Below, in pieces: positions 1 to 64,000 of a stretch of DNA of 64,000 nucleotides. The translations under genes and the position numbers were made by a program. This DNA is from Macrostomum lignano (lineage: Eukaryota), in NCBI GenBank assembly GCA_002269645.1, contig NIVC01000575.1, forward strand, positions 1-64,000, written 5' to 3'. Every line of letters begins with the position of its first letter. Positions within the stretch are counted from its first letter, which is position 1. Below the pieces are notes generated by a model that did not search any database, was not told where the DNA came from, and saw only the letters and a list, made by a program, of their open reading frames with translations.

Positions 1-3000
1 TTTTGTAGGTGGGCTCCTCGGAGCGACGGAAGAACTCCTTAGTCGAGCCCTGCGAAGAAAAGTTTTTCGAGCTTCTTATTTAAGGCACATAAACACTGCT
101 CACTGTTGTGGTCTCAGGGGCACAGCAAGCACCTCAGATTGAATCTCATATTCAAATATTTGGTAGACTTTTACCTTTTTGATTTCTGCTGCCTCAGCAA
201 ACTGTCTGCTAACAAGCTGTGGCTATGCTGCCGCCAGGATTCGTTTCAGTATCCGAAGGCACCCACCACCCTTCTGAATTCTATCAAAGATCCACGAACC
301 ATGCAACAAAAACCCACCGATGTCCATGGACCAAACCCACCGATGTCCATGGACAAACCTCCGGATGGCCATGGACCAAACCCACACGATGTCCATGGAC
401 AAACCTCCGGATGGCCATGGACCAAACCCACCGATGTCCATGGACAAACCTCCGGATGGCCATGGACCAAAACCAACAGATGCCAATGAACGGATGCTAA
501 ATCACTGACTACTCAAGTGGCTAAGTTACTACTTCAAGCGCAAAAAGTTGCTCCTCCAATGCCCTCACCTGAGTTAAGGGTGCCAAATTTGACACCCTTG
601 GCGTCGTTAGCCAAAATCGCTGACGCTTTCAATTGGCGCGATCAGCCTCTCGATTGTAAGACAGGCAGTCAGGTTAGCGGTGTAATAGGCCATGATGATG
701 AGCGAGAAGGCCCACCAGCAGGAACCAATTATTCTTGTTGACGCCGACCTGGGCGAGATGTCGATGCCTTGCTGTACAAACGAGGCGAAACTAAACCAGA
801 GACTATTCACTAAACTGAAGTTTCTTTCCGCTGTCTGCACAGGTTGGTGTCGCAGTAGCGGTCTCTGCGTCGGCTGCGACCTGCCGTAGCGGTCGACCTC
901 CACGGAACACCTGCTAAATGCGTCGACGAACGAAATTGAATTAAAAATCCAACTTTTCGCCAAATCTGCTTTCCAGAATGTCACGGTCTCGTTTTAAATG
1001 TAACATACGCTCGTACGAGCGTAAACAAAAATTTCTGAAGAAAGGCGTCTTGCCAACTCCTCGTCTTGTCCTATCCACATGTATTAAACACTTGATGTGA
1101 TTGGCCACTTCCTTGTCAATGACACTACTTTAGGCGTCTGTTCAGAATTTTACCCATAAATTTGCCACAGTCAAGCGAAATCTGCCTTTTTGATTTGGTT
1201 CCGAGCTTTCGTTTATGGAAAAAATCGACAGATCTGACGTTTCATTGCAAAAATCCGTCAGTAACTAGCATTTAGGAAAGTCGCGACTTTCCTAGTGATT
1301 TCTTTAGTTCACCTTCACTTGTCTCTGTTTACTCTGTTTTCTCTCTCTGTCTAGCTCAATCTTGTTATTCTTATCTCTCTCCCTTGTTGCCTTCTGATTG
1401 GCTCTCCATTCTCGCCTCTCTCTTTAGTCGCGCACTCGACCCCTCCTTTTATTATAAGGGAGTCGACCCCCTCTAAGTTAGTGTCATATATAACACTGGT
1501 TTGGGCCCTGCGCCCACTTACTGCTCCTTCTCTTAGTATTCAATTAAATAGTCTCTAGTTTAGTTTTATTTTCTCGACATTCAGATCCATCGGGCCTTAA
1601 GAAAGCGTCCAACAGGAATAGAAACTGACACTCACCCCGGACCAGAGGCGCGCTGCCGCTGTTGATCTGGTGGCGGCTGGTCCTGCAGATTCCACTCAAG
1701 CGGGCTGACACGGGCCAGCAGTGCCATGACTGCGGCCAGGATCATCGTTGCCATTAGGATGGCCACCCACAGCTGATGCTCCAATGGCTGCATAAAGCTG
1801 AACATGCCGGGCTTGGTCTTCTGTGGCTTTTTAATGATCACAGACAGGCCGAAGTTCATGAAGGGCTCAGAGAACAGCACGTATTCGCTGCGCTCAGAGG
1901 TGATTGTCAGGGAGGCGATCGCGACGTCCGCTTTGCCGCGAATCACCTCACCTGGTGATGGGAGTGTTGATTCAATTTGGATTAGACAAATTAATCAATT
2001 TATGCTGTTTATAAGTGGGTCGTAAATATGTATTTTTTAGTTTTTGAGTTATAGGTGCCTCAGGTATCTCCACCCCGACCTGAGGTATCTCCTCTCCGAC
2101 CTAAGGTATCTTCACACCGACCTGAGGTATCTCCACCCAGAACTGAGGTATCTCCACCCAGAACTGAGGTATCTCCTCCCGACCTAAGGTATCTCCTCTC
2201 CGACCTGAGGTATCTCTACTACGACCTGAGGTATCTCCACTCTGACCTGAGGTATTTCCTCTTCAACCTAAGGTATCTACACTCCGACCTGAGGTATTTC
2301 AACCCGACCTGAGGTATCTCAACCCCGACCTGAGGTATCTCCACCCAGAACTGAGGTATCTCCACCCAGAACTGAGGTATCTCCTCTCCGACCTAAGGTA
2401 TCTCTTCCCGACCTAAGGTATCTCCTCCCGACCTGAGGTATCTCCTCTCCAACCTAAGGTATCTCCACTCCGACCTGTGGTATCTCCACCCCAACCTGAG
2501 GTATTTCAACCCGACCTGAGGTATCTCAACCCCGACCTGAGGTATCTCATCCTCGACCTAAGGTAGCTCTACTCCGACGCGGTAGCAGATATCGAAATGT
2601 AGGTAGCAATTCACTTCAAACCCCAAGCAGTACCGAGCATCCAAAATCGTACGTGTGAGTCTTCGATACATTACTGACTGACATGCCATCTGTCACCTCG
2701 TTCTTTTGTGGATTGGATACCTAGAAGGATTCTGGCTGCAGTAATACCCCTGATAGTAGTTCGTATATTGCAAAAACCGAATGATTCGAGGCTTTCTCGA
2801 TGGTCTCTCTCCCTGTTTTTCTTCCCCAGAAATTCTTCTCTTCAACTCAACGCACTCCATCGCCATCTGACGCTGTCATATTGGCTGTCACATGTCGTTG
2901 TTGGAGGCGGCCTTTTAAAGGAGAAAAAAGAAAAAATTTCCAGTCAAACGTCGTCTGCACTTTTCTGTCCACTTATGAAATTGTGCGCTCTCAAGTAGCA

Positions 3001-6000
3001 ATTCGAATATTGCTCGCGGGGGGGGGAGGGCGCGGCATTTCCCCAGTCCGTGGACTCCCGGGAAATAGAGCCAGATAGACTGGAAGCAAAACTGGAAATT
3101 GCGAGCATTCGAAATATTTGAAAGGCGTCAAATACAGAGGGATTTTCAGTAGAGGGAAAAAAGATTGTGTAGAGCTCAGCTCTTGAGTGTAACATTGGAT
3201 AGAAGGGGTACTTCCATGCCCGATTCTTCCAGTCCGGAATGCTCCGTTTCAGTGGTCCCCGGCCAGTCCCATATGACTTGCCAGGCTTCTTCTGTACGAC
3301 GTACGTGCGTGGACTCCTCGTCACAAAATTTGCTTAAGCCAACTCATTCACCCCCAACCTGACCTTGCCTTCCCAGGCCCCATGAGAAATCAGGGAGGGT
3401 TTCCACTGCCTGGCGAATTTACTCCCCTATTCTGAACTGATCCAACAGTTTCCTCCACCCCAGCATCTCCGTTTGATCATCCCGCTTTTTGCACCGACCG
3501 ATTGTAACTCCCAATCGTATTTCTTGGCTTTGATTGAAAGAAAAACTGTTGACATTTTTCTGATTGGCCTCATCAGCCCAGCTGTCTGAATCTGGGGCCG
3601 CTGATTTAACTGCAGTTATTACTGTTCCCGATTGAATTTCAAACACCTGAAGCTTCAGATTGAGCAGAAAAGAAATAAAAATTTCATAATGCGTAGAATA
3701 GCTTTTTGACAAGTAACTGGCCTCGTCAACTTTGCACCCTGACTTCCTGAATTCTCTACTCTCACCTCAGATATCCCTTTACTCCGAACCCAGCAGTCCT
3801 AGATATATACGAGAGTAGAGATCTCTCGTATGCTTACTCCGACCTTAAGTTTCAAAAATATTCCTCTCCTCCATCTTCAGTTATCCTCCGACATAGTGAA
3901 TCCAGCTCATGGCTGCAGGCCAGATGAGAGAAAAGAGAGAGGAGAGAAGAGAGAAAGTTAAGAAGAGACGCAAACCTTGAGCGGGCCGGGTTGCTGTTGT
4001 AAAGTTTCAAAGGACCGGGAGCCGGATAGAGAGGCTCCGCAGGCCGGAGTTTGCCGACTCCTGTCCTACGACGTATCCCCGCTGTACAACTTCAGTCTTC
4101 AGGTGTCTTAAATCTGAGGTAAGTATTTAGCTATTCCTCAGACTTCAGGTACTCCCACTTTGAATGCAGTTCCAGAGTTCGTACTGTCATTGTGATGATT
4201 CCAGATCTCCCAATCATAGCGATCTCACCGCCTCACCCATCATTCCGTTCCACTCGAGCTCCCCGCTGCCATCGGGGCTGGGCTCCTGGGCGCCGTACTT
4301 TCCGTCCTCAACCAGGTGCAGCTGCCAGTCGACACCCAGCTTGGCGAAGACCATCTCGGCCAAGTCAATGCAGAATCCGTGATAGCGCTGCCTGAAATCC
4401 GAGGCGTTCTCGCTGCCCTCGCGCAACATGACAAACGGCTCGTTGAGGATGCTGACCACCCGGATCACGGTGCCATTGCCGAGCCTGAGGCTCGCATCTG
4501 TTGTGTCGTTTGCGCCGCTAGCGCCGGACCGCCTTCGGTGCCGGTCGTTGGTGATGTTGAGGCCGCCGGCAGGGGTCCAGACTCCAATTGGTTGGGAGCG
4601 GTGCGGCGCGCCCATCAGGTCCATCACGCGGATGGTATCGGAGCCGCTGCTTGAAAGCCTCGAGGCAACGGCTTGGTGCAGGCGGTGGCGAAGCTCTCGA
4701 CGTTCAAGACTGTGACGTCGCTGGCTGCCGTCGCCCCGGATTTTTCGCCGACCAACTACTAAACCGACGTCGCCTCCGGGGCAGGACAGGTCTGGCCAGG
4801 TCAGGACAGTTGTTCTGCTGACGACATGATCGTCGCTTGTTGCCAAGCCGACCGAATTAGCGGCCTCCGCCAGGGCGGTCAGAGCTGATTGCATCGCCAG
4901 AACATCGTGCGACGGCGGGTTGAGATCCGGCCGGCCGTGGCCGAGAACGTAAGCGGCCGGCGGGATGGAACCGAAACGCCGGGAATAGCCGCTGGGGATC
5001 TGAGAGAGTTTGTAGCTGAACTGCCTGGATTTGCCCCTCGGATTACCGGCTGCTACAGAACTGAGACAATGAGAAGACAAACCAAGAAAACTGAGGAACC
5101 ACAAAACTGAGAAGCAAACTACGAGTAAAATGGAAGACCGAGTAAGGACACAACCGAGTAAAGAGACAACGTAGATGCATCTTTACAACGAGTAAAGATG
5201 CAACCGAGTAAAGACACGACCAAGTAAAGACACAACAGAGTAAGAACACAACCGAGTACAGACACAAAACAACTGAGTAAAGACACGCAACTGAGTAAAT
5301 TGACTCCCAAGACACAATCCAACCGTAAGCAAGCTAAAAAGCCGTACCGCCAGATCGAATCCGGTGATATTGCAGCCGCTGTAGATGAAGCTGCCCAGCT
5401 GCAGCTCCGACATGCCCAGCGCAGCAACGGCATAGTGATACTCGGGCCTATTCATGCCTAGCAGGGCCAGCTCTTCCAGCAGCAGCTGCACGCTGTGCAT
5501 TCCACCAACATCTACAGCCAACAGTCGACGCCGCGGATGCTGCCGAGTAAGCCTGGCGTCCAGACCGCGCAGCGCCGACCGAGTTCTCTCCAGCTGCGAT
5601 GGCCCGGCGGCCGCGCCACCCGTCGAAAATCGATACTCTCCCCGCGCTGCCAAATCCGGCGCTGTCGGCCTCGTCCTGTCGCTTCCGACGCCGGAGCGCC
5701 TCAGCGAGGCGAACACCCGACGGAAGCCGGCGTCGTCAGCGTAGACGTAGGAGAAATCCGTCCAGTTGAGGTAGGCCAGGAGGCTCTCAAACGCCGGCGC
5801 CAATTCGGGTAGCGGGCTGAGCCTGGTGCCCGGCAAGTCGGGAAAAGCCTGCCGCCAGGCGATGTAGAGCATGTCGTGCGCTCTGGCCCAGCTGGCGATG
5901 AGGCGGTCAGCCTCCGGACATACTGAGGCAAACAGGGCCGCGGCACCGGCTCTGGTGGCTGAGCAGAGCCTGGAGAGCAGGCTGTAGCCGCTTTGACTGA

Positions 6001-6208
6001 TGTTAGGCTCCAACGGGACGACTTTGACGACTCCGACGCTCGACGCGACGTCGGCAGCGACGCGCCTGAAGACAATCTCGGTGCCTGGCGGAGCCGAGCT
6101 GTCGTAGAAGAAGTAGATCGGAAATCTGGAACCTGCTGGCGCCGCCACTGCTGCTCCTGCTGCTGCGGTGGCGACAGAAACTATCAAGGCAAGGGTCAGC
6201 TGTTGCAT
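1..6208 (-). CDS. Ionotropic glutamate receptor, AMPA/kainate-like, 3' end beyond window start. Exons (-): 6208-5348, ~4999-4237, 1951-1636, ~913-569, ~49-<1. Two apparent 1-nt insertions in homopolymers (~613-616 and ~48-50).
   Basis: Signal peptide ([18 protein letters not shown]) and long ATD; S1 motifs [57 protein letters not shown]; M1; M2 loop [14 protein letters not shown]; M3 [15 protein letters not shown]; S2 start [10 protein letters not shown] at 49-20. GT/AG sites with compatible phases for the first three introns. Confidence 0.93.
312..475. repeat. Minisatellite, ~22-23-bp units (gatgtccatggaccaaacccacc and variants), in iGluR intron
   Basis: Direct tandem copies containing ccatgg visible at 312-475. 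Confidence 0.85.
2056..2575. repeat. 21-bp minisatellite (ctgaggtatctccaccccgac), ~24 copies, in iGluR intron
   Basis: Recurrent (t/a)aggtatctc at ~21-bp spacing. Confidence 0.9.
3905..4063 (+). mobile_element. Partial hAT-type MITE (right end), same family as 18010-18658
   Basis: Shares gagcgggccgg..tttcaaaggacc..gccggatag..caggccggagtttgc with 18560-18658; ends in gtttgccgactcctg, the near reverse complement of caggggtcggcaaac at 18010. Confidence 0.7.
5110..5300. repeat. Degenerate 16-19-bp tandem repeat (aaagacacaaccgagt) in iGluR intron 1
   Basis: Recurrent gagtaaaga motif. Confidence 0.75.
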
Positions 6209-6629
6209 CGGTGAAAAACTTCTGTTGAAATCTGGGGAACTGGGAACCCAATGGAGACTATGAGCTCACCAACTGAGGTTGGGACAAAATTTTGAGCATT
6301 TTCTTGGTTTAAAGCCAGTTTCCTGTCGCCTCCGGGCCTCTTTTTGCCTCCCTGATCCCGAGAGTGTTGCCAGGGCGCTTGAGTCATCCAATAGAACGAG
6401 TAAAGGGAGAGATTTTGCGCCCATTTGGCACGCAATTTTTATCCCTTAAAGGAGAAGTCATTAAAAATTGGGTCTACAGTGTTTCTCAGAGTCTCAGTGC
6501 AGTTGCAAAAGCAAGCCGCCGCTTCCGGACACTCAACTCGGGTTGTAAACCTGACATTCACCGAGCTGATTCGGATTTTTATGTGCTCAAGCAAATGTTT
6601 TGAAATGCTGTCCAGCCTCTCTTAAATCA

Positions 6630-7745
6630 TGTAGTTTACTGTCATCCTCTCCCTGATTCTGTAACTTACTGTCACTGTCTCCCTGATTCTGTAACTTACT
6701 GTCACTGTCTCCCTGATTCCGTAACTTACTGCCACCCTCCCTGATTCTGTAACTTTCTGTCACCGTCTCCCTGATTCTGTAACTTACTGTCACTGTCTCC
6801 CTGATTCCGTAACTTACTGTCACTGTCTCCCTGATTCTGTAACTTACTGTCACTGTCTCCCTGATTCTGTAACTTACTGTCACTGTCTCCCTGATTCTGT
6901 AACTTACTGTCACTGTCTCCCTGATTCTGTAACTTACTGTCACTGTCTCCCTGATTCTGTAACTTACTGTCACTGTCTCCCTGATTCTGTAACTTACTGT
7001 CACTGTCTCCCTGATTCTGTAACTTACTGTCACTGTCTCCCTGATTCTGTAACTTACTGTCACTGTCTCCCTGATTCTGTAACTTACTGTCACTGTCTCC
7101 CTGATTCTGTAACTTACTGTCACTGTCTCCCTGATTCCGTAACTTACTGTCACTGTCTCCCTGATTCTGTAACTGACTGTCACTGTCTCCCTGATTCTGT
7201 AACTTACTGCCACCCTCCCTGATTCTGTAACTTACTGTCACTGTCTCCCTGATTCTGTAACTTACTGTCACCGTCTCCCTGATTCTGTAACTTACTGTCA
7301 CTGTCTCCCTGATTCTGTAACTTACTGTCACTGTCTCCCTGATTCCGTAACTTACTGTCACTGTCTCCCTGATTCTGTAACTTACTGTCACTGTCTCCCT
7401 GATTCTGTAACTTACTGTCACTGTCTCCCTGATTCTGTAACTTACTGTCACTGTCTCCCTGATTCCGTAACTTACTGTCACTGTCTCCCTGATTCTGTAA
7501 CTGACTGTCACTGTCTCCCTGATTCTGTAACTTACTGCCACCCTCCCTGATTCTGTAACTTACTGTCACTGTCTCCCTGATTCTGTAACTTACTGTCACC
7601 GTCTCCCTGATTCTGTAACTTACTGTCACTGTCTCCCTGATTCCGTAACTTACTGCCACCCTCCCTGATTCTGTAACTTACTGTCACTGTCTCCCTGATT
7701 CTGTAACTTACTGTCACTGTCTCCCTGATTCTGTTATTTACTGTC
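6630..7745. repeat. 30-bp minisatellite (ctgattctgtaacttactgtcactgtctcc), ~37 copies, with recurring shorter gccaccctcc variant
   Basis: Near-perfect tandem copies; source of the spurious RIRETVTVSY and LQNQGDSDSK ORFs. Confidence 0.97.
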
Positions 7746-8267
7746 CCTCTCTCCCAGATCCTGTGGTTTTCATTTTACTACTAACCTCTCAAATCCATGG
7801 TTGTCTGCACTGTATCTTCTTAAAAATAACTGTTTCGATTATGGGGATTTTCCTCCCGATTTGATCCAAAGATTCTAGGGTTACCCTCTTGCAAAATTAG
7901 TGTATCGCAAGTTCCAAATCTCAGCTACACAGATAACTCACTGTGCCCTTAACTATAGTGCATAATTTAGCCATTCCGCTTGGCCCCAATTTGCATGAAA
8001 CAGACTAAATTGTTAGTCCACATGGCAGCCTTTTATCTGGCTCTCGACCAGTTCACCTTTCTTCACTTTTTCTCTGTAGGCTATGAAAATGGCAGTAGAA
8101 ATCACAGCCTTATCTAGCCAGTTTCATGGCTGATCAGTCAGTAAAGGTAGCTGATAAGGTTGCCAAGCTGAACCCTATAAGGTACAGAGCCTGTGGTGCC
8201 ACTCGCCTCTCATTCTAACTCAAAATTTATTCAACAAAGTAGTCAACAGAGCCCACAGAGACAAGCC

Positions 8268-11200
8268 ATGGCGGACAACTTTCTCATTGAAGAGAAGATT
8301 GTGACGTTGCAGAAATCTGCGATGGAAAATGTCACCGTCATGGCTGGCATCGACAGAGGCAAGCGGCTCAGGCTCGATTAATTCAATTATTAGCCACTAT
8401 TTTACTTTTACGGTATACTGGCTGGGTTTAGGAATCCATTATATTATATGCATTAACCGTCCGACCCACCTTGTTGCATGCAGGCTGTTCCCTCACCAAG
8501 GTCCTCTTCGTCACTGCCGGAAACTCTGACGACACTTTCAAACTACACCTTGCACTCTTCAACAACACGCACTTTGAGGCCGGACTAGACTATCTGGCTA
8601 GCAAGGCCATCCTGCAGCGGGGAGAGGGTGGCAAACTGCACGTGACTGGCGTCGGATGCGACAGATATCGAGAGCTAATTCAGGAGAAATTGGGACTGGA
8701 GTAAGAATTATTGGGGCTGCTAATCAGCGGTTGACATTGAAACACCCACCCTACCTTCTCGGTTGGTTATGTCTCTCCTCCCACAGCCATTAAAACACCC
8801 ACCCTACCTTCTCGGTTGGTTATGTCTCTCCTCCCACAGCCATTAAAACACCCACCCCACTCTCTCGGTTGGTTTTGCCTCTCCTCTCACAGCCATTAAA
8901 ACACCCACCCACCCTCTCGGTTGGTTATGTCTCTCCTCTCACAGCCATTAAAACACCCACCCCACCCTCTCGGTTGGTTATGTCTCTCCTTCCACAGCCA
9001 TTAAAACACCCACCCCACTCTCTCGGTTGGTTATGTCTCTCCTCTCACAGCCATTAAAACACCCACCCCACCCTCTCGGTTGGTTATGTCTCTCCTCCCA
9101 CAGCCATTAAATCACGGTTGGTTGTACCTCGGGTCGTTGGCTAGCAGAACTTCATTGAAGGATTTGCTATTCTGGTTGCTATTACTGGCAGTCGAATTGC
9201 TGCCCGTCAAATGACGGTATCGAAAAATTAGTTGCAAACAATAGGTAAAACTGGGATTCTCAACTAATAAATACAAGCGTAGCTTTAGTAGCCAATCAGG
9301 TAATGGGATATCAGTCTTATCAGTCGGTTCTTGCACGGTTCACCGTCTTTAATTATTAATCCAGGATAAAATTATCCTGGCTTCAACTGAATTCTTAATT
9401 TAAATCTTACAGGAACAATTAGATAGTAATACTGCTTTCACACAATACTACTGACTAGCAGATGAGTAGCATAGAAGTAGTACGCGGACAATTATTACTT
9501 TCAAAAACAAAATAGCAGAACTGGCTTTCACAACGATAAAAAAATCTTGAAGACCAACTTTTGAAGCGAGAACAGGACGGTGAGATGAAACTGTTTGTGC
9601 TCCCCTGTCTGCCTGCTCTCAGGTTGGAATTCATCGACGAGTTCCTGTCGCAGACTCGCGGCGCCCACTGGCTGATCAAGAACCTGCCCATTGAGGAGCT
9701 CTGCTATCCGGAGACGGAGGCCGACCTCGGCCAAATCACTGGCAGGGCTGAGAACCCGCTGCAGGCCAACATGAACCAGCAGTTTCAGCTGAGCAGCGAG
9801 GATGTTGCCAGCGCGACCCCCTCCCTGCCCTGCCTATTCTGTTTCATTGGTTCCGCCGGTGGCGTCATCTTTGTGAGCGGGCTGGCAGGGCTCGGGAACA
9901 GTTGCCATGCATTCTGATGAATCTGGTCTTGCCTTATCAACTTTCATTTTGGCATCCTTAATTTGGAGCCCCGGATGCTAAATTAGCACTTACTTTTTTC
10001 AAGCTGAATGCCACTTAGTTTAGGTTCCTTATTTTGGGACGCTACGGACATATGAGGCTAGATAAAGAGGGGCGCTAGTCAGTCAGGTGATGTACACAAA
10101 CTCGTAAATCATTTGTGGTCCTAAATTTAAGATGAATAACTGCAACCACGAAGAGGGATTGTGTGTGGCTGTTAGTGCATATGCCTGTTTATCGTATAAA
10201 AGCCCACTACTCTTATCCGATGTCACTCATCTGAATAGTTTAAGAAGGGAGCCAGTCGAGGGCAACAGAGGAGGCTCGTGCCTTTTTGGTATCAAGGATT
10301 TCTGTACCGCAAGTCGTCGAATTATCTGTGAGGTGACTGCCGTCAAAATTTTCTGCGCGCGTCTGCCTGTTCGCGCTTATGTCAAATATCGTTGTAATTT
10401 TGCGGTGAAATTCCCTTCCCACAACTGAAATCCCAGCTGAAAGAGAACGGCGAATCCTACCTGGTCACGAGTCTCTGGATGGCCGGCAAGTCGTTCCTCG
10501 GCTTCGGCAAGATGCTGCTGGGCACCAGCAGCTACGACGAGATAATGCGGCTGGCCGAGCGCGGTCGCCGTGGCAACATCGACAACGAGGGCAGAGACCT
10601 GGTGCAGACCGGGTGGACGGGCCCTACGGCCGGATGCCCGCCAGCCTGCCGATCTTCCCGTTTGGCAAAGCTGTGGACCTGGAGCTGGAGAGTGAGCGAG
10701 CGCATGAGTCTTTGTTTTAGAGTCTCTTTGTTCGAGAGTCTTTGTTCGAGAGTCTGTTTGAGGTATTTGCTTAATAGTCCTTATTCGAGAGTCTGCTCGA
10801 GAGGCTTTGTTCTTGAGTCTTTGTTGTGGAGTCTATTTACGAGTCTTTGTTTTAGAGTATTTATTTGTGAGTCTTTGTTTGTGAGTCCATATACAAGAGT
10901 TTTTTGCTTGAGTGTCTTTGCTCGAGAGTCTTTGTTCAAGAGTCTTTTTCGGGAGTCTTTGTTCGCGAGTCCTTATTCGAGAGTTTTTGTTTGGGAGTCT
11001 TAATTCGCGAGTCTTTGTTCGCGAGTCTAGGTTTAGGATCTTGCTTTTCGGAACTAGTTATAGCAGGGACTTCTAAGAAATGCAATCAGATGACTGGAAG
11101 TAATCAAACACTGCCCCCAATTTACACGCTAGTTGTTTAGATGGTCATGCCAAGATGGTCATGCCAATTCTTCTGATTCCTGAGCACCAACAGGTACGCG

Positions 11201-12027
11201 AATAGGTACGCAGGCCAACACTCACCCAGGGTATTCAGCTACTCTTCCAAATAGTTTTACAATTATGTAGTTAAACTTTTCTGGTGGCTTCATCAACTTT
11301 GCTTAAACGCCCCGAATCGCAGGAAACAAGTGCAGCAAGGAGGATCTCGCCGCTTCCATGGTTGCAGCTTTCGTCACCAACCTGATCAACCTGCTGTCAA
11401 CATCCGCCAAGATGACCGACACTCGCAGCATCTTCTTGGGCGGCAACTTCTTTCGGGATCCGTTCATGCGGCAGGAGATGCTTAGGCAGCAGCACTTCTT
11501 TCAGATGGTGGGTTCTGTGTGCTGGCCAGGATTGAGATGGGTGTCTGGGAGTTGGGGTCTGCATGCTGGCCAGGAGAGGACTGGGTGGGTGTCGAGGAGG
11601 TGGGGCCAGGAGAGGACTGGGAAAGGTGTCGGGGAGGTGAGGCCAGAAAATGACTGGGGTGGGTGTCGGCGAGGTGGGGCCAGGAGAGGACTGGGAGGGT
11701 GACGGGAAAGTGAGGCCAGGAGAGGGCTGAGGTGATGTCGGGGAGGTGGGGCCAGAGGAGGGCTGAGGTGGATGTCGGGGAGGTGGGGCCAGAGAGGGCT
11801 GAGGTGGGTGTCGGGGAGGTGGGGCCAGGAGAGGGCTGAGGTGGGTGTCGGGAGATGGGGCCAGGAGAGGACTTGGTGGATGCCGCACACCCCACGGAGC
11901 CGTTGCTCACCCGCAGCAATCACTGAATGTCCACTACCTCATCACGGGTCACACCGGAGCTGTAGGGGCGATGATCAGCGAACCTACGGACGCCCAGAGG
12001 TACCTGAAATTCGGCAAGCCAACCTGA
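8268..12027 (+). CDS. PANK: Divergent type II (eukaryotic) pantothenate kinase, ~369 aa. Exons: 8268-8358, 8484-8700, 9623-9872, 10437-10691 (one base short), 11323-11507, 11917-12027.
   Basis: Motifs in PanK order: GIDRGCSLTK (cf. DIGGTLVK), HVTGVG, IDEF..RGAHWLIKNLP, PCLFCFIGSAG, SFLGFGKMLLGTSSYDEIMRLAERG, FGK, SKEDLAAS, IFLGGNFFR, GHTGAVGA. Exon phases are consistent except for a 1-nt deletion in a G run at ~10611; AATAAA at ~12132 and ~12143. Confidence 0.88.
8740..9110. repeat. 53-bp minisatellite, ~7 copies, in PanK intron 2
   Basis: cagccattaaaacacccacc recurs at 8784, 8837 and onward. Confidence 0.92.
10705..11030. repeat. Degenerate short tandem repeat (gagtctttgttc-based) in PanK intron 4
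   Basis: Recurrent gagtct(t) at roughly 14-18-bp spacing. Confidence 0.75.
11520..11880. repeat. G-rich ~34-bp minisatellite (ggggccaggagagggctgaggtgggtgtcggggaggt) in PanK intron 5
   Basis: Tandem copies of ggccaggagag. Confidence 0.85.
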
Positions 12028-12714
12028 GCCTTCATGAGGCCTGCAACAAGTCCGCTGCTGCAGACTTGGCTTGAAATTTTCGACGTAAAATATGGAATAT
12101 TGTTTCCAGAAATTGCGACTTACTATCGTTGAATAAAAATTGAATAAAAAATTAAAATACAATTGCAGTAGCCACTGCAAGTAATTACCAATTACAAAGT
12201 AATAATTGCAGTTCTTAGTGAATAATTTCGAATAGAGTTGAAATTGGCTAGAATTTGATTCTGCCGAGCTGCAGGTGCGGCAATTTTCAATTTAGTCTTT
12301 ACTATTTAATTGCCAGAGTGGGCTGGGCGCTTTTCAAGCTTTTCACGCCTCTCCAGCTGCTGCTGTCGCCTACGGTTCTTCAAACACGGCTAATCGATCG
12401 AGTGCTGCATCAGCGAAAAAACTTTCACTGTTTTCCACTGCAGAGATAGACTGCGATAGTTTTATTAATTTAATGAAATAATGAAAAGCATAAGGACAGA
12501 CGGCCTTGCCGATTGCGATATTATGAATAATACTACTAATATTACAATATTATTATGAATATCTGGATAGCGCGCAGAAATGGGGCGAAAGGGGGAGAGG
12601 GAAAAGGTAAGGAGATGGAGAGAGAAAAAGTAGAGGAGAGATAAGAGAGAGAAGGGATGATACACAATCAGTAAAGACGGGAACTTTGACACTGAAGAAA
12701 ATTGCTACGTCAGT

Positions 12715-14744
12715 TTGAGGCAGGTATCTGACTCTAACCAAGGACTTCTAGATAATAAACTGGACGGGAAGGCTGTGTTGAAAAAGGCAGCTGGCTGTAC
12801 CAGAGGTGGCCTAAGAAACAAACGCGTTTTCCTCTCATTTTGTCCTCGGACCCCTCCTATTGAGAAATGTTTTTCAATCCTACCAAGGCTAGCTGCGAAG
12901 AAGAAATACAGCAGAAACTATTCACCCGAGCTAATAATATTTGCATATCTAATTCACGCATCCAGTTCCGCTGCCTACAAAGTTTTACTTCAAGAGAATG
13001 TTTTGTGCCTACCATCAATTAAGACACTTCAGGTCACATGACAGGTTCAAAGCAACACTGGGTTAGACAACACTGCGTAGTCTTCGTGTCTCAAAGCTAA
13101 ATGCCTTCGAAAGGAAATGTCTACTTATCATTGATGATATTGCAAAACGCGTCGAATATAGCAATGGTGAAGTGCATGGGCTGACAGCCGCAGGGTCAGT
13201 GGCATCAACTCTACTCTGTTTCATGGTTAAATCATTAGTCAATAGATTCAAAGACCTGGTTGCTATTTTCCCAGTAGCTACTCTGACAGTTGAGAAGCAG
13301 TATCTTTGTTACAATGACGTCACGACAACTGTTCGAAAAGTTGGTTTGGAATGCATAGGAATTTCCGTAGATAATGCGTCCGTTAACAGAATTTTTTGTG
13401 AACAGCCTTTGCGGTGGAACTCTGACGACAAAAATTTACGACTCCATTACGGAACAGCCAATATTTCTAATTTTTGATCCCGTGCACGACTTAAAAAATG
13501 TATACAACAATTTTCAAACGCGCAAAGCTTCATTGCCCAAGTTTTGAACCAGATTTACCGAATGGTTGCCGAGCCAGTTTTCATCACATCACGCAACTAT
13601 ATCAGTTAGAAGCGTCCGCTCCACTCAAAAAGCTCATAAGTTATCGCCTTCTGTTCTTAATCCAAAGAATATCGAACGTGCATGAAACTGCGCTTTTCAT
13701 TTCTATGATAGAGGAGTTGTGGAAAATTTTTAACGTGAAATCATCTACAAAAGGGAAGCATTGATTCCAACTTCCCAGCGTGATTGCGCCATGGATCCTA
13801 TTACATCAACGCAAGATTGGAAGCTGAAACATCTGAGAAAATTCGCGGATTTCCTTCAACGCTGGGAAGCCAATGGTCGCTTGGGACTGTCAAAAGAAAC
13901 ATTTCTAGCTTTACGCCAAGCGTGTTTGTCTCTTTCCGATTGTGCTTCATATCTGCTCGATCACGCCGGATTCAACTTCGTACTTCTTGGTCATCTCCAA
14001 TCCGACGCCCTGGAGTCTAGATTCGGGTGGTTGCGTCAACTCTCTGGTGCAAACTATTATGTATCGATGCGGCAGATTTTAGAAAGCGATAAAAAAATTC
14101 GGGCCGTCTCCCTCTTTAAGTACTCAAACATCAGCCTGACAGATATAGAAAGCGCTGTCCGAGCTGAATTCGACCGCCGATGCCATTGCAGCTGCACTGA
14201 AGCTTGATCATGAGCCATCAGTTTATGAAAAAAAACATCATCTTTTTTCGTAAGTTGTTATGCCGCTCGATCAACTATTTGATCTACGAGGTGCAAATCT
14301 TGCTCTGAATTTCTCACTGACTTTGAAAACGTTCAATCGGCGACTGACGATTCCAGCTTGTGTTCATCAACGTTCCAGGACAGCATTGACAGGGGCGGCC
14401 TGGTGAAGCCATCGGAGTTTGTTTTTAATCTGGCAGCTCATTGTTGGAAAGTCTTTCAGGAGATTTGGGCCGACTGTAATCTTAAGAAGCAGTTTTTGCG
14501 ATCGTCTTGCCAGCGCTCCCTGTTCAGCAAGATCATTGATCGCTGCACTTTCAACGAGGAGCACATGCACCTGGTGTTTGGCATCAGCATGTGCACATCC
14601 GGCCACGATCTGCGGAGCCACATCGTTCGTCGGCTTTTCCACTTCTTTGCGAAGAAATTCGTCAAGGAGATGACCAACACAGTGCAGTCGAATTCTGGGC
14701 GACAGAAGCGCAAAATTGCTAAGCTGTCAGGTTCAAAAATGTGA
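12715..14744 (+). mobile_element. Decayed P-element/THAP9-like DNA transposase, multiple frameshifts and stops, THAP domain not seen
   Basis: Fragments: YSPELIIFAYLIHASSSAAYKVL..LCLPSIKTL; LIIDD; TLLCFMVKSL; ISVDNASVN; FDPVHDLKN; LSKETFLALRQ; GHLQSDALESRFGWLRQLSGANY, typical of P-superfamily D/D/H/E transposases. Confidence 0.85.
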
Positions 14745-14800
14745 GATGCGTCTGCACTTAAGACTGTAAGTAGAAAAAAATTGTGGGTATACGCTCGTAT

Positions 14801-15157
14801 ATTATTAGAGGCAGGGGGGTTGTGTGCACCCTGGCGCACTTTAAGCGACATAGGCACACAACCGGCGAGAGGCATTGCTGCCCATTCCGCCGACTCCCCT
14901 GAGCAGGCATACAAGCGCGCGGATACGTACGCAGGCACACACTCACACAGGAGTGTACAGCGGCCCTAACTTTATATTATCGTTAGGCATGTACACTTCA
15001 CTGTGCCTTGGGGGTTGGCTCTCAAGGCCGTTAATTGCACGAGCAGAGCCAAGCCGAGATTCCAATTCAGCCCCAAATTAATGTGACTGCACTTGGAATC
15101 GAGCCTGGGTCGCTGGCACACCAGAGCAGCTGCGCTACCGCTGGGCTACGGCCCCCC
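14801..15157 (-). mobile_element. tRNA-derived SINE (~357 bp), copy 1, with 11-bp TSD
   Basis: On the - strand begins ggggccgTAGCCCAGCGG (A box) ... GGCTCGATTCC (B box-like); TSD tacgctcgtat at 14790-14800 and 15158-15168; near-identical to 26723-27084. Confidence 0.92.
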
Positions 15158-15282
15158 TACGCTCGTATTTATCCTCTAGTTATCTGTGGCGTATCTATTT
15201 AATTTTTATATTATTTTCCACTTTTTTAGTACCATATTCGTACCGAAAGGAATGGGGCAAAATCTGTGCCTCAGTGCCTTTA

Positions 15283-15812
15283 TGTCTGAGTCGGATGCTT
15301 CAGTGCTTGAGTTGGATGCATCAGTGCCTGAGTCGGATACACTAGTGTCTGATTCGGATGCATCAGTGTCTGATTCGGATGCATCAGTGCCTGAGTCGGA
15401 TACACTAGTGTCTGATTCGGATGCATCAGTGCCTGAGTCGGATACACTAGTGTCTGATTCGGATGCATCAGTGCCTGAGTCGGATACACTAGTGTCTGAT
15501 TCGGATGCATCAGTGTCTGATTCGGATGCATCAGTGCCTGAGTCGGATACACTAGTGTCTGATTCGGATGCATCAGTGCCTGAGTCGGATACACTAGTGT
15601 CTGATTCGGATGCATCAGTGCCTGAGTCGGATACACTAGTGTCTGATTCGGATGCATCAGTGCCTGAGTCGGATACACTAGTGTCTGATTCGGATGCATC
15701 AGTGCCTGAGTCGGATACACTAGTGTCTGATTCGGATGCATCAGTGCCTGAGTCGGATTCACTAGTGTCTGATTCGGATGCATCAGTGCCTGAGTCGGAT
15801 GCTTGAGTTGGA
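15283..15812 (+). repeat. 42-bp (2 x 21-bp) minisatellite tgattcggatgcatcagtgcctgagtcggatacactagtgtc
   Basis: Tandem copies; source of the spurious SDASVPESDTLV ORF. Confidence 0.95.
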
Positions 15813-16077
15813 CCGAAGGTCTCCTAAAGCCATGAAATTCAGTACTCCTACCGGTAAGAAATCCCAAAATAACGCTACCTAAATTTTTTTCTATGTACGA
15901 AATCAAGGAATGTAATATTAGCTATATTGAGCTATATAGGGGGCCCCGGCCGCAGCAATCAGTGGATTGAGCTACAAATGCTCATTAAAATTACCAAAAG
16001 AACGACAATTTTCTTTTCTTACGCCGCAGAAATTATTTTACATAGCCACGTGAGGATTATGCCGAAATACTGAGCCA

Positions 16078-16190
16078 CTGATCCAACTCAGACACTGGTG
16101 CATCCGACTCAAGCACTGAAGCATCCGACTCAGGCAATGAAGCATCCGACTCAAGCACTGAAGCATCCGACTCAAGCACTGAAGCATCCA
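16078..16190 (-). repeat. 21-bp repeat (gcatccgactcaagcactgaa), inverted relative of the 15283-15812 array
   Basis: Reverse complement ttcagtgcttgagtcggatgc matches the upstream array unit. Confidence 0.85.
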
Positions 16191-16995
16191 TACTTGAGAA
16201 ATGCAGTGCACGATGTCCTTCACGCACGAGTGAACGAGAAGGAACGGTTTCGCATTTGCTGCAAATAGATGCGCGCATTCAACATGATAGAAGAATGTGC
16301 AACGAAAAGTACAAGCTGATTGTGAGTGCAATTGAAAGGGGAGACAGCACTGTCCACATTTCACGATGGATGAAGGTGAAGCTGCAAAACTGTATAGGCA
16401 AAATTGTGAATGGTTTAGCCACTATGCTTCGCTTCGTTCCCGCTGCATCACAGGTGAAGCAATTCTAAAACTCATTACTGATACTTAGCTATTTCAAATG
16501 ACATTTCACTTGCCTGCTTGAGACCTGCGTTTGCTAATTTTCTGCCATATCAGCTGTAGATTCAGTTGCTCTGTTTTCCTTTTCAAACTGTTTGTGCATT
16601 ATTGCTGTCTCCCCTAATACAGTGTTAAAATGCGATATTAGTGACACTGGAAATGACTAACTGAGTGCTCGGATTATTAAATTGGATGCTCCAAAGCCCA
16701 TGGTTTGGACCATAAAGTACTGAAAAATCTATCTTTTAGCACTAGGTTTTCTCACTGATTATTAAATTGCTTGCTCATAATATCAAATGGCTTGCAAAAA
16801 GCTATATTAAGTAACCTTAGCAGTCAAATGAATAAGAGAAAAGCAATGCAATGTTTTCAAGCTTATGACATGAAGATTTAGCATATTAGCTCGTAGTATA
16901 TTTATTCTAATAGGTTGTTGTCCTTGCGCGACTACAGAGGCAGCAAAATCCTCAGTTGAAATTGAGCGCGCAGCCAGTAATATTAAAGGTTTGCG

Positions 16996-17001
16996 TTTAT
17001 T
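16996..17001 (-). terminator. Polyadenylation signal AATAAA of the secreted-peptide gene
   Basis: tttatt on the + strand, ~85 nt downstream of the stop at 17086. Confidence 0.55.
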
Positions 17002-17085
17002 TTTTGTCATCAGTAGATGTTGTTGTTGTTGCTTCATGCTAAATTAACGCTGAATTTGCTGAATTTGCTGGCAGATGTTGCTGAA

Positions 17086-17481
17086 TTAACGCCTCTGCCA
17101 GAGCCAGTGCCAGCGCCGGGGCGGGTCCGGCGAGCGGCCAGATCGCTCGTGCTTGAGGGCAAACTTCAGATAGTTGAACAGTGGAATGTAGGAGCGCTTC
17201 TTCACCAGTTCGTCTCCGGCCTCGACGTCGGAGTCTGCGGGATATTCAACCGGGTTGGAGTTCATTAATAAGCTGCTTACTGGCTGCATTAATGAACTGA
17301 TAGCGTGAGAAAGTGGATTCAGCTTACCTTTGTTGGCAGGATGCTTCAAGTCTGTCTCGTCGGGGTCTTCAACGGGGCTTCTGCCGCGGCAAGGATGGGC
17401 CGAAGCGGCATAGACAGCAGCAGCGACAGTCAGGAATAGCAGCAGAAGCTGCGCAATGCTCAGTTTTTGCTTGGCTGCCAT
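17086..17481 (-). CDS. Secreted peptide precursor (neuropeptide/hormone- or antimicrobial-like), ~115 aa. Exons 17481-17328 and 17279-17086 (48-nt in-frame intron).
   Basis: Signal peptide MAAKQKLSIAQLLLLFLTVAAAVYAASA; acidic pro-region; KKR cleavage site; basic C-terminal 35-mer. Donor AAG|GTAAGC and acceptor CCAG; upstream TATA box and downstream AATAAA. Confidence 0.8.
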   Translation of the reverse strand: MAAKQKLSIAQLLLLFLTVAAAVYAASAHPCRGRSPVEDPDETDLKHPANKGKLNPLSHAISSLMQPVSSLLMNSNPVEYPADSDVEAGDELVKKRSYIPLFNYLKFALKHERSGRSPDPPRRWHWLWQRR

Positions 17482-17555
17482 GCTCTTCTTCTGTTTTCCA
17501 AATTGTTTCTGCAGTCAGCTCTGGTTGCGGTCCTGACTCTGCCGCTCGGAGCCGG

Positions 17556-17563
17556 CTTTTATA
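17556..17563 (-). promoter_or_regulatory. TATA box (TATAAAAG) of the secreted-peptide gene
   Basis: cttttata on the + strand, ~80 nt upstream of the ATG at 17481. Confidence 0.7.
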
Positions 17564-18009
17564 GACTCGACAGCCAGACAGGCTTGGCACCAGCTGGCGC
17601 TAAATTGCTTAATTAGTAGGGGGGTGGGAAGCACGAGGATGGAGAAGAGTGCCAAATTTTCCAGCTGCAATCATTTTGCTAATTTGCTCTCGATGAAGCT
17701 CAATTATGGACAAAATTGGCTTACAGGCGGCAATTCTCTTGCTGCAGATGCAGAAAATACGGCGATTGAGAATCAACAAAATCAGAGAAACGTTTCCCTG
17801 CTGCTCAATTGTGCCACCGAGGCTGGCCGACTCGAAAAACTGTCCGATTAAGTAGACCAAACTTCTATCTCTGTTTTGATGTTTGCTGTTGTTGTTTGTT
17901 GTTTGCAATCTACACTGCAGAGTACTATTTTGACTCATATTTTATATTTTATATTTTATATATTTTGACTCACACTCAAGCTTGTAAGACTGTTGATTTA
18001 ATTTTAAGA

Positions 18010-18658
18010 CAGGGGTCGGCAAACTTTTTCACCTCAGAGACCAGATAGAGAATCTACGAGCTAGATCATTGCTGCGGGCCGGAGAGGAAGAGGGAATAGG
18101 AGAGAAGAGGAGAGAGGATATAAGAGATAAGAAGAGATGAGAGCGAAAATAAAAAGAGATAAAAGAGGAGAGGAGAGGAAAGAGATGAGAGGCCAGAGGA
18201 AAGGATAGGATGGAGAGGAGAGGAGAGAAAAGAGAGGAGAGAGATAAGAGAAGAGAAGAGAGGGATGAGATGAGAGAGGAGAGAGAGGAGAGGAGAGAGG
18301 ACAGGAGAGAGGAGAGGAGAGAGGAGAGGTGGGAGGCGAGATGAAAAATGCGATGAGAGAAGAGATGAGAGAGGAGAGGAGAGAGGAGAGGAGAGAGGAA
18401 AGAAGAGATGAGAGGAGAGATGAAGGGTGGGAGGAGAGGTGAAAAATGCGATGAGAGAGAAGATAAGAGAGGAGAGGAGATAAGAGAGGAGATGAGATAA
18501 GAGAGGAGAGAGGAGAGGAGAGATGAAGGGAGAGGAAAAGTGAGAAGAGAAGACACAAACCCTGAGCGGGCCGGATTGCTATTGTGAAATTTCAAAGGAC
18601 CCGAGGGCCGGATAGATAATCTTTGCGGGCCGCATGTGACCCTCAGGCCGGAGTTTGC
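18010..18658 (+). mobile_element. hAT-type MITE with internal AG-rich expansion; right TIR partly deleted
   Basis: Left TIR caggggtcggcaaac; right end gtttgc followed by ttaaga, matching the left flank ttttaaga; body shared with 3905-4063; ~480 bp of (gagag)n-like sequence inside. Confidence 0.7.
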
Positions 18659-18777
18659 TTAAGAGTTTGTGAAGAATTTAATCACATCGGTGCTTTCTGG
18701 TGGTCAAGTTTGGCTAAGGTTATACAAGGTTTCTAGTGAGATGTGCCCAGCTTTGTGCCCAACAAGAGACAGGGGTG

Positions 18778-19332
18778 CCCACCAAGGAGATTGGGGCGCC
18801 AACCAAGGAGATTGGGGCGCCAACCAAGGAGATTGGGGCGCCAACCAAGGAGATTAGGGCGCCAATCTAGGAGATTGGGGCGCCAACCAAGGAGATTGGG
18901 GCGCCAACCAAGGAGATTGGGGCGCCAACCAAGGAGACTGGGGCGCCAACCAAGGAGATTGGGGCGCCAACCAAGGAGATTGGGGCGCCAACCAAGGAGA
19001 TTGGGGCGCCAACCAAGGAGACTGGGGCGCCAACCAAGGAGATTGGGGCGCCAACCAAGGAGATTGGGGCGCCAACCAAGGAGATTGGGGCGCCAACCAA
19101 GGAGACTGGGGCGCCAACCAAGGAGATTGGGGCGCCAACCAAGGAGATTGGGGCGCCAACCAAGGAGATTGGGGCGCCAACCAAGGAGATTGGGGCGCCA
19201 ACCAAGGAGATTGGGGCGCCAACCAAGGAGATTGGGGCGCCAACCAAGGAGATTGGGGCGCCAACCAAGGAGATTGGGGCGCCAACCAAGGAGATTGGGG
19301 CGCCAACCAAGGAGATTAGGGCGCCAATCAAG
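18778..19332. repeat. 21-bp minisatellite accaaggagattggggcgcca, ~26 copies
   Basis: Near-perfect tandem array; the PRRLGRQ and WRPNLLG ORFs are artefacts. Confidence 0.97.
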
Positions 19333-20029
19333 ATGAGTCACTGCTACCCTAAACGAACCACTTGATTGACTGACATCAATGTGGTCGGTCTAGTATGCCC
19401 GAGAAGTAAAGCAACGTTAGAACTCGCCCAGTCTTGCATGCAATACTCGTAAGTGTTTTTCATCTATTTTTCTTTCGGTTCGGCAGAATTTTGGGCACTT
19501 AGAGACTGCAGCAGCTGTTCAAGTCTGGAATCGGCTATTCATTTTTCTTTAACATAAAACTGAAAAAGCTTTTTTGTTTTTCTGCCTTTCGACAGCTGCA
19601 GCGAGTTTGCTCGTCAGAAAAACAATTTTCTGAGCGACGTATTGAAAGAATTCCGACAAATTGGGGAAATTGCTTGCCAAGTAGGCACCAGTTTACTGCG
19701 CGCCTTTGAGCTGGCTTCTGTCCCACCGTGTCTAGCAGAAAAGCATTTTTCTCTGGAGATAAACCGCTCCACCTCAGCAAATCGTTGCGGCACCCAAGCT
19801 CAAGCGGCTATTTTTGTCCTGCTCGAAAAACTTATTCTTCCCCGAGGCTGCTTCGTCACATTTGGATTGGTTAATCGGTTGCTTTCCTCCGCTTCTCCTA
19901 GAAAATTCTAATATTTTTCGTCCCAACTGATTGCCAGACAATTAAATCTTAATGCATGCGGATGTCCAAGGACTACTTGCAGTGTAATTTGAAGAGTTTT
20001 TTTCAATTATTCAAGGCCCAGTGTCTGCG

Positions 20030-21075
20030 TGTCCGTCTTAGTGTCTGCCTGTTTTACTGTCTTAGTGTCTGTCTGTCTTACTGTCTTAGTGTCTGTCTGT
20101 CTTACTGTCTTAGTGTCTGCCTGTCTTACTGTCTTAGTGTCTGTCTGTCTTACTGTCTTGGTGTCTGCCTGTCTTACTGTCTTAGTGTCTGTCTGTCTTA
20201 CTGTCTTAGTGTCTGTCTGTCTTACTGTCTTAGTGTCTGTCTGTCTTACTGTCTTGGTGTCTGTCTGTCTTACTGTCTTAGTGTCTGTCTGTCTTACTGT
20301 CTTGGTGTCTGCCTGTCTTACTGTCTTAGTGTCTGTCTGTCTTACTGTCTTAGTGTCTGTCTGTCTTACTGTCTTAGTGTCTGTCTGTCTTACTGTCTTA
20401 GTGTCTGTCTGTCTTACTGTCTTAGTGTCTGCCTGTCTTACTGTCTTAGTGTCTGTCTGTCTTACTGTCTTAGTGTCTGCCTGTCTTACTGTCTTAGTGT
20501 CTGTCTGTCTTACTGTCTTAGTGTCTGTCTGTCTTACTGTCTTAGTGTCTGTCTGTCTTACTGTCTTGGTGTCTGCCTGTCTTACTGTCTTAGTGTCTGT
20601 CTGTCTTACTGTCTTAGTGTCTGTCTGTCTTACTGTCTTAGTGTCTGTCTGTCTTACTGTCTTAGTGTCTGTCTGTCTTACTGTCTTAGTGTCTGTCTGT
20701 CTTACTGTCTTAGTGTCTGTCTGTCTTACTGTCTTAGTGTCTGTCTATCTTACTGTCTTAGTTTCTGTCTGTCTTACTGTCTTAGTGTCTGCCTGTCTTA
20801 CTGTCTTAGTGTCTGTCTGTCTTACTGTCTTAGTGTCTGTCTGTCTTACTGTCTTAGTGTCTGTCTGTCTTACTGTCTTAGTGTCTGTCTGTCTTACTGT
20901 CTTAGTGTCTGTCTGTCTTACTGTCTTAGTGTCTGCCTGTCTTACTGTCTTAGTGTCTGTCTGTCTTACTGTCTTAGTGTCTGTCTGTCTGTCTGTCTGT
21001 CTGTCTTACTGTCTTAGTTTCTGTCTGTCTTACTGTCTGACTGTTTGTCTGTCTGTCTGTCTGTCTTATTAGTGT
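20030..21075. repeat. 24-bp minisatellite cttagtgtctgtctgtcttactgt, ~42 copies, decaying into (GTCT)n
   Basis: Tandem array; the 353-aa and 347-aa ORFs are artefacts. Confidence 0.97.
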
Positions 21076-23490
21076 CTTTCTTAGTGACTTAGTGTCGAGA
21101 ACGAACCTTTCCGCCTGTAAGAAGTAGGACGCTGCACTTGATTTTCTTAGAATTGAGCTGGAGGCCGGTAAGGAGGGCCTCCTTGCGGCTCCTTGACAAA
21201 CCTAAATCGAAACAATTTGTCATATTGCTAGTGCATTTAATATACTCTCAAGAAAAAGGATTTTTTCCACCGAATTTGTCTATGGTAAAACCTGTACATG
21301 TCAGGTCTCGATGAGGGTGATGTTTCGAGACATTAGAAATTTTGGCACTAGTTAAAACAAATCGCTACTGGTTTCTATACAAAATACATGCAGCTTCAGA
21401 TCTGCCCCCCCCCCCCGGTAACCAAACCCAGAAGTTTGACGCCCGCCAGTATTCACGCTGTTCTGCAAGCTGTGACATATTTCTCATGCTATACTATACT
21501 TTACGGCAGCTACTATTGACACTACATGTTATATCTATAAGTCCCTATTAAGATCATGCTGCATATTGGGGCTGAATATGCGACAGGAATGGGAGGTCAG
21601 AAAACTCAGTGATGATTACATATTGTAGTTTAACGTGCGGTAGTGATGCAATAGCAGGCCCCATCTACAACAGGCAAACCGCCCAGAAATGCTTAACAAA
21701 TGTGTAGCAGCTCGAAAATTGAATATAATCTGACTAATTTCAGAATTTTTAATTCAAAGTTCATTCGGCATAAATAAATTGGTAAGGCTCTCGTTGGATA
21801 TATCAATTCGATTAGAAACTACTGCATTAGGCGAAATCTCATCCTAGTGCCGCAGTTCATTGTAACAGATCTACAATAAACCACTCATTGTCTTAGGCTT
21901 AAACCATACTTTTTAAGCTGAGGAGCTTTCGAAATTAAACCGAAGCGCTTGATTTAACGTGCATCATGATGTATCGTTTAATGGTTGTGAGACAAACGCT
22001 ACGAATCATTCAGGTTTTATGAAGTTAACTCAATAGTACAATAAAGCTACTTATTTGATGCATTTAGATTTTATTTAAACGAATAAACGTACTCTACGAA
22101 GGTTTTCGTCGTCATTAAGACAAATTGCAAAGAACAAACGCATCGAATAAAGTAACAATACCCCAGTAAATTTGGCTTTCATGTGTGCCTTTTTCATTCC
22201 AGGACAGAATCAGTGAGGCTGCAGATCATACACATACCTACCTCAATGAGAGACAAATCATTTTTAGTATATTTAGATACGTAGGATTCACTCCCTTTCT
22301 ACTGTAGCTGAGAGTTCGCGCTTGGCCCAAAGCATGACAATTTTAAAAAGTTAGTAACATTATAACAAAAGTATTAGGCAAAAGTAGGAACGATTGAAAC
22401 TAGAAAAAGATACAAAACATTTCAAATTTTTTTAGCTATGAAAAATGAAAATTTTGCATTTTTACACTTTTCTGTTAAATCGGTTTTTAATACTATCTGT
22501 CGCTAAACAAAAATTTAACTTGTAAAATACTGTCTTTTTATAAAACAGTACTTTAGCTTCAGCTTTACTTTAGCTTCACGATGCTGTTTCTAAGCTTGTT
22601 TGTTGATATTGTAATCTTTTAGTCTCACTCCAATAAGTTGTTTTATGTCTAGTTATTTCTAATTATAGCTTAAAACCCGATTTTATCCTGTTGGATTAAA
22701 TATATCGAACAGTTAGTTTGAACTGCTTGTGCAGTAGAAGTAATTGTTACTTGGATATTTTTCCGTATTCTATGGATTGAAAGAAACTACTTTATATTTA
22801 TCTAAACACAGTGTTGAAATGCTGTTTGTTTAGTGTTCATAAAGATAAAAAAACTGAAATAGCACCAAATGAATATAATTTTATTGTGTTGCTAACACAA
22901 TGATTCATACTAGCACGAGTCAAGCAACGCATTGCAATATTTAGCAATAAATAAAAAGCCGAAGATGTTCAAAGCAGAAATATGCACTGCAGTATTATTT
23001 TTATTTATAGCTCGTTACCAGATAAAGAAATATATTTATTTTATTTATAATTCATTCTACAACAATGTTTACTTAATGAACATTTTTATATTTGTTCTTA
23101 ACATAAATAAACAATTAGTGTTTATAAAATTTTGAGCTTATTTTTATTCATATAAAGATTTTCATTCAGATTAAAATATTTTATTTATAGTTAGAAGTCC
23201 ATCTATACAAAGCATCCATTTATCAAAATAAATATGCATAATTAAAAAGACTTTTGTTAAACAGAGAAGCTTCATTTTATACAATAGTTCCTTGGCATAC
23301 AGTGACCATGTAATAAAAATAACTATGTATTAAAAAGTATGCATATATAATTAACTTTTTAAGAGCTTTAGGTCTTATGCAACATGTATCTTACCAATAA
23401 ATATCTAAACATGTTATTTTTGCTCACTAAAATGCAGTTCCTAAAAATACAGACAAACTAATATTTTTTAATGCTTTGACTGTTCATGAT

Positions 23491-26400
23491 ATGGCAACAA
23501 AGACCCAAGCCTTCGCTGGTGGAGGGTCATCGTCTCTGCCTCCTGGTGGCCTTTCTCTGACCGAAATCTCACAGAAGCTGGAGAATCAGAAAATCCCCAT
23601 AGTTACGCACATCATCAGTGACGAGGACATTGGCAATGTTGTCGGTGAGAAGCTGCAAACAGTTGACCTGGAACGCGTGCTCAAGGTGCTCACGGATCCG
23701 CACTACGCAGGTCTGTATGACCGGCACGTGATGGCAATTGAACGTCTTCTGCGCCACTACAAGCAAGGCTTCCTTATGAAGGACCTTGTGCAGGTGCGCC
23801 GAATTCTTAACATCTGCGCAGATCGCATCGAGGAGGGTCTGGTCTGCTACGTGGAGCCCCTGGTTGACTGTCTGTGCGTCTGCGCGCTGCCCTTCCTCAT
23901 GGAGAAGGCATCAGACGAGCTTGCTTACCGTCAGATCAGCGTAGAGACCGCATCTCAGCTCGCTTTTCTCATGCGCGTCGACGTCAGCCGAGTCCGACTG
24001 CAGATCTGTCGGACGCTGGCGCAGATCTACGACGGCGAGCCGCCGCCACAAGACGTCAGGGATCACAAACCAGCTGGGAGAAAGTGAGTAGCTTAGGAAT
24101 GCTTTATTGAGCGGTATGGCTAGTTTATATATATGTTCCTATTCTTTCTCACTCCCCAGATACAACCAGGCCATCTGTGAGGAGAGCGACATCTCTGAGA
24201 CGCTGGTTCGAACCCTTAAGCTTTTGGACAAAGACCTGACAGTTCGCCTGGCGGTCATCAGTTTGCTACAGAAGCTGTCGGGTAACTCTACCCGCTGCTG
24301 CATCCAGATGCTCAGCGTCAACGCCGCCTACACTCTGTGCAGCCGTATGACAGACCCGGATCCGTCCGGTGAACTGCTGTTCCGCTCGGTTGAGATCCTC
24401 TGGAACCTGATGCAGCATGGCGATTCTGAGCAAGTTGCCAAGCAGCTTGCCTGTCAGGAGTGCGTCGCTCAACTGCGCGAGGCTTTTGTCTATCTGCTGC
24501 CAAGGACATTTTCCGTGTTCGACCGTCAGTTAAGGAACGACGTTCTGGTGTTGGTGCAGCTCCTGGCCGCTACCGACTGTCGGGCGCCGTTCATCGAGGT
24601 CGGCTTTCTCAAGCAGTTGACTCTGTTCGCAACCTTCGAGGAGGTCAAGAGTCACAGTCCACTGGTCAGGAACCTGAAACTGTCGAAGAACCACGAGGAT
24701 TTTGAACTCAAGAAGCTGCTCATAAGCACGCTCGTCAGCCTATCCAGCGATCCCTGTGCCCTGCCTGTTCTGTCTGAAGGCCACTTCATGCTGGCTCTGC
24801 TCTCCTATGTGAAGCCGAACGAGCCAACAAGCAAACCGAGAGAGCTGCCGCCGGCCTACGTGGAGGAGCTGCAGCTGCTGGCTTTGTCCGCCCTTGCTAC
24901 CGTGGGACCGAAGATGCAAGCTGACTTCGTCAGCTGCAACGGCTGCAACCGGCTTCTGGAATTGCTCTTCTGGTGCACGGAGGCCAGCGACGACTATCTC
25001 GGCTACGGCAACGCCTTCCACGGCGCAGGGGGCCGCGGCAGCAAGCGGGCCCAGATGCGGCGCACCTTGCGAGCGATCTCGGCAATGGTGACCACCAACA
25101 ACCCGGACATCCTGGCCGACTTTGTTGACCAAGATGCTATCGGTGCCCTAAGCGAGATTCTGGCCTCTTCTGTGTCGGCCGGGAACCGAACCGGACAAGC
25201 TGCAACAGCCGTAGTGAATGACGACGACACCATCGACTTGGAGATGAAGCGCGAGATGCTGGGCATCCTCAGCGGTCTCTGCGAGAACAGTCTGCACAAT
25301 AAAGACCTGTTCGGCCCGTCTGGTGTGGCTACGCTAGTGCAGTTCTTGCGCACGGACCCGGGGCTTCTGAGCTCTGGTCTTGGTCACTACCAGCTCGTTA
25401 TTGGTGCCATCGACGCTGTATGGTGCTGCGTGGTCGGCTCTTACACCACGGAGGACTGCTTCCTTGAACGAGAGGGTGTGTATCTGCTGCTGGACTTGCT
25501 GGAACGTTGCCCGTCGGATTTGCACAGCCTCATTCTTGGCGTGCTTCTCGATCTCAGCGAGAACGAGAAAACTCTGCCGCACTTGAAGACCTGGAAAGGC
25601 GGCCGCGAGGTGACGGCTCCGCATCTGTTCTGCGCGTTGTGGCGCGACACCGAAGCCAGCATTGGTTGTCCGCGCCGGCCAGACGGCTCCATCGGTGACC
25701 TGCTGTCTCCACTGATGGGCGACGCCCAGCGTAAGCAGCTGGTGACGCCGCAGCCGGCCAACTGGCCGAGCCGATCGATCGTTGAAGTCGCTGAGAACGT
25801 GCGCGCCAAGATCTATGCTCTGTTCTACCGGATCGGCTTTGTCGACCTGCCGGGCATCAATGCTGAAGATCACGTGACTCTGACGCTGATCGAGCGCTAC
25901 CTGGACTACAAGCTTGGCGAGGTGTGGGACGAGGTGCAGCGAGAGCTGGAGCTGGAGCAGGTGCGGCCTGTCACGCCAGACCGGGAGGCACTGGACTGGA
26001 TCAACAAGTGCACGGAGCAGGAGACACTTCTGGTTGCCAAGACCCAGTCGGAGCTCATGGACGCCAAGCGGGATCAGGAAGTCTCGGAAGAGCAGGCGCT
26101 ATACTCGGAGCTTCGCGAGGACCACCGCCAGAAGGAGAAAGCGATTAATGACTTCAGCGATTTTGTAGCGCGAACCTCGGACTACTCAAAGCTGCGCGAG
26201 GCAAAAACACGCCAGCTAGCATCGATTGAAGCGTCTCGCATTGTGCCGCTACAGCAGGACGGGGCAGCGTTCCACAGCACCGAGCTGGTCAACCTGCAGG
26301 CTACGGTAAGTCGGAAGGCATAGCAGTATAGCAGTTAAAACTTAAACCCTGAACTTAATAGAATAACCATCGACAACAAAGGTAGAAAGAAGGTCGTGAC

Positions 26401-27473
26401 AATCGTGCGATTTTCGCTACAGAATTCAATAGCGAGATGGAAAGTGATAAGTTTTTAAGCACTAACTTAGCATTTCTAGCGTTAAAACATCTAAATTTTT
26501 AATTACTTATTTGATTTACGATTCCCTCTGGATAGATTTGGATTATTTTCACCCCCTCTCAAGATTAATTTGGGCCTGTGTGCTCGTAATTGGGGTGCGA
26601 TCGTAAGTGCGGTTCACAGTCATGAGGCCCAGCCCCCAAGGCACAGAGAGCGTACATGCCTGACGATTGGAAAGTCATGGCCGCTGTACACCCTGTGTGA
26701 GTTCGTGCCTGCGTACAGTATTTTTTTTATTAGAGGCAGGGGGGTTGTGTGCACCCTGGCGCACTTTAAGCGACATAGGCACACAACCGGCGAGAGGCAT
26801 TACTGCCCATTCCGCCGACTCCCCTGAGCAGGCATACAAGCGCGCGGATACGTACGCAGGCACACACTCACACAGGAGTGTACAGCGGCCCTAACTTTAT
26901 ATTATCGTTAGTCATGTACACTTCACTGCGCCTTGGGGGGTTGGCTCTCAAGGCCGTTAATTGCACGAGCAGAGCCAAGTGGAGATTCCAATTCAGCCCC
27001 AAATTAATGTGACTGCACTTGGAATCGAGCCTGGGTCGCTGGCACACCAGAGCAGCTGCGCTACCGCTGGGCTACGGCCCCCTTTGCGTACGGTATTGGA
27101 GCGCTTGTATTTGCTTAGGATTCAGCGCTGGTTTATGGGTCGATAAAGCCTAAAGCTTTGTACCTGGGTGTATCTTATTGTTACTCTCATTGAGTTCAGA
27201 GCCAATGACTTCGCCGAACTTCATAGTGACCGCTGCTTGCTCGCGGTGCTTCATGCTGCATCTTCATGCTAATAACTGTTTCAACTCCAAAACCATCCTT
27301 CTGCACAGGTGTTCTGCAACACGTCCGTGAAGCTGCAGTCCACTCCCGCCGACATTCTCGGAGGCCACATGAATGTGAAGGAGCGACTGACATCCTGGAT
27401 GACAAACTACCCTAGAGGCGGCGGAACTGCCGGTGGCCAGACCACCGGCCGATCAGTGGAAATTGTTGAATAA
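23491..27473 (+). CDS. CFAP69: Cilia- and flagella-associated protein 69, ~967 aa. Exons 23491-24083, 24160-26305, 27309-27473.
   Basis: N-terminus IPIV..VDLERVLKVL..YKQGFLMKDLVQVRRILNIC..CALPFL..SDE..LRLQIC matches CFAP69; ARM-like body with RSVEILWNL, DFELKKLL, FHGAGGRGSKRAQMR; last exon VFCNTSVKLQSTPADILGG. Splice phases 2 and 0 are consistent and the frame is intact. Confidence 0.95.
26563..27170 (+). mobile_element. Older diverged SINE of the same superfamily (+ strand), split by the younger SINE, in CFAP69 intron 2
   Basis: 26563-26716 (cccaaggcacag..gtacatgcct.acgat..ggccgctgtacaccctgtgtgag..gtgcctgcgtac) and 27085 onward (gcgcttgtat..tgct.agg) align to the SINE body in the opposite orientation. 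Confidence 0.75.
26723..27084 (-). mobile_element. tRNA-derived SINE, copy 2, with 13-bp TSD (1 mismatch)
   Basis: Near-identical to 14801-15157; A-rich tail; TSD tgcgtac(a/g)gtatt at 26710-26722 and 27085-27097. Confidence 0.92.
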
Positions 27474-28877
27474 ATCCCCCTTCCCCTGTTACATGCTGAA
27501 CTGTCTGTTTTTAATATAAAAACCATATGAAAAAATCCTACTAAACTACTTTTGCAAGTAGTTTACTACCTGTTGAGGAGATGTTGTATACTTTGTCATA
27601 ACTCAATTTCTATCAACTCATATTCCACGATTATAAACAACTATTTTATGGCTTGCAAAAATACTAGCAAGGTAAAACATTTACCTACAACCAATAGACA
27701 TCTTTTATGTACGATGCGGTCAGTTTTATTTTGAATCCGTTCTCCAAAGTTTCTTTAAAGATCAAATGCTACTAAATTTAAAAAAATTGACTTAACGTAC
27801 TCTTACTTATGTAAAACGTAACTGTTTACTTATGAGTATCTTAAAATGTCTCTCTTTGTATTAAAATAATTAAACCCACCACCAATTTCAAATATAATAT
27901 TGTTTGACAGATATGTGCCAGGTGGGCTGATTACAGCTCGTTAGTGCTCTGGCGAAAGTGCTCGGGACTTCTACTTTTGCTAAAAACAATATCGAATCCC
28001 GCCTTCCAAATTCACTTGCTTTTTAGCTCGTCTTATGCAGAGGCTGTCAAAAAAGACTTCTGAGCTCAAACATATTCAGCAATATTAAAAAATTTGCTAC
28101 CATTTGAGAATGCAAGTGTTGGCGCTTCAAACTCTCTCAATTTCGCGGAGAGGTGACGCTAGGCTATCAATGGTATCGAGACTAACCTCACTGCTTTGAT
28201 TTTCGGCGAGTCACCAACGCGTCTCTGTATCGCTGAGCCGGCCTGTTTCGTCCAAGCGACCTGTGACTCCAGCTACATCATCCACTAGACATTTTTTCAA
28301 CTGCCTGCTGGCATTTTTTCTTGTGTTGTCGCTGTTTTCGGGACATTGTTCGCTGCTAATGCTATAATTCAGAGATTTTTAGGGCATTTTCCTAATTTTG
28401 GAGCAGTGAAAGTTGATTGCGCGGTTCAATCAGGAAACAAACGCATGGAAGTAAGACAAGCTAAATAAAACTGTCTAAATGTCAAATGAATTTATAACAA
28501 AATCTGAGACGAATGTCACGTCTAAAGAAACAATCAAATCTGAGCAGTCATCCAAATCTTCTTGGCCGGAAGTCCTCTTCGGTAGACATGCAAATAATGT
28601 CTAAACAAGGCACGGAAATCTTTTTTTCAGCGTTGGTTTTAGAGGCAAAAATTCAGAACAAATGCATTAACTACAGTTCTTAACGGACATTGCAAATAGG
28701 CAACTTGTCTCGAAAGTTGAACGCACAATTTAATCGATAGCGGTGTCAGCGGTTTGTGAAGGATACGTGCGAACTCCTTTAATATTTAAAGCAGCAACAT
28801 TGAGCGACAACCGCAATTTCAGACCCAGTGCGCCTGAGCAAGAGTTGGAAAACCTACCTTGCGTCATCTGCAGTGCT

Positions 28878-28928
28878 GTTTGTCTGTCTGTCTGTCTGTC
28901 TGTCTTAGTGTCTGTCTGTCTGTCTTAG

Positions 28929-28977
<49 letters not shown>

Positions 28978-29028
28978 TAGTGTCTGTCTGTCTTAGTGTC
29001 TGTCTGTCTGTCTGTCTGTCTGTCTGGC

Positions 29029-29069
<41 letters not shown>

Positions 29070-29104
29070 TAGTGTCTGTCTGTCTGTCTTAGTGTCTGTC
29101 TTAG

Positions 29105-29145
<41 letters not shown>

Positions 29146-29206
29146 TAGTGTCTGTCTGTCTGTCTTAGTGTCTGTCTGTCTGTCTGTCTGTCTGTCTTTC
29201 TGTCTA

Positions 29207-29277
<71 letters not shown>

Positions 29278-29334
29278 TAGTGTCTGTCTGTCTTAGTGTC
29301 TGTCTGTCTGTCTTAGTGTCTGTCTGTCTTAGTA

Positions 29335-29389
<55 letters not shown>

Positions 29390-29456
29390 TAGTGTCTGTC
29401 TGTCTTAGTGTCTGTCTGTCTTAGTGTCTGTCTGTCTTAGTGTCTGTCTGTCTTAG

Positions 29457-29501
<45 letters not shown>

Positions 29502-29540
29502 TTCTGTCTATCTGTCTGTCTGTCTGTCTGTCTGTCTTAG

Positions 29541-29585
<45 letters not shown>

Positions 29586-29586
29586 T

Positions 29587-29649
<63 letters not shown>

Positions 29650-29688
29650 TTCTGTCTATCTGTCTGTCTGTCTGTCTGTCTGTCTTAG

Positions 29689-29769
<81 letters not shown>

Positions 29770-29810
29770 TAGTGTCTTCTGTCTGTATGTCTGTCTGTCT
29801 GTCTGTCTTG
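28878..29810. repeat. (GTCT)n microsatellite with cttagt interruptions, ~930 bp
   Basis: Directly visible. Confidence 0.97.
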
Positions 29811-30517
29811 ATTACTCTCTAGTGTGTAGTTTTGAAAGTTAATTATAAAAAGGAAATAGATGAGAGTAAGCCCATATTACAGATTCAAAGAAATCAGGTT
29901 AAGGGGTTCAAATTTGCAAGGTCCTAAGTGTGCAGTTTTCAGAAAAGTGTACCTGCCCCAGCCTGAAGCATTTAACTCTAACAGAAAATAGGCCAAAGGT
30001 TCCAAGTGGGCTAGTTAGCTAATTTGAAAAGAAGCTGCAGATGCAGTGAGTGTATATACAATAAAACTCAAAAGACTAAAAAATACTAAAAAAACAGTAA
30101 AAACTTTTTCATAGGTAGTATACACGGTTCAACTCAGACTCGGACAGTTCAAATTGGACTACTCATACTTTCCAAATGCGAACTCGCTAATCCACTGGCT
30201 GTCTTAGAGCGTCTTGCACCGCGGCCATCTTAAAATAAGCATTCAAAGCTGATTTGGCGGCTTCTGCAGTTCCTTTTACTGTCTGCCTCTCCAGCTCAAT
30301 TTTTTGCACGAATCCGCTTTACCGGGCAGTCAGATTGGGAAGAAATGATGATGCGGGAGGCTCTAGGGGAAGAGAGACGGGTCTGGAAAAAGCCGACCGC
30401 ATAGCTTCATTTTGCGCGCATTCAGACAAGAGCCCAGCCGGTCGGAACTGGTCTAGCATCGTCGTGACAGCAGTGTACAACAACGACAACAGCAACAACC
30501 ACTCTTCCCAGCTCGAT

Positions 30518-30686
30518 ATGTCACTCCAAGGCGCAGCCGCCGGTGTCTTAACAGAAGCCGGAAACGATGAAAGCGACCCCCACAATCTGCACTATTATTC
30601 GCCAATGTACAAGGCTGGAATTAGCGGCGAAGCTGACGCAATCTGGGTGCTGACCTCGGCCTTCATCATCTTCACAATGCAGAGCG
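30518..30686 (+). CDS. amt: Amt first exon A (N-terminus + TM1 copy A)
   Basis: MSLQGAAAGVLTEAGNDESDPHNLHYYSPMYKAGISGEADAIWVLTSAFIIFTMQSG; phase-1 donor G|GTTCGT. Confidence 0.8.
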
Positions 30687-33600
30687 GTTCGTGTCTAATT
30701 ATTTTTATAGGCACTAACACAAGCAAAAGTAAAGCTGGAAGTTGAAAATGAACAATATTACTAGGGGAAATTTTGGATATTTAAAAGCCTAATGGAAATT
30801 CAGAATTTTTAATTAAAATTTATTATTCCTTTCTTTGTTGCCCCCTCGTTGGGGGGCGCAGATTGCTAGTCAGAATATACTAAACACCAACTTCTGAAAT
30901 ATGGATAATATATAGGATCTTTTCATTTTGTGGTATTCTTACTTTCGTCCACTTACCAAAAAACCCTATTGATAGAGGGGTTAAGACTTTTCAGAGGTGT
31001 ATTTTGTTTCGTTTTGTTATTTACGATAATCATAACGCATACTAAATTACTTATTTTGCGAGAGTATTAAGGCATGAATATGTTCTGCTATATAACAACA
31101 CAAACAGTCCCAGATATCATGACATCAGGTCACAATCACGCAGCTAGCTATTTTCATACACATTAGAGTCACCGGATAAGGCAAACTTCCCGAGTGTGAT
31201 CATTCCCTATAGAGATTTTACACTCTGTCTGTCAAATTTCCTCTTGCCATTATTTCATACTACACGTATACTGTTATAATCAGTGCATTAGGACACATCA
31301 GTATCCAATACTGATAAGACGCCTCAGTATACTGCTCTAACTTGTGTCATTAATAATTCCCAATCCAACCCCTATTAGGACTTGCTGCACAGTCATCTAC
31401 AGTATATAGCTTCCTCTAATTCTGTCTTTTTTCGACGTCTTCTTGCCTTAACAGTCAAATATCTACGCCAAGAGCTCAATGTGAGTGGTCATGGTCTTTC
31501 CAAGAATTCTGCATCAAGCGCACAAGTTTCTATAGTGACGGCGGATAAATTTAGAGCGATTCAATCACAGATTTTATATTCCTGGTTGCAGCGCGAAAAC
31601 CAAGGGGTTCAGACCATGGTCCCATAGCTTCTGCTCCTCTCAAGCACTACCAGCAACGGCTGGTGTCAGTGGCCCTAACCTGGAATGCTGGATTGACATC
31701 TAACTAATATAGATGAATCTGCGGTTTCAATCGCGTTTCAAAACAAATACCCTACCCATAACGATCGATAGTTAAAGAAATAACTTCTGCAGACCTGATA
31801 ACTAGGATTCATTAAGCTGTGAAATTCTCATCAAATATCCAATAGCTACGATCCTACTCCCAAATCTTTCCTTTTTCATTTTGACTTAGTAGTAATCTGT
31901 GGTTTACTTTTGGTTTTAAAACTTTGCTCAAAATGAAAGTCTTCAAAAGCACCACAAATAACAACTGCATCAGCAAAGGGATAAGATCGAGAGCTAAGAG
32001 CGAGATACCTCTAGGGAAATGAATAATTTTGTCATTGTGAAGTATGAAGAGAAAGATTTCGACTGCACCAAAGTGGGATGAAAGGGGATGATGCAAAAGA
32101 CTATACCCAAGACTGCACCTGGCAACAGGTGATAGTGTAAGATGAGACGTTTGTTGATCACTCCGAGCCAATCAGCCTGGAAACAAAACAAGAAAGAAGG
32201 AAACGGAAATATAGAGGTGTAGGGGTTTGGTGCCCAGTCTAGCGAGAAATTTTCTAGAGCAGCCAAGAAAGACGAAGCAAAGGCTCCGTGAAAACATGTC
32301 CTCGACAGCAACTCGGACGCCACTTGTTCGGGAGCTGCAAAGTGACGCTATATGGATATTATCGTCCACATTCAGCATTTTCACGATGCAAAGCGGTGAG
32401 ACGTATTGATCTCTCAAACGTTTAGTGTTGGCTGTTGGGAAGCGTAGAACGCAGAGTTACAAGTACAGTAATGCGGCCAACCAATTTGTACAAATTACCA
32501 TCACGCACGACTTGACCATGCATGTTCAACGTGCATCGAACTACAACCTGTACCCTATGAACTCCACTAGGATTTGGTCTGCTTGAGTCCGGCTCGTGCA
32601 CGGCCAAAAACGAGGTTAACATTATGGTGAAGAACGTTGCGGACGTGGTGTTCGGTGGCTTCTCCTATTGGCTAGCCGGCTATTCATTCTCTTTCGGCAA
32701 CGACGACATGGCCAACCAGTTCTGCGGCTGGGGCAACTTCATGGTGATGACGCACAGGAACGACACGGGCTGGCTGTACTCCAAATTCTTCTTTCAGGCG
32801 TCGTTTGCGACAACCTCGACAACGATTGTGTCCGGAGCGATGGCTGAGCGGACAAAACTCGAGTCCTACATGCTATTCAGCTTTTTTAACACCTTCATCT
32901 TTTGCTTCCCGGCGCACTGGATGTGGGCCGAGGAAGGCTTCCTGTACGAGATGAGCTGCATGGACATAGCCGGCGCCGGACCGGTGCACTTGGTGGGCGG
33001 CACAACCGGCATGGTAGCGACTCTAATGCTGAAGCCGAGGCGGCACAGATTCTCCGATAGTTTTCCACAGATGGGCAGCCCGACCAACGCTCTGTTGGGA
33101 ATGTTCATGCTCTGGTGAGTCTAGGCTCTGGCAGCGCCTGTCGGCCCTTTTCATTTGCATTTTGGCTAGTTCAGCCTCTAGCTGGCGTTTGTGTTCACTT
33201 GCTGCTTGCTTTTGCCTTTCTGCCATGTACCTGTAATGAGGGAGCTGGCTGAGTTGCTCGTTTTTAACATGCTGTTCTATAGTGATCGGATATACAATTG
33301 CTTGTACTTAGAAATATATGGGCGGCCTTAGTCTTTGGTCGAAGCGTGCCCTTGCCAGTAGGAGTGGATAATACACCTGTGAGCAGTAATGCACCATAAA
33401 TGAATCGATTTAAAGTTTCTATGAACCCGGGTTAAGCACATGCCAACAGCAGTTTCAAGGCCGCGAATGACTTTTAAAAGTCAACTTATATAGTGCATAA
33501 ATGATTTAGCTTAGAGTCAAAACTCTAATACGCGAAACAGAATACTTGATGTATGCATTGGTTCAATTTTTCATCCGTGCAGGTGGGGCTGGTTGGGCTT

Positions 33601-35688
33601 CAACTGCGGCTCAACCTTCGGCATCAGTGGCGAAAAGTGGAAACTTGCGGCAAGGTTTGCGGCTTTATATTTTTTACTCTAATTTCCTTCTGAATACCAA
33701 ATACAAGACAGAAACTGGTTAACCTAAGCGACTTCTGATACTCGTACAAGTATAGCTTGTATAGCTTTTATTTGTCGAAGTTTGGGAATCTGAAAATACG
33801 TTTAGCACGGGAGCGTTTTCTACTCTAATTTCATATCTTGCAATGACATCCGACTTAAAAACTCCATGTCCCTTAATTTCATACTTCTGAAAATTTACTT
33901 CCCTATAACACCTACATCTGTATCCAGATATTTTAAGGCATGCAAGACAAAGCAACTTCATATTCCCTATTTTTGCACGCTATTGTATGGCACAGTGATA
34001 CGACACTTTTCAATTGTCCCATCAAAAATCAAGTTCTGAAGTCAAATGACCACTTTTGGAATTGTAAAGTCTGGGGCTATAAAAACACCCCCGTAATCAC
34101 AGGTCAACAAGTTCAGTGAGAAACATTAAGTGTAAACCATCACCGTATCTCAACCGTATGTAGATCTGCAGTCTCCACAATCATTGCTTCAATGGGCGGC
34201 GGCATGGTTGGCATGATATTCAGTTACCTGACTCGCCGACGGAAGTTTCACATCAGCCTAATCGTGAATAGCATCTTGGCTAGTCTGGTGGCCATCACAG
34301 GTGCGATTCACATGCTTTTTGCTACTGTATAGTTTGACAACCAGTGTATAAAAATGGCAAGGTTATCCATTATCTGTTTTACCCGAATTTCATCAAAAAT
34401 GCAGCGATGTGTGCGCTGGCAGAGCCCTGGCAGGGCTTCCTCATTGGTGTGGTGGGCGCCCTTCTGGCATGCCTAACCGAGAATGTGGTCCTCAAGCTGC
34501 AGATCGACGATCCAGTTGGTAGGTTAGGTATTGCTAATGAATGCTATGCATTGCGATCGTACATCTGATGCCGGACAAAATAACTCGTACTAAGCAAACA
34601 AACCTTTCAGGAGTGATTGCGGTACACTTCTCTGCGGCGGTGTGGAGCTTGCTCACACCTGGCCTGATGGCGCACCAGGATCCAGATTGGTCTGTGCTTC
34701 GAATCACCACTAGACACGACGGACTCTTTTATGTGAGTTAAGCTATTGTACAATTAAGAGAAGTACAGCGTTGAAAAATGTTCATCTCTTAAAAATTTAG
34801 GGTGGCGGCTTCAAATTGCTAGGCATCCAGACTGTCGCCGTACTCGCCATAGTTGGCTGGACGGCTGTGACATCATTCCTACTTTTAAAGGCTATCGACC
34901 TCATCATGGGCCTGCGCGTGTCCATTGAGCACGAAGAGCTCGGAGCTGATCTGGTTGAACACGACATCGGCGCCAGCCTGATGTTCGACAAGCGCACTCA
35001 GTCGCTGGTGCCGCCACGCGAGGAATCGGTGGCAGCGGCGATGGCGGCGGCTGCTACGGCAGCAGCAGCCGTTGGCGAGTTTCGTGGCGCCAACACGCGC
35101 AGCCTCGGTCAGTTGATGAAGAAGCGCAGCAGCCAGCGTCAGCGCCGCCGTCAGCGATGGCGCCCACCAGGCTTTGAACCCGTCTCCACTGTCGCAATAG
35201 AGAACTCCACGTCCACTGGCGCTGAAGAAGAAAATAATGGCGAAAGAGACGAGGACTATCGTGCTGGATGCTGCCAATGCTGCTGGTCGCGAACTTCAGC
35301 AAAGAAAACAGACAGACCCAACGGGGACAGCAACGGCGTTCGCTTATCGGAGCTGTCATTTCACCGGCGGAGAGGCCACATGGCCTCTTCACCATCTGTG
35401 ACAAGAAATGCCAGCACCACAGCTGCAACAGGCTCAGGGTTGCTTCATAGGCGCATCAAGGAGCATGGAAATCCGGGCGGTTCGTTGAGCCTCGGCAGCC
35501 GATTCTGGGGTCCCACACCAAAGACGGCTAAGACGCATAGAAGTCGCCGCCGAGACAGCGACCGCCTAACAGTTGCATGTAGCAACAGCACTAACTGGGC
35601 GTCAACTTCTTCAACGTCCGCAGTGACTTTCTTCATTCAAGACGGTGAGAGTCGCGTGGATCAACCCGAAAATCTAGTGCAGGCTTGA
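30518..35688 (+). CDS. amt: Ammonium transporter (Amt family). First exon A 30518-30686 or B 32296-32395; shared exons 32571-33114, 33583-33654, 34164-34300, 34405-34518, 34611-34732, 34801-35688.
   Basis: DAIW..FTMQSG|FGLLESG..KNEVNIMVKN, FQASFATTSTTIVSGAMAER, AHWMW, DIAGAGPVHLVGG (His1), WWGWLGFNCGST, IDDPVGVIAVH (His2), LGADLVEH; all splice phases are consistent. Confidence 0.95.
30790..30869 (+). mobile_element. Helitron 3'-end fragment (hairpin + CTAG|T)
   Basis: gccccctcgttggggggc-gcagattg-ctag|t, nearly the same as the 3' end at 52160-52187. Confidence 0.65.
32296..32395 (+). CDS. amt: Amt first exon B (N-terminus + TM1 copy B)
   Basis: MSSTATRTPLVRELQSDAIWILSSTFSIFTMQSG; phase-1 donor G|GTGAGA. 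Confidence 0.82.
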
Positions 35689-36379
35689 AGATGGGGATAT
35701 AATCTTAAAAGACTAAAACACAGATTAGGAGCGAGATAAAGGTTGCAGCGCAAGCGACTGTGAAATACCAATACTTATTGTTTCTTTTTATTGTTCAGTG
35801 AATCGGAAGCTTTAAGAGGTCTCATTTCTGGTGTTCGCGGCCCTCGCGGCCGGCTGTGACCTGCTCCAAAGCTGTTCCATGGGCGCAAATGCTTTTGGTA
35901 TTTTTATTCTTAACAAAGATTTAGCGTCGCACTACAGTCGGTTGTTTTTTTTATAAAATTTCTGATAAGCTCCAACAATCACTAACAAAGCAGTCACAGA
36001 CTCCGGACTGCAGTGGTTCCCAATAATTACGCACTGATAGTGATAACGTTACCAACACACGAATTATCTGTACATTACTTTTTATCTACCATTCGCTTCA
36101 AATTATGTATATTGCCTATGACTACATTTGACCTCTGCTTATTAAGTCCATTTATTGTGTAACTACTGGTAAATCAACAAAAATATTTTTTCATAACTTC
36201 TCCCATCATCTTCATTTTTCTATAACACATCAATATTAAACATTCCATCTACTTCAACCACCCGTATTAGCATACTTTCTTGACAAAAGTTTAAGCCATA
36301 AAATGCGTCTTAACTCAACTGTCGCGACTGTTCTGTAAATCTAATATATAAACGTAACATTCTTTAGAGTTTATTGGCA

Positions 36380-36960
36380 CGTAGACAAATACCTGATGTC
36401 CAGCAGCGCTCTGGATGCGGCGGGCGACAGCAGGAAGCCGATACCTCCAGTTTCCTGGGGAGTGGCTGGGGCAGCCTTGAATTGCCAGCTTAGGCCAGAT
36501 CCACAGTCTCGTCAGGGTTCTGCCGCCGATGTTCTTGACCTGCCAGGATGGAGATGTTGAGGTCGGCCGCCAGCCTTGTCAGCTCCTGCAGTCTCCATGT
36601 CTGACTGAGAGTGCGGGCATTGAAGGTGGCGACCCGAATCTGCAATTGTTTTGAAGATGCGGCCGACTTGTCTTCTTGGGTGCGTGCCCATTGTGCGTGC
36701 ATTGCGGGAAGCCGAGTTGTGAGAAATCACTGGCCCTCGAGGCTCCGGCTTGGCAGGCCGCGAGTCCTGGTGGGTCCGACGAGCACTGGCGCGGAGCTTT
36801 TTGCAACGCGCATTAAAGAGCTGCCGGCGGCCCTTAGAGGCCTCCTGACTACGTCGTCCCCTGTAAGTCGCCAGCTTGGTTGCGCCGCGCTATCAGGCCT
36901 GATGGCGGCTCCGTTGGCACCTGGCCGATGCTCTGGCCGGAGATGGGCGGCGTACTTAAT
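36380..36960 (-). mobile_element. Non-LTR retrotransposon (RTE-like) 5' remnant: UTR + start of APE endonuclease
   Basis: IRVATFNARTL..LQELTRLAADLNISILAGQEHRR, then after a frameshift WQF..GGIGFLLSP..LLDIRYLS. Confidence 0.8.
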
Positions 36961-37280
36961 TCCTACGCGAAAATTCGCGCTAAAATCCTGGCAGCTGGCA
37001 ATTCTGGTTTTCTATTTGACATTCTATTTGAGACGAAGGATCCAAAACAGCACTGTTACTGACAAAAAATCAGATTATTCAAAACTTGAATCTTCGTTTT
37101 TGTATTGCTAAACGTAGTTAAGACACTGAAAGTAGTAACAGCAGTATATTTGTTACACAAATCAAGCACAATTTCCCAAGTATTTATTCACAGGGCACAT
37201 TAGAAATTTACAATGGAAATGAAAAACCCGAACACAGACATTTGTAGACTATCACGATATCTTAGTTTTGTATTTGCATG

Positions 37281-37751
37281 TTACATGTTAGGTGACTTCC
37301 GATGACCAGTGGGTCTAGTATCCTTGACTGTATCGGAGTCTGATTGGAGCCCAGCAGATGACAATCTTGTACGTTTTGAAAGTACTGCTTCCTCATTCAA
37401 CGTATCCTCCCGCTTTCTGTAGAGCTTATCCGACGAGATTTTGCACCTTTGATCCGGGTAATCCGACGTTCTCACGCGTTTTGTAGCTCTTTCACGTGTC
37501 TCTGGGTGATCTGGCCGTTTTTCAAGCCTACCTGGTCCTGTTTGAGAACTTCGGCAGTTTGAAACAATTGCAGAGCCCAGGGTGCGCCTCAGAAAAGTCT
37601 GATTGACAGTCAGGCGCGGTCGAATCCAACCGGACACTCCAGAAACTTCTGCGCAACATTTTCGACGCTCCGACTCTTTGCAGATGGCATCAATTGCCTC
37701 TTGTCTGCGTCTGCTTTGAGCTGCTTCTAACTGCTCCGATTTCTCTGTCAT
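37281..37751 (-). CDS. Small basic protein resembling vertebrate POLR1D isoform 2 (not the RNA polymerase subunit), 156 aa, single coding exon
   Basis: QEAIDAICKESERRKCCAEVSGVSGWIRPRLTVNQTFLRRTL resembles, from memory, KAIEELLKEAKRGKTRAETMGPMGW..TNKRFLINT of POLR1D isoform 2; K/R/S-rich low-complexity C-terminal half. Confidence 0.6.
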   Translation of the reverse strand: MTEKSEQLEAAQSRRRQEAIDAICKESERRKCCAEVSGVSGWIRPRLTVNQTFLRRTLGSAIVSNCRSSQTGPGRLEKRPDHPETRERATKRVRTSDYPDQRCKISSDKLYRKREDTLNEEAVLSKRTRLSSAGLQSDSDTVKDTRPTGHRKSPNM

Positions 37752-38089
37752 AGACGAGGCCTTTTATTGTATGGCTCTACAGAACAGGTGTAGCTCATCA
37801 ATGTTATTAACAAGTTAATGCAGTAAAATGGAATTATGACACAAGTAACTAAAACAAAGTAATTTTGTACATTAATATAGGATTTTACAGATGAATGAAA
37901 CATTCTTTTGCACTTCGATAGATGTTCATTCCTATAAACCCAATAGAATCTTAATTTCAATCTTATTATCTTGAAATTCTAGAAATTAAGATAAAAGAAT
38001 AGCTAAAATCTCAACCTTCTTTAATCTAAAAAATATTGATTTCATCCAATTCACAGATAATATCTAATTAGAGTGCTTACTCTACACTA

Positions 38090-39130
38090 TTACTATCCAT
38101 GTGCCCTATTGTGGTCACGGTCAAAGCACATTATAACCTTCATTCAACCATTGTAACCTTTGTGGGCTGCAAGCGCAGATGGAAGAACGCACATGGCTGG
38201 AGCACAACACGGAGGCAAGTGCAACTTAATCATGTGCTTGTGCACCTTCATGAGTGCCGCTGTGCCGTCAACTGCCACGACATCACGCCGCTGGCTCTAT
38301 GGTCCAATCATCGACTCCTTGTCTTCAATCTGTCTTTGCAATCTGATCTACCATCCAGCAGTGACCACTGGGATCTACCACGTGCTCAGGAATGCTAACA
38401 CATACACAAGCTTTTTTGCTAGTGCTTTCATCAATGCACTTGGTGGTAAGTGTGGAGGTGCCTGAGGAGACTGAGTGTGGAGCTACCACAGAATGGACAG
38501 TCCCACTGATGCGACAACCCAATGTGGGCAATTGATATAGCAGAATAACCCCGCAATTCAACAAGCGAGAGAAGAACTCAAGAGGCTACACTAAAGCAGG
38601 CAACCAACCCACAAAGCAGAGAAAGCCTTGGCAGCTGTCTATCTGTAGCGCGAGTAGGCTGCTTTTGACAATGCCATTTGGACCATTGCTGCCACTATGT
38701 GATGCCAGGGATTGCAGGCATAGTCCACCATCAACGCTCTGATCTAGGGCAAAAGTGGCGCTTTCTGCTAAACCTGGCAGGCAACTCTGTGGACAAGCAC
38801 AGGAATGAGCTGCATAAGTTTTTCACCACCATAGCAACGTATCACCACCCCCGCTGCTAGACAATATGACGCTGCCCCCACAGATGCCATTGCCAGAACA
38901 GGAGAGTTTCAGCGTTGCACCAGTGAGGCTCACCCAACAGTCAGTGGGTGGGAAAGCATTTGGGTCATTCAGGCATAGCGCATACACTGTGTGACCAATA
39001 ATGTCACCAGTGATAAATTGCATGCTTTTGGCAAGGAGGCCAACAAATGGACCATGGTAAACATTATTGGTTAGAGGAGCACCAAGGCCTCTGCCTTCAG
39101 TCCTTCTCTCCGAAGCTCTTCCTACTTAAA
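38090..39130 (+). mobile_element. Decayed non-LTR retrotransposon fragment (end of endonuclease to start of RT)
   Basis: WSTTRRQVQLNHVLV..VNCHDI..WSNHRLLVFNLSL resembles the APE C-terminal Q.DH.L/SDHRLL motifs; many stops and frameshifts downstream. Confidence 0.6.
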
Positions 39131-41256
39131 AAATGCTAAGAAAGCACGATTCTTTTCACTAAATTCTTTATAGCGTCGCTCTACTTTTACCAATTCTCTT
39201 CAAATATGACAAAAACAATCTTCAACCACTTTGACACAATCATATAAAATTTCGAGTCTCAGAGTTAATCCTGAACGGCACTGTGCACTTTTAAAGTTAG
39301 GCTGTTTTTGTAAGCAAGGCAGCTAGCTACCCTAACCTCCGCCTCTCTTTCCTTCCCTTATCTGGCAAGATGTGGAAAAGGGGTTTTAAAATTGACTAAC
39401 TTTTGGCTGCCATAAGTTTGCTCCACGTAAAGCGATTGACTTCAAACTTGACACAATTATTTATTGACTTATTCTCAGTCTAATTATTGTAAATTCTCAA
39501 TTCTGTAACTCAATCAGAACAGAAACTGTAAGCATGTGAAGCTTGTCTGCTTTTTCTGTTGTTTGCGCCGCTCACCCTACTCATTACTTTAGATCAAGGG
39601 TCAGCCAATAGGGCAGAGTGTACATACCTGCAGAGTACATACATGCAGAGTATTTTAGAATAACTTTTTTACTCTGCAGTTTACCAGTGGATGAGGGAGA
39701 TGGCAGTCAATAAGACTGGCAATGCGGCATAGTTTTTAAAAGGGAAAAATATGAAAAAGAGGTGCAATACAACTCTACTAAATTAGTCCTACCATTGATA
39801 TTTAAACAAAGTTTTACTTAAAGGCACTTTAAAATGCTTTCAAAAGAGTGAAACAGGTTGTTGGACTGCTTCACTGCAATAGAGCTAAAGATAGACAAAT
39901 ACCTCTTAGCCCTGACTGTCCATAAGAGTATTATGTGCTTGATCAGCCATACTTGTGGCTTTCTTTTGAGTGAGAATAGAAGCACTATGCAGTGTGTATT
40001 TCTATGGCTAAGGGTATGCAAACAAATGCATGCTGCTTACAGCAGGAAGCACTTATAGAAATTGGACTTTTGTGGCATTAAAGCTAAAATAAGCTGCTAA
40101 CTTTTAAGGTATATGATTTTTTTAACACGCATTAATACTTGTGGAAACAAGTAAAAGTAACACTACTTCTGGGACACCCCTTGTACCATGGTACTAATTT
40201 GAATATAATATATAAATCTGTACATATGCTAAAAATTTCCTTAATAAAACTAATCTAAAAACCATATAGATACTCTATAAAATGGTTAATCATATAGGGC
40301 CTAATGTAATGCCTAAATAAACTTTGATCCTAAGGTAATGATAAGTATAAAGTTACAATATATAAGATCATAAGAATACATTGTCATAGTTGACCTAACT
40401 TTAGAGTCATTTTTATTTTAAGTTATAAAAAAGCTTTTCTTTTTTAGATTTTAAACAATATGGATTTTTTGGATTTTTTAATTTAAATTTGGCCTAAGAA
40501 CTTTAAACTTTTTATGACTGTGCTTATTAGAACTACTTGCTTAAAATCATACATGTGAAACCTTGGAAATCAGCCAGCTGTTTCTATTTGCAACAAACAT
40601 ATGTATGTCACTATTGGTTAAGAGCAGTTGTGTGACTACTATTTTGTTCAATATTAATAGTGACTTACATGTCCTGCCCTATTTGAATAAGTGTAAAAAA
40701 CCTATAAACATATAACATAGGGTCTAAAATTGTAGTTCTAAAATACAATATAACACAAAACATATTAACTTTCATACTAAATGCAAGTGTAATACTAATT
40801 AGATAATGAGGCATATAGCCTTAATAAGATAGTTATAATTATGCTTGCCATTTACCCAAAAACTGTACCATGCTACAATACCACCTGCTATGACTCTAGC
40901 CACAATGCGACTACTAGAAAATTCCAAAATTGCGACAAATGGTTAGACACATTTTGTCCATATATTCCAATAGGGCATATGTGTTGCCAATAAAATGCTC
41001 AAGTGATTCCTGAAATTGTGCTTATAGATACTATAATATCTTAGTTATTATGGTATCTAGGTCTATGGTTGTTCGTGCCTAAGCCTAAGCATGCTTGAAA
41101 TGCTACTTGGCTATTTAGCTTAAGCCTAATATTGAATCAAGGGGATTCAAGGATTTCTAGAAAAGAAATGCTTATCCCCACAGTCCCATGCCAATAATTT
41201 CAATTTTATCCATACAGATCCATGTTGATAATTTTTAGCTTATCCCCATGGCAGCT

Positions 41257-41530
41257 CATACATGCGCAACCCCCCTGATTTACACTGGCCATGCGACTTA
41301 CTTTTTGACCAAAAATGCGACTTACCAAGTTACCTGTAAAAGAAACCTAACGCAATTTTGGGTAAACGGCAGGAGTATTCTATGACTGTCTTATAAGGGC
41401 TAAATGCCTCGTCATTTAATTAGTACTACCTCTGTATTTTTTAGGCTGGGCATTTTTGCGACTTACCCCTGGTCCACAACAATTTACGGTGGCCAGATCG
41501 GCCAGGTCGGCCAGCAGTTGCGCATGTATG
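41257..41530. mobile_element. hAT MITE, 274 bp, 14-bp perfect TIR catacatgcgcaac, 8-bp TSD tggcagct
   Basis: TIRs at 41257-41270 and 41517-41530; TSD on both sides; the empty site ccccatggcagcttattg is present in the sister copy at ~46257. Confidence 0.9.
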
Positions 41531-41636
41531 TGGCAGCTTATTGGAATAAATAACATTAAAATGAATTGGTTCAAAAACCATCTTTTTGTTTTCACTGTTT
41601 TACAAATCTTCCAAATAAACTACATGTACTGAATAC

Positions 41637-42311
41637 CAGTGATGGGCACCATTAAAATTATTTTGAACGCCACTAATTAGCACTGTCACTAACTAATAGA
41701 AAAAAATAATTAGCAATACCTTCTTATACTCAAGAAGGATAGCGAGATTATTAGCTTGAAATGGTGGTATAGGATTTATTAACCCCACTATCACCCTGTT
41801 GATATAGCCTGTTGCTTCGCATCATTGCTTAGAATATCAACTGAGTTAAACGTTGAATTCTTTGATTAAATTTTTAAATTAAATTAAATTAATCAACAAC
41901 TTTTTGCTAAGAAATTAAAAGTAGTAAGAAAACTTTTAAAAGTCAATAACAAAAACAAGATCAATTGTTGATAATGAAAGCAAAAAAAAGAAATTCAAAT
42001 TTTGTTTAGCATTTCTAAGAAAATTAGAAACATTAGATTTAATATAGGTAGATTTATGTAATCTTTAACTTATTACTTAAATAGGGTCTCATTTTAAGTA
42101 TTAAACAGTCATTAGGCCTAACCATTTAGTTTTATAACAAAAAATGACTTTAGCACAATTAGCAATTTTCAAAAAATATTAGTGGTGCTTTGAAAGCGCC
42201 AAGCGCACTAATTGGAATTTCAATTTAGCAAAATTAGTGGCACTAACAAAATGTTAGCAATGCTTTAGCAGAATTCAAATTTAGCAGCGCTAGTGCCCAT
42301 GCTCATCATTG
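41637..42311. mobile_element. hAT-like MITE, ~675 bp, TIR cagtgatgggcac (right copy imperfect), 8-bp TSD (c/t)tgaatac
   Basis: ctgaatac at 41629-41636 and ttgaatac at 42312-42319; the sister copy lacks the insert. Confidence 0.72.
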
Positions 42312-42925
42312 TTGAATACTGAATGATATTGCATACTTTGTCAGTCTTTGTTAAAAACCTTTTGACATTAAAAAGGGTTAGGGGCCTAATTTTTAATATT
42401 TGCTTAGCTGCTGGATTTGTTTAGAATGAACAAACAACCCAAAGATTAGGGTGAATGAGACTTGCAAAATTTGAAATTTAATATATATTAATAGGCCTAA
42501 TGATAATATTAAAAATAATAATGACAATATCAATTTAATGTCAGTACACAAAACTAAACACAAACAATCTGCATAATCTTAGCGGCTTAGCCATGGGATA
42601 AGCTGGAAATTATTGACACAGATCCATATGGAATATGGATAAAATTGGAATTGTTAGCACGGGACTATGGGAATGGGGATAAGCACTTCTTTTTAGAAAT
42701 AGGGAAAAAAGAAAGGCAAGCTTGTATTTTAGCTAAATCTAAATGTACTTAATGCTATTGCTAAATCTCTTATTTCATATTTATAGGCCTTAAGCCTAAT
42801 GGCTAAGGCTTGTTATTATTATTAAGTTAATTCAAGACACAAAGTCACTTAAAAATATGTTTTTAAGTTTTTAAGATAGTCATTCCCCAAGGGCAAGGCT
42901 ATTTGCCACTATGTTTGCCATAATA

Positions 42926-44554
42926 ATGTGAGGGTTTCACCATAGATATTCAGACAAACATTCAAAACGATTGTCTGTAACTTTAAACAAAATTGACCCG
43001 CTTCAATCATCTTTTTGGCAAATATTTACGCAAGTGTTGGGCGTCGAATAAGCTTTAATTTATTAACTGAAGTAAAAAACCTTCTGACATACATTGATTT
43101 TAAAATTGCTTAGCAACACTCTGATTAGACATTGCTTTACCATTGACTGAAATTGTTTTGATCGTAGCAGCCTAAAAGCAGATACTGGATTAAAAAATGC
43201 TTTGATTTACTCTTTACGCATGTCTCAGCTTTAAAATGACACGTCAGGCGTCGCAAAAGACAGCTTTGATGCTGAGATATTCGACACTAAACATTGCTTT
43301 GCGCGAACTCATATTCAGAAATTTCACTGATTTTTATCGATATTTGTGCAGCTGCCATGTCCTTGTTTTTCATTAGAATCTCATCAAATTCTAGTCATGT
43401 CCAGTTTAAACCTGGACTTCTGTTAAACTGTCTTCAGTTTTTGATTTTTAAAGATTCCTGCCTTTATCTTGCATAGATTCTACCTGAGTCAGTGAGTCAG
43501 TGAGAGTACATTCGTACATATGGAGACCAATCATGACTTTTTTACCGCTTTGCAGTTCAAATATATATATGAGCATACAAGAAACATGTTCCAACTGTTA
43601 TTGAGAGAAATTGATGTTGCTTTTATTAACAGTCAATGGCAATTAATATGAAGCAAATAGTTTATTTGTTATGTTTTTACTTTTTTTTGCTTGGCTTCTG
43701 CTATCCAAATTGGAATGAGGTAAGCGGTGGGAATAAAAAGGAAGAATTTTTTTGACTCTTGTTGCAACCCAATAGCTATGTACTTCATACTTTTTAGATT
43801 GAACAGGCGATTTCTAATGTACTGCTAAGCTTTCCAATCCCTACAGACTATTGTAGCAGTTCTCAACTTTATTTCTGTCTTGACTTCTAGACTTGGAATA
43901 CGGAACAACCTAAGGAACCGCATGAAAATATTTAATTGGATAAAGATGTTTTCTAAAAACAGCTCAAGTCGTGACGCATCTTCTTCTCACCTCAGTCCAT
44001 CAACTGCTGCTCCTTCTGAGACCGAAGCAAGTGACATTGAAATAGATCAGTTTAGATCCCATGGCCATGAATACAACCATTTCAATTGTGAACCTGCTTT
44101 GCTTACGAGTACGAGCACTAGCCTTCCATTTGATACCATTAGCTCACTTAACTCTGAAATAGTTCAAGGACGGTTTCAAATGTTGAGATTTAGTGTCGAA
44201 TATCTCAGCATCAAAGCTGTCTTTTGCGACACCTGACGTGTCATTTTAAAGCTGAGACATGTGTAAAGAGTAAATCAAAGCATTTTTTAATCCAGTATCT
44301 GCTTTTAGGCTGCTACGATCAAAACAATTTCAGTCAATGGTAAAGCAATGTCTAATCAGAGTGTTGCTAAGCAATTTTAAAATCAATGTATGTCAGAAGG
44401 ATTTTTACTTCAGTTAATAAATTAAAGCTTATTCGACGTCCAACACTTGCGTAAATATTTACCAAAAAGATGGTTGAAGCGGGTCAATTTTGTTTAAAGT
44501 TACAGACGATCGTTTTGAATGTCTGTCTGAATATCTGTCGTGAAACCCTCACAT
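42926..44554. mobile_element. Non-autonomous Mutator/foldback-like element, 1629 bp, 366-bp TIRs, 9-bp TSD gccataata
   Basis: 42926-43291 is the reverse complement of 44189-44554 with about 10 mismatches by eye; exact TSD at 42917-42925 and 44555-44563. Confidence 0.92.
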
Positions 44555-45666
44555 GCCATAATATCATGTACTAGGTCTACAACTATACCATGGAATAACA
44601 ATAATATTTAATAAATAAGACCTTAAAGCTAAATGCAACAGCTATTGTAGGCCCCTACTAATAGTAATAGGCCCTACTCCTATGACTGTACCTACCTGCT
44701 ACCTAAAGGCTAACTGGCTAAAGCTATAGGCCTAGCTACATACTACAGAACAGACGTAGACAACCACGATGTATGTACGGACGAAAGGAGCTTTGATATT
44801 CATAATCTAGGCCATATCCAATGCAATGGAGGCTTAAAGTTAAACATTATAAATAACAATAAGTAGTCGGCCTTTAAATAATTAATAAAAGAACTTCAAG
44901 TTAAAAAACCTTTTAACAGGGAGGCTTTCATATTACCGATTCCAGAATCAGAATCGGTTCGGATCTTCCAAGAAAAACAGCAGTATAACTATTTAATTCT
45001 GTTAAATGTTTGATTGCCTCAACAGCCCCACTTTGCACAATTTTTCACTTTCTTCGATCTTGGCGATTGTCATTCAATAATAAAAACTTTATAGCACGTA
45101 TCTCCATCTAGTTATGGAGACAAAAAGTTATACTTCACAAATTGGTTCTGGTTCTGGAACCAGAACAAGCAATATGAAAAGGCCCCGGTTTAAAAAACGG
45201 TGAACTTTGTGTTTAAGAAAGTAAAACAAAATATTCTTTGCTAAGAAAATAAAATATAATAATTTTACTAAAAAGCTCTTTCTAGGATTAAAAAAAGTAC
45301 TAAGTCAATTATTATTGCCTTTATGTAAACATTTTTTTAACAGATCCTTAAGTTTGCTCTGCGATATTTAAATTCAGTTTTTTCAGCTTTTTAAAGCTAT
45401 AATGCTGTAAGCTAATTAATGCTCATATAATAAGTTATTTTAAGCCATTTAAGCTACTCGAACGCACCCTTTAAATTTACTGCATAAAAATATATATTTT
45501 ATTAATTTATTATGACATGATCATGGACTCCTGACGTACGTACGCAGTGCAACAAACAACTAGGCCTATCTCTTTATCAACGACATGATCAAAGCTTATC
45601 AACTTTGAATTTTGAATACTGCCAGGGTACTGGGTAATGCATAAACTCGAGTAAAATTGATATATC

Positions 45667-45856
45667 CAGGGGCGTAGGGGAGGGGGGATAGGGGGGGGAT
45701 GTATCCCCCCGAAGAGCCTGACCAAAACTTTTTTGTTGCCCTTGTTGCTATATGCTACCATGTGACTCTTTCATAGCACTTTTACCTTAGTGTATCCCCC
45801 CGTAGAAAATTCACCTTGGTGTATCCCCCTGTAGGAAATTCCTGGCTACGCCCCTG
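45667..45856. mobile_element. hAT MITE, 190 bp, TIR caggggcgtag, 8-bp TSD gatatatc
   Basis: caggggcgtag ... ctacgcccctg; TSD at 45659-45666 and 45857-45864. Confidence 0.9.
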
Positions 45857-46174
45857 GATATATCTAGACTATTATTTTGGTAGTGTCGTGAAGGTTACTT
45901 TTTAGAAATGCTTTAAGCCTCTTATTAAGCCTCCTAATTACATAATTTAAGACGAATTTAGGATTCTATCAAAACTGCAAATAATTTATCAACCTAAACT
46001 TGAACAAATCCTGTGCTAGTAACAAATGCATAATATACCCAAGTGTTAGCAAATTTAATACAATCAATAATTTAATTTAGCAGACCATCATTGTATTTGT
46101 AATTTTTGTAACTGTTGTTCTTTTTAATGCTTTAAACTTTTCAGGTTTAAAATAGTGGCAATGCATTTTTAATA

Positions 46175-46889
46175 GGAAGTGCTTATCCTCATGGTCCCAT
46201 GCCGATAATTCCAATTTTATCTACATGGATCTGTGTCAAATAATTTCCAGCTTATCCCCATGGCAGCTTATTGAAATAGCTGCTAACATTTAAGTCTATA
46301 GGCTATGTCAATAATTCCAATTTTATTCATATGGATCCGTGTCAATAATTTTCAGCTTATCCCCATGGCTAAGATTGTGCAGTTGTTTGTGTTTAGTTTT
46401 GTGTACTGATGTTAAATTGATATTATTATTATTATTATTATTATTATTCAAATTCAAATATATTACACTTTGAATTTTGCTAGTCTTATTTGCCTCAATA
46501 TTAGGGTTGTTCGGTCATTCTAAGTGAAGCCGGCAGCTAAGCAAATATTAAATTAACCCTTTTAAGGATGAAAAAGTTTTAACAAAGTACTAGATACTAT
46601 TTAGTATTCAGTAGTTTATATGGAAGATTTGTAAAACAGTGAAAGAAATAGACGGTTTTTGAACAGATTCATTTTAAGATTCTCTATTTCAATAAGCTGC
46701 CCTAGGGATAAGCTGGAAATTATCAACATGGATCCATGTGGATAAAATACAAATTATTGACATATCCTATAGACTTGAATAGTGGCTATTTCAATAAGCT
46801 GTTGTGGGGATAAGCTGGAAATTATCGACATGGATCCATGTCAATAAAATTGGAATTATTGGCATAGGACTATGAGGATAAACACTTCC
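46175..46889 (+). mobile_element. Mutator-like MITE, 715 bp, ~195-bp internally duplicated TIRs, 9-bp TSD tttttaata
   Basis: ggaagtg..ttatcc at both ends; exact TSD at 46166-46174 and 46890-46898. Confidence 0.88.
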
Positions 46890-47057
46890 TTTTTAATAAT
46901 ATCAAGTTAATAAGACAGAAAGCAAGAAATAGATTTTTGGAGGAATATTTGTATCTTGTCTAGAATATTTTAAAAGCTTTAAAATTTTACTATTTGCCTT
47001 AGTTATGATTGGGAGTTAAAGAATATTTCTAATATAAAAGTTAATATAGATAATATG

Positions 47058-47457
47058 TAGAGGTCGGATGGGATTAACATCTTCGGCAGGATTGGGATTG
47101 GGAATATTTTTTTCTTGGGATCAGGATCAAGATTGGGAATTGGGATCAGGTCTTTTAGTGTATTGTAGTTTGTAGGTCCATATAAAGTTAAACAAAATTT
47201 AGCAAAAAATGTCAAGATCAAAAGATCAAGATCAAAACACAACAAAATTGATGCAAAGTCTTGCAACAAACAAAGTAATAATTAATGAATACAAGTTAAA
47301 ACAAAATATATTTAAGTAATCACTAATTCTATAAACTTTTGATCAAAAGACCTGTTCCCAATTCTTATGTTTTTTAAGGTCAGGATCCTCGTCCTGCAGG
47401 AATACAATTTTCCTCGGGATCCCAGGATTTTGGGACCAGGATCCTATCCAACCTCTA
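47058..47457. mobile_element. hAT MITE, 400 bp, TIR tagaggt(c/t)ggat, 8-bp TSD ataatatg
   Basis: tagaggtcggatggga versus tcctatccaacctcta; TSD at 47050-47057 and 47458-47465. Confidence 0.85.
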
Positions 47458-48394
47458 ATAATATGCCTTATACAATCATACCTACCTAGTCTAGGCCCTA
47501 GGTTGTCTTATTTTTTAGCTATTTATCATCTTAATATATTATCTATATATCCATAGCTAGTTATTTTATTTTACCTCCTACAATTTTCTTGCTATAGTTT
47601 CAAAGTGCAATTAACTAGCAACAATTGTGGAGAAATAGATAGGGCATTCAGACTTCTGGTCACTCAATGCCTATTAAATAATAACTAAATTGCATTTTTT
47701 CTTTTTTTCTCATCTCTTTTTTTCTTTCTAGATTTCTGCCACATCTAAAAATTTCCTATATCTGTATCCATATCTATATAAAAAAGTTCCTGTAGCCTTA
47801 TCTATGTCTATATCCAATATACTAAAAATGAAAATCTTGCTTGTTTGTTTGTTTGTACGCAATCGATTAGAGAAAAAATGGCTGGACCGATTTTCATGAG
47901 ACTTGCACTGTTTGATCAGAAATTTTCCCGTGACGGTACATGCATCGTGGCTAAGAAATTGCTCGATGCTAAAGGCATTAAATATTCGAAAAACATGCTT
48001 TTTTGCAAAGGTCAAGCAAACTTTTCGACTTGAAATGCATTGTAAGAATGCTAGAGAAAAAACTGACTGGTTGATTCTGATTCTGAAATAGATTGCATCA
48101 TAACTGAATTGTAACTCCGACTTGAATTGAAAATGCAGTGTGGAAGCGTAGCACCAGACTTGATTTAAATTGCGTAACCATATGATTATGTCATAACTGC
48201 TTCGTGTGATTTACTCTATGCTTGGAGTTTTGAAACTTATAATTATATTATAGAAGTGCTAAAATTCATGTTATCAAAACGATGAGAGCTAGCCTAGAGG
48301 TAAACAGACTGACTGCTAAATGCAGGGACGATGGTTCAAATTTTTAGAGAGTTTTTTAAATTAAAGTTTTTTAACGCCAAAAAAACTAAAAAAT

Positions 48395-51000
48395 CATGGA
48401 AGCGTCATGTAAAAAATCATAAAAGCGTTATGTAAAAAATCATAGAAGCGTCATGTAAAAAATCATAAAAGCGTTATGTAAAAATCATAGAAGCGTAATG
48501 TAAACAATCATAAAAGCGTTATGTAAAAATCATAGAAGCGTCATGTAAACAGTCATAGAAGCGTCATGTAAAAATCATAGAAGCGTCATGTAAAAAATCA
48601 TAGAAGCGTCATGTAAACAATCATAGAAGCGTCATGTAAACAATCATAGAAGCGTCATGTAAAAAATCATAGAAGCGTCATGTAAAAAATCATAAAAGCG
48701 TTATGTAAAAATCATAGAAGCATAATGTGAACAATCATAAAAGTGTTATGTAAAAATCATAGAAGTGTCATGTAAACAATCATAGAAGCGTCATGTAAAA
48801 ATCATACAAGCGTCATGTAAAAAATCATAGAAGCGTCATGTAAACAATCATAGAAGCGTCATGTAAACAATCCTAGAAGCGTCATGTAAAAAATCATAAA
48901 AGCGTTATGTAAAAATCATAGAAGCGTCATGTAAACAGTCATAGAAGCGTCATGTAAAAATCATAGAAGCGTCATGTAAACAATCATAGAAGCGTCATGT
49001 AAACAATCATAGAAGCGTCATGTAAAAAATCATAAAAGCGTTATGTAAAAAATCATAGAAGCGTCATGTAAAAAATCTTAGAAGCGTCATGTAAACAATC
49101 ATAGAAGCGTCATGTAAACAATCATAGAAGCGTCATGTAAAAAATCATAGAAGCGTCATGTAAAAAATCATAGAAGCGTCATGTAAAAAATCTTAGAAGC
49201 GTCATGTAAAAATTATAGAAGCGTCATATAAACAATCATAGATGCGTCATGTAAAAAATCTTAAAAGCGTCATGTAAAAATTACAGAAGTGTCATATAAA
49301 CAATCATAGAAGCGTCATGTAAACAATCATAGAAGCGTCATGTAAAAATCATAGAAGCGTCCTGCAGAAATCGTAGAAGTGTCATGAAATAATCATAGAA
49401 GCGTCATGTAAAAAGCATAGAAGCGTCATGTAAAAATTCATTGACGCGTCATATAAACAATCATAGAAGCGTCATGTAAAAAATCTTAGAAGCGTCATGT
49501 AAAAATTATAGAAGCGTCATATAAACAATCATAGAAGCGTCATGTAAACAATCATAGAAGCGTCATGTAAACAATCATAGAAGCGTCATGTAAAAAATCA
49601 TAGAAGCGTCATGAAAAAATCATAGAAGCATCATGTAAACAATCATAGAAGCGTCATGTAAACAATCATAGAAGCATCATGTAAACCATCATAGAAACGT
49701 TGTGTAAACAATCATAGAAGCATCATGTTAACAATCATAGAAGCGTCATGTAAAAAATCATAGAAGCATCACGTAAAAATCATAGAAGCGTCATGTAAAC
49801 AATCATAGAAGCGTCATGTAAAAAATCATAGAAGCGTCATGTAAACATCATAGAAGCGTCATGTAAACAATCATAAAAGCGTCATGTAAAAAATCATAGA
49901 AGCGTCATGTAAACAATCATAGAAGCGTCATGTAAAAAATCATAGAAGCGTCATTTAAAAAATCATAGAAGCGTCATGTAAAAATATAAGCGCCATGTAA
50001 AAACCATAGAAGCGTCATGTAAACAATCATAGAAGCGTCATGTAAAAAATCATAGAAGCGTCATGAAAAAATCATAGAAGCGTCATGTAAACAATCATAG
50101 AAGCGTCATGTAAACAATCATAGAAGCATCATGTAAACCATCATAGAAACGTCGTGTAAACAATCATAGAAGCGTCATGTAAACAATCATAGAAGCGTCA
50201 TGTAAAAAATCATAGAAGCATCACGTAAAAATCATAGAAGCGTCATGTAAACAATCATAGAAGCATCATGTAAAAAATCATAGAAGCGTCATATAAACAT
50301 CATGGAATCATCATGTAAACAATCATAGAAGCGTCATGTAAACAATCATAGAAGTGTCATGAAAAAATCATAGAAGCATCATGTAAACAATCATAGAAGC
50401 GTCGTGTAAACAATCATAAAAAAGCGTTATGTAAAAAATCATAGAAGCGTTGTGTAAAAATCATAAAAAAGCGTTATGTAAAAAATCATAGAAGCGTCAT
50501 GTAAAAAATCGAAGAAGCGTCATATAAAAAGCATAGAAACGTCATATAAACAATCATAGAAGCGTCATATAAAAAATCATAGAAGCGTCATGTAAAAATC
50601 ATAGTAGCGTCATGTAAAAAATCATAGAAGCGTCATGTAAACAATCATAGAAGCGTCATATAAACAATCATAGAAGCGTCATCTAAAAAGCATAGAAGCG
50701 TCATGTAAACAATCATAGAAGCGTCATGGAAAAAGCATAGAAGCGTCATGTAGACAATCATAGAAGCGTCATGTAAAAAATCATAGAAGCGTCATGTAAA
50801 AATCATAGAAGCGTCATGTAAACAATCATGGAAGCGTCATGTAAACAATCATAGAAGCATCATGTAAAAAGCATAGAAGCGTCATATAAACAATCATAGA
50901 AGCGTCATATAAAAAATCATAGAAGCATCATGTAAAAATCATAGAAGCGTCAGGAAAAATCATAGAAGCCTCATTTAAAGACTAATGAAAGTGTCATTTA
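48395..51000. repeat. ~21-bp satellite aatcatagaagcgtcatgtaaa(a/c), >100 copies, 2.6 kb
   Basis: Directly visible tandem array. Confidence 0.97.
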
Positions 51001-51877
51001 AAAAATTAAGAAGCATCATGGTAGAATAAAAGAAGCGTCATGTCAGACATGAAGGTGTCATGTAAAAATTAAATGCAGTTATAATGCTGTGCTGGGGAGA
51101 AAAACTGAGACGTAAAGGCTCTCAGAGAATAACTGAGATTACGGGGGGGGGTGGTTCTGAGATGTCAAAGCAAAAGTCAGAAGCTACTTCAAAGTTCATG
51201 TACTTTACTCAATTTTTTATTGCATTCTTTGTTGGCTCGCCACGGGGGGAGGCGCTGATAGAAGAAGAGTCATGTAAAAAATAAAAGTAGCACTAAGTAT
51301 ACATAAAAGAAAGGTCATGTCGAAGTTAAAAGATTCATTTGGGAATTGCTACGATGTCAAAGCTTGGTGGAAATCGTTATAGTGCTGGTGATTCTTAAAG
51401 AAGGAATCACTAAAATGCCAAGGCTTAGGGGAGAAGAATTGCTGAGATTTCAAGGCTTTAGGTTGGGTTAAAGTTAGGTTTAGGTCAGGTGTGGGTTGAG
51501 GGTTATATTTTATCGGGTTTCAAGGTTAACAGGGGATTTTTTAGATTTCAAGGTTTATGGGGGCCATCGCTGACATGTCAAGGCTTACGGGGGGAATAGC
51601 TGAGATGTCAAGGCTCACTGGGGTATAAATGAGATTTCAAGGCTAAAGCCAGAAGCTACATGTAGTTTATTGAAAACTTTTTATTACATTATTTGATGCC
51701 TCCTCAGGGGAGGGATCGCTGATAAAAAAAGCGTAATGTAAAAAATAAAAGAAGCTTCATGTCGAAGTTAAGAGATTCATTTGGGAATCCCTACGATGTC
51801 GAGGCTTGCAGGGAATCGCAATAATGCTGTAGTAGTGCTATAATGACTCTTAGAGAGAATTACTGAAATTTCAATGC

Positions 51878-51965
51878 TTTAGGGTTAGGGTTAGGGTTAG
51901 GGTTAGGGCTAGGGCTAGGGTTAGGCTAGGGTTAGAGTTAGGGTTAGGTTTTGATTAGGGTTAGA
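51878..51965 (+). repeat. Interstitial telomere-like (TTAGGG)n repeats
   Basis: ttagggttagggttagggttagggttagggctaggg...; degenerate copy at ~51460-51505. Confidence 0.85.
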
Positions 51966-53333
51966 AGGTTGACAGATATTTTTAGATTTTCAAGGCTTAT
52001 TGGGGGCATTGCTGAGATGTCAGGGGGGGGGAGTTGATATGTTAAAGCTTGTGGGGGGAATTACTGACATGTCAAGGCTTACAAGGTTTGACAGGAGATT
52101 TTTTAAGATTTCAAGGATACATGTAGCATATTAAAAAAACGTGTATTGCATTTCTTTGGCTCCCCAACGGGGGGCGTAGATTGCTAGTCTATATCTATAA
52201 TTGCAAAAAATCCTGTAGGGCACTCTGCAACTTGGCCCAAAACTATTTCTATTTACTTGCAGATAAGTTGTTGCATTTACTATTGTGCTATGCAAGATTC
52301 TTAGAGATCTTTTAGTTTCTTATACTAAGAGACTATCTTTCAGAGTGTCCAAGTATCAATAGCTTGTCAACATTTGTTAAACTCTGATTCCCCTTACTGT
52401 AACATGTAATTGGAAACAATAAAGATCTTTATATGCACCAATAGTTCTATAGAACCTAAAAATTAGGTTCTATAGAATATGGGAAAAATCAGGGAAATTC
52501 CTGTTCTTATAAGCATATCCATATCTGTAACTTGGAGGCCAAAATCAATGTGTCCAAAACTCCTTATATCTATATCCATAGCTATATGGCGGAACTTATT
52601 TTTTCCTCTCCTTTGCTTTTCTCTTTTCTCTTTATTCTTTTTCTTTTTCCTTTCTCCTTTTCTCTCTGCTTTCCCCTCTTTTCTCTCCTTCTTATCTTTC
52701 ACCTCTCTCCTTCTCTCCTCTCTTTGTCAGTGGCATCAAAAACTCTGCTGCTTGACTATGCAGATCAATCCCAAGGACTTAAGAGCTCCTGTACCATTTG
52801 AAGTAGAAAATTAATCTGAACTTAAGCCCCCACTATCCCAACTTCAACATGCATATGGCATAAAAAATCTCTATTGCTTGAGTTACCAACCCTAGAGACT
52901 TAAAAAGCTTGTTTCACAAAAGCTTTGAAATTGGTAGCAGTCATTCATTTCTAAGAAAATTCTATTGCTCTACCCATAGCCATCAAATCAATGGTCCCTT
53001 GGTATTTCAAGTCTCAAGTCTTCCAAGTTATTGAGTAGCCTAGATATAGAAAATATGTGTTCTTATAACCATATATATGTCTGTATATTCTGTTTAAATA
53101 CCTCCATATCCATAATTCTATAGCTATATCTGTAGCTACAGTGGAACTCTAATTTTTCAATTTGAAAATGCCACTCATAAATTTATATTTTGACTTGTTA
53201 GATTTTTTGTCCATATGACTATGTTTTCCTTCTTTAAATGTGAAAATTAAAGGCATAAATAAAGCCACTTTGAGCATATATTTATTGTCAATTTATTTCA
53301 TTTAATTTTAGCACTTTAGCATCAAGCTGAAGA

Positions 53334-54120
53334 ATGTCATCGGTGAATTTCAAGAAATCGGATGCCTATCAAGACAAAAAGTCAAAATTTCTGACTGCCA
53401 AATATGACAAGCAGACAATGTCACTTATAAAGCAACGATTAGCAGTTGAAGACTTTGTATATGATGAGTTGCGGGTTTTATTCAATTGTCAGGTAAGTAG
53501 AGTTAATTTTATAAGTGTTTGTCTTAATAAGCTCATAATCCTCACACTGAGTTTTGGCATACAGTTGTAAATTAAAAAGAGATATTATATAGCAATACTA
53601 TGTGATTGGTACTGCCATAATAATCTAATTTAACTTCTAGCTGTGGGCAATGTTGCTGATGTGAATTATTGTGCCTTGGGACTTGCAAAGTTCTAGATCT
53701 TCTGATGTATTGTTTTTACTCTAATCTCGACAAGGTCTCAAGCCATAGTGTTAACTAATTAAAGTAATAAGTAATGAAATACAGTGGTTGATGTTTCTCC
53801 GCAGAACGATGAAGATGATCACGACTGCGACATCGATTTGGACGAGCTGCTCGACCTTGACACAGACCAGGAACGGGACGCGTGTCTTCGTGTAGGTCGT
53901 TGCTTACATAGATTATACTTATCAGCTACTGTTAGTAGATTAAACGCGTTTGCAAAGCAGAAAAATTTGCGCTCGTTTTAAAACTGCGAATTGTTACTTT
54001 GCATTTATTTTTTTTAAATGCCTTCTTCGTTTCCAGGAAAAACTGCAGTCGGCCAAGGCGCCCCAGTCGCAGGTGCGCCGCTTCATAGATGAATTGCTGC
54101 GGAGGCTGCAAGCTTTATAG
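53334..54120 (+). CDS. PPP1R14: Protein phosphatase 1 inhibitor, PPP1R14 (CPI-17/PHI-1) family, 109 aa. Exons 53334-53492, 53805-53891, 54037-54120.
   Basis: KFLTAKYD (phospho-Thr motif, cf. RVTVKYD), RLAVE..LRVLFNC, DIDLDELLDL..ER, FIDELLRRLQAL; two phase-0 GT-AG introns. Confidence 0.92.
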
Positions 54121-54551
54121 TCAGTGCTATCATTGCAGCGGACCTGTGCTGCTTATCATTTCTAACTTCTTTTATTTTGACTTTTGCTTTTGTTAGTCCT
54201 GTGCTGTGCCATCTGCTGTCTGTATTTGTGTCCTTATAGCCGTGAATTTTTGCATGTTGCTCTATTTGTGCCTTCTCTTTTTGTTTCCCTGCAAAGTTTT
54301 TTTGCCGTTCGAACAGCAGTGTAAAGAATTTTTTTGTGTCTCGGATCTATTTTCATTAAATAAGTATCTAGCAAATTAGTTTTGATAATTTTACACTGAT
54401 ACGGTTTTAGGAAATCAGAGTAACTTTTAAGTTAGTAATCGATATTCAAGTAATTATGTACATATGCATCTTTTATGTGGCTCACATTTCCCTGTTGTTG
54501 TTTTATTTTTTTACTTCAAACCGAGTATAAAAATCTAGATTTTAATGCATC

Positions 54552-55215
54552 TCATAGGTGAGATTCAGCTATCTCATAGGTAAGATTCAGCTATTTCATA
54601 GGTGAAATTCAGCTATCTCATAAGTGAGATTCAGCTATCTCATAGGTGAGATTCAGCTATCTCATAGGTGAGATTCAGCTATCTCATAGGTGAGATTCAG
54701 CTATCTCATAGGTGAGATTCAGCTATCTCATAGGTGAGATTCAGCTATCTCATAGCTCACATTCAGCTATCCCATATTTGAGATTCAGCTATCTCATAGG
54801 TGAAATTCAGCTATCTCATAAGTGAGATTCAGCTGTCCCATATTTGAGATTCAGCTATCTCATAGGTGAGATTCAGCTATCCCATATTTGAGATTCAACT
54901 ATCTCATAGGTGAGATTCAGCTATCTCATAGGTGAGATTCAGCTGTCCCATATTTGAGATTCAGCTATCTCATAGGTGAGATTCAGCTATCCCATATTTG
55001 AGATTCAGCTATCTCATAGGTGAGATTCAGCTATCTCATAGGTGAGATTCAGCTATCTCATAGCTCACATTCAGCTATCCCATATTTGAGATTCAGCTAT
55101 CTCATAGGTGAGATTCAGCTATCTCATAAGTGAGATTCAGCTATCTCATAGGTGAGATTCAGCTATCTCATAGGTGAGATTCAGCTATCTCATAGGTGAG
55201 ATTCAGCTATCTCAG
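54552..55215. repeat. 21-bp minisatellite ataggtgagattcagctatctc, ~31 copies, with cccatatt variant
   Basis: Directly visible. Confidence 0.95.
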
Positions 55216-56364
55216 ACACACACGTCCTGTTTTTCTGTGATAGAAGAAAATTATTTGATAATTGTTGTCACTCCTATGGCTAAGAAGCTGACAACGTATC
55301 AGATAAATACTTGTTAGAAAGTTTAGAAAATTTTGTTGAAGTGCCTTCTCTGCAAAAATTTATACCGTTTTTACATGTTTTCAAGCTAATTTACTGTATT
55401 TTTGCAAGCTTCCAGCTCACTGCTTACCAACATTTAGAAATTACATTTTCTTGTTAGAATGCATTGACCTGTTAGAATGCATTGACCTGTCGATTTTTTT
55501 CAATTTTAGCTGGTGCTAACCACCCACACTGAATCCATGTTTAGGCCTTTGCATCGAAAATACAATTTAACCATTTGTCTTTTTGAAGAAGCTTTAGCAA
55601 ATTTCAATAATTACTACTGACACTGACGCTTAGCTTCTAGTACTGAATGCAGACAGTTATATTGACTAATGTGTACTCTGCATATTTTATACGTACTATT
55701 ATTTATTATAAGCACAGGTATGCATATTCATACTAGAATTATGCAACAATAAATGTGCATCACAACGACCCCCGTAGTGAAGGTCGTTAAATTTGCACTC
55801 GTGAAGTTGCACTCAGATTTCACTGCCCGATTGTAGTAAAATACATTTTAATCATGCCTTCTTGTCTGAGTTTTTTGCCTTCTACCTAGCTGTGGTCGAA
55901 TGGCTGGAGTGTCCATGGTTATGTCTACCCACAATCCTCCAATGTGATTAATTGGCCCTTCCCCTTTCAAAATGTTTTACTTTAAGTTGTAAATTTAGGA
56001 TCACATTCCCGCATCACAATGTTAGGTCGCACACAAAAATGCAACTTTTGTCTGCTTTCCAATACCGCATGTAGAAATTTCTCAGCTTTAGAATGACCCT
56101 TACTTGTTATACAGACAAATCTGTGTACTCACAGACACTACTCCGTAGTAGAATAACTAGATGTCTTTCAAAGTTGTCTAAACAGTGTAGCGTCTAATTG
56201 TAGTTTCGCTGTGCAGTGTCACTTAAATTTAATGTGACAGCTAAAAAAATTCCTTTCCTTCGGGGTTTGCGGCCTCGGGAGCATATGGGTTTAGGAATGA
56301 ACAGTAAGCATCGAGAACAACTCGATGTACACAAATACTGAAGTAAATGCAAGACAGACAAAAC

Positions 56365-56590
56365 CAGACCCAATTTAGGTCAGCCAATGAGAGAGCAGTA
56401 AGGATAGAGGGCAAAGTCAGACGGACGAAACTCAGCCTAGGGGGACAGGCCCAATGTTGGTCAGCCAATGAGAGAGCAGTAAGGGTAGAGGGCAAAGTCA
56501 GACGGCGAAACTCAGCCTAGGGGTGGGGGGCAGCCCAATGTAGGTCAGCCAATGAGAGAGCAGCAGTAAGGAGAGATCGAAGTCAGACAC
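56365..56590. repeat. Three ~78-bp tandem units, each containing gtcagccaatgagagagcag
   Basis: Copies near 56379, 56460 and 56543. Confidence 0.8.
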
Positions 56591-56592
56591 AA

Positions 56593-56709
56593 GGGGCCCG
56601 TTCTATAAAGCCATCGTAAGATAAGATCGTTCTTAGCTCCCATCTCCGTAGTGTAAAAGTTCCGACGTACGATCGAACTTACGCTACGACAGCTTTATAG
56701 TACGACCCC
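56593..56709. mobile_element. Short inverted-repeat element, possible PIF/Harbinger-like MITE
   Basis: ggggcccgttctataaagc versus gctttatagtacgacccc; no clean TSD. Confidence 0.45.
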
Positions 56710-57973
56710 AAGGTCAATAGCTCGTAAAGGACAGAAACGCGATTTTGCATTTTGTAAGTGACATAGCTCGTATTTTGTTATTCTTGTATCTGAGGCTTAT
56801 ATACACTTTACGGCACTGCTCACTTCATTCTCTCCATGTCTGGTATAAAATAAACTGAAGAGTCTCGTTAAATAATCTGGGGCTCTTTGTCGACTTGATT
56901 CCAGGCTGCAAGAAACTGTAGCAAGTCCTTGTACGCCTTAATCTTAAACTGTAGAAAGTTAATTGGCCCCATTACCATTTTTCCCAACAGGTCTAAAGTC
57001 AATTTTGTTAATTGGCTTGCAATTTGACTTACCCTAAATATTCTGCCTCGCGTCAATCGCAATTTCCCGTTCAAACTTCAAACCCTTTTTTATGGTGAGC
57101 CGCTGGCTCAGCGGCTCCAGCTCGCTTGCACAGTTAATCGACCAATACTGCGCGTAGCAATTGGCAGCTCTGCTGCTATTCTTGTAACCCTTGGGTCTCG
57201 CGATCGACTAAGTCGTGAGAAGAAGCCATTAAGCTACGATGTACTTTGGTTAGCTATCATCAGTTTTAGCTAAGCTCGATGCGCTTCCCAGCTATAGGAA
57301 ATCAAGCACCAATAAGGAAAAGCCAGGCAAGATTGACAAGCGGTAGCGACTGCCTGCGGAGAGCTCAGAGTTTAACTGAGCTCATCAATTATTCAGGTCA
57401 AAGACTCCGATGTAATAAGACGAGCATATGCGAGTTAGACTGATGAAGTGAAGTGGGCGGGGAGGCTGAGACTCCGGCTCTAAAAACTGTATAGTTAAAT
57501 CATCAGCGGAGTAGCTGCAGGCGCAAAGTTTAACGGATTATAGTTGTACTACTGATGGGACAAGCGACCGCGTACTTTCAGGTAAATTTACGAGGTAGAC
57601 GTGTCCAAGCAAAAGCACGTGTGGCTTTAGAAGAAGCATGCAGTGCGACATTAAGTAGAGTAGTGCATCGGTAATGGCACAGCATCACAATTATCATATG
57701 CGCTTATATGGATAGGTATTATACTTTTATGACTGGTTCACTAATAGTTCATCTACGTTAGATTGTGAAATCTAAAGACTGAATCTTGACAACAAAAAAG
57801 AGTCAACATCTCAAATAAAATTACTTTTTAGGTACAACCAATAAGAAGAAGTAAATTTGCGAATAGCCGGCCTTACGAGTAAATTCCAACAAGTATTATA
57901 GAAAACGAGCGTAGCTTCCAAAGAAAGTTCCAGCAGACAAACTCGGCTGTTTATGTGAACACTTCGAAGCTTC

Positions 57974-59560
57974 TTAGATAGCGGCGACCAGACGCAGGGC
58001 CATCTCCAGAAACTCGCACACAGTCAGCACTGACATGCCCAGCCAGAGACCCATTATGGAGCCAAAGTCGGAGCACAACGCGTCAACACTGTAGGTCTTG
58101 GACTCCGTGACCTTCATTGACTTGGACACCTCGGGCAGGATCTCGAACTGCGTAACAGTCTGGGCTAGCGGCGGGTTCTCTACCAGCGGGTCGTAGTAAA
58201 ACACCACGTCGTTGATGTTCACCAGCGAGCTGAAGTTCGCCGCCGCCCTAGCCGCCTGGTAGGCCGGGGCTAGGTTCTGGTTGAAGGTGAGCAGCGCAAA
58301 GTCCCGTCCGGTGGTTTCGTCGGCGAAGTCGTAGCTGCTGACGCTGCCCTCGATGAGAGCCCTGTCGCAGTAGGCCGTGCACTGGCAGGGCAGCCGGCTG
58401 GTGCGGCTGGCCAGCAGCCAGCGCCGGTGGCAGCGCCACCTCTGCCGCATGCCGGCCAGTTCTGCTTCGCTCGGCGTGGCATTGATGAAGCGCTCAGCCT
58501 CCCTATGGCAGCCGGGCAGGTTGCGGGCTGACTGGGCGGCGGTGATCAGAAGCAGCTCGCTCGTACAGTTGCAGTCAGCCTGGATGCTGTCCTGCAGGCA
58601 GGCTTCCTCGCAGTCGTTCTCCGTTTCCAGATAAGTGGCAGTGGCCTGCGTCCCCGGTGTCACCACCGTGATGCTGCCGCGCTCCTTCTGGCAGGGATTG
58701 CTCGGCGTCTGCATCGCCTGGTAGACTCCGGTGGACATGCGCATGACGAAGTACTCGGAATTGTGGCTGTTGAATGTATTCTCCACAAAGCTTGGCATGG
58801 TGCCACGCTCGTGCACTGTGACCGTCATGCCCTGGAACAGGGCCATCTTGCGCGATTGGTAGCGCGCCGACAGAGTGGAGTCGTCTGTCCGGGAGATGCC
58901 GACTACACCGAGGCCGCGGACCAGGCTGCCCGGCGACTCGCGCTGCAGGCTGTCAGGGGCGCTGAAGGTGGCGCAGCCGAGACGGCGCGGATCCACGTAG
59001 CCGGTGAAGTTGCGCAGGTCGCACGGGTAGCCAAAGAACTGGCACATCATGACCATCTCGGGAGGCAGGTAGATCGCCGACTCCCTGATCAGGCGGGCAT
59101 GCAGAGTCAGCAGCGGGTAGTCCATGTAGTCGGTAGCGTTCAAGGTGATTTGCTGCCACACCGGCTCCAGGAGGCTGGCCACCTCGCTGAGGCTGCGGTT
59201 GCCGAGGTCAGGCACGTAGGTGTTTCTCATCTTGACATCGCTGACGGGACTGCTAGGGCAGAAGGTCACGTCGGGAAACTTGAAATCTTCAGGGGCTTCG
59301 TTTCTCGACGAGGTCACGGGCACATCGGAAAAGCGCATCACCAGGAAGCTGAGATGGACGATGAACCCGACGTTGGCCAGGATGAGCACAATCAGCCAGA
59401 AGGTCTTGCGTCGGGTGGAGCCGCTATTGAACTTGCTGAATCCGTGCGCGGTGGTGGTTTCAACGAAGTTGTACCAGGCCTGTCTGCGGCTTTGGCTGCT
59501 GACATTCGCTGGCTGGACGGCCCGTCCGCCGGCAGAGTTCGCGCCCGTCAGTTCCGGCAT
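57974..59560 (-). CDS. DEG/ENaC (ASIC/FaNaC-like) cation channel subunit, intronless, ~528 aa from the first ATG
   Basis: TTAHG (HG motif), TM1 FWLIVLILANVGFIV, FPDVTFC, CQFFGYPC, GCATF, Cys-rich thumb, TM2 SDFGSIMGLWLGMSVLTVCEFLE. Confidence 0.93.
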   Translation of the reverse strand: MPELTGANSAGGRAVQPANVSSQSRRQAWYNFVETTTAHGFSKFNSGSTRRKTFWLIVLILANVGFIVHLSFLVMRFSDVPVTSSRNEAPEDFKFPDVTFCPSSPVSDVKMRNTYVPDLGNRSLSEVASLLEPVWQQITLNATDYMDYPLLTLHARLIRESAIYLPPEMVMMCQFFGYPCDLRNFTGYVDPRRLGCATFSAPDSLQRESPGSLVRGLGVVGISRTDDSTLSARYQSRKMALFQGMTVTVHERGTMPSFVENTFNSHNSEYFVMRMSTGVYQAMQTPSNPCQKERGSITVVTPGTQATATYLETENDCEEACLQDSIQADCNCTSELLLITAAQSARNLPGCHREAERFINATPSEAELAGMRQRWRCHRRWLLASRTSRLPCQCTAYCDRALIEGSVSSYDFADETTGRDFALLTFNQNLAPAYQAARAAANFSSLVNINDVVFYYDPLVENPPLAQTVTQFEILPEVSKSMKVTESKTYSVDALCSDFGSIMGLWLGMSVLTVCEFLEMALRLVAAI

Positions 59561-59963
59561 GTCGATTAGCTGCTGCTTCTCAGTATTCTCAGGCTCTCGA
59601 AACCTTCTGTGCTGACGTATTTTTGTACTGCTTCTTCTGTCTGGCAAGCCAGTAGCAATGGAGGCTGATTGGACGACTCGAAAAGGTCTCAGGTCTTATA
59701 CTCTAATCCCAAACGGGTTGGCGCCAGTGGCTCCCCAATCCGTCTCTGGATGCTTTAGTCAGGAATAATTCAGAAAGCAGGTGGAACTTTTCTCCTGGGT
59801 GTGTAATTGATTCCTCCGATTCGGCTCCAAATTCCACTCTCCATCGATCCATGCACGCCCTGTTTTTGAGCGTGATTAAGCCCAAGCCCGGCTGCTTGTT
59901 TGCCCAGCAGTTGAGCCGCTGCCAGCTGGCCTGTCAATCAAAGCTTCAATCATGGCCCGCTGC

Positions 59964-59977
59964 GTTGCCATGCCAAC
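59964..59977. promoter_or_regulatory. Candidate RFX X-box upstream of the DEG/ENaC gene
   Basis: GTTGCCATGCCAAC is a 13/14 match to the palindromic X-box GTTGCCATGGCAAC, ~400 bp upstream of the ATG. Confidence 0.55.
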
Positions 59978-60310
59978 CAAGACGTCCGCAATAAGCGATT
60001 GTTCTTTGAGAAGCAGAGCTCCTCACTTGATTGCTTTTTGTCACAATCAGATTTTGAGCAATAATAATATCCTGCAAATCAGCTGGCCCTCAGCTTGGGA
60101 ATTTCCCACGCGGGTCGCTCCAAGACCGCTTATTGGCAGTAGCCGCGTCTCCTTGGCGACCTTCGCATTAACTCGATTATTTCCGTACCGTTAAACTTTT
60201 TGTTGCAAAAGCAACTAACAGCTTCTGAATTTCTGATGCGCAAGAACTGAGAGCTAAGCATTTATGCGCTCCTTTGAACTGGCCGCCACTGGCCTTGGAC
60301 TGCGCCAATT

Positions 60311-60581
60311 AGTCAGTCAGTCAGTCAGTCAGTCAGTCAGTCAGTCAGTCAGTCAGTCAGTCAGTCAGTCAGTCAGTCAGTCAGTCAGTCAGTCAGTCAG
60401 TTAGTCAGTCAGTCAGTTAGTCAGTCAGTCAGTCAGTCAGTCAGTCAGTCAGTCAGTCAGTCAGTCAGTCAGTCAGTCAGTCAGTCAGTCAGTCAGTCAG
60501 TCAGTCAGTCAGTCAGTCAGTCAGTCAGGCAGGCAGGCAGTCAGGCAGGCAGTCAGTCAGTCAGTCAGTCAGTCAGTCAGT
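60311..60581. repeat. (CAGT)n microsatellite
   Basis: Directly visible. Confidence 0.97.
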
Positions 60582-61734
60582 TTCATTACAGTAGCTTCAG
60601 TCGCTACTGGAAGTAGGATCTTGGCAAGTAGTGCGTTGTATTGTTGATGCCACGCTCATATCTGCACAAAAAGGGGTAAATTAGCGCAAGAAATCGAATA
60701 GCAGTATCGGAAGTTCTCAAAGCAATGCGTAAGGCTACAGTAAATGACAGAAAATAGTTATCGAATTCCGGATTTACGATATTACAGCTTTACCCAGAAG
60801 CTACACAGGCTAATACCTTGTAGCTCGATTAGCTCGTAGGTTTTAAAAAACTTTGCATCTAAAACTGCTTTTAGTCAGTCGAGTAGCTCCTGATGCTCCG
60901 ATGGGAGTCGGTCGGGACCCCGGTCAGCTGGCGTGGATCGGAGATTGGGGTGCCGGGTGACCATAAATCAGACATGTGGCGACACACACGCATTCTGTTT
61001 GCGGTGTCCGTCCGCCGCCTCCCCCCCCTTATAGCCGACCGAATCGGAGGAAGCCATAGATCACTTGAAAATAAAGACCCACCCCCGGCAGCCTTGGCCG
61101 GCAGCACCGCTTCCCATATCTCCCCCCCCCCCCTATCAGTACCGCCGGCTAACAACAGACAGAGGGAGACGCAAACGGCGCATGGGGAGGTGGGCCCTAA
61201 ATCAATCGGCTTCAGGGGAGGGCAGCGCTCCCAGGATTAACTGATCCACGCGCGTTGGCCCCGGCAGCCATCTCTCCTCTTCTATCGGATAGGCAAAGCT
61301 CTATGAGAGCCCGCGGCGATAAAAGAGCCACCAGGCGTCCAAGGCCCAGAGAGGCTGGCGAGGTTGACAAGTTAAACGATGGGGCCGATTCCGCTGATTG
61401 ATGAAGCCGCGCACCGGGCCGGGAGATGGAAGGATGAGCGAAGCTCAAAGAGATGAAGGGAAGCGGTGAACAATATATAAATTCTTCTCCAACTGGCAAG
61501 TGCCCCAGCGGGCCAGATCAAAAAGGAAGTAGGCCTAGGGGCTCTGAGAAGAGATTACAGTGGACGATGATGGTCTGCCGCTCAATGTTCACAACAATGC
61601 CGCCTGTTGCCCTCCCTCTGTTCTGCCCGTCAGTCCTGTTAGTTTCCAACCAGTGGTGCATCCAAGAGGAGTCACAGGGGTCTTGACCTCTCCTAGACGG
61701 GTGACCATGAGTTTCTGATGACGAACTTGACGTA

Positions 61735-62670
61735 TTGTAAGTCTATGGCCCCAATAGTAAGTCTATGGCCCCAATAGTAAGTCTATGGCCCCAATAGTAA
61801 GTCTATGGCCCCAATAGTAAGTCTATGGCCCCAATAGTAAGTCTATGGTGTCTATTGTAAGTCTATGGTGTCTATTGTAAGTCTATGGTGTCTATTGTAA
61901 GTCTATGGTGCCTATTGTAAGTCTATGGTGTCGATTGTAAGTCTATGGTGTCTATTGTAAGTCTATGGTGTCTATTGTAAGTCTATGGTCTCTATTGTAA
62001 GTCTATGGTGCCAATTTTAAATCTATGATCTCTATTGTAAGTCTATGGTGTCTATTGTAAGTCTATGGTGTCTATTGTAAGTCTATGGTGCCAATTGTAA
62101 GTCTATGGTGTCTATTGTAAGTCTATGGCCCCAATAGTAAGTCTATGGCCCCAATAGTAAGTCTATGGTGTCTATTGTAAGTCTATGGTGTCTATTGTAA
62201 GTCTATGGTGTCTATTGTAAGTCTATGGTGTCTATTGTAAGTCTATGGTGTCTATTGTAAGTCTATGGTGTCTATTGTAAGTCTATGGCCCCAATAGTAA
62301 GTCTATGGCCCCAATAGTAAGTCTATGGCCCCAATAGTAAGTCTATGGCCCCAATAGTAAGTCTATGGCCCCAATAGTAAGTCTATGGCCCCAATAGTAA
62401 GTCTATGGCCCCAATAGTAAGTCTATGGTGTCTATTGTAAGTCTATGGTGTCTATTGTAAGTCTATGGTGTCTATTGTAAGTCTATGGTGTCTATTGTAA
62501 GTCTATGGTGTCTATTGTAAGTCTATGGTGTCTATTGTAAGTCCATGGTGTCTATTGTAAGTCTATGGTGTCTATTGTAAGTCTATGGTGTCTATTGTAA
62601 GTCTATGGTGCCAATTGTAAGTCTATGGTGTCTATTGTAAGTCTATGGTCCCAATTGTAAGTCTATGGTC
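61735..62670. repeat. 20-bp satellite with two variants (aagtctatggccccaatagt and aagtctatggtgtctattgt), ~46 copies
   Basis: Directly visible. Confidence 0.97.
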
Positions 62671-63814
62671 CCAATTACGGTCCCAATATGTTCCAAATTA
62701 TGTATTAAGCGAGCAACCTTTCTTGATTACCGTGAATTAACTATCTAATACACGCTTTAATGCAAAATCAAGATAGCATTACTAACTGCAGGTTGGCAGT
62801 GCCCCTTGACGAAATATAAGTTCGACAGTTTGAATTAGAAGTTTGAAAACCAATAGTCACTCGGGATGGTTTCCCAGCAGTTTTCCTCAGTTGTTGCTCC
62901 CGGCGGCCGGTCTCAACGGGCTGCTTGCCCCGATGCTGCCGGCCGTATCAGGCCGGCGCCCCACCTCCCTCCAGAGCGCGCCTTGTCAACTCCCCCCAGC
63001 CAGCCATCGCAGTGTAGCAAGCACAATTTGAAGATTTATAGCGCAGTTCACAGCGGCCTGCCAGCGCGCTCCTCCTGCAGCCTCCCAGATGCTGATAAAT
63101 CAATGCGCAATGCTGCTGGTCCCTGAGAACCGACTCTCCGGGGCTCCGCTCTCAAACATAAATTTGAGCAGCCAAAAGCCAACGCACACAGCTGGCGGCC
63201 TCTTTGGCCTTCCAGGCCGCTCCAGTATTCCAGGAAACTGTCGGAAAGGCCCGCAGGCTCTCGCGGGGTGGGGGCGATAATTTATCAGATGGATTTTCAA
63301 ACCGAATAATTGTCCCATAAATCTCTCCTCTCCCCCCGCCCCGCCACCCTGCCCAGCATCTCCCAGGCGCTCCATCAGGGGGGCTCAGTGAAATCCCCAG
63401 CAATAATTGATCCTTAGGTGGTCTCCGGCGCACGCCGAAGCCATTACGCAGCCATCCATCAGAGCCGCAAGTGCGCCTGGCTGGAGACTGAAGGGAGCTT
63501 TCTGTGAAATAACTCAAGACAAAGTCTCGGCGTGCAGCTGGTTGGAGTCATGGCAGCAGCTGATTAATCAAGCAAACAGCTCCAAGCATTCGGCATTAGC
63601 AAAACATTTGCTTGTTTCAAGTGGGTTCGACTCTGAGTATCTCACGGCTAGAGTTGTCTGTGCGAGTCTGAGCAAACCAGGCTGACAGGTCTCAAGCTTT
63701 GGACTCTAATTACCTGCTATCAAAGTTTATAGTCTTGATTGATTTGTAGCTAATGCCTGTGTTAGGTGTCAGAGAGGGTACCAATAGTACAGCTGACATG
63801 TAAATGTAGGTGTC

Positions 63815-64000
63815 AGATGCTCGCCAATAACAGGATCATGTGTTGTGTCAGATGCTCACCAATAGCAGGATCATGTGTTGTGTCAGATGCTCACCAATAG
63901 CAGGATCATGTGTTGTATCAGATGCTCACCAATAGCAGGATCATGTGTTATGTCAGGTGCTCACCAATAACAGGATCATGTGTTGTGTCAGATGCTCACC
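63815..64000. repeat. 35-bp minisatellite tgttgtgtcagatgctcaccaatagcaggatcatg, runs off the window end
   Basis: Directly visible. Confidence 0.92.

What the first reader, a model, noticed from the sequence alone, without database searches (positions are those of the whole stretch)
17086..17563. Compact, apparently uncharacterised secreted peptide gene: acidic propiece, KKR, cationic Trp/Arg-rich 35-mer
Seen: TATA box, signal peptide, acidic spacer (VEDPDETD, EYPADSDVEAGDE), KKR, then SYIPLFNYLKFALKHERSGRSPDPPRRWHWLWQRR-stop (net charge about +6), and a polyA signal. Established: signal + anionic propiece + dibasic site + cationic peptide is the layout of many antimicrobial peptides and toxins, and RRWHWLWQRR resembles Trp/Arg-rich AMPs (lactoferricin RRWQWR, indolicidin ..WRR). 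Alternatively SGR could yield an amidated 18-mer ending HERS-NH2, and RR..RR could release WHWLWQ, which recalls yeast alpha-factor WHWLQ. I cannot match it to a known neuropeptide family. Best candidate here for a new signalling or defence peptide system.
Basis: partly seen in the sequence, partly recalled or inferred. Interest (0 to 1): 0.78.

Follow-up and report, generated by a model that had tools for sequence, protein, structure and literature searches.

The report
Orphan flatworm secreted-peptide precursor gene
This is a small, probably real, two-exon gene of the flatworm Macrostomum lignano that encodes a 100-residue secreted precursor laid out like a peptide-hormone gene, but it has no relatives anywhere and no evidence of expression or function, so it is a plausible yet ordinary candidate.

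Summary
The described features are present, on the minus strand:
- TATA box 17563-17556 and ATG at 17481.
- A 28-residue signal peptide and an acidic propiece.
- KKR, then a +6 35-mer ending at the stop codon 17088-17086.
- AATAAA at 17001-16996.

A 93-nt GTAAGC..CAG intron (17327-17235) splits the gene, so the product is 100 aa.

Codon usage, GC3 and the exon/intron GC contrast support a real coding gene. The only database relative is a 74-aa uncharacterised Macrostomum lignano UniProt entry, which is identical and shows the same exon junction.

Searches of about 15 billion proteins, Pfam, PDB, the literature and contig collections found nothing else. Three genomic copies in assembly Mlig_3_7 all keep the reading frame intact. 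They are too similar to test for selection, and GenBank annotates no gene at this locus.

Three resemblances were tested and failed:
- The neuropeptide F (NPF) lead scores at chance.
- The peptides are no more amphipathic than shuffles.
- The WHWLWQ tail is encoded by a short hexanucleotide repeat.

Best reading (about 0.4): a lineage-restricted prohormone-type precursor cut at KKR and RSGR, giving SYIPLFNYLKFALKHERS-NH2. Defence peptide, other gland secretion and non-gene all remain open. Interest is modest.

The parts
17556..17563 (-). TATA box (TATAAAAG), 75 nt upstream of the ATG
   Evidence: The motif alone is at chance frequency in the window; only its position and strand relative to the ORF are meaningful.
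17482..17555 (-). Inferred core promoter and 5' UTR. It contains no upstream ATG, has an in-frame TGA 12 codons before the start, and holds a CTGCAG that could serve as a trans-splice acceptor (speculative).
   Evidence: Read directly. The transcription start is inferred, not shown.
17328..17481 (-). Exon 1 coding part: residues 1-51 plus the first base of codon 52. The signal peptide is residues 1-28 (17481-17398), with predicted cleavage at ASA|HP.
   Evidence: The exon junction is confirmed by UniRef A0A1I8HCB4.
17235..17327 (-). Intron of 93 nt, GTAAGC...CCCGCAG, phase 1. It is 44% GC against 60% in the exons. It is in frame and stop-free, so a retained intron would add 31 residues to the propiece.
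   Evidence: For comparison, the CFAP69 intron at 24084-24159 is 76 nt, GTGAGT..CAG and AT-rich.
17086..17234 (-). Exon 2 coding part: residues 52-100 plus the stop codon TAA (17088-17086).
17194..17202 (-). KKR (residues 63-65), the predicted prohormone-convertase site.
   Evidence: Sequence. Cleavage is inferred from general processing rules.
17140..17193 (-). Predicted 18-mer SYIPLFNYLKFALKHERS (residues 66-83). It is followed by G84-R85 (17139-17134) within the motif R-S-G-R, so C-terminal amidation is predicted. Calculated [M+H]+ is 2225.22.
   Evidence: AlphaFold2 on the single sequence gives a helix at 70-81 with low confidence.
17089..17133 (-). C-terminal tail SPDPP-RR-WHWLWQ-RR (residues 86-100).
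17096..17117 (.). Imperfect hexanucleotide tandem repeat (TGCCAG x3.7, 81% matches). On the minus strand it encodes RWHWLWQ.
   Evidence: Tandem Repeats Finder, score 30
16996..17001 (-). AATAAA polyadenylation signal, 85 nt after the stop codon.

Best explanation
This is a lineage-restricted, two-exon gene of Macrostomum lignano that encodes a 100-residue preproprotein of the peptide-prohormone kind.

Proposed steps, all inferred:
1. The signal peptide (residues 1-28) takes the protein into the secretory pathway and is removed after Ala28.
2. The rest (72 residues) has no globular fold. It is cut by a prohormone convertase after KKR65, and probably after R-S-G-R85.
3. Carboxypeptidase and the amidating enzyme then convert Gly84 into a C-terminal amide. 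This gives SYIPLFNYLKFALKHERS-NH2, plus the acidic propiece and a Trp/Arg-rich C-terminal peptide SPDPPRRWHWLWQ.
4. The 18-mer would act as an extracellular signalling peptide on an unknown receptor.

Shown here: the gene anatomy, the coding signal, the exon junction, the orphan status, and three intact genomic copies.
Inferred: secretion, every cleavage, amidation and the signalling role.
For: Gene anatomy and coding signal:
- Anatomy is read.
- Codon usage is frame-specific, GC3 is 0.70, and exon/intron GC differs.
- An independent M. lignano gene model has the identical exon 1/exon 2 junction.
- The N-terminus has the n/h/c regions of a signal peptide, and it is the only hydrophobic segment.
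- The propiece is predicted disordered, with short helices at 70-81 and 92-98.

Processing sites:
- The sites KKR|S and RSGR|S have Ser at P1'. The second has Arg at P4 and Gly at P2. These are the standard contexts for convertase cleavage and amidation (my knowledge of processing rules, as used by NeuroPred).
- Charges are segregated around KKR.

Context in flatworms:
- M. lignano has a PC2 homologue expressed in the nervous system, and its knock-down is lethal (PMC4490696).
- In the planarian Schmidtea, 51 prohormone genes of this size and layout are known. Nineteen of them are orphan 'secreted peptide prohormones', and most are expressed in neurons (PMC2953531).

Genomic copies:
- All three copies in assembly GCA_002269645.1 keep the ORF. 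Exon 2 is unchanged. The most divergent copy has 2 changes in 303 coding nt against 32 events in 1598 non-coding nt.
Against: - No transcript, peptide or expression site could be examined.
- The GenBank annotation of Mlig_3_7 calls no gene at this locus in any of the three copies.
- The only gene model (UniProt, 74 aa) stops at ...FNYL, before most of the proposed peptide. The reason is unknown; the three Mlig_3_7 copies have no stop codon there.
- No homologue exists in about 15 billion proteins. Conservation of the peptide against the spacer is therefore untestable.
- The paralogue contrast is not significant (Fisher p = 0.07).
- The 18-mer matches no known neuropeptide family. The NPY/NPF profile scores at chance and Pfam finds nothing.
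- The same layout fits defence peptides and other secreted products.
Confidence: 0.4

Rival explanations
1. It is a host-defence (antimicrobial) or toxin-like peptide precursor. The anionic propiece neutralises a cationic C-terminal peptide. That peptide is released at KKR and acts on microbial or prey membranes through its Trp/Arg-rich tail.
For: - Propiece -6 against 35-mer +6, with significant charge segregation.
- Three Trp and four Arg lie in the last ten residues.
- A TATA-type promoter fits a strongly expressed, tissue-specific gene.
- The signal / acidic propiece / KR / cationic peptide layout is shared with frog-skin and other antimicrobial peptide precursors (my knowledge).
Against: - The helical hydrophobic moments of the 18-mer, the 35-mer and the tail are at shuffle level.
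- The SPDPP linker breaks the 35-mer in two.
- The Trp pattern is a by-product of a short hexanucleotide repeat.
- There is no similarity to any antimicrobial family in Pfam or PDB.
- Carboxypeptidase trimming of the terminal RR would lower the charge.
- No paper found describes antimicrobial peptides in Macrostomum.
Confidence: 0.15
2. It is another kind of rapidly evolving secreted product, for example a prostate or seminal-fluid, adhesive, mucus or rhabdite component. It would be secreted as a small disordered protein, with or without cleavage at KKR.
For: - It has a signal peptide and no homologues.
- In M. lignano, 31 of 76 prostate-limited transcripts had no BLAST hit, and 38 of 65 translated ones had signal peptides (PMC5977470). 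Orphan small secreted proteins are therefore common in this species' glands.
Against: - The sequence is not in that paper's supplementary files.
- The clustering of basic processing motifs (KKR, RSGR, RR, terminal RR) in the C-terminal third, and the lack of any fold, fit a processed precursor better than a structural secretion.
Confidence: 0.2
3. It is not a functional protein-coding gene. On this view it is a fortuitous open frame between tandem-repeat arrays, picked up by an ab initio predictor.
For: - There is no gene at the locus in the GenBank Mlig_3_7 annotation in three copies.
- The UniProt model is truncated at 74 aa.
- There is no homologue anywhere.
- The locus sits between satellite-like arrays, and its tail contains a micro-repeat.
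- The copies are too similar for their intact ORFs to mean anything.
Against: - The codon-usage signal is frame-specific, GC3 equals that of real genes, and the intron is AT-richer than the exons.
- Donor and acceptor are canonical and preserve the frame.
- TATA box, first-ATG start, a signal peptide exactly at the N-terminus and AATAAA are all in the right order and spacing on one strand.
- A 100-aa ORF sits at the usual lower length limit of ORF callers used on transcriptomes (my knowledge). Its absence from that annotation is therefore weak evidence.
Confidence: 0.22

Closest known systems
Planarian 'secreted peptide prohormones' (Smed-spp-1 to -19) and other flatworm prohormone genes (Collins et al. 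2010, PMC2953531)
   Same: - Size about 70-150 aa.
- N-terminal signal peptide and a spacer.
- Peptides bounded by KR/KKR/RR, with Gly-basic amidation signals.
- Often no relatives outside a narrow lineage.
   Different: - There is no sequence similarity to any of them.
- Those genes were validated by cloning, in situ hybridisation and mass spectrometry. None of that exists here.
Flatworm neuropeptide F / NPY superfamily (e.g. Smed-npy-10, Smed-npy-8)
   Same: - A single peptide of about 30-36 residues follows a KR site near the C-terminus of a short precursor.
- PLFN sits at the same offset after the cleavage site as in Smed-npy-10.
- An NYL[K/R] motif resembles the NPF core.
   Different: - There is no C-terminal RPRF/RPRY-Gly-basic motif.
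- The intron is in the propiece, not in the Arg codon before the last aromatic residue.
- A profile of nine planarian NPY peptides scores the 35-mer at chance, with 29% of shuffles doing as well.
Cationic antimicrobial peptide precursors with anionic propieces; Trp/Arg-rich peptides (indolicidin, tritrpticin, lactoferricin B)
   Same: - Signal, acidic propiece, basic site and a cationic peptide.
- A cluster of Trp and Arg at the end.
   Different: - No homology.
- No amphipathicity above chance.
- The Trp cluster comes from a hexanucleotide repeat.
- No activity or expression data.
Orphan secreted prostate-limited transcripts of M. lignano (Weber et al. 2018, PMC5977470)
   Same: Same species; small predicted secreted proteins without homologues.
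   Different: The sequence is not among the material held for that paper, and the expression site of this gene is unknown.

Membership tests
Peptide prohormone / neuropeptide precursor (generic class) | N-terminal signal peptide and no other membrane segment | tested here: met
   The n-region is MAAKQK. The h-region of 17 residues reaches a Kyte-Doolittle mean of 2.83. The c-region is A-S-A|H. There is no other hydrophobic segment. This is heuristic; SignalP was not available.
Peptide prohormone / neuropeptide precursor (generic class) | Candidate peptides flanked by basic convertase sites, with a Gly-basic amidation signal | tested here: met
   KKR at 63-65, R-S-G-R at 82-85, RR at 91-92 and RR at 99-100. 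Actual cleavage is not shown.
Peptide prohormone / neuropeptide precursor (generic class) | Peptide region conserved more than the spacer among orthologues | not testable with these tools
   No orthologue was found in any collection. The three paralogous copies differ by only 2 coding changes.
Peptide prohormone / neuropeptide precursor (generic class) | Expression in neurons or endocrine cells, and detection of the processed peptides | not testable with these tools
   No transcriptome, in situ or peptidomic data could be reached. M. lignano is not represented among the run-assembly (Logan) proteins of the collection.
Neuropeptide F / NPY superfamily | C-terminal (G)RPR[F/Y]-amide encoded as RPRF/Y-Gly-basic | tested here: not met
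   The product ends ...WHWLWQRR-stop. The only Gly-Arg is followed by SPDPP, and no RPRF appears in other frames.
Neuropeptide F / NPY superfamily | Intron inside the Arg codon that precedes the C-terminal aromatic residue (Collins 2010, figure 2D legend) | tested here: not met
   The single intron splits codon 52 in the propiece, 14 codons before the first residue of the peptide (codon 66).
Neuropeptide F / NPY superfamily | Sequence similarity to family profiles | tested here: not met
   An HMM of nine Smed NPY peptides gives -0.8 bits, and 29% of shuffles score at least as well. Pfam finds no family at E <= 1.
Cationic amphipathic / Trp-Arg-rich antimicrobial peptides | Net cationic mature peptide behind an anionic propiece | tested here: met
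   +6 against -6. Only 346 of 20000 shuffles are as segregated.
Cationic amphipathic / Trp-Arg-rich antimicrobial peptides | Amphipathic arrangement of the mature peptide | tested here: not met
   Hydrophobic moment at 100 degrees is 0.26 for the 18-mer, 0.10 for the 35-mer and 0.48 for the tail. These are reached by 39%, 80% and 44% of shuffles. Non-helical Trp-rich peptides would escape this test.
Cationic amphipathic / Trp-Arg-rich antimicrobial peptides | Antimicrobial activity; expression at barrier tissues or induction by microbes | not testable with these tools
   This needs synthesis and assays.
Pigment-dispersing factor / cerebrin (considered because of the KR + amidated 18-mer layout) | Similarity to the PDH/PDF peptide profile | tested here: not met
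   No Pfam-A family matched at E <= 1. The resemblance (L-[IF]-N-x-L...K) was recalled from memory and is weak.
Yeast alpha-factor | Tandem copies of WHWLQLKPGQPMY separated by KR-EA spacers in a fungal precursor | tested here: not met
   There is one WHWL only, at the extreme C-terminus. It has no repeat units, the host is an animal, and there is no homology.

The most novel reading that the evidence does not exclude
The gene is expressed, and its products form a new Macrostomum-specific bioactive peptide system. This could be an amidated 18-residue neuropeptide with its own receptor, or a bifunctional precursor whose Trp/Arg-rich tail acts as a flatworm defence peptide. No such peptide has been described in free-living flatworms.
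Probability: 0.12. Interest if true: 0.55.

Novelty: new member of a known kind. Interest (0 to 1): 0.3.

Why it matters
If it is expressed and processed, it would add a lineage-specific signalling or defence peptide to a regeneration and sexual-selection model animal that already has RNAi and transgenesis. It would also show that small peptide genes are being missed by that animal's current genome annotation. As it stands, it is one unvalidated candidate of a kind that flatworm genomes probably contain by the dozen.

Tried and rejected
**Homologue searches**
- Word-indexed search of 5.8 billion proteins and exhaustive phmmer search of 1.84 billion cluster representatives. Only the species' own 74-aa UniProt entry was found.
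- Exact look-ups of the spliced and unspliced products and of the 74-aa entry. The spliced and unspliced products are not in the protein collection.
- Back-translated scans of JGI metagenome contigs and of prokaryote genomes found nothing.
- Pfam and PDB sequences gave nothing.

**Literature**
- Searches for the peptide strings and the accession returned 0 papers.
- McVeigh 2009 was not held when looked up, and a search for the flatworm neuropeptide-discovery paper (Koziol 2016, recalled from memory) returned only papers that cite it.

**NPF lead**
- This came from a PLFN match in Smed-npy-10.
- It was rejected by the profile test, the C-terminus and the intron position.

**Resemblances recalled from memory**
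- PDF, SIFamide (AYRKPPFNGSIF against SYIPLFNYLKF) and alpha-factor.
- None has statistical or structural support.

**Other tests**
- The amphipathic-helix test for the antimicrobial reading was at chance.
- No paralogue lies in the window.
- Selection test on the three Mlig_3_7 copies: the direction is as expected but there is too little divergence (p = 0.07).
- The AlphaFold2 model is low-confidence (pLDDT 63), so no fold search was run.
- Rfam and tRNA scans of the window were empty.

Full report
**What is there**

The finding lies on the minus strand. Reading 17700 down to 16950 gives these features, in order:
- A TATAAAAG box at 17563-17556.
- 74 nt with no ATG, containing an in-frame TGA 12 codons before the start.
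- ATG at 17481.
- An open frame of 131 codons ending in TAA at 17088-17086.
- AATAAA at 17001-16996.

Inside the frame is a canonical intron, GTAAGC...CCCGCAG, at 17327-17235 (93 nt, phase 1).
- Removing it keeps the frame and gives a 100-residue product: MAAKQKLSIAQLLLLFLTVAAAVYAASA | HPCRGRSPVEDPDETDLKHPANKDSDVEAGDELV | KKR | SYIPLFNYLKFALKHERS | GR | SPDPP | RR | WHWLWQ | RR.
- Its 'EYPA' belongs to the intron, and the polyA signal lies outside its coordinates.

**Is it a gene?**

Codon usage was learned from the window's identifiable genes: CFAP69, an ASC/ENaC channel, an ammonium transporter and a glutamate-receptor-like gene.
- The spliced frame scores +0.17 bits per codon.
- All five other frames are negative.
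- Only 1 of 29 other ATG-ORFs of at least 80 aa scores higher.
- GC3 is 0.70 against 0.73 in the training genes.
- The exons are 60% GC and the intron 44%.
- This matches the short AT-rich intron of the neighbouring CFAP69 gene (24084-24159).

The only protein in the databases that resembles it is UniRef A0A1I8HCB4, 'Uncharacterized protein', Macrostomum lignano, 74 aa.
- It is 100% identical to residues 1-74 of my spliced product.
- It therefore uses exactly the junction K51|D52.
- That model stops at ...SYIPLFNYL, and I could not find out why.

The TATA motif by itself is at chance frequency.

**Organism and other copies**

The neighbouring CFAP69 gene is 99% identical to M. lignano proteins from GenBank assembly GCA_002269645.1.

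I fetched the three CFAP69 loci of that assembly. Each carries the peptide locus about 6.5 kb upstream.

| Locus | Identity to the window | Differences |
|---|---|---|
| L003 | 100% | none; this is evidently the window's own copy |
| L001 | 99.9% | one base, at 17549 between the TATA box and the ATG |
| L002 | about 98% | coding changes are Y23H in the signal peptide and one synonymous change; exon 2 unchanged |

- None of the three copies has a stop after Leu74.
- In L002 there are 2 events in 303 coding nt against 32 in 1598 non-coding nt.
- That contrast points towards constraint but is not significant (Fisher one-sided p = 0.07; for the 35-mer alone p = 0.12).
- The GenBank annotation calls no gene at the peptide locus in any of the three copies.
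- Transcript support therefore rests only on the older automatic model.
- The protein collection holds no run-assembly (Logan) proteins of M. lignano, so the gene's absence there says nothing.

**Relatives**

There are none.
- An exhaustive phmmer search of 1.84 billion representatives of about 15 billion proteins returned only the UniProt entry.
- Pfam and PDB sequences returned nothing.
- Metagenome and prokaryote contig scans returned nothing.
- Full-text searches for the peptide strings returned nothing.
- There is no paralogue in the window.

**Properties of the product**
- The N-terminus has a basic n-region, a 17-residue hydrophobic core and an A-S-A|H cleavage motif. It is the only hydrophobic segment.
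- The propiece has net charge -6 and the post-KKR 35-mer +6. Only 346 of 20000 shuffles are as segregated.
- AlphaFold2 without an alignment gives a disordered propiece and short helices at 70-81 and 92-98, with low confidence (pLDDT 63). This fits a precursor rather than a folded domain.
- The helical hydrophobic moments of the 18-mer, the 35-mer and the tail are no higher than in shuffles.
- The three Trp are clustered; 110 of 20000 shuffles place them as closely.
- The DNA explains that clustering. RWHWLWQ is encoded by an imperfect (TGCCAG)x3.7 tandem repeat at 17096-17117.
- The locus lies between large satellite-like arrays at 15283-15802, 16081-16189, 18100-18553, 18772-19332 and 20035-21062.
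- The motif GRSP occurs twice, at residues 33-36 and 84-87, with different codons. 588 of 20000 shuffles contain any repeated 4-mer.

**A lead that failed**

Searching the planarian prohormone catalogue (PMC2953531) for fragments found PLFN in Smed-npy-10, at the same offset after its KR site. NYL[K/R] is also the core motif of flatworm NPF.

Three defining features of that family were then tested, and none is met:
- There is no RPRF/Y-Gly-basic C-terminus.
- The intron is not in the Arg codon before the last aromatic residue.
- A profile of nine planarian NPY peptides scores the 35-mer at -0.8 bits, which 29% of shuffles equal or beat.

The resemblances to PDF, SIFamide, lactoferricin, indolicidin and alpha-factor are short and came from memory. 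None has support from Pfam or PDB.

**Most likely mechanism**

The best reading is a prohormone-type precursor.
- KKR|S and R-S-G-R|S are standard convertase contexts: Ser at P1', and for the second site Arg at P4 and Gly at P2. This rests on my knowledge of processing rules.
- They predict SYIPLFNYLKFALKHERS-NH2 ([M+H]+ 2225.22).
- Cleavage at RR|W is less likely, because bulky Trp at P1' is disfavoured (my knowledge). Free WHWLWQ is therefore improbable, and the tail would be SPDPPRRWHWLWQ.
- M. lignano has a neuronal PC2 whose knock-down is lethal (PMC4490696).
- Planarians have 19 orphan 'secreted peptide prohormones' of similar build (PMC2953531).

I put this reading at about 0.4. The rivals are:
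- A defence peptide, about 0.15.
- Another orphan gland secretion, such as the many prostate-limited secreted transcripts of this species (PMC5977470), about 0.2.
- No functional gene at all, about 0.2.

**Verdict**

This is a plausible new member of a known kind, a lineage-restricted secreted peptide precursor. It has no evidence of expression, processing or conservation, and its most eye-catching motif has a mundane origin in a micro-repeat. Interest is 0.3.

Noticed in passing
window 17235-17327 (-): The 93-nt intron is a multiple of three and has no in-frame stop. Intron retention would therefore give a 131-aa protein with 31 extra residues in the propiece, and an unchanged signal peptide and C-terminal peptide.
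   Followed up: partly
window 17382-17393 and 17128-17139 (-); residues 33-36 and 84-87: The motif G-R-S-P occurs twice (CRGRSPVEDP and RSGRSPDPP) with different codons. 3% of shuffles have any repeated 4-mer. If GR|SP is a processing site, an N-terminal HPCR-amide would also be released.
   Followed up: partly
UniRef A0A1I8HCB4 against window 17166-17168: The only database model of the gene ends at Leu74 (...SYIPLFNYL), although the window and all three Mlig_3_7 copies read on with AAG (Lys). The cause could be a contig end or an allele with a stop codon, and it remains unknown.
   Followed up: partly
L001, L002 and L003 (GCA_002269645.1 contigs NIVC01000851.1, NIVC01002522.1, NIVC01000575.1): Three copies of the whole region exist, as expected for this partly duplicated genome. 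Between the window and L001, the segment 15.8-19.5 kb is nearly identical, while the CFAP69 segment differs by 1-5%. This mosaic pattern suggests recombination or gene conversion between the copies.
   Followed up: partly
window 15283-15802, 16081-16189, 18100-18553, 18772-19332, 20035-21062; also 6587-7659: Large tandem-repeat arrays surround the gene. Their periods are 42/63, 21, about 12 (AG-rich), 21 and 24 bp, with up to 43 copies. They generate many long spurious ORFs on both strands.
   Followed up: partly
window 23476-26323 (+): CFAP69 (cilia- and flagella-associated protein 69) gene. Its ARM-repeat domain matches at E 1e-261, and it has a 76-nt intron at 24084-24159.
   Followed up: yes
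window 4214-6208 (-): Exons of an ionotropic glutamate-receptor-like gene. The ligand-binding domain (Lig_chan-Glu_bd) matches at E 5e-16, and there is a weak ANF_receptor match.
   Followed up: partly
window 30254-35688 (+): Ammonium transporter (Amt family) gene in several exons. Pfam Ammonium_transp matches at 32624-33115 and 34816-34965.
   Followed up: partly
window 57974-59647 (-): Amiloride-sensitive sodium channel (ASC/ENaC/degenerin family) gene. It appears as one uninterrupted frame of 557 codons (E 2e-46).
   Followed up: partly
window 9561-9917 and 10479-11003 (+): The ORF at 9585-9914 has the highest codon-usage score in the window but no Pfam hit. The start of the next ORF gives a weak, sub-threshold match to Fumble (pantothenate kinase). 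These may be exons of one gene.
   Followed up: partly
window 40000-56000: An AT-rich stretch (31-37% GC, against 44-59% elsewhere) with no ORF of 150 aa or more. It may be a gene desert or a long intron.
   Followed up: no

What the first reader, a model, noticed from the sequence alone, without database searches (positions are those of the whole stretch)
30518..32571. Ammonium transporter with two paralogous TM1-coding first exons
Seen: exon A (DAIWVLTSAFIIFTMQSG) and exon B (DAIWILSSTFSIFTMQSG) share 14/18 residues, each has its own ATG and unrelated N-terminus, and both end in a phase-1 donor fitting the single acceptor at 32571. Their synonymous sites differ extensively, implying an old duplication kept by selection. 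B has a polar Ile-to-Ser change in mid-helix. A phase-compatible acceptor (ttttctag| at 32257) also precedes B, so B could be an internal exon. Inference: alternative promoters swap the first membrane helix and extracellular N-terminus, giving tissue-specific (e.g. excretory versus sensory) or hetero-trimeric isoforms. I know of no such arrangement described for animal Amts.
Basis: partly seen in the sequence, partly recalled or inferred. Interest (0 to 1): 0.75.

Follow-up and report, generated by a model that had tools for sequence, protein, structure and literature searches.

The report
Ammonium transporter with two alternative first exons
A flatworm ammonium-transporter gene carries two interchangeable first exons, each encoding its own start and first membrane helix, and the same A-type/B-type exon pair is found in a ribbon worm and in molluscs, so it looks like an ancient, selected and apparently undescribed way of making two versions of the transporter.

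Summary
The window is Macrostomum lignano or a very close relative and holds one Amt gene, with common exons 2-7 at 32571-35688 (+). Two exon-1 candidates lie upstream: A (30518-30686) and B (32296-32395). Each has an ATG, an intact ORF and a phase-1 GT donor that fits the acceptor at 32571. Either one completes a full-length PF00909 domain.

A and B share 14/18 TM1 residues but no detectable nucleotide similarity. Synonymous sites are saturated (pS 0.95) while pN is 0.15.

The new evidence is comparative. Lineus longissimus (Nemertea) RefSeq isoforms X2 and X1 differ only in this exon, and the genomic order is the same: A, then B, then exon 2. Lottia has three such exons and Haliotis two, some unannotated. 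Bivalve models use the B-type.

Macrostomum B matches Lineus B and Mya B at 18/20 residues, but its own exon A at only 14/20. The duplication therefore probably predates the flatworm/nemertean/mollusc split.

No M. lignano transcript data could be reached, so use of both exons in this species is inferred. The idea that B is an internal exon is not supported. Tissue specificity and hetero-trimers are untested. I found no published description.

The parts
30518..30686 (+). Exon 1A (A-type, near-canonical). It encodes the start codon, a 39-aa N-terminus and TM1 (ADAIWVLTSAFIIFTMQS + G). The donor is G|GTTCGT, phase 1.
   Evidence: It matches Lineus A and Lottia 1a at 16/20 over the last 20 residues. 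Isoform A gives PF00909 at 358.8 bits, profile positions 2-395 of 399.
30510..30511 (+). Candidate 3' splice / SL trans-splice acceptor (cactcttccCAG|CTCGAT) 6 nt upstream of the exon A ATG. An SL-donated AUG would be in frame here. Inferred only.
   Evidence: One search shows 11/15 pyrimidines and a CAG. The M. lignano SL ends in ATG, and about 30% of genes are trans-spliced (PMC8629364).
30687..32570 (+). Intron removed in isoform A (1884 nt). It contains exon 1B.
   Evidence: tblastn finds no other Amt-like coding remnant in it.
32256..32262 (+). Function unproven.
32296..32395 (+). Exon 1B (B-type). It encodes the start codon, a 16-aa N-terminus and TM1 (SDAIWILSSTFSIFTMQS + G). The donor is G|GTGAGA, phase 1, which fits the M. 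lignano consensus GT[G/A]AG.
   Evidence: It matches Lineus B and Mya B at 18/20. Isoform B gives PF00909 at 360.2 bits, profile positions 2-395 of 399. The donor consensus is from PMC8629364.
32396..32570 (+). Intron removed in isoform B (175 nt). The acceptor is ccactAG|.
32571..33114 (+). Common exon 2 (GFGLLESG...MLW).
   Evidence: It is 99% identical to the M. lignano UniProt models P0001 and P0186.
33583..35688 (+). Common exons 3-7: 33583-33654, 34164-34300, 34405-34518, 34611-34732 and 34801-35688 including the stop. The long C-terminal tail in exon 7 is provisional.
   Evidence: The junctions agree with P0001.

Best explanation
The locus is a single Amt-type ammonium-transporter gene of Macrostomum lignano, or a very close relative. 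It has two mutually exclusive alternative first coding exons.

Each exon supplies its own AUG, a different extracellular N-terminus, and a different version of transmembrane helix 1. Each splices through a phase-1 donor to the same exon 2 acceptor at 32571. The two products are otherwise identical transporters of 681 aa (isoform A) and 658 aa (isoform B).

Exon A is the near-canonical metazoan TM1. Exon B belongs to a distinct B-type class with the signature S-D-[A/S]-[I/T]-W-I-L-S-S-T-F. That class is also present in the orthologous gene of a nemertean and of molluscs. The exon pair therefore arose by an ancient tandem duplication, possibly by capture of the first exon of a decayed tandem paralogue, before these phyla split. 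Both copies have been kept by purifying selection since.

Shown: the exon anatomy, the shared phase, the intact ORFs, protein-level constraint with saturated synonymous sites, and the cross-phylum conservation and order of the two exon classes.

Inferred: that both are transcribed in M. lignano, that choice is made at the 5' end, and that the swap tunes N-terminus/TM1-dependent properties such as trimer stability, the extracellular vestibule or gating. The 5'-end choice could be by separate start sites, or by SL trans-splicing to exon B competing with cis-splicing from exon A.
For: Anatomy and ORFs.

Only one Amt gene and two TM1 segments are in the window.

Both isoforms give a full-length PF00909 match, at 358.8 and 360.2 bits.

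Constraint: pS 0.95 against pN 0.15, and simulation P about 1e-4.

There is no nucleotide similarity between A and B or their flanks.

Lineus longissimus:
- Isoforms X1 (XP_064620897.1) and X2 (XP_064620898.1) are both 655 aa.
- They are identical from residue 33 on and differ only in this exon.
- In the genome, A (ends 10094) is followed by B (ends 18736) and then exon 2 (20852).

Lottia has three such exons, each with an ATG and a G|GT donor, upstream of one exon 2.

Haliotis has an unannotated second exon.

The RefSeq models of Mya, Pecten and Argopecten use the B-type.

The identity matrix shows that exon classes group across phyla rather than within a gene.

The Macrostomum Amt domain is most similar to exactly this orthogroup, at 498-563 bits against 480 or less for other paralogues.

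The eukaryotic Amt/Mep N-terminus contacts the neighbouring monomer, and TM1 conformation affects channel closure: PMC4852598.
Against: There is no transcript evidence for M. lignano. No database protein joins exon A or exon B to exon 2, and the two UniProt models start inside exon 2.

The exon A donor, GTTCGT, departs from the species consensus GT[G/A]AG. Two constitutive donors of the same gene also depart from it.

Several spiralian Amt genes I examined have a single TM1 exon: Lymnaea, Elysia, Plakobranchus and one Capitella gene. The arrangement is therefore not universal.

The exon-class argument rests on only about 20 residues, so convergence cannot be excluded. The functional difference between the isoforms is entirely untested.
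Confidence: 0.75

Rival explanations
1. Only exon B is used. It is proximal, has a 175-nt intron and a consensus GTGAG donor. Exon A would be an inactive relic of a decayed upstream paralogue.
For: B has the better donor and lies closest to exon 2. The bivalve RefSeq models use only the B-type.
Against: Exon A keeps its ATG, ORF and phase-1 GT donor. It has the canonical residue at every TM1 position that is at least 90% conserved across animal Amts. It matches Lineus A and Lottia 1a at 16/20. A-type exons are the annotated first exon in Lottia, Haliotis, Gigantopelta and Lineus X2.
Confidence: 0.08
2. Only exon A is used, and exon B is a pseudo-exon that is never spliced.
For: B is the more divergent copy. 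It carries a Macrostomum-specific polar Ser in the helix and has lower hydropathy, 1.03 against 1.43 for A.
Against: B matches Lineus B and Mya B at 18/20 even though its synonymous sites are saturated relative to A. It has an intact ATG, ORF and consensus donor. The B-type is the annotated coding exon in Lineus X1, Mya, Pecten and Argopecten.
Confidence: 0.07
3. B is an internal cassette exon. A would splice to 32258 and then B to 32571, giving a 727-aa protein with two tandem TM1 helices.
For: The join is in frame and open, and a ttttctAG acceptor-like site exists.
Against: The site has a weak polypyrimidine tract (7/15) and TAG rather than CAG. In Lineus, Lottia and Haliotis stop codons lie 1-11 codons upstream of the B-type ATG, so those exons cannot be in-frame internal exons. 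A second TM1 would invert the topology of the 11-helix Amt fold (PMC3604715; PMC4852598); the inversion itself is inference. An in-frame join is expected by chance one time in three.
Confidence: 0.03
4. The A/B pairs of Macrostomum, Lineus and the gastropods arose by independent, convergent exon duplications rather than one ancient event. This rival concerns only the origin, not the present function.
For: Several spiralian Amt genes have one TM1 exon. Copy number varies: two in Macrostomum and Lineus, three in Lottia. The class-defining changes T->S and A->T are single-nucleotide steps. Both Macrostomum exons share DAIW, whereas A-types elsewhere have DATW.
Against: Three to four shared derived positions, together with the same A-then-B order, occur in three phyla. 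B exons are closer across phyla (18/20) than A and B are within one gene (14/20).
Confidence: 0.15
5. This is an assembly artefact, with two haplotype or homeologue versions of exon 1 placed in tandem.
For: M. lignano is a hidden polyploid (PMC10468722 abstract). The UniProt models differ from the window by one residue, so another copy exists.
Against: There is no nucleotide similarity between the A and B regions, either in the exons or the flanks. Synonymous sites are saturated. The same arrangement is seen in independent assemblies of three other species.
Confidence: 0.01

Closest known systems
Lineus longissimus 'putative ammonium transporter 3' isoforms X1 and X2 (XP_064620897.1 / XP_064620898.1; RefSeq models)
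   Same: It is the best-scoring Amt in my one-directional BLAST comparison, at 563 bits. It has two alternative first coding exons of A-type and B-type in the same genomic order. It has the same phase-1 intron after MQS|G. The isoforms are identical from exon 2 on.
   Different: The introns are much longer, at 10.8 kb and 2.1 kb. Both N-termini are short, and the A exon carries an NLT sequon. The B exon lacks the Macrostomum-specific Ile->Ser change. These are automatic gene models, and I found no published description.
Lottia gigantea LOTGIDRAFT_126447 and the Haliotis rufescens XP_046350570.2 locus
   Same: Several TM1-coding first exons lie upstream of one exon 2. Each has an ATG and a G|GT phase-1 donor. 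The canonical exon is the most distal.
   Different: Lottia has three copies (1a, 1b, 1c). The extra exons are unannotated. They carry N-glycosylation sequons and cysteine pairs that the Macrostomum exons lack.
Variable-first-exon and tandem-duplicated mutually exclusive exon systems in membrane proteins, for example UGT1A and clustered protocadherin first exons, or sodium-channel exon 5N/5A (recalled from general knowledge, not tested here)
   Same: Homologous tandem exons of the same phase join a common downstream exon. This gives isoforms that differ in one structural module.
   Different: Here the module is the start codon, N-terminus and TM1 of an Amt/Mep/Rh transporter. I found no description of such an arrangement for that family. 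In M. lignano, SL trans-splicing may also take part in 5'-end choice.
N-terminal determinants of trimer stability in eukaryotic Amt/Mep (fungal Mep2 structures, PMC4852598; tomato LeAMT1;1, Graff et al. 2011 as cited there)
   Same: The part being swapped is the extracellular N-terminus plus TM1. In Mep2 this region contacts the neighbouring monomer and shapes the vestibule, and the cytoplasmic end of TM1 takes part in channel closure.
   Different: Those are single-isoform proteins studied by mutation. Deleting the N-terminus of Mep2 did not impair growth. The functional weight of the swap is therefore uncertain.

Membership tests
Amt/Mep/Rh ammonium transporters (Pfam PF00909), Amt branch | A full-length match to PF00909 above the gathering score, with either first exon | tested here: met
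   Isoform A scores 358.8 bits and isoform B 360.2 bits, against a cut-off of 23.2. Both cover profile positions 2-395 of 399.
Amt/Mep/Rh ammonium transporters (Pfam PF00909), Amt branch | Conserved pore motifs: Asp plus the first His (D-x-A-G-x-x-x-V-H) and the second His of the twin-His pair | tested here: met
   In the alignment to 6EU6, DIAGAGPVH aligns with DFAGATVVH and DDPVGVIAVH aligns with DDPVSAIAVH. The best solved relatives are Amt proteins (E 7.5e-45), with Rh proteins far weaker (E 3e-7).
Amt/Mep/Rh ammonium transporters (Pfam PF00909), Amt branch | Eleven transmembrane helices with the N-terminus outside | tested here: inconclusive
   The crude hydropathy scan does not resolve the helices. 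Topology is inferred from homology only.
Amt/Mep/Rh ammonium transporters (Pfam PF00909), Amt branch | Ammonium/ammonia transport activity | not testable with these tools
   This needs yeast mep-null complementation or oocyte electrophysiology.
Alternative (mutually exclusive) first exons from tandem exon duplication | Two homologous exons in tandem on the same strand upstream of one common exon | tested here: met
Alternative (mutually exclusive) first exons from tandem exon duplication | Same splice phase, a shared acceptor, and an own start codon and intact ORF for each | tested here: met
Alternative (mutually exclusive) first exons from tandem exon duplication | Both copies under purifying selection or conserved in other species | tested here: met
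   (pS 0.95, pN 0.15, P about 1e-4). (cross-phylum exon classes).
Alternative (mutually exclusive) first exons from tandem exon duplication | Mature transcripts carry one exon or the other, not both | not testable with these tools
   No M. lignano transcript-derived protein is in the databases. The only indirect support is the pair of Lineus RefSeq isoform models.
Spiralian Amt orthogroup with A-type/B-type first exons (Lineus, Lottia, Haliotis, Mya, pectinids) | The Amt domain is most similar to members of this group rather than to other paralogues | tested here: met
   One search gives 498-563 bits for group members against 372-480 for others. This was a one-directional BLAST, not a phylogeny.
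Spiralian Amt orthogroup with A-type/B-type first exons (Lineus, Lottia, Haliotis, Mya, pectinids) | B-type signature S/T-D-[A/S]-[I/T]-W-I-L-S-S-T-F, with the A exon distal and the B exon proximal to exon 2 | tested here: met
SL trans-spliced genes of M. lignano | [quoted passage not shown] | tested here: inconclusive
   One search finds CAG acceptor-like sites 6 nt upstream of the A ATG and 33 nt upstream of the B ATG. Neither matches the motif from PMC8629364 exactly. No read data are available.

The most novel reading that the evidence does not exclude
The A/B first-exon pair would be a roughly Cambrian-age, conserved molecular switch in a spiralian Amt gene. Exchanging the extracellular N-terminus and TM1 would change trimer assembly (including A/B hetero-trimers) or gating and transport mode, in a cell-type-specific way. 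In M. lignano the choice would be made by competition between cis-splicing from exon A and spliced-leader trans-splicing onto exon B, rather than by two promoters.
Probability: 0.2. Interest if true: 0.7.

Novelty: new member of a known kind. Interest (0 to 1): 0.5.

Why it matters
Amt proteins are the main ammonium channels of invertebrates, with roles in excretion, symbiosis and ammonia sensing. TM1 is among their most conserved segments: 94 of 127 sampled TM1 sequences, nearly all animal, share the core motif TSAF, and most of these read DDATWILTSAFIIFTMQSG in full.

A second TM1 version kept alongside the canonical one in the same gene across flatworms, nemerteans and molluscs implies a function that a single isoform cannot supply. 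This offers a natural experiment on what the N-terminus and TM1 contribute to trimer stability, the vestibule or gating.

It also has a practical side. Current gene models miss these exons. The M. lignano UniProt entries lack exon 1 altogether, and the extra Lottia and Haliotis exons are unannotated. Expression and functional studies that use one cDNA per gene may therefore overlook an isoform.

Tried and rejected
1. Transcript evidence through protein databases. The full A-isoform query and the short B-junction query returned no protein joining either exon to exon 2. The only M. lignano entries, P0001 and P0186, start inside exon 2.

2. A paralogous or homeologous M. lignano locus through the look-up of encoding contigs on P0001. 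It is not on record.

3. Recent duplication or haplotype mis-assembly. Rejected, because blastn finds no A/B similarity.

4. An exhaustive representative search with the 34-aa exon B peptide. It returned only two multi-stretch matches (6 and 13 stretches), which I took to be repetitive or low-complexity sequence without inspecting them. It was uninformative about the taxonomic spread of the B-type.

5. The Pecten maximus locus. The fetched range begins at residue 120, so its 5' exons are not covered.

6. Other spiralian and deuterostome Amt loci. Lymnaea, Elysia, Plakobranchus and Capitella KB308820 have a single TM1 exon. Two Capitella loci have no TM1 within 10 kb upstream. Apostichopus has no intron at this position.

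7. NCBI isoform sets of Osmia, Apis, Apostichopus and Acanthaster. None differs in TM1.

8. Literature searches. I found no description of alternative TM1 exons in Amt genes, and no paper on M. lignano Amt. Andrade et al. 2005 is not held.

9. The hydropathy-based helix count was too crude to use.
Full report
**What is in the sequence**

The region holds one Amt-type ammonium-transporter gene on the + strand. A six-frame read and a tblastn with a mollusc Amt find all parts of the PF00909 domain between 32571 and about 34970. They find exactly two segments that encode the first transmembrane helix, at 30632-30688 and 32341-32397. A lower-threshold scan finds no third copy, and every other hit is 18 bits or less.

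My gene model is:

| Exon | Coordinates |
|---|---|
| 1A | 30518-30686 |
| 1B | 32296-32395 |
| 2 | 32571-33114 |
| 3 | 33583-33654 |
| 4 | 34164-34300 |
| 5 | 34405-34518 |
| 6 | 34611-34732 |
| 7 | 34801-35688 (with stop) |

- Exon A ends gcg|GTTCGT and exon B ends gcg|GTGAGA.
- Both are phase 1 and both fit the acceptor ccactag|GA at 32571, restoring ...FTMQSGFGLLESG.
- Isoform A is 681 aa and isoform B is 658 aa.
- Each gives a full-length PF00909 match, at 358.8 and 360.2 bits, over profile positions 2-395 of 399.
- The twin-His and Asp motifs are present.

**Source organism**

The best database hit is a pair of Macrostomum lignano UniProt models, A0A1I8HU72 and A0A1I8H913. They are 99% identical and differ from the window by one residue, which points to a second gene copy. 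Both models begin at MVKNVAD inside exon 2, so they lack exon 1 altogether.

**Is the A/B resemblance more than chance?**

- The cores share 14/18 residues.
- At the DNA level, 17 of 54 positions differ, 10 of them at third codon positions.
- Seven of the 13 codons for identical residues differ.
- Nei-Gojobori gives pS 0.95 (saturated) and pN 0.15.
- With 17 random substitutions, the chance of keeping at least 13/18 residues is about 1e-4.
- blastn finds no similarity between the two exons or their flanks.

This excludes a recent duplication or a haplotype assembled in tandem. The interval between A and B contains no remnants of further Amt exons.

**Comparative evidence**

This is the decisive part.

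*Lottia gigantea.* The closest mollusc gene, LOTGIDRAFT_126447, has three TM1-coding first exons upstream of a single exon 2. They end at L001 10112, 23536 and 27127, and exon 2 starts at 31425. Each has its own ATG and a G|GT donor at the same codon position. Two of the three are unannotated.

*Lineus longissimus (nemertean).* RefSeq lists isoform X1 (MGGYEDLMSGDPPSDAIWILSSTFIIFTMQSG...) and isoform X2 (MAATNLTAISMTHDDATWILTSAFIIFTMQSG...).
- Both are 655 aa and are identical from residue 33 onward.
- In the genome the canonical exon comes first (L009, ends 10094). The B-type exon follows (ends 18736), then exon 2 (20852).
- This is the same order as in the window.

*Haliotis rufescens.* It has an unannotated second exon, MDNCSTTKIGLSWNCSCHDEDPSSDSIWILTSTFVIFTMQSG, with donor G|GTCGGT, about 0.9 kb after the annotated one.

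*Bivalves.* The RefSeq models of Mya arenaria, Pecten maximus and Argopecten irradians use a B-type exon.

*Exon classes.* Identity over the last 20 residues of exon 1:

| Comparison | Identity |
|---|---|
| Macrostomum B vs Lineus B | 18/20 |
| Macrostomum B vs Mya B | 18/20 |
| Macrostomum B vs Macrostomum A | 14/20 |
| Macrostomum A vs Lineus A | 16/20 |
| Macrostomum A vs Lottia 1a | 16/20 |

The exon classes therefore group across phyla rather than within a gene. The Macrostomum Amt domain is also most similar to exactly this set of genes, at 498-563 bits against 480 or less for other paralogues.

The simplest reading is one duplication before flatworms, nemerteans and molluscs diverged, with both exons maintained since.

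The arrangement is not universal.
- Lymnaea, Elysia, Plakobranchus and one Capitella gene have a single TM1 exon.
- Apostichopus has no intron at this position.
- The exon-class argument rests on about 20 residues, so convergent duplication remains possible. I give it about 0.15.

**How it most likely works**

Each exon is a first coding exon, and the mature mRNA carries one or the other.

Three points weigh against it.
- The site is weak, with 7/15 pyrimidines and TAG rather than CAG.
- In Lineus, Lottia and Haliotis a stop codon sits 1-11 codons upstream of the B-type ATG, so those exons cannot be in-frame internal exons.
- A protein with two tandem TM1 helices would invert the rest of the 11-helix fold. 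This last point is inference from the known architecture.

*Spliced-leader trans-splicing.* M. lignano trans-splices about 30% of its genes with a 35-nt leader that ends in AUG (PMC8629364).
- A good acceptor-like site, cactcttccCAG|, lies 6 nt upstream of the exon A ATG. A CAG lies 33 nt upstream of the exon B ATG.
- At both sites the leader's AUG would be in frame.
- Choice of 5' end could therefore involve trans-splicing rather than, or in addition to, two promoters. This is untested.

*What the swap changes.* It changes the extracellular N-terminus (39 against 16 residues, unrelated in sequence) and the outer and middle part of TM1.
- The class-defining differences are T->S, A->T, T->I and D->S.
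[quoted passage not shown] The cytoplasmic end of TM1 takes part in channel closure. However, an N-terminal deletion still supported growth (PMC4852598).
- An effect on trimer stability, the vestibule or gating is therefore plausible but not shown.
- Tissue specificity and hetero-trimers are untested.

**What is not shown**

I could not reach any M. lignano transcript data.
- No database protein joins exon A or exon B to exon 2.
- The UniProt model is not on record in the contig index.
- A representative search with the exon B peptide was uninformative.

Use of both exons in this species therefore rests on sequence integrity, selection and the parallel in other phyla. The Lineus isoforms are RefSeq models, and I could not inspect their read support.

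**Novelty**

Alternative first exons from tandem duplication are a well-known kind of arrangement. For Amt genes I found no description in seven literature searches. The two Lineus isoforms do exist as automatic RefSeq models. I therefore file this as a new member of a known kind. The added point of interest is that the pair appears to be conserved across three phyla and is missed by several current gene models.

**Scores**

- Interest: 0.5.
- Confidence in the main explanation: 0.75.

Noticed in passing
L001 23380-23538 and 26983-27129 (Lottia gigantea KB202719.1); L011 10972-11028 (Haliotis rufescens JALGQA010000001.1): These are unannotated TM1-coding first exons inside the first intron of annotated Amt genes. 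Each has an ATG, N-glycosylation sequons, cysteine pairs and a G|GT phase-1 donor.
   Followed up: yes
window 32624-33114 and UniProt A0A1I8HU72 / A0A1I8H913 (P0001, P0186): Both M. lignano database models start at MVKNVAD inside exon 2, so they lack TM1. P0186 also reads through the exon 4-5 intron. They differ from the window by one residue (T->A in MVMTHRND), which points to a second gene copy and is consistent with the hidden polyploidy of the species.
   Followed up: partly
window 28876-29808: There is a (CTGT)n microsatellite of about 0.9 kb (117 copies of an 8-nt unit, 84% matches). It ends about 0.7 kb upstream of the exon A start codon.
   Followed up: no
window 18772-19332 and 20035-21062: There are two minisatellites: a 21-nt unit x 26.7 (97% matches) and a 24-nt unit x 43 (94% matches). 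The 353-aa 'ORF' at 19956-21017 is an artefact of the second array and has no Pfam hit.
   Followed up: partly
window 23476-26323 (+): The upstream neighbour is a CFAP69 (cilia- and flagella-associated protein 69) gene. Two long ORFs together cover the PF21049 profile (870 and 164 bits).
   Followed up: partly
window 57974-59647 (-): There is a 557-aa uninterrupted ORF with a full-length amiloride-sensitive sodium channel (DEG/ENaC, PF00858) match. It appears to be intronless.
   Followed up: no
window 4214-6208 (-): There are fragments of an ionotropic glutamate-receptor-like gene: a Lig_chan-Glu_bd match at 59 bits, and a weak ANF_receptor match below the cut-off.
   Followed up: no
window 40000-56000: This is a long AT-rich block (GC 0.31-0.37) with no ORF above 118 aa. 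It contrasts with 0.41-0.60 GC elsewhere in the window.
   Followed up: no
L009 3552-7603 (Lineus), L001 1870-5398 (Lottia), L005 (Apostichopus): Amt genes sit in tandem or head-to-head arrays in several animals. The Lineus neighbour and one Capitella gene have a TSTF/TSTS-type TM1 as their only first exon. This fits an origin of the alternative exons by capture of the first exon of a decayed tandem paralogue.
   Followed up: partly
window 30512-30517 and 32263-32295: At the best CAG acceptor-like site upstream of each first exon, the AUG that ends the M. lignano spliced leader would be in frame with the Amt ORF, and the frame is open. This could be chance, at one in three for each site.
   Followed up: partly
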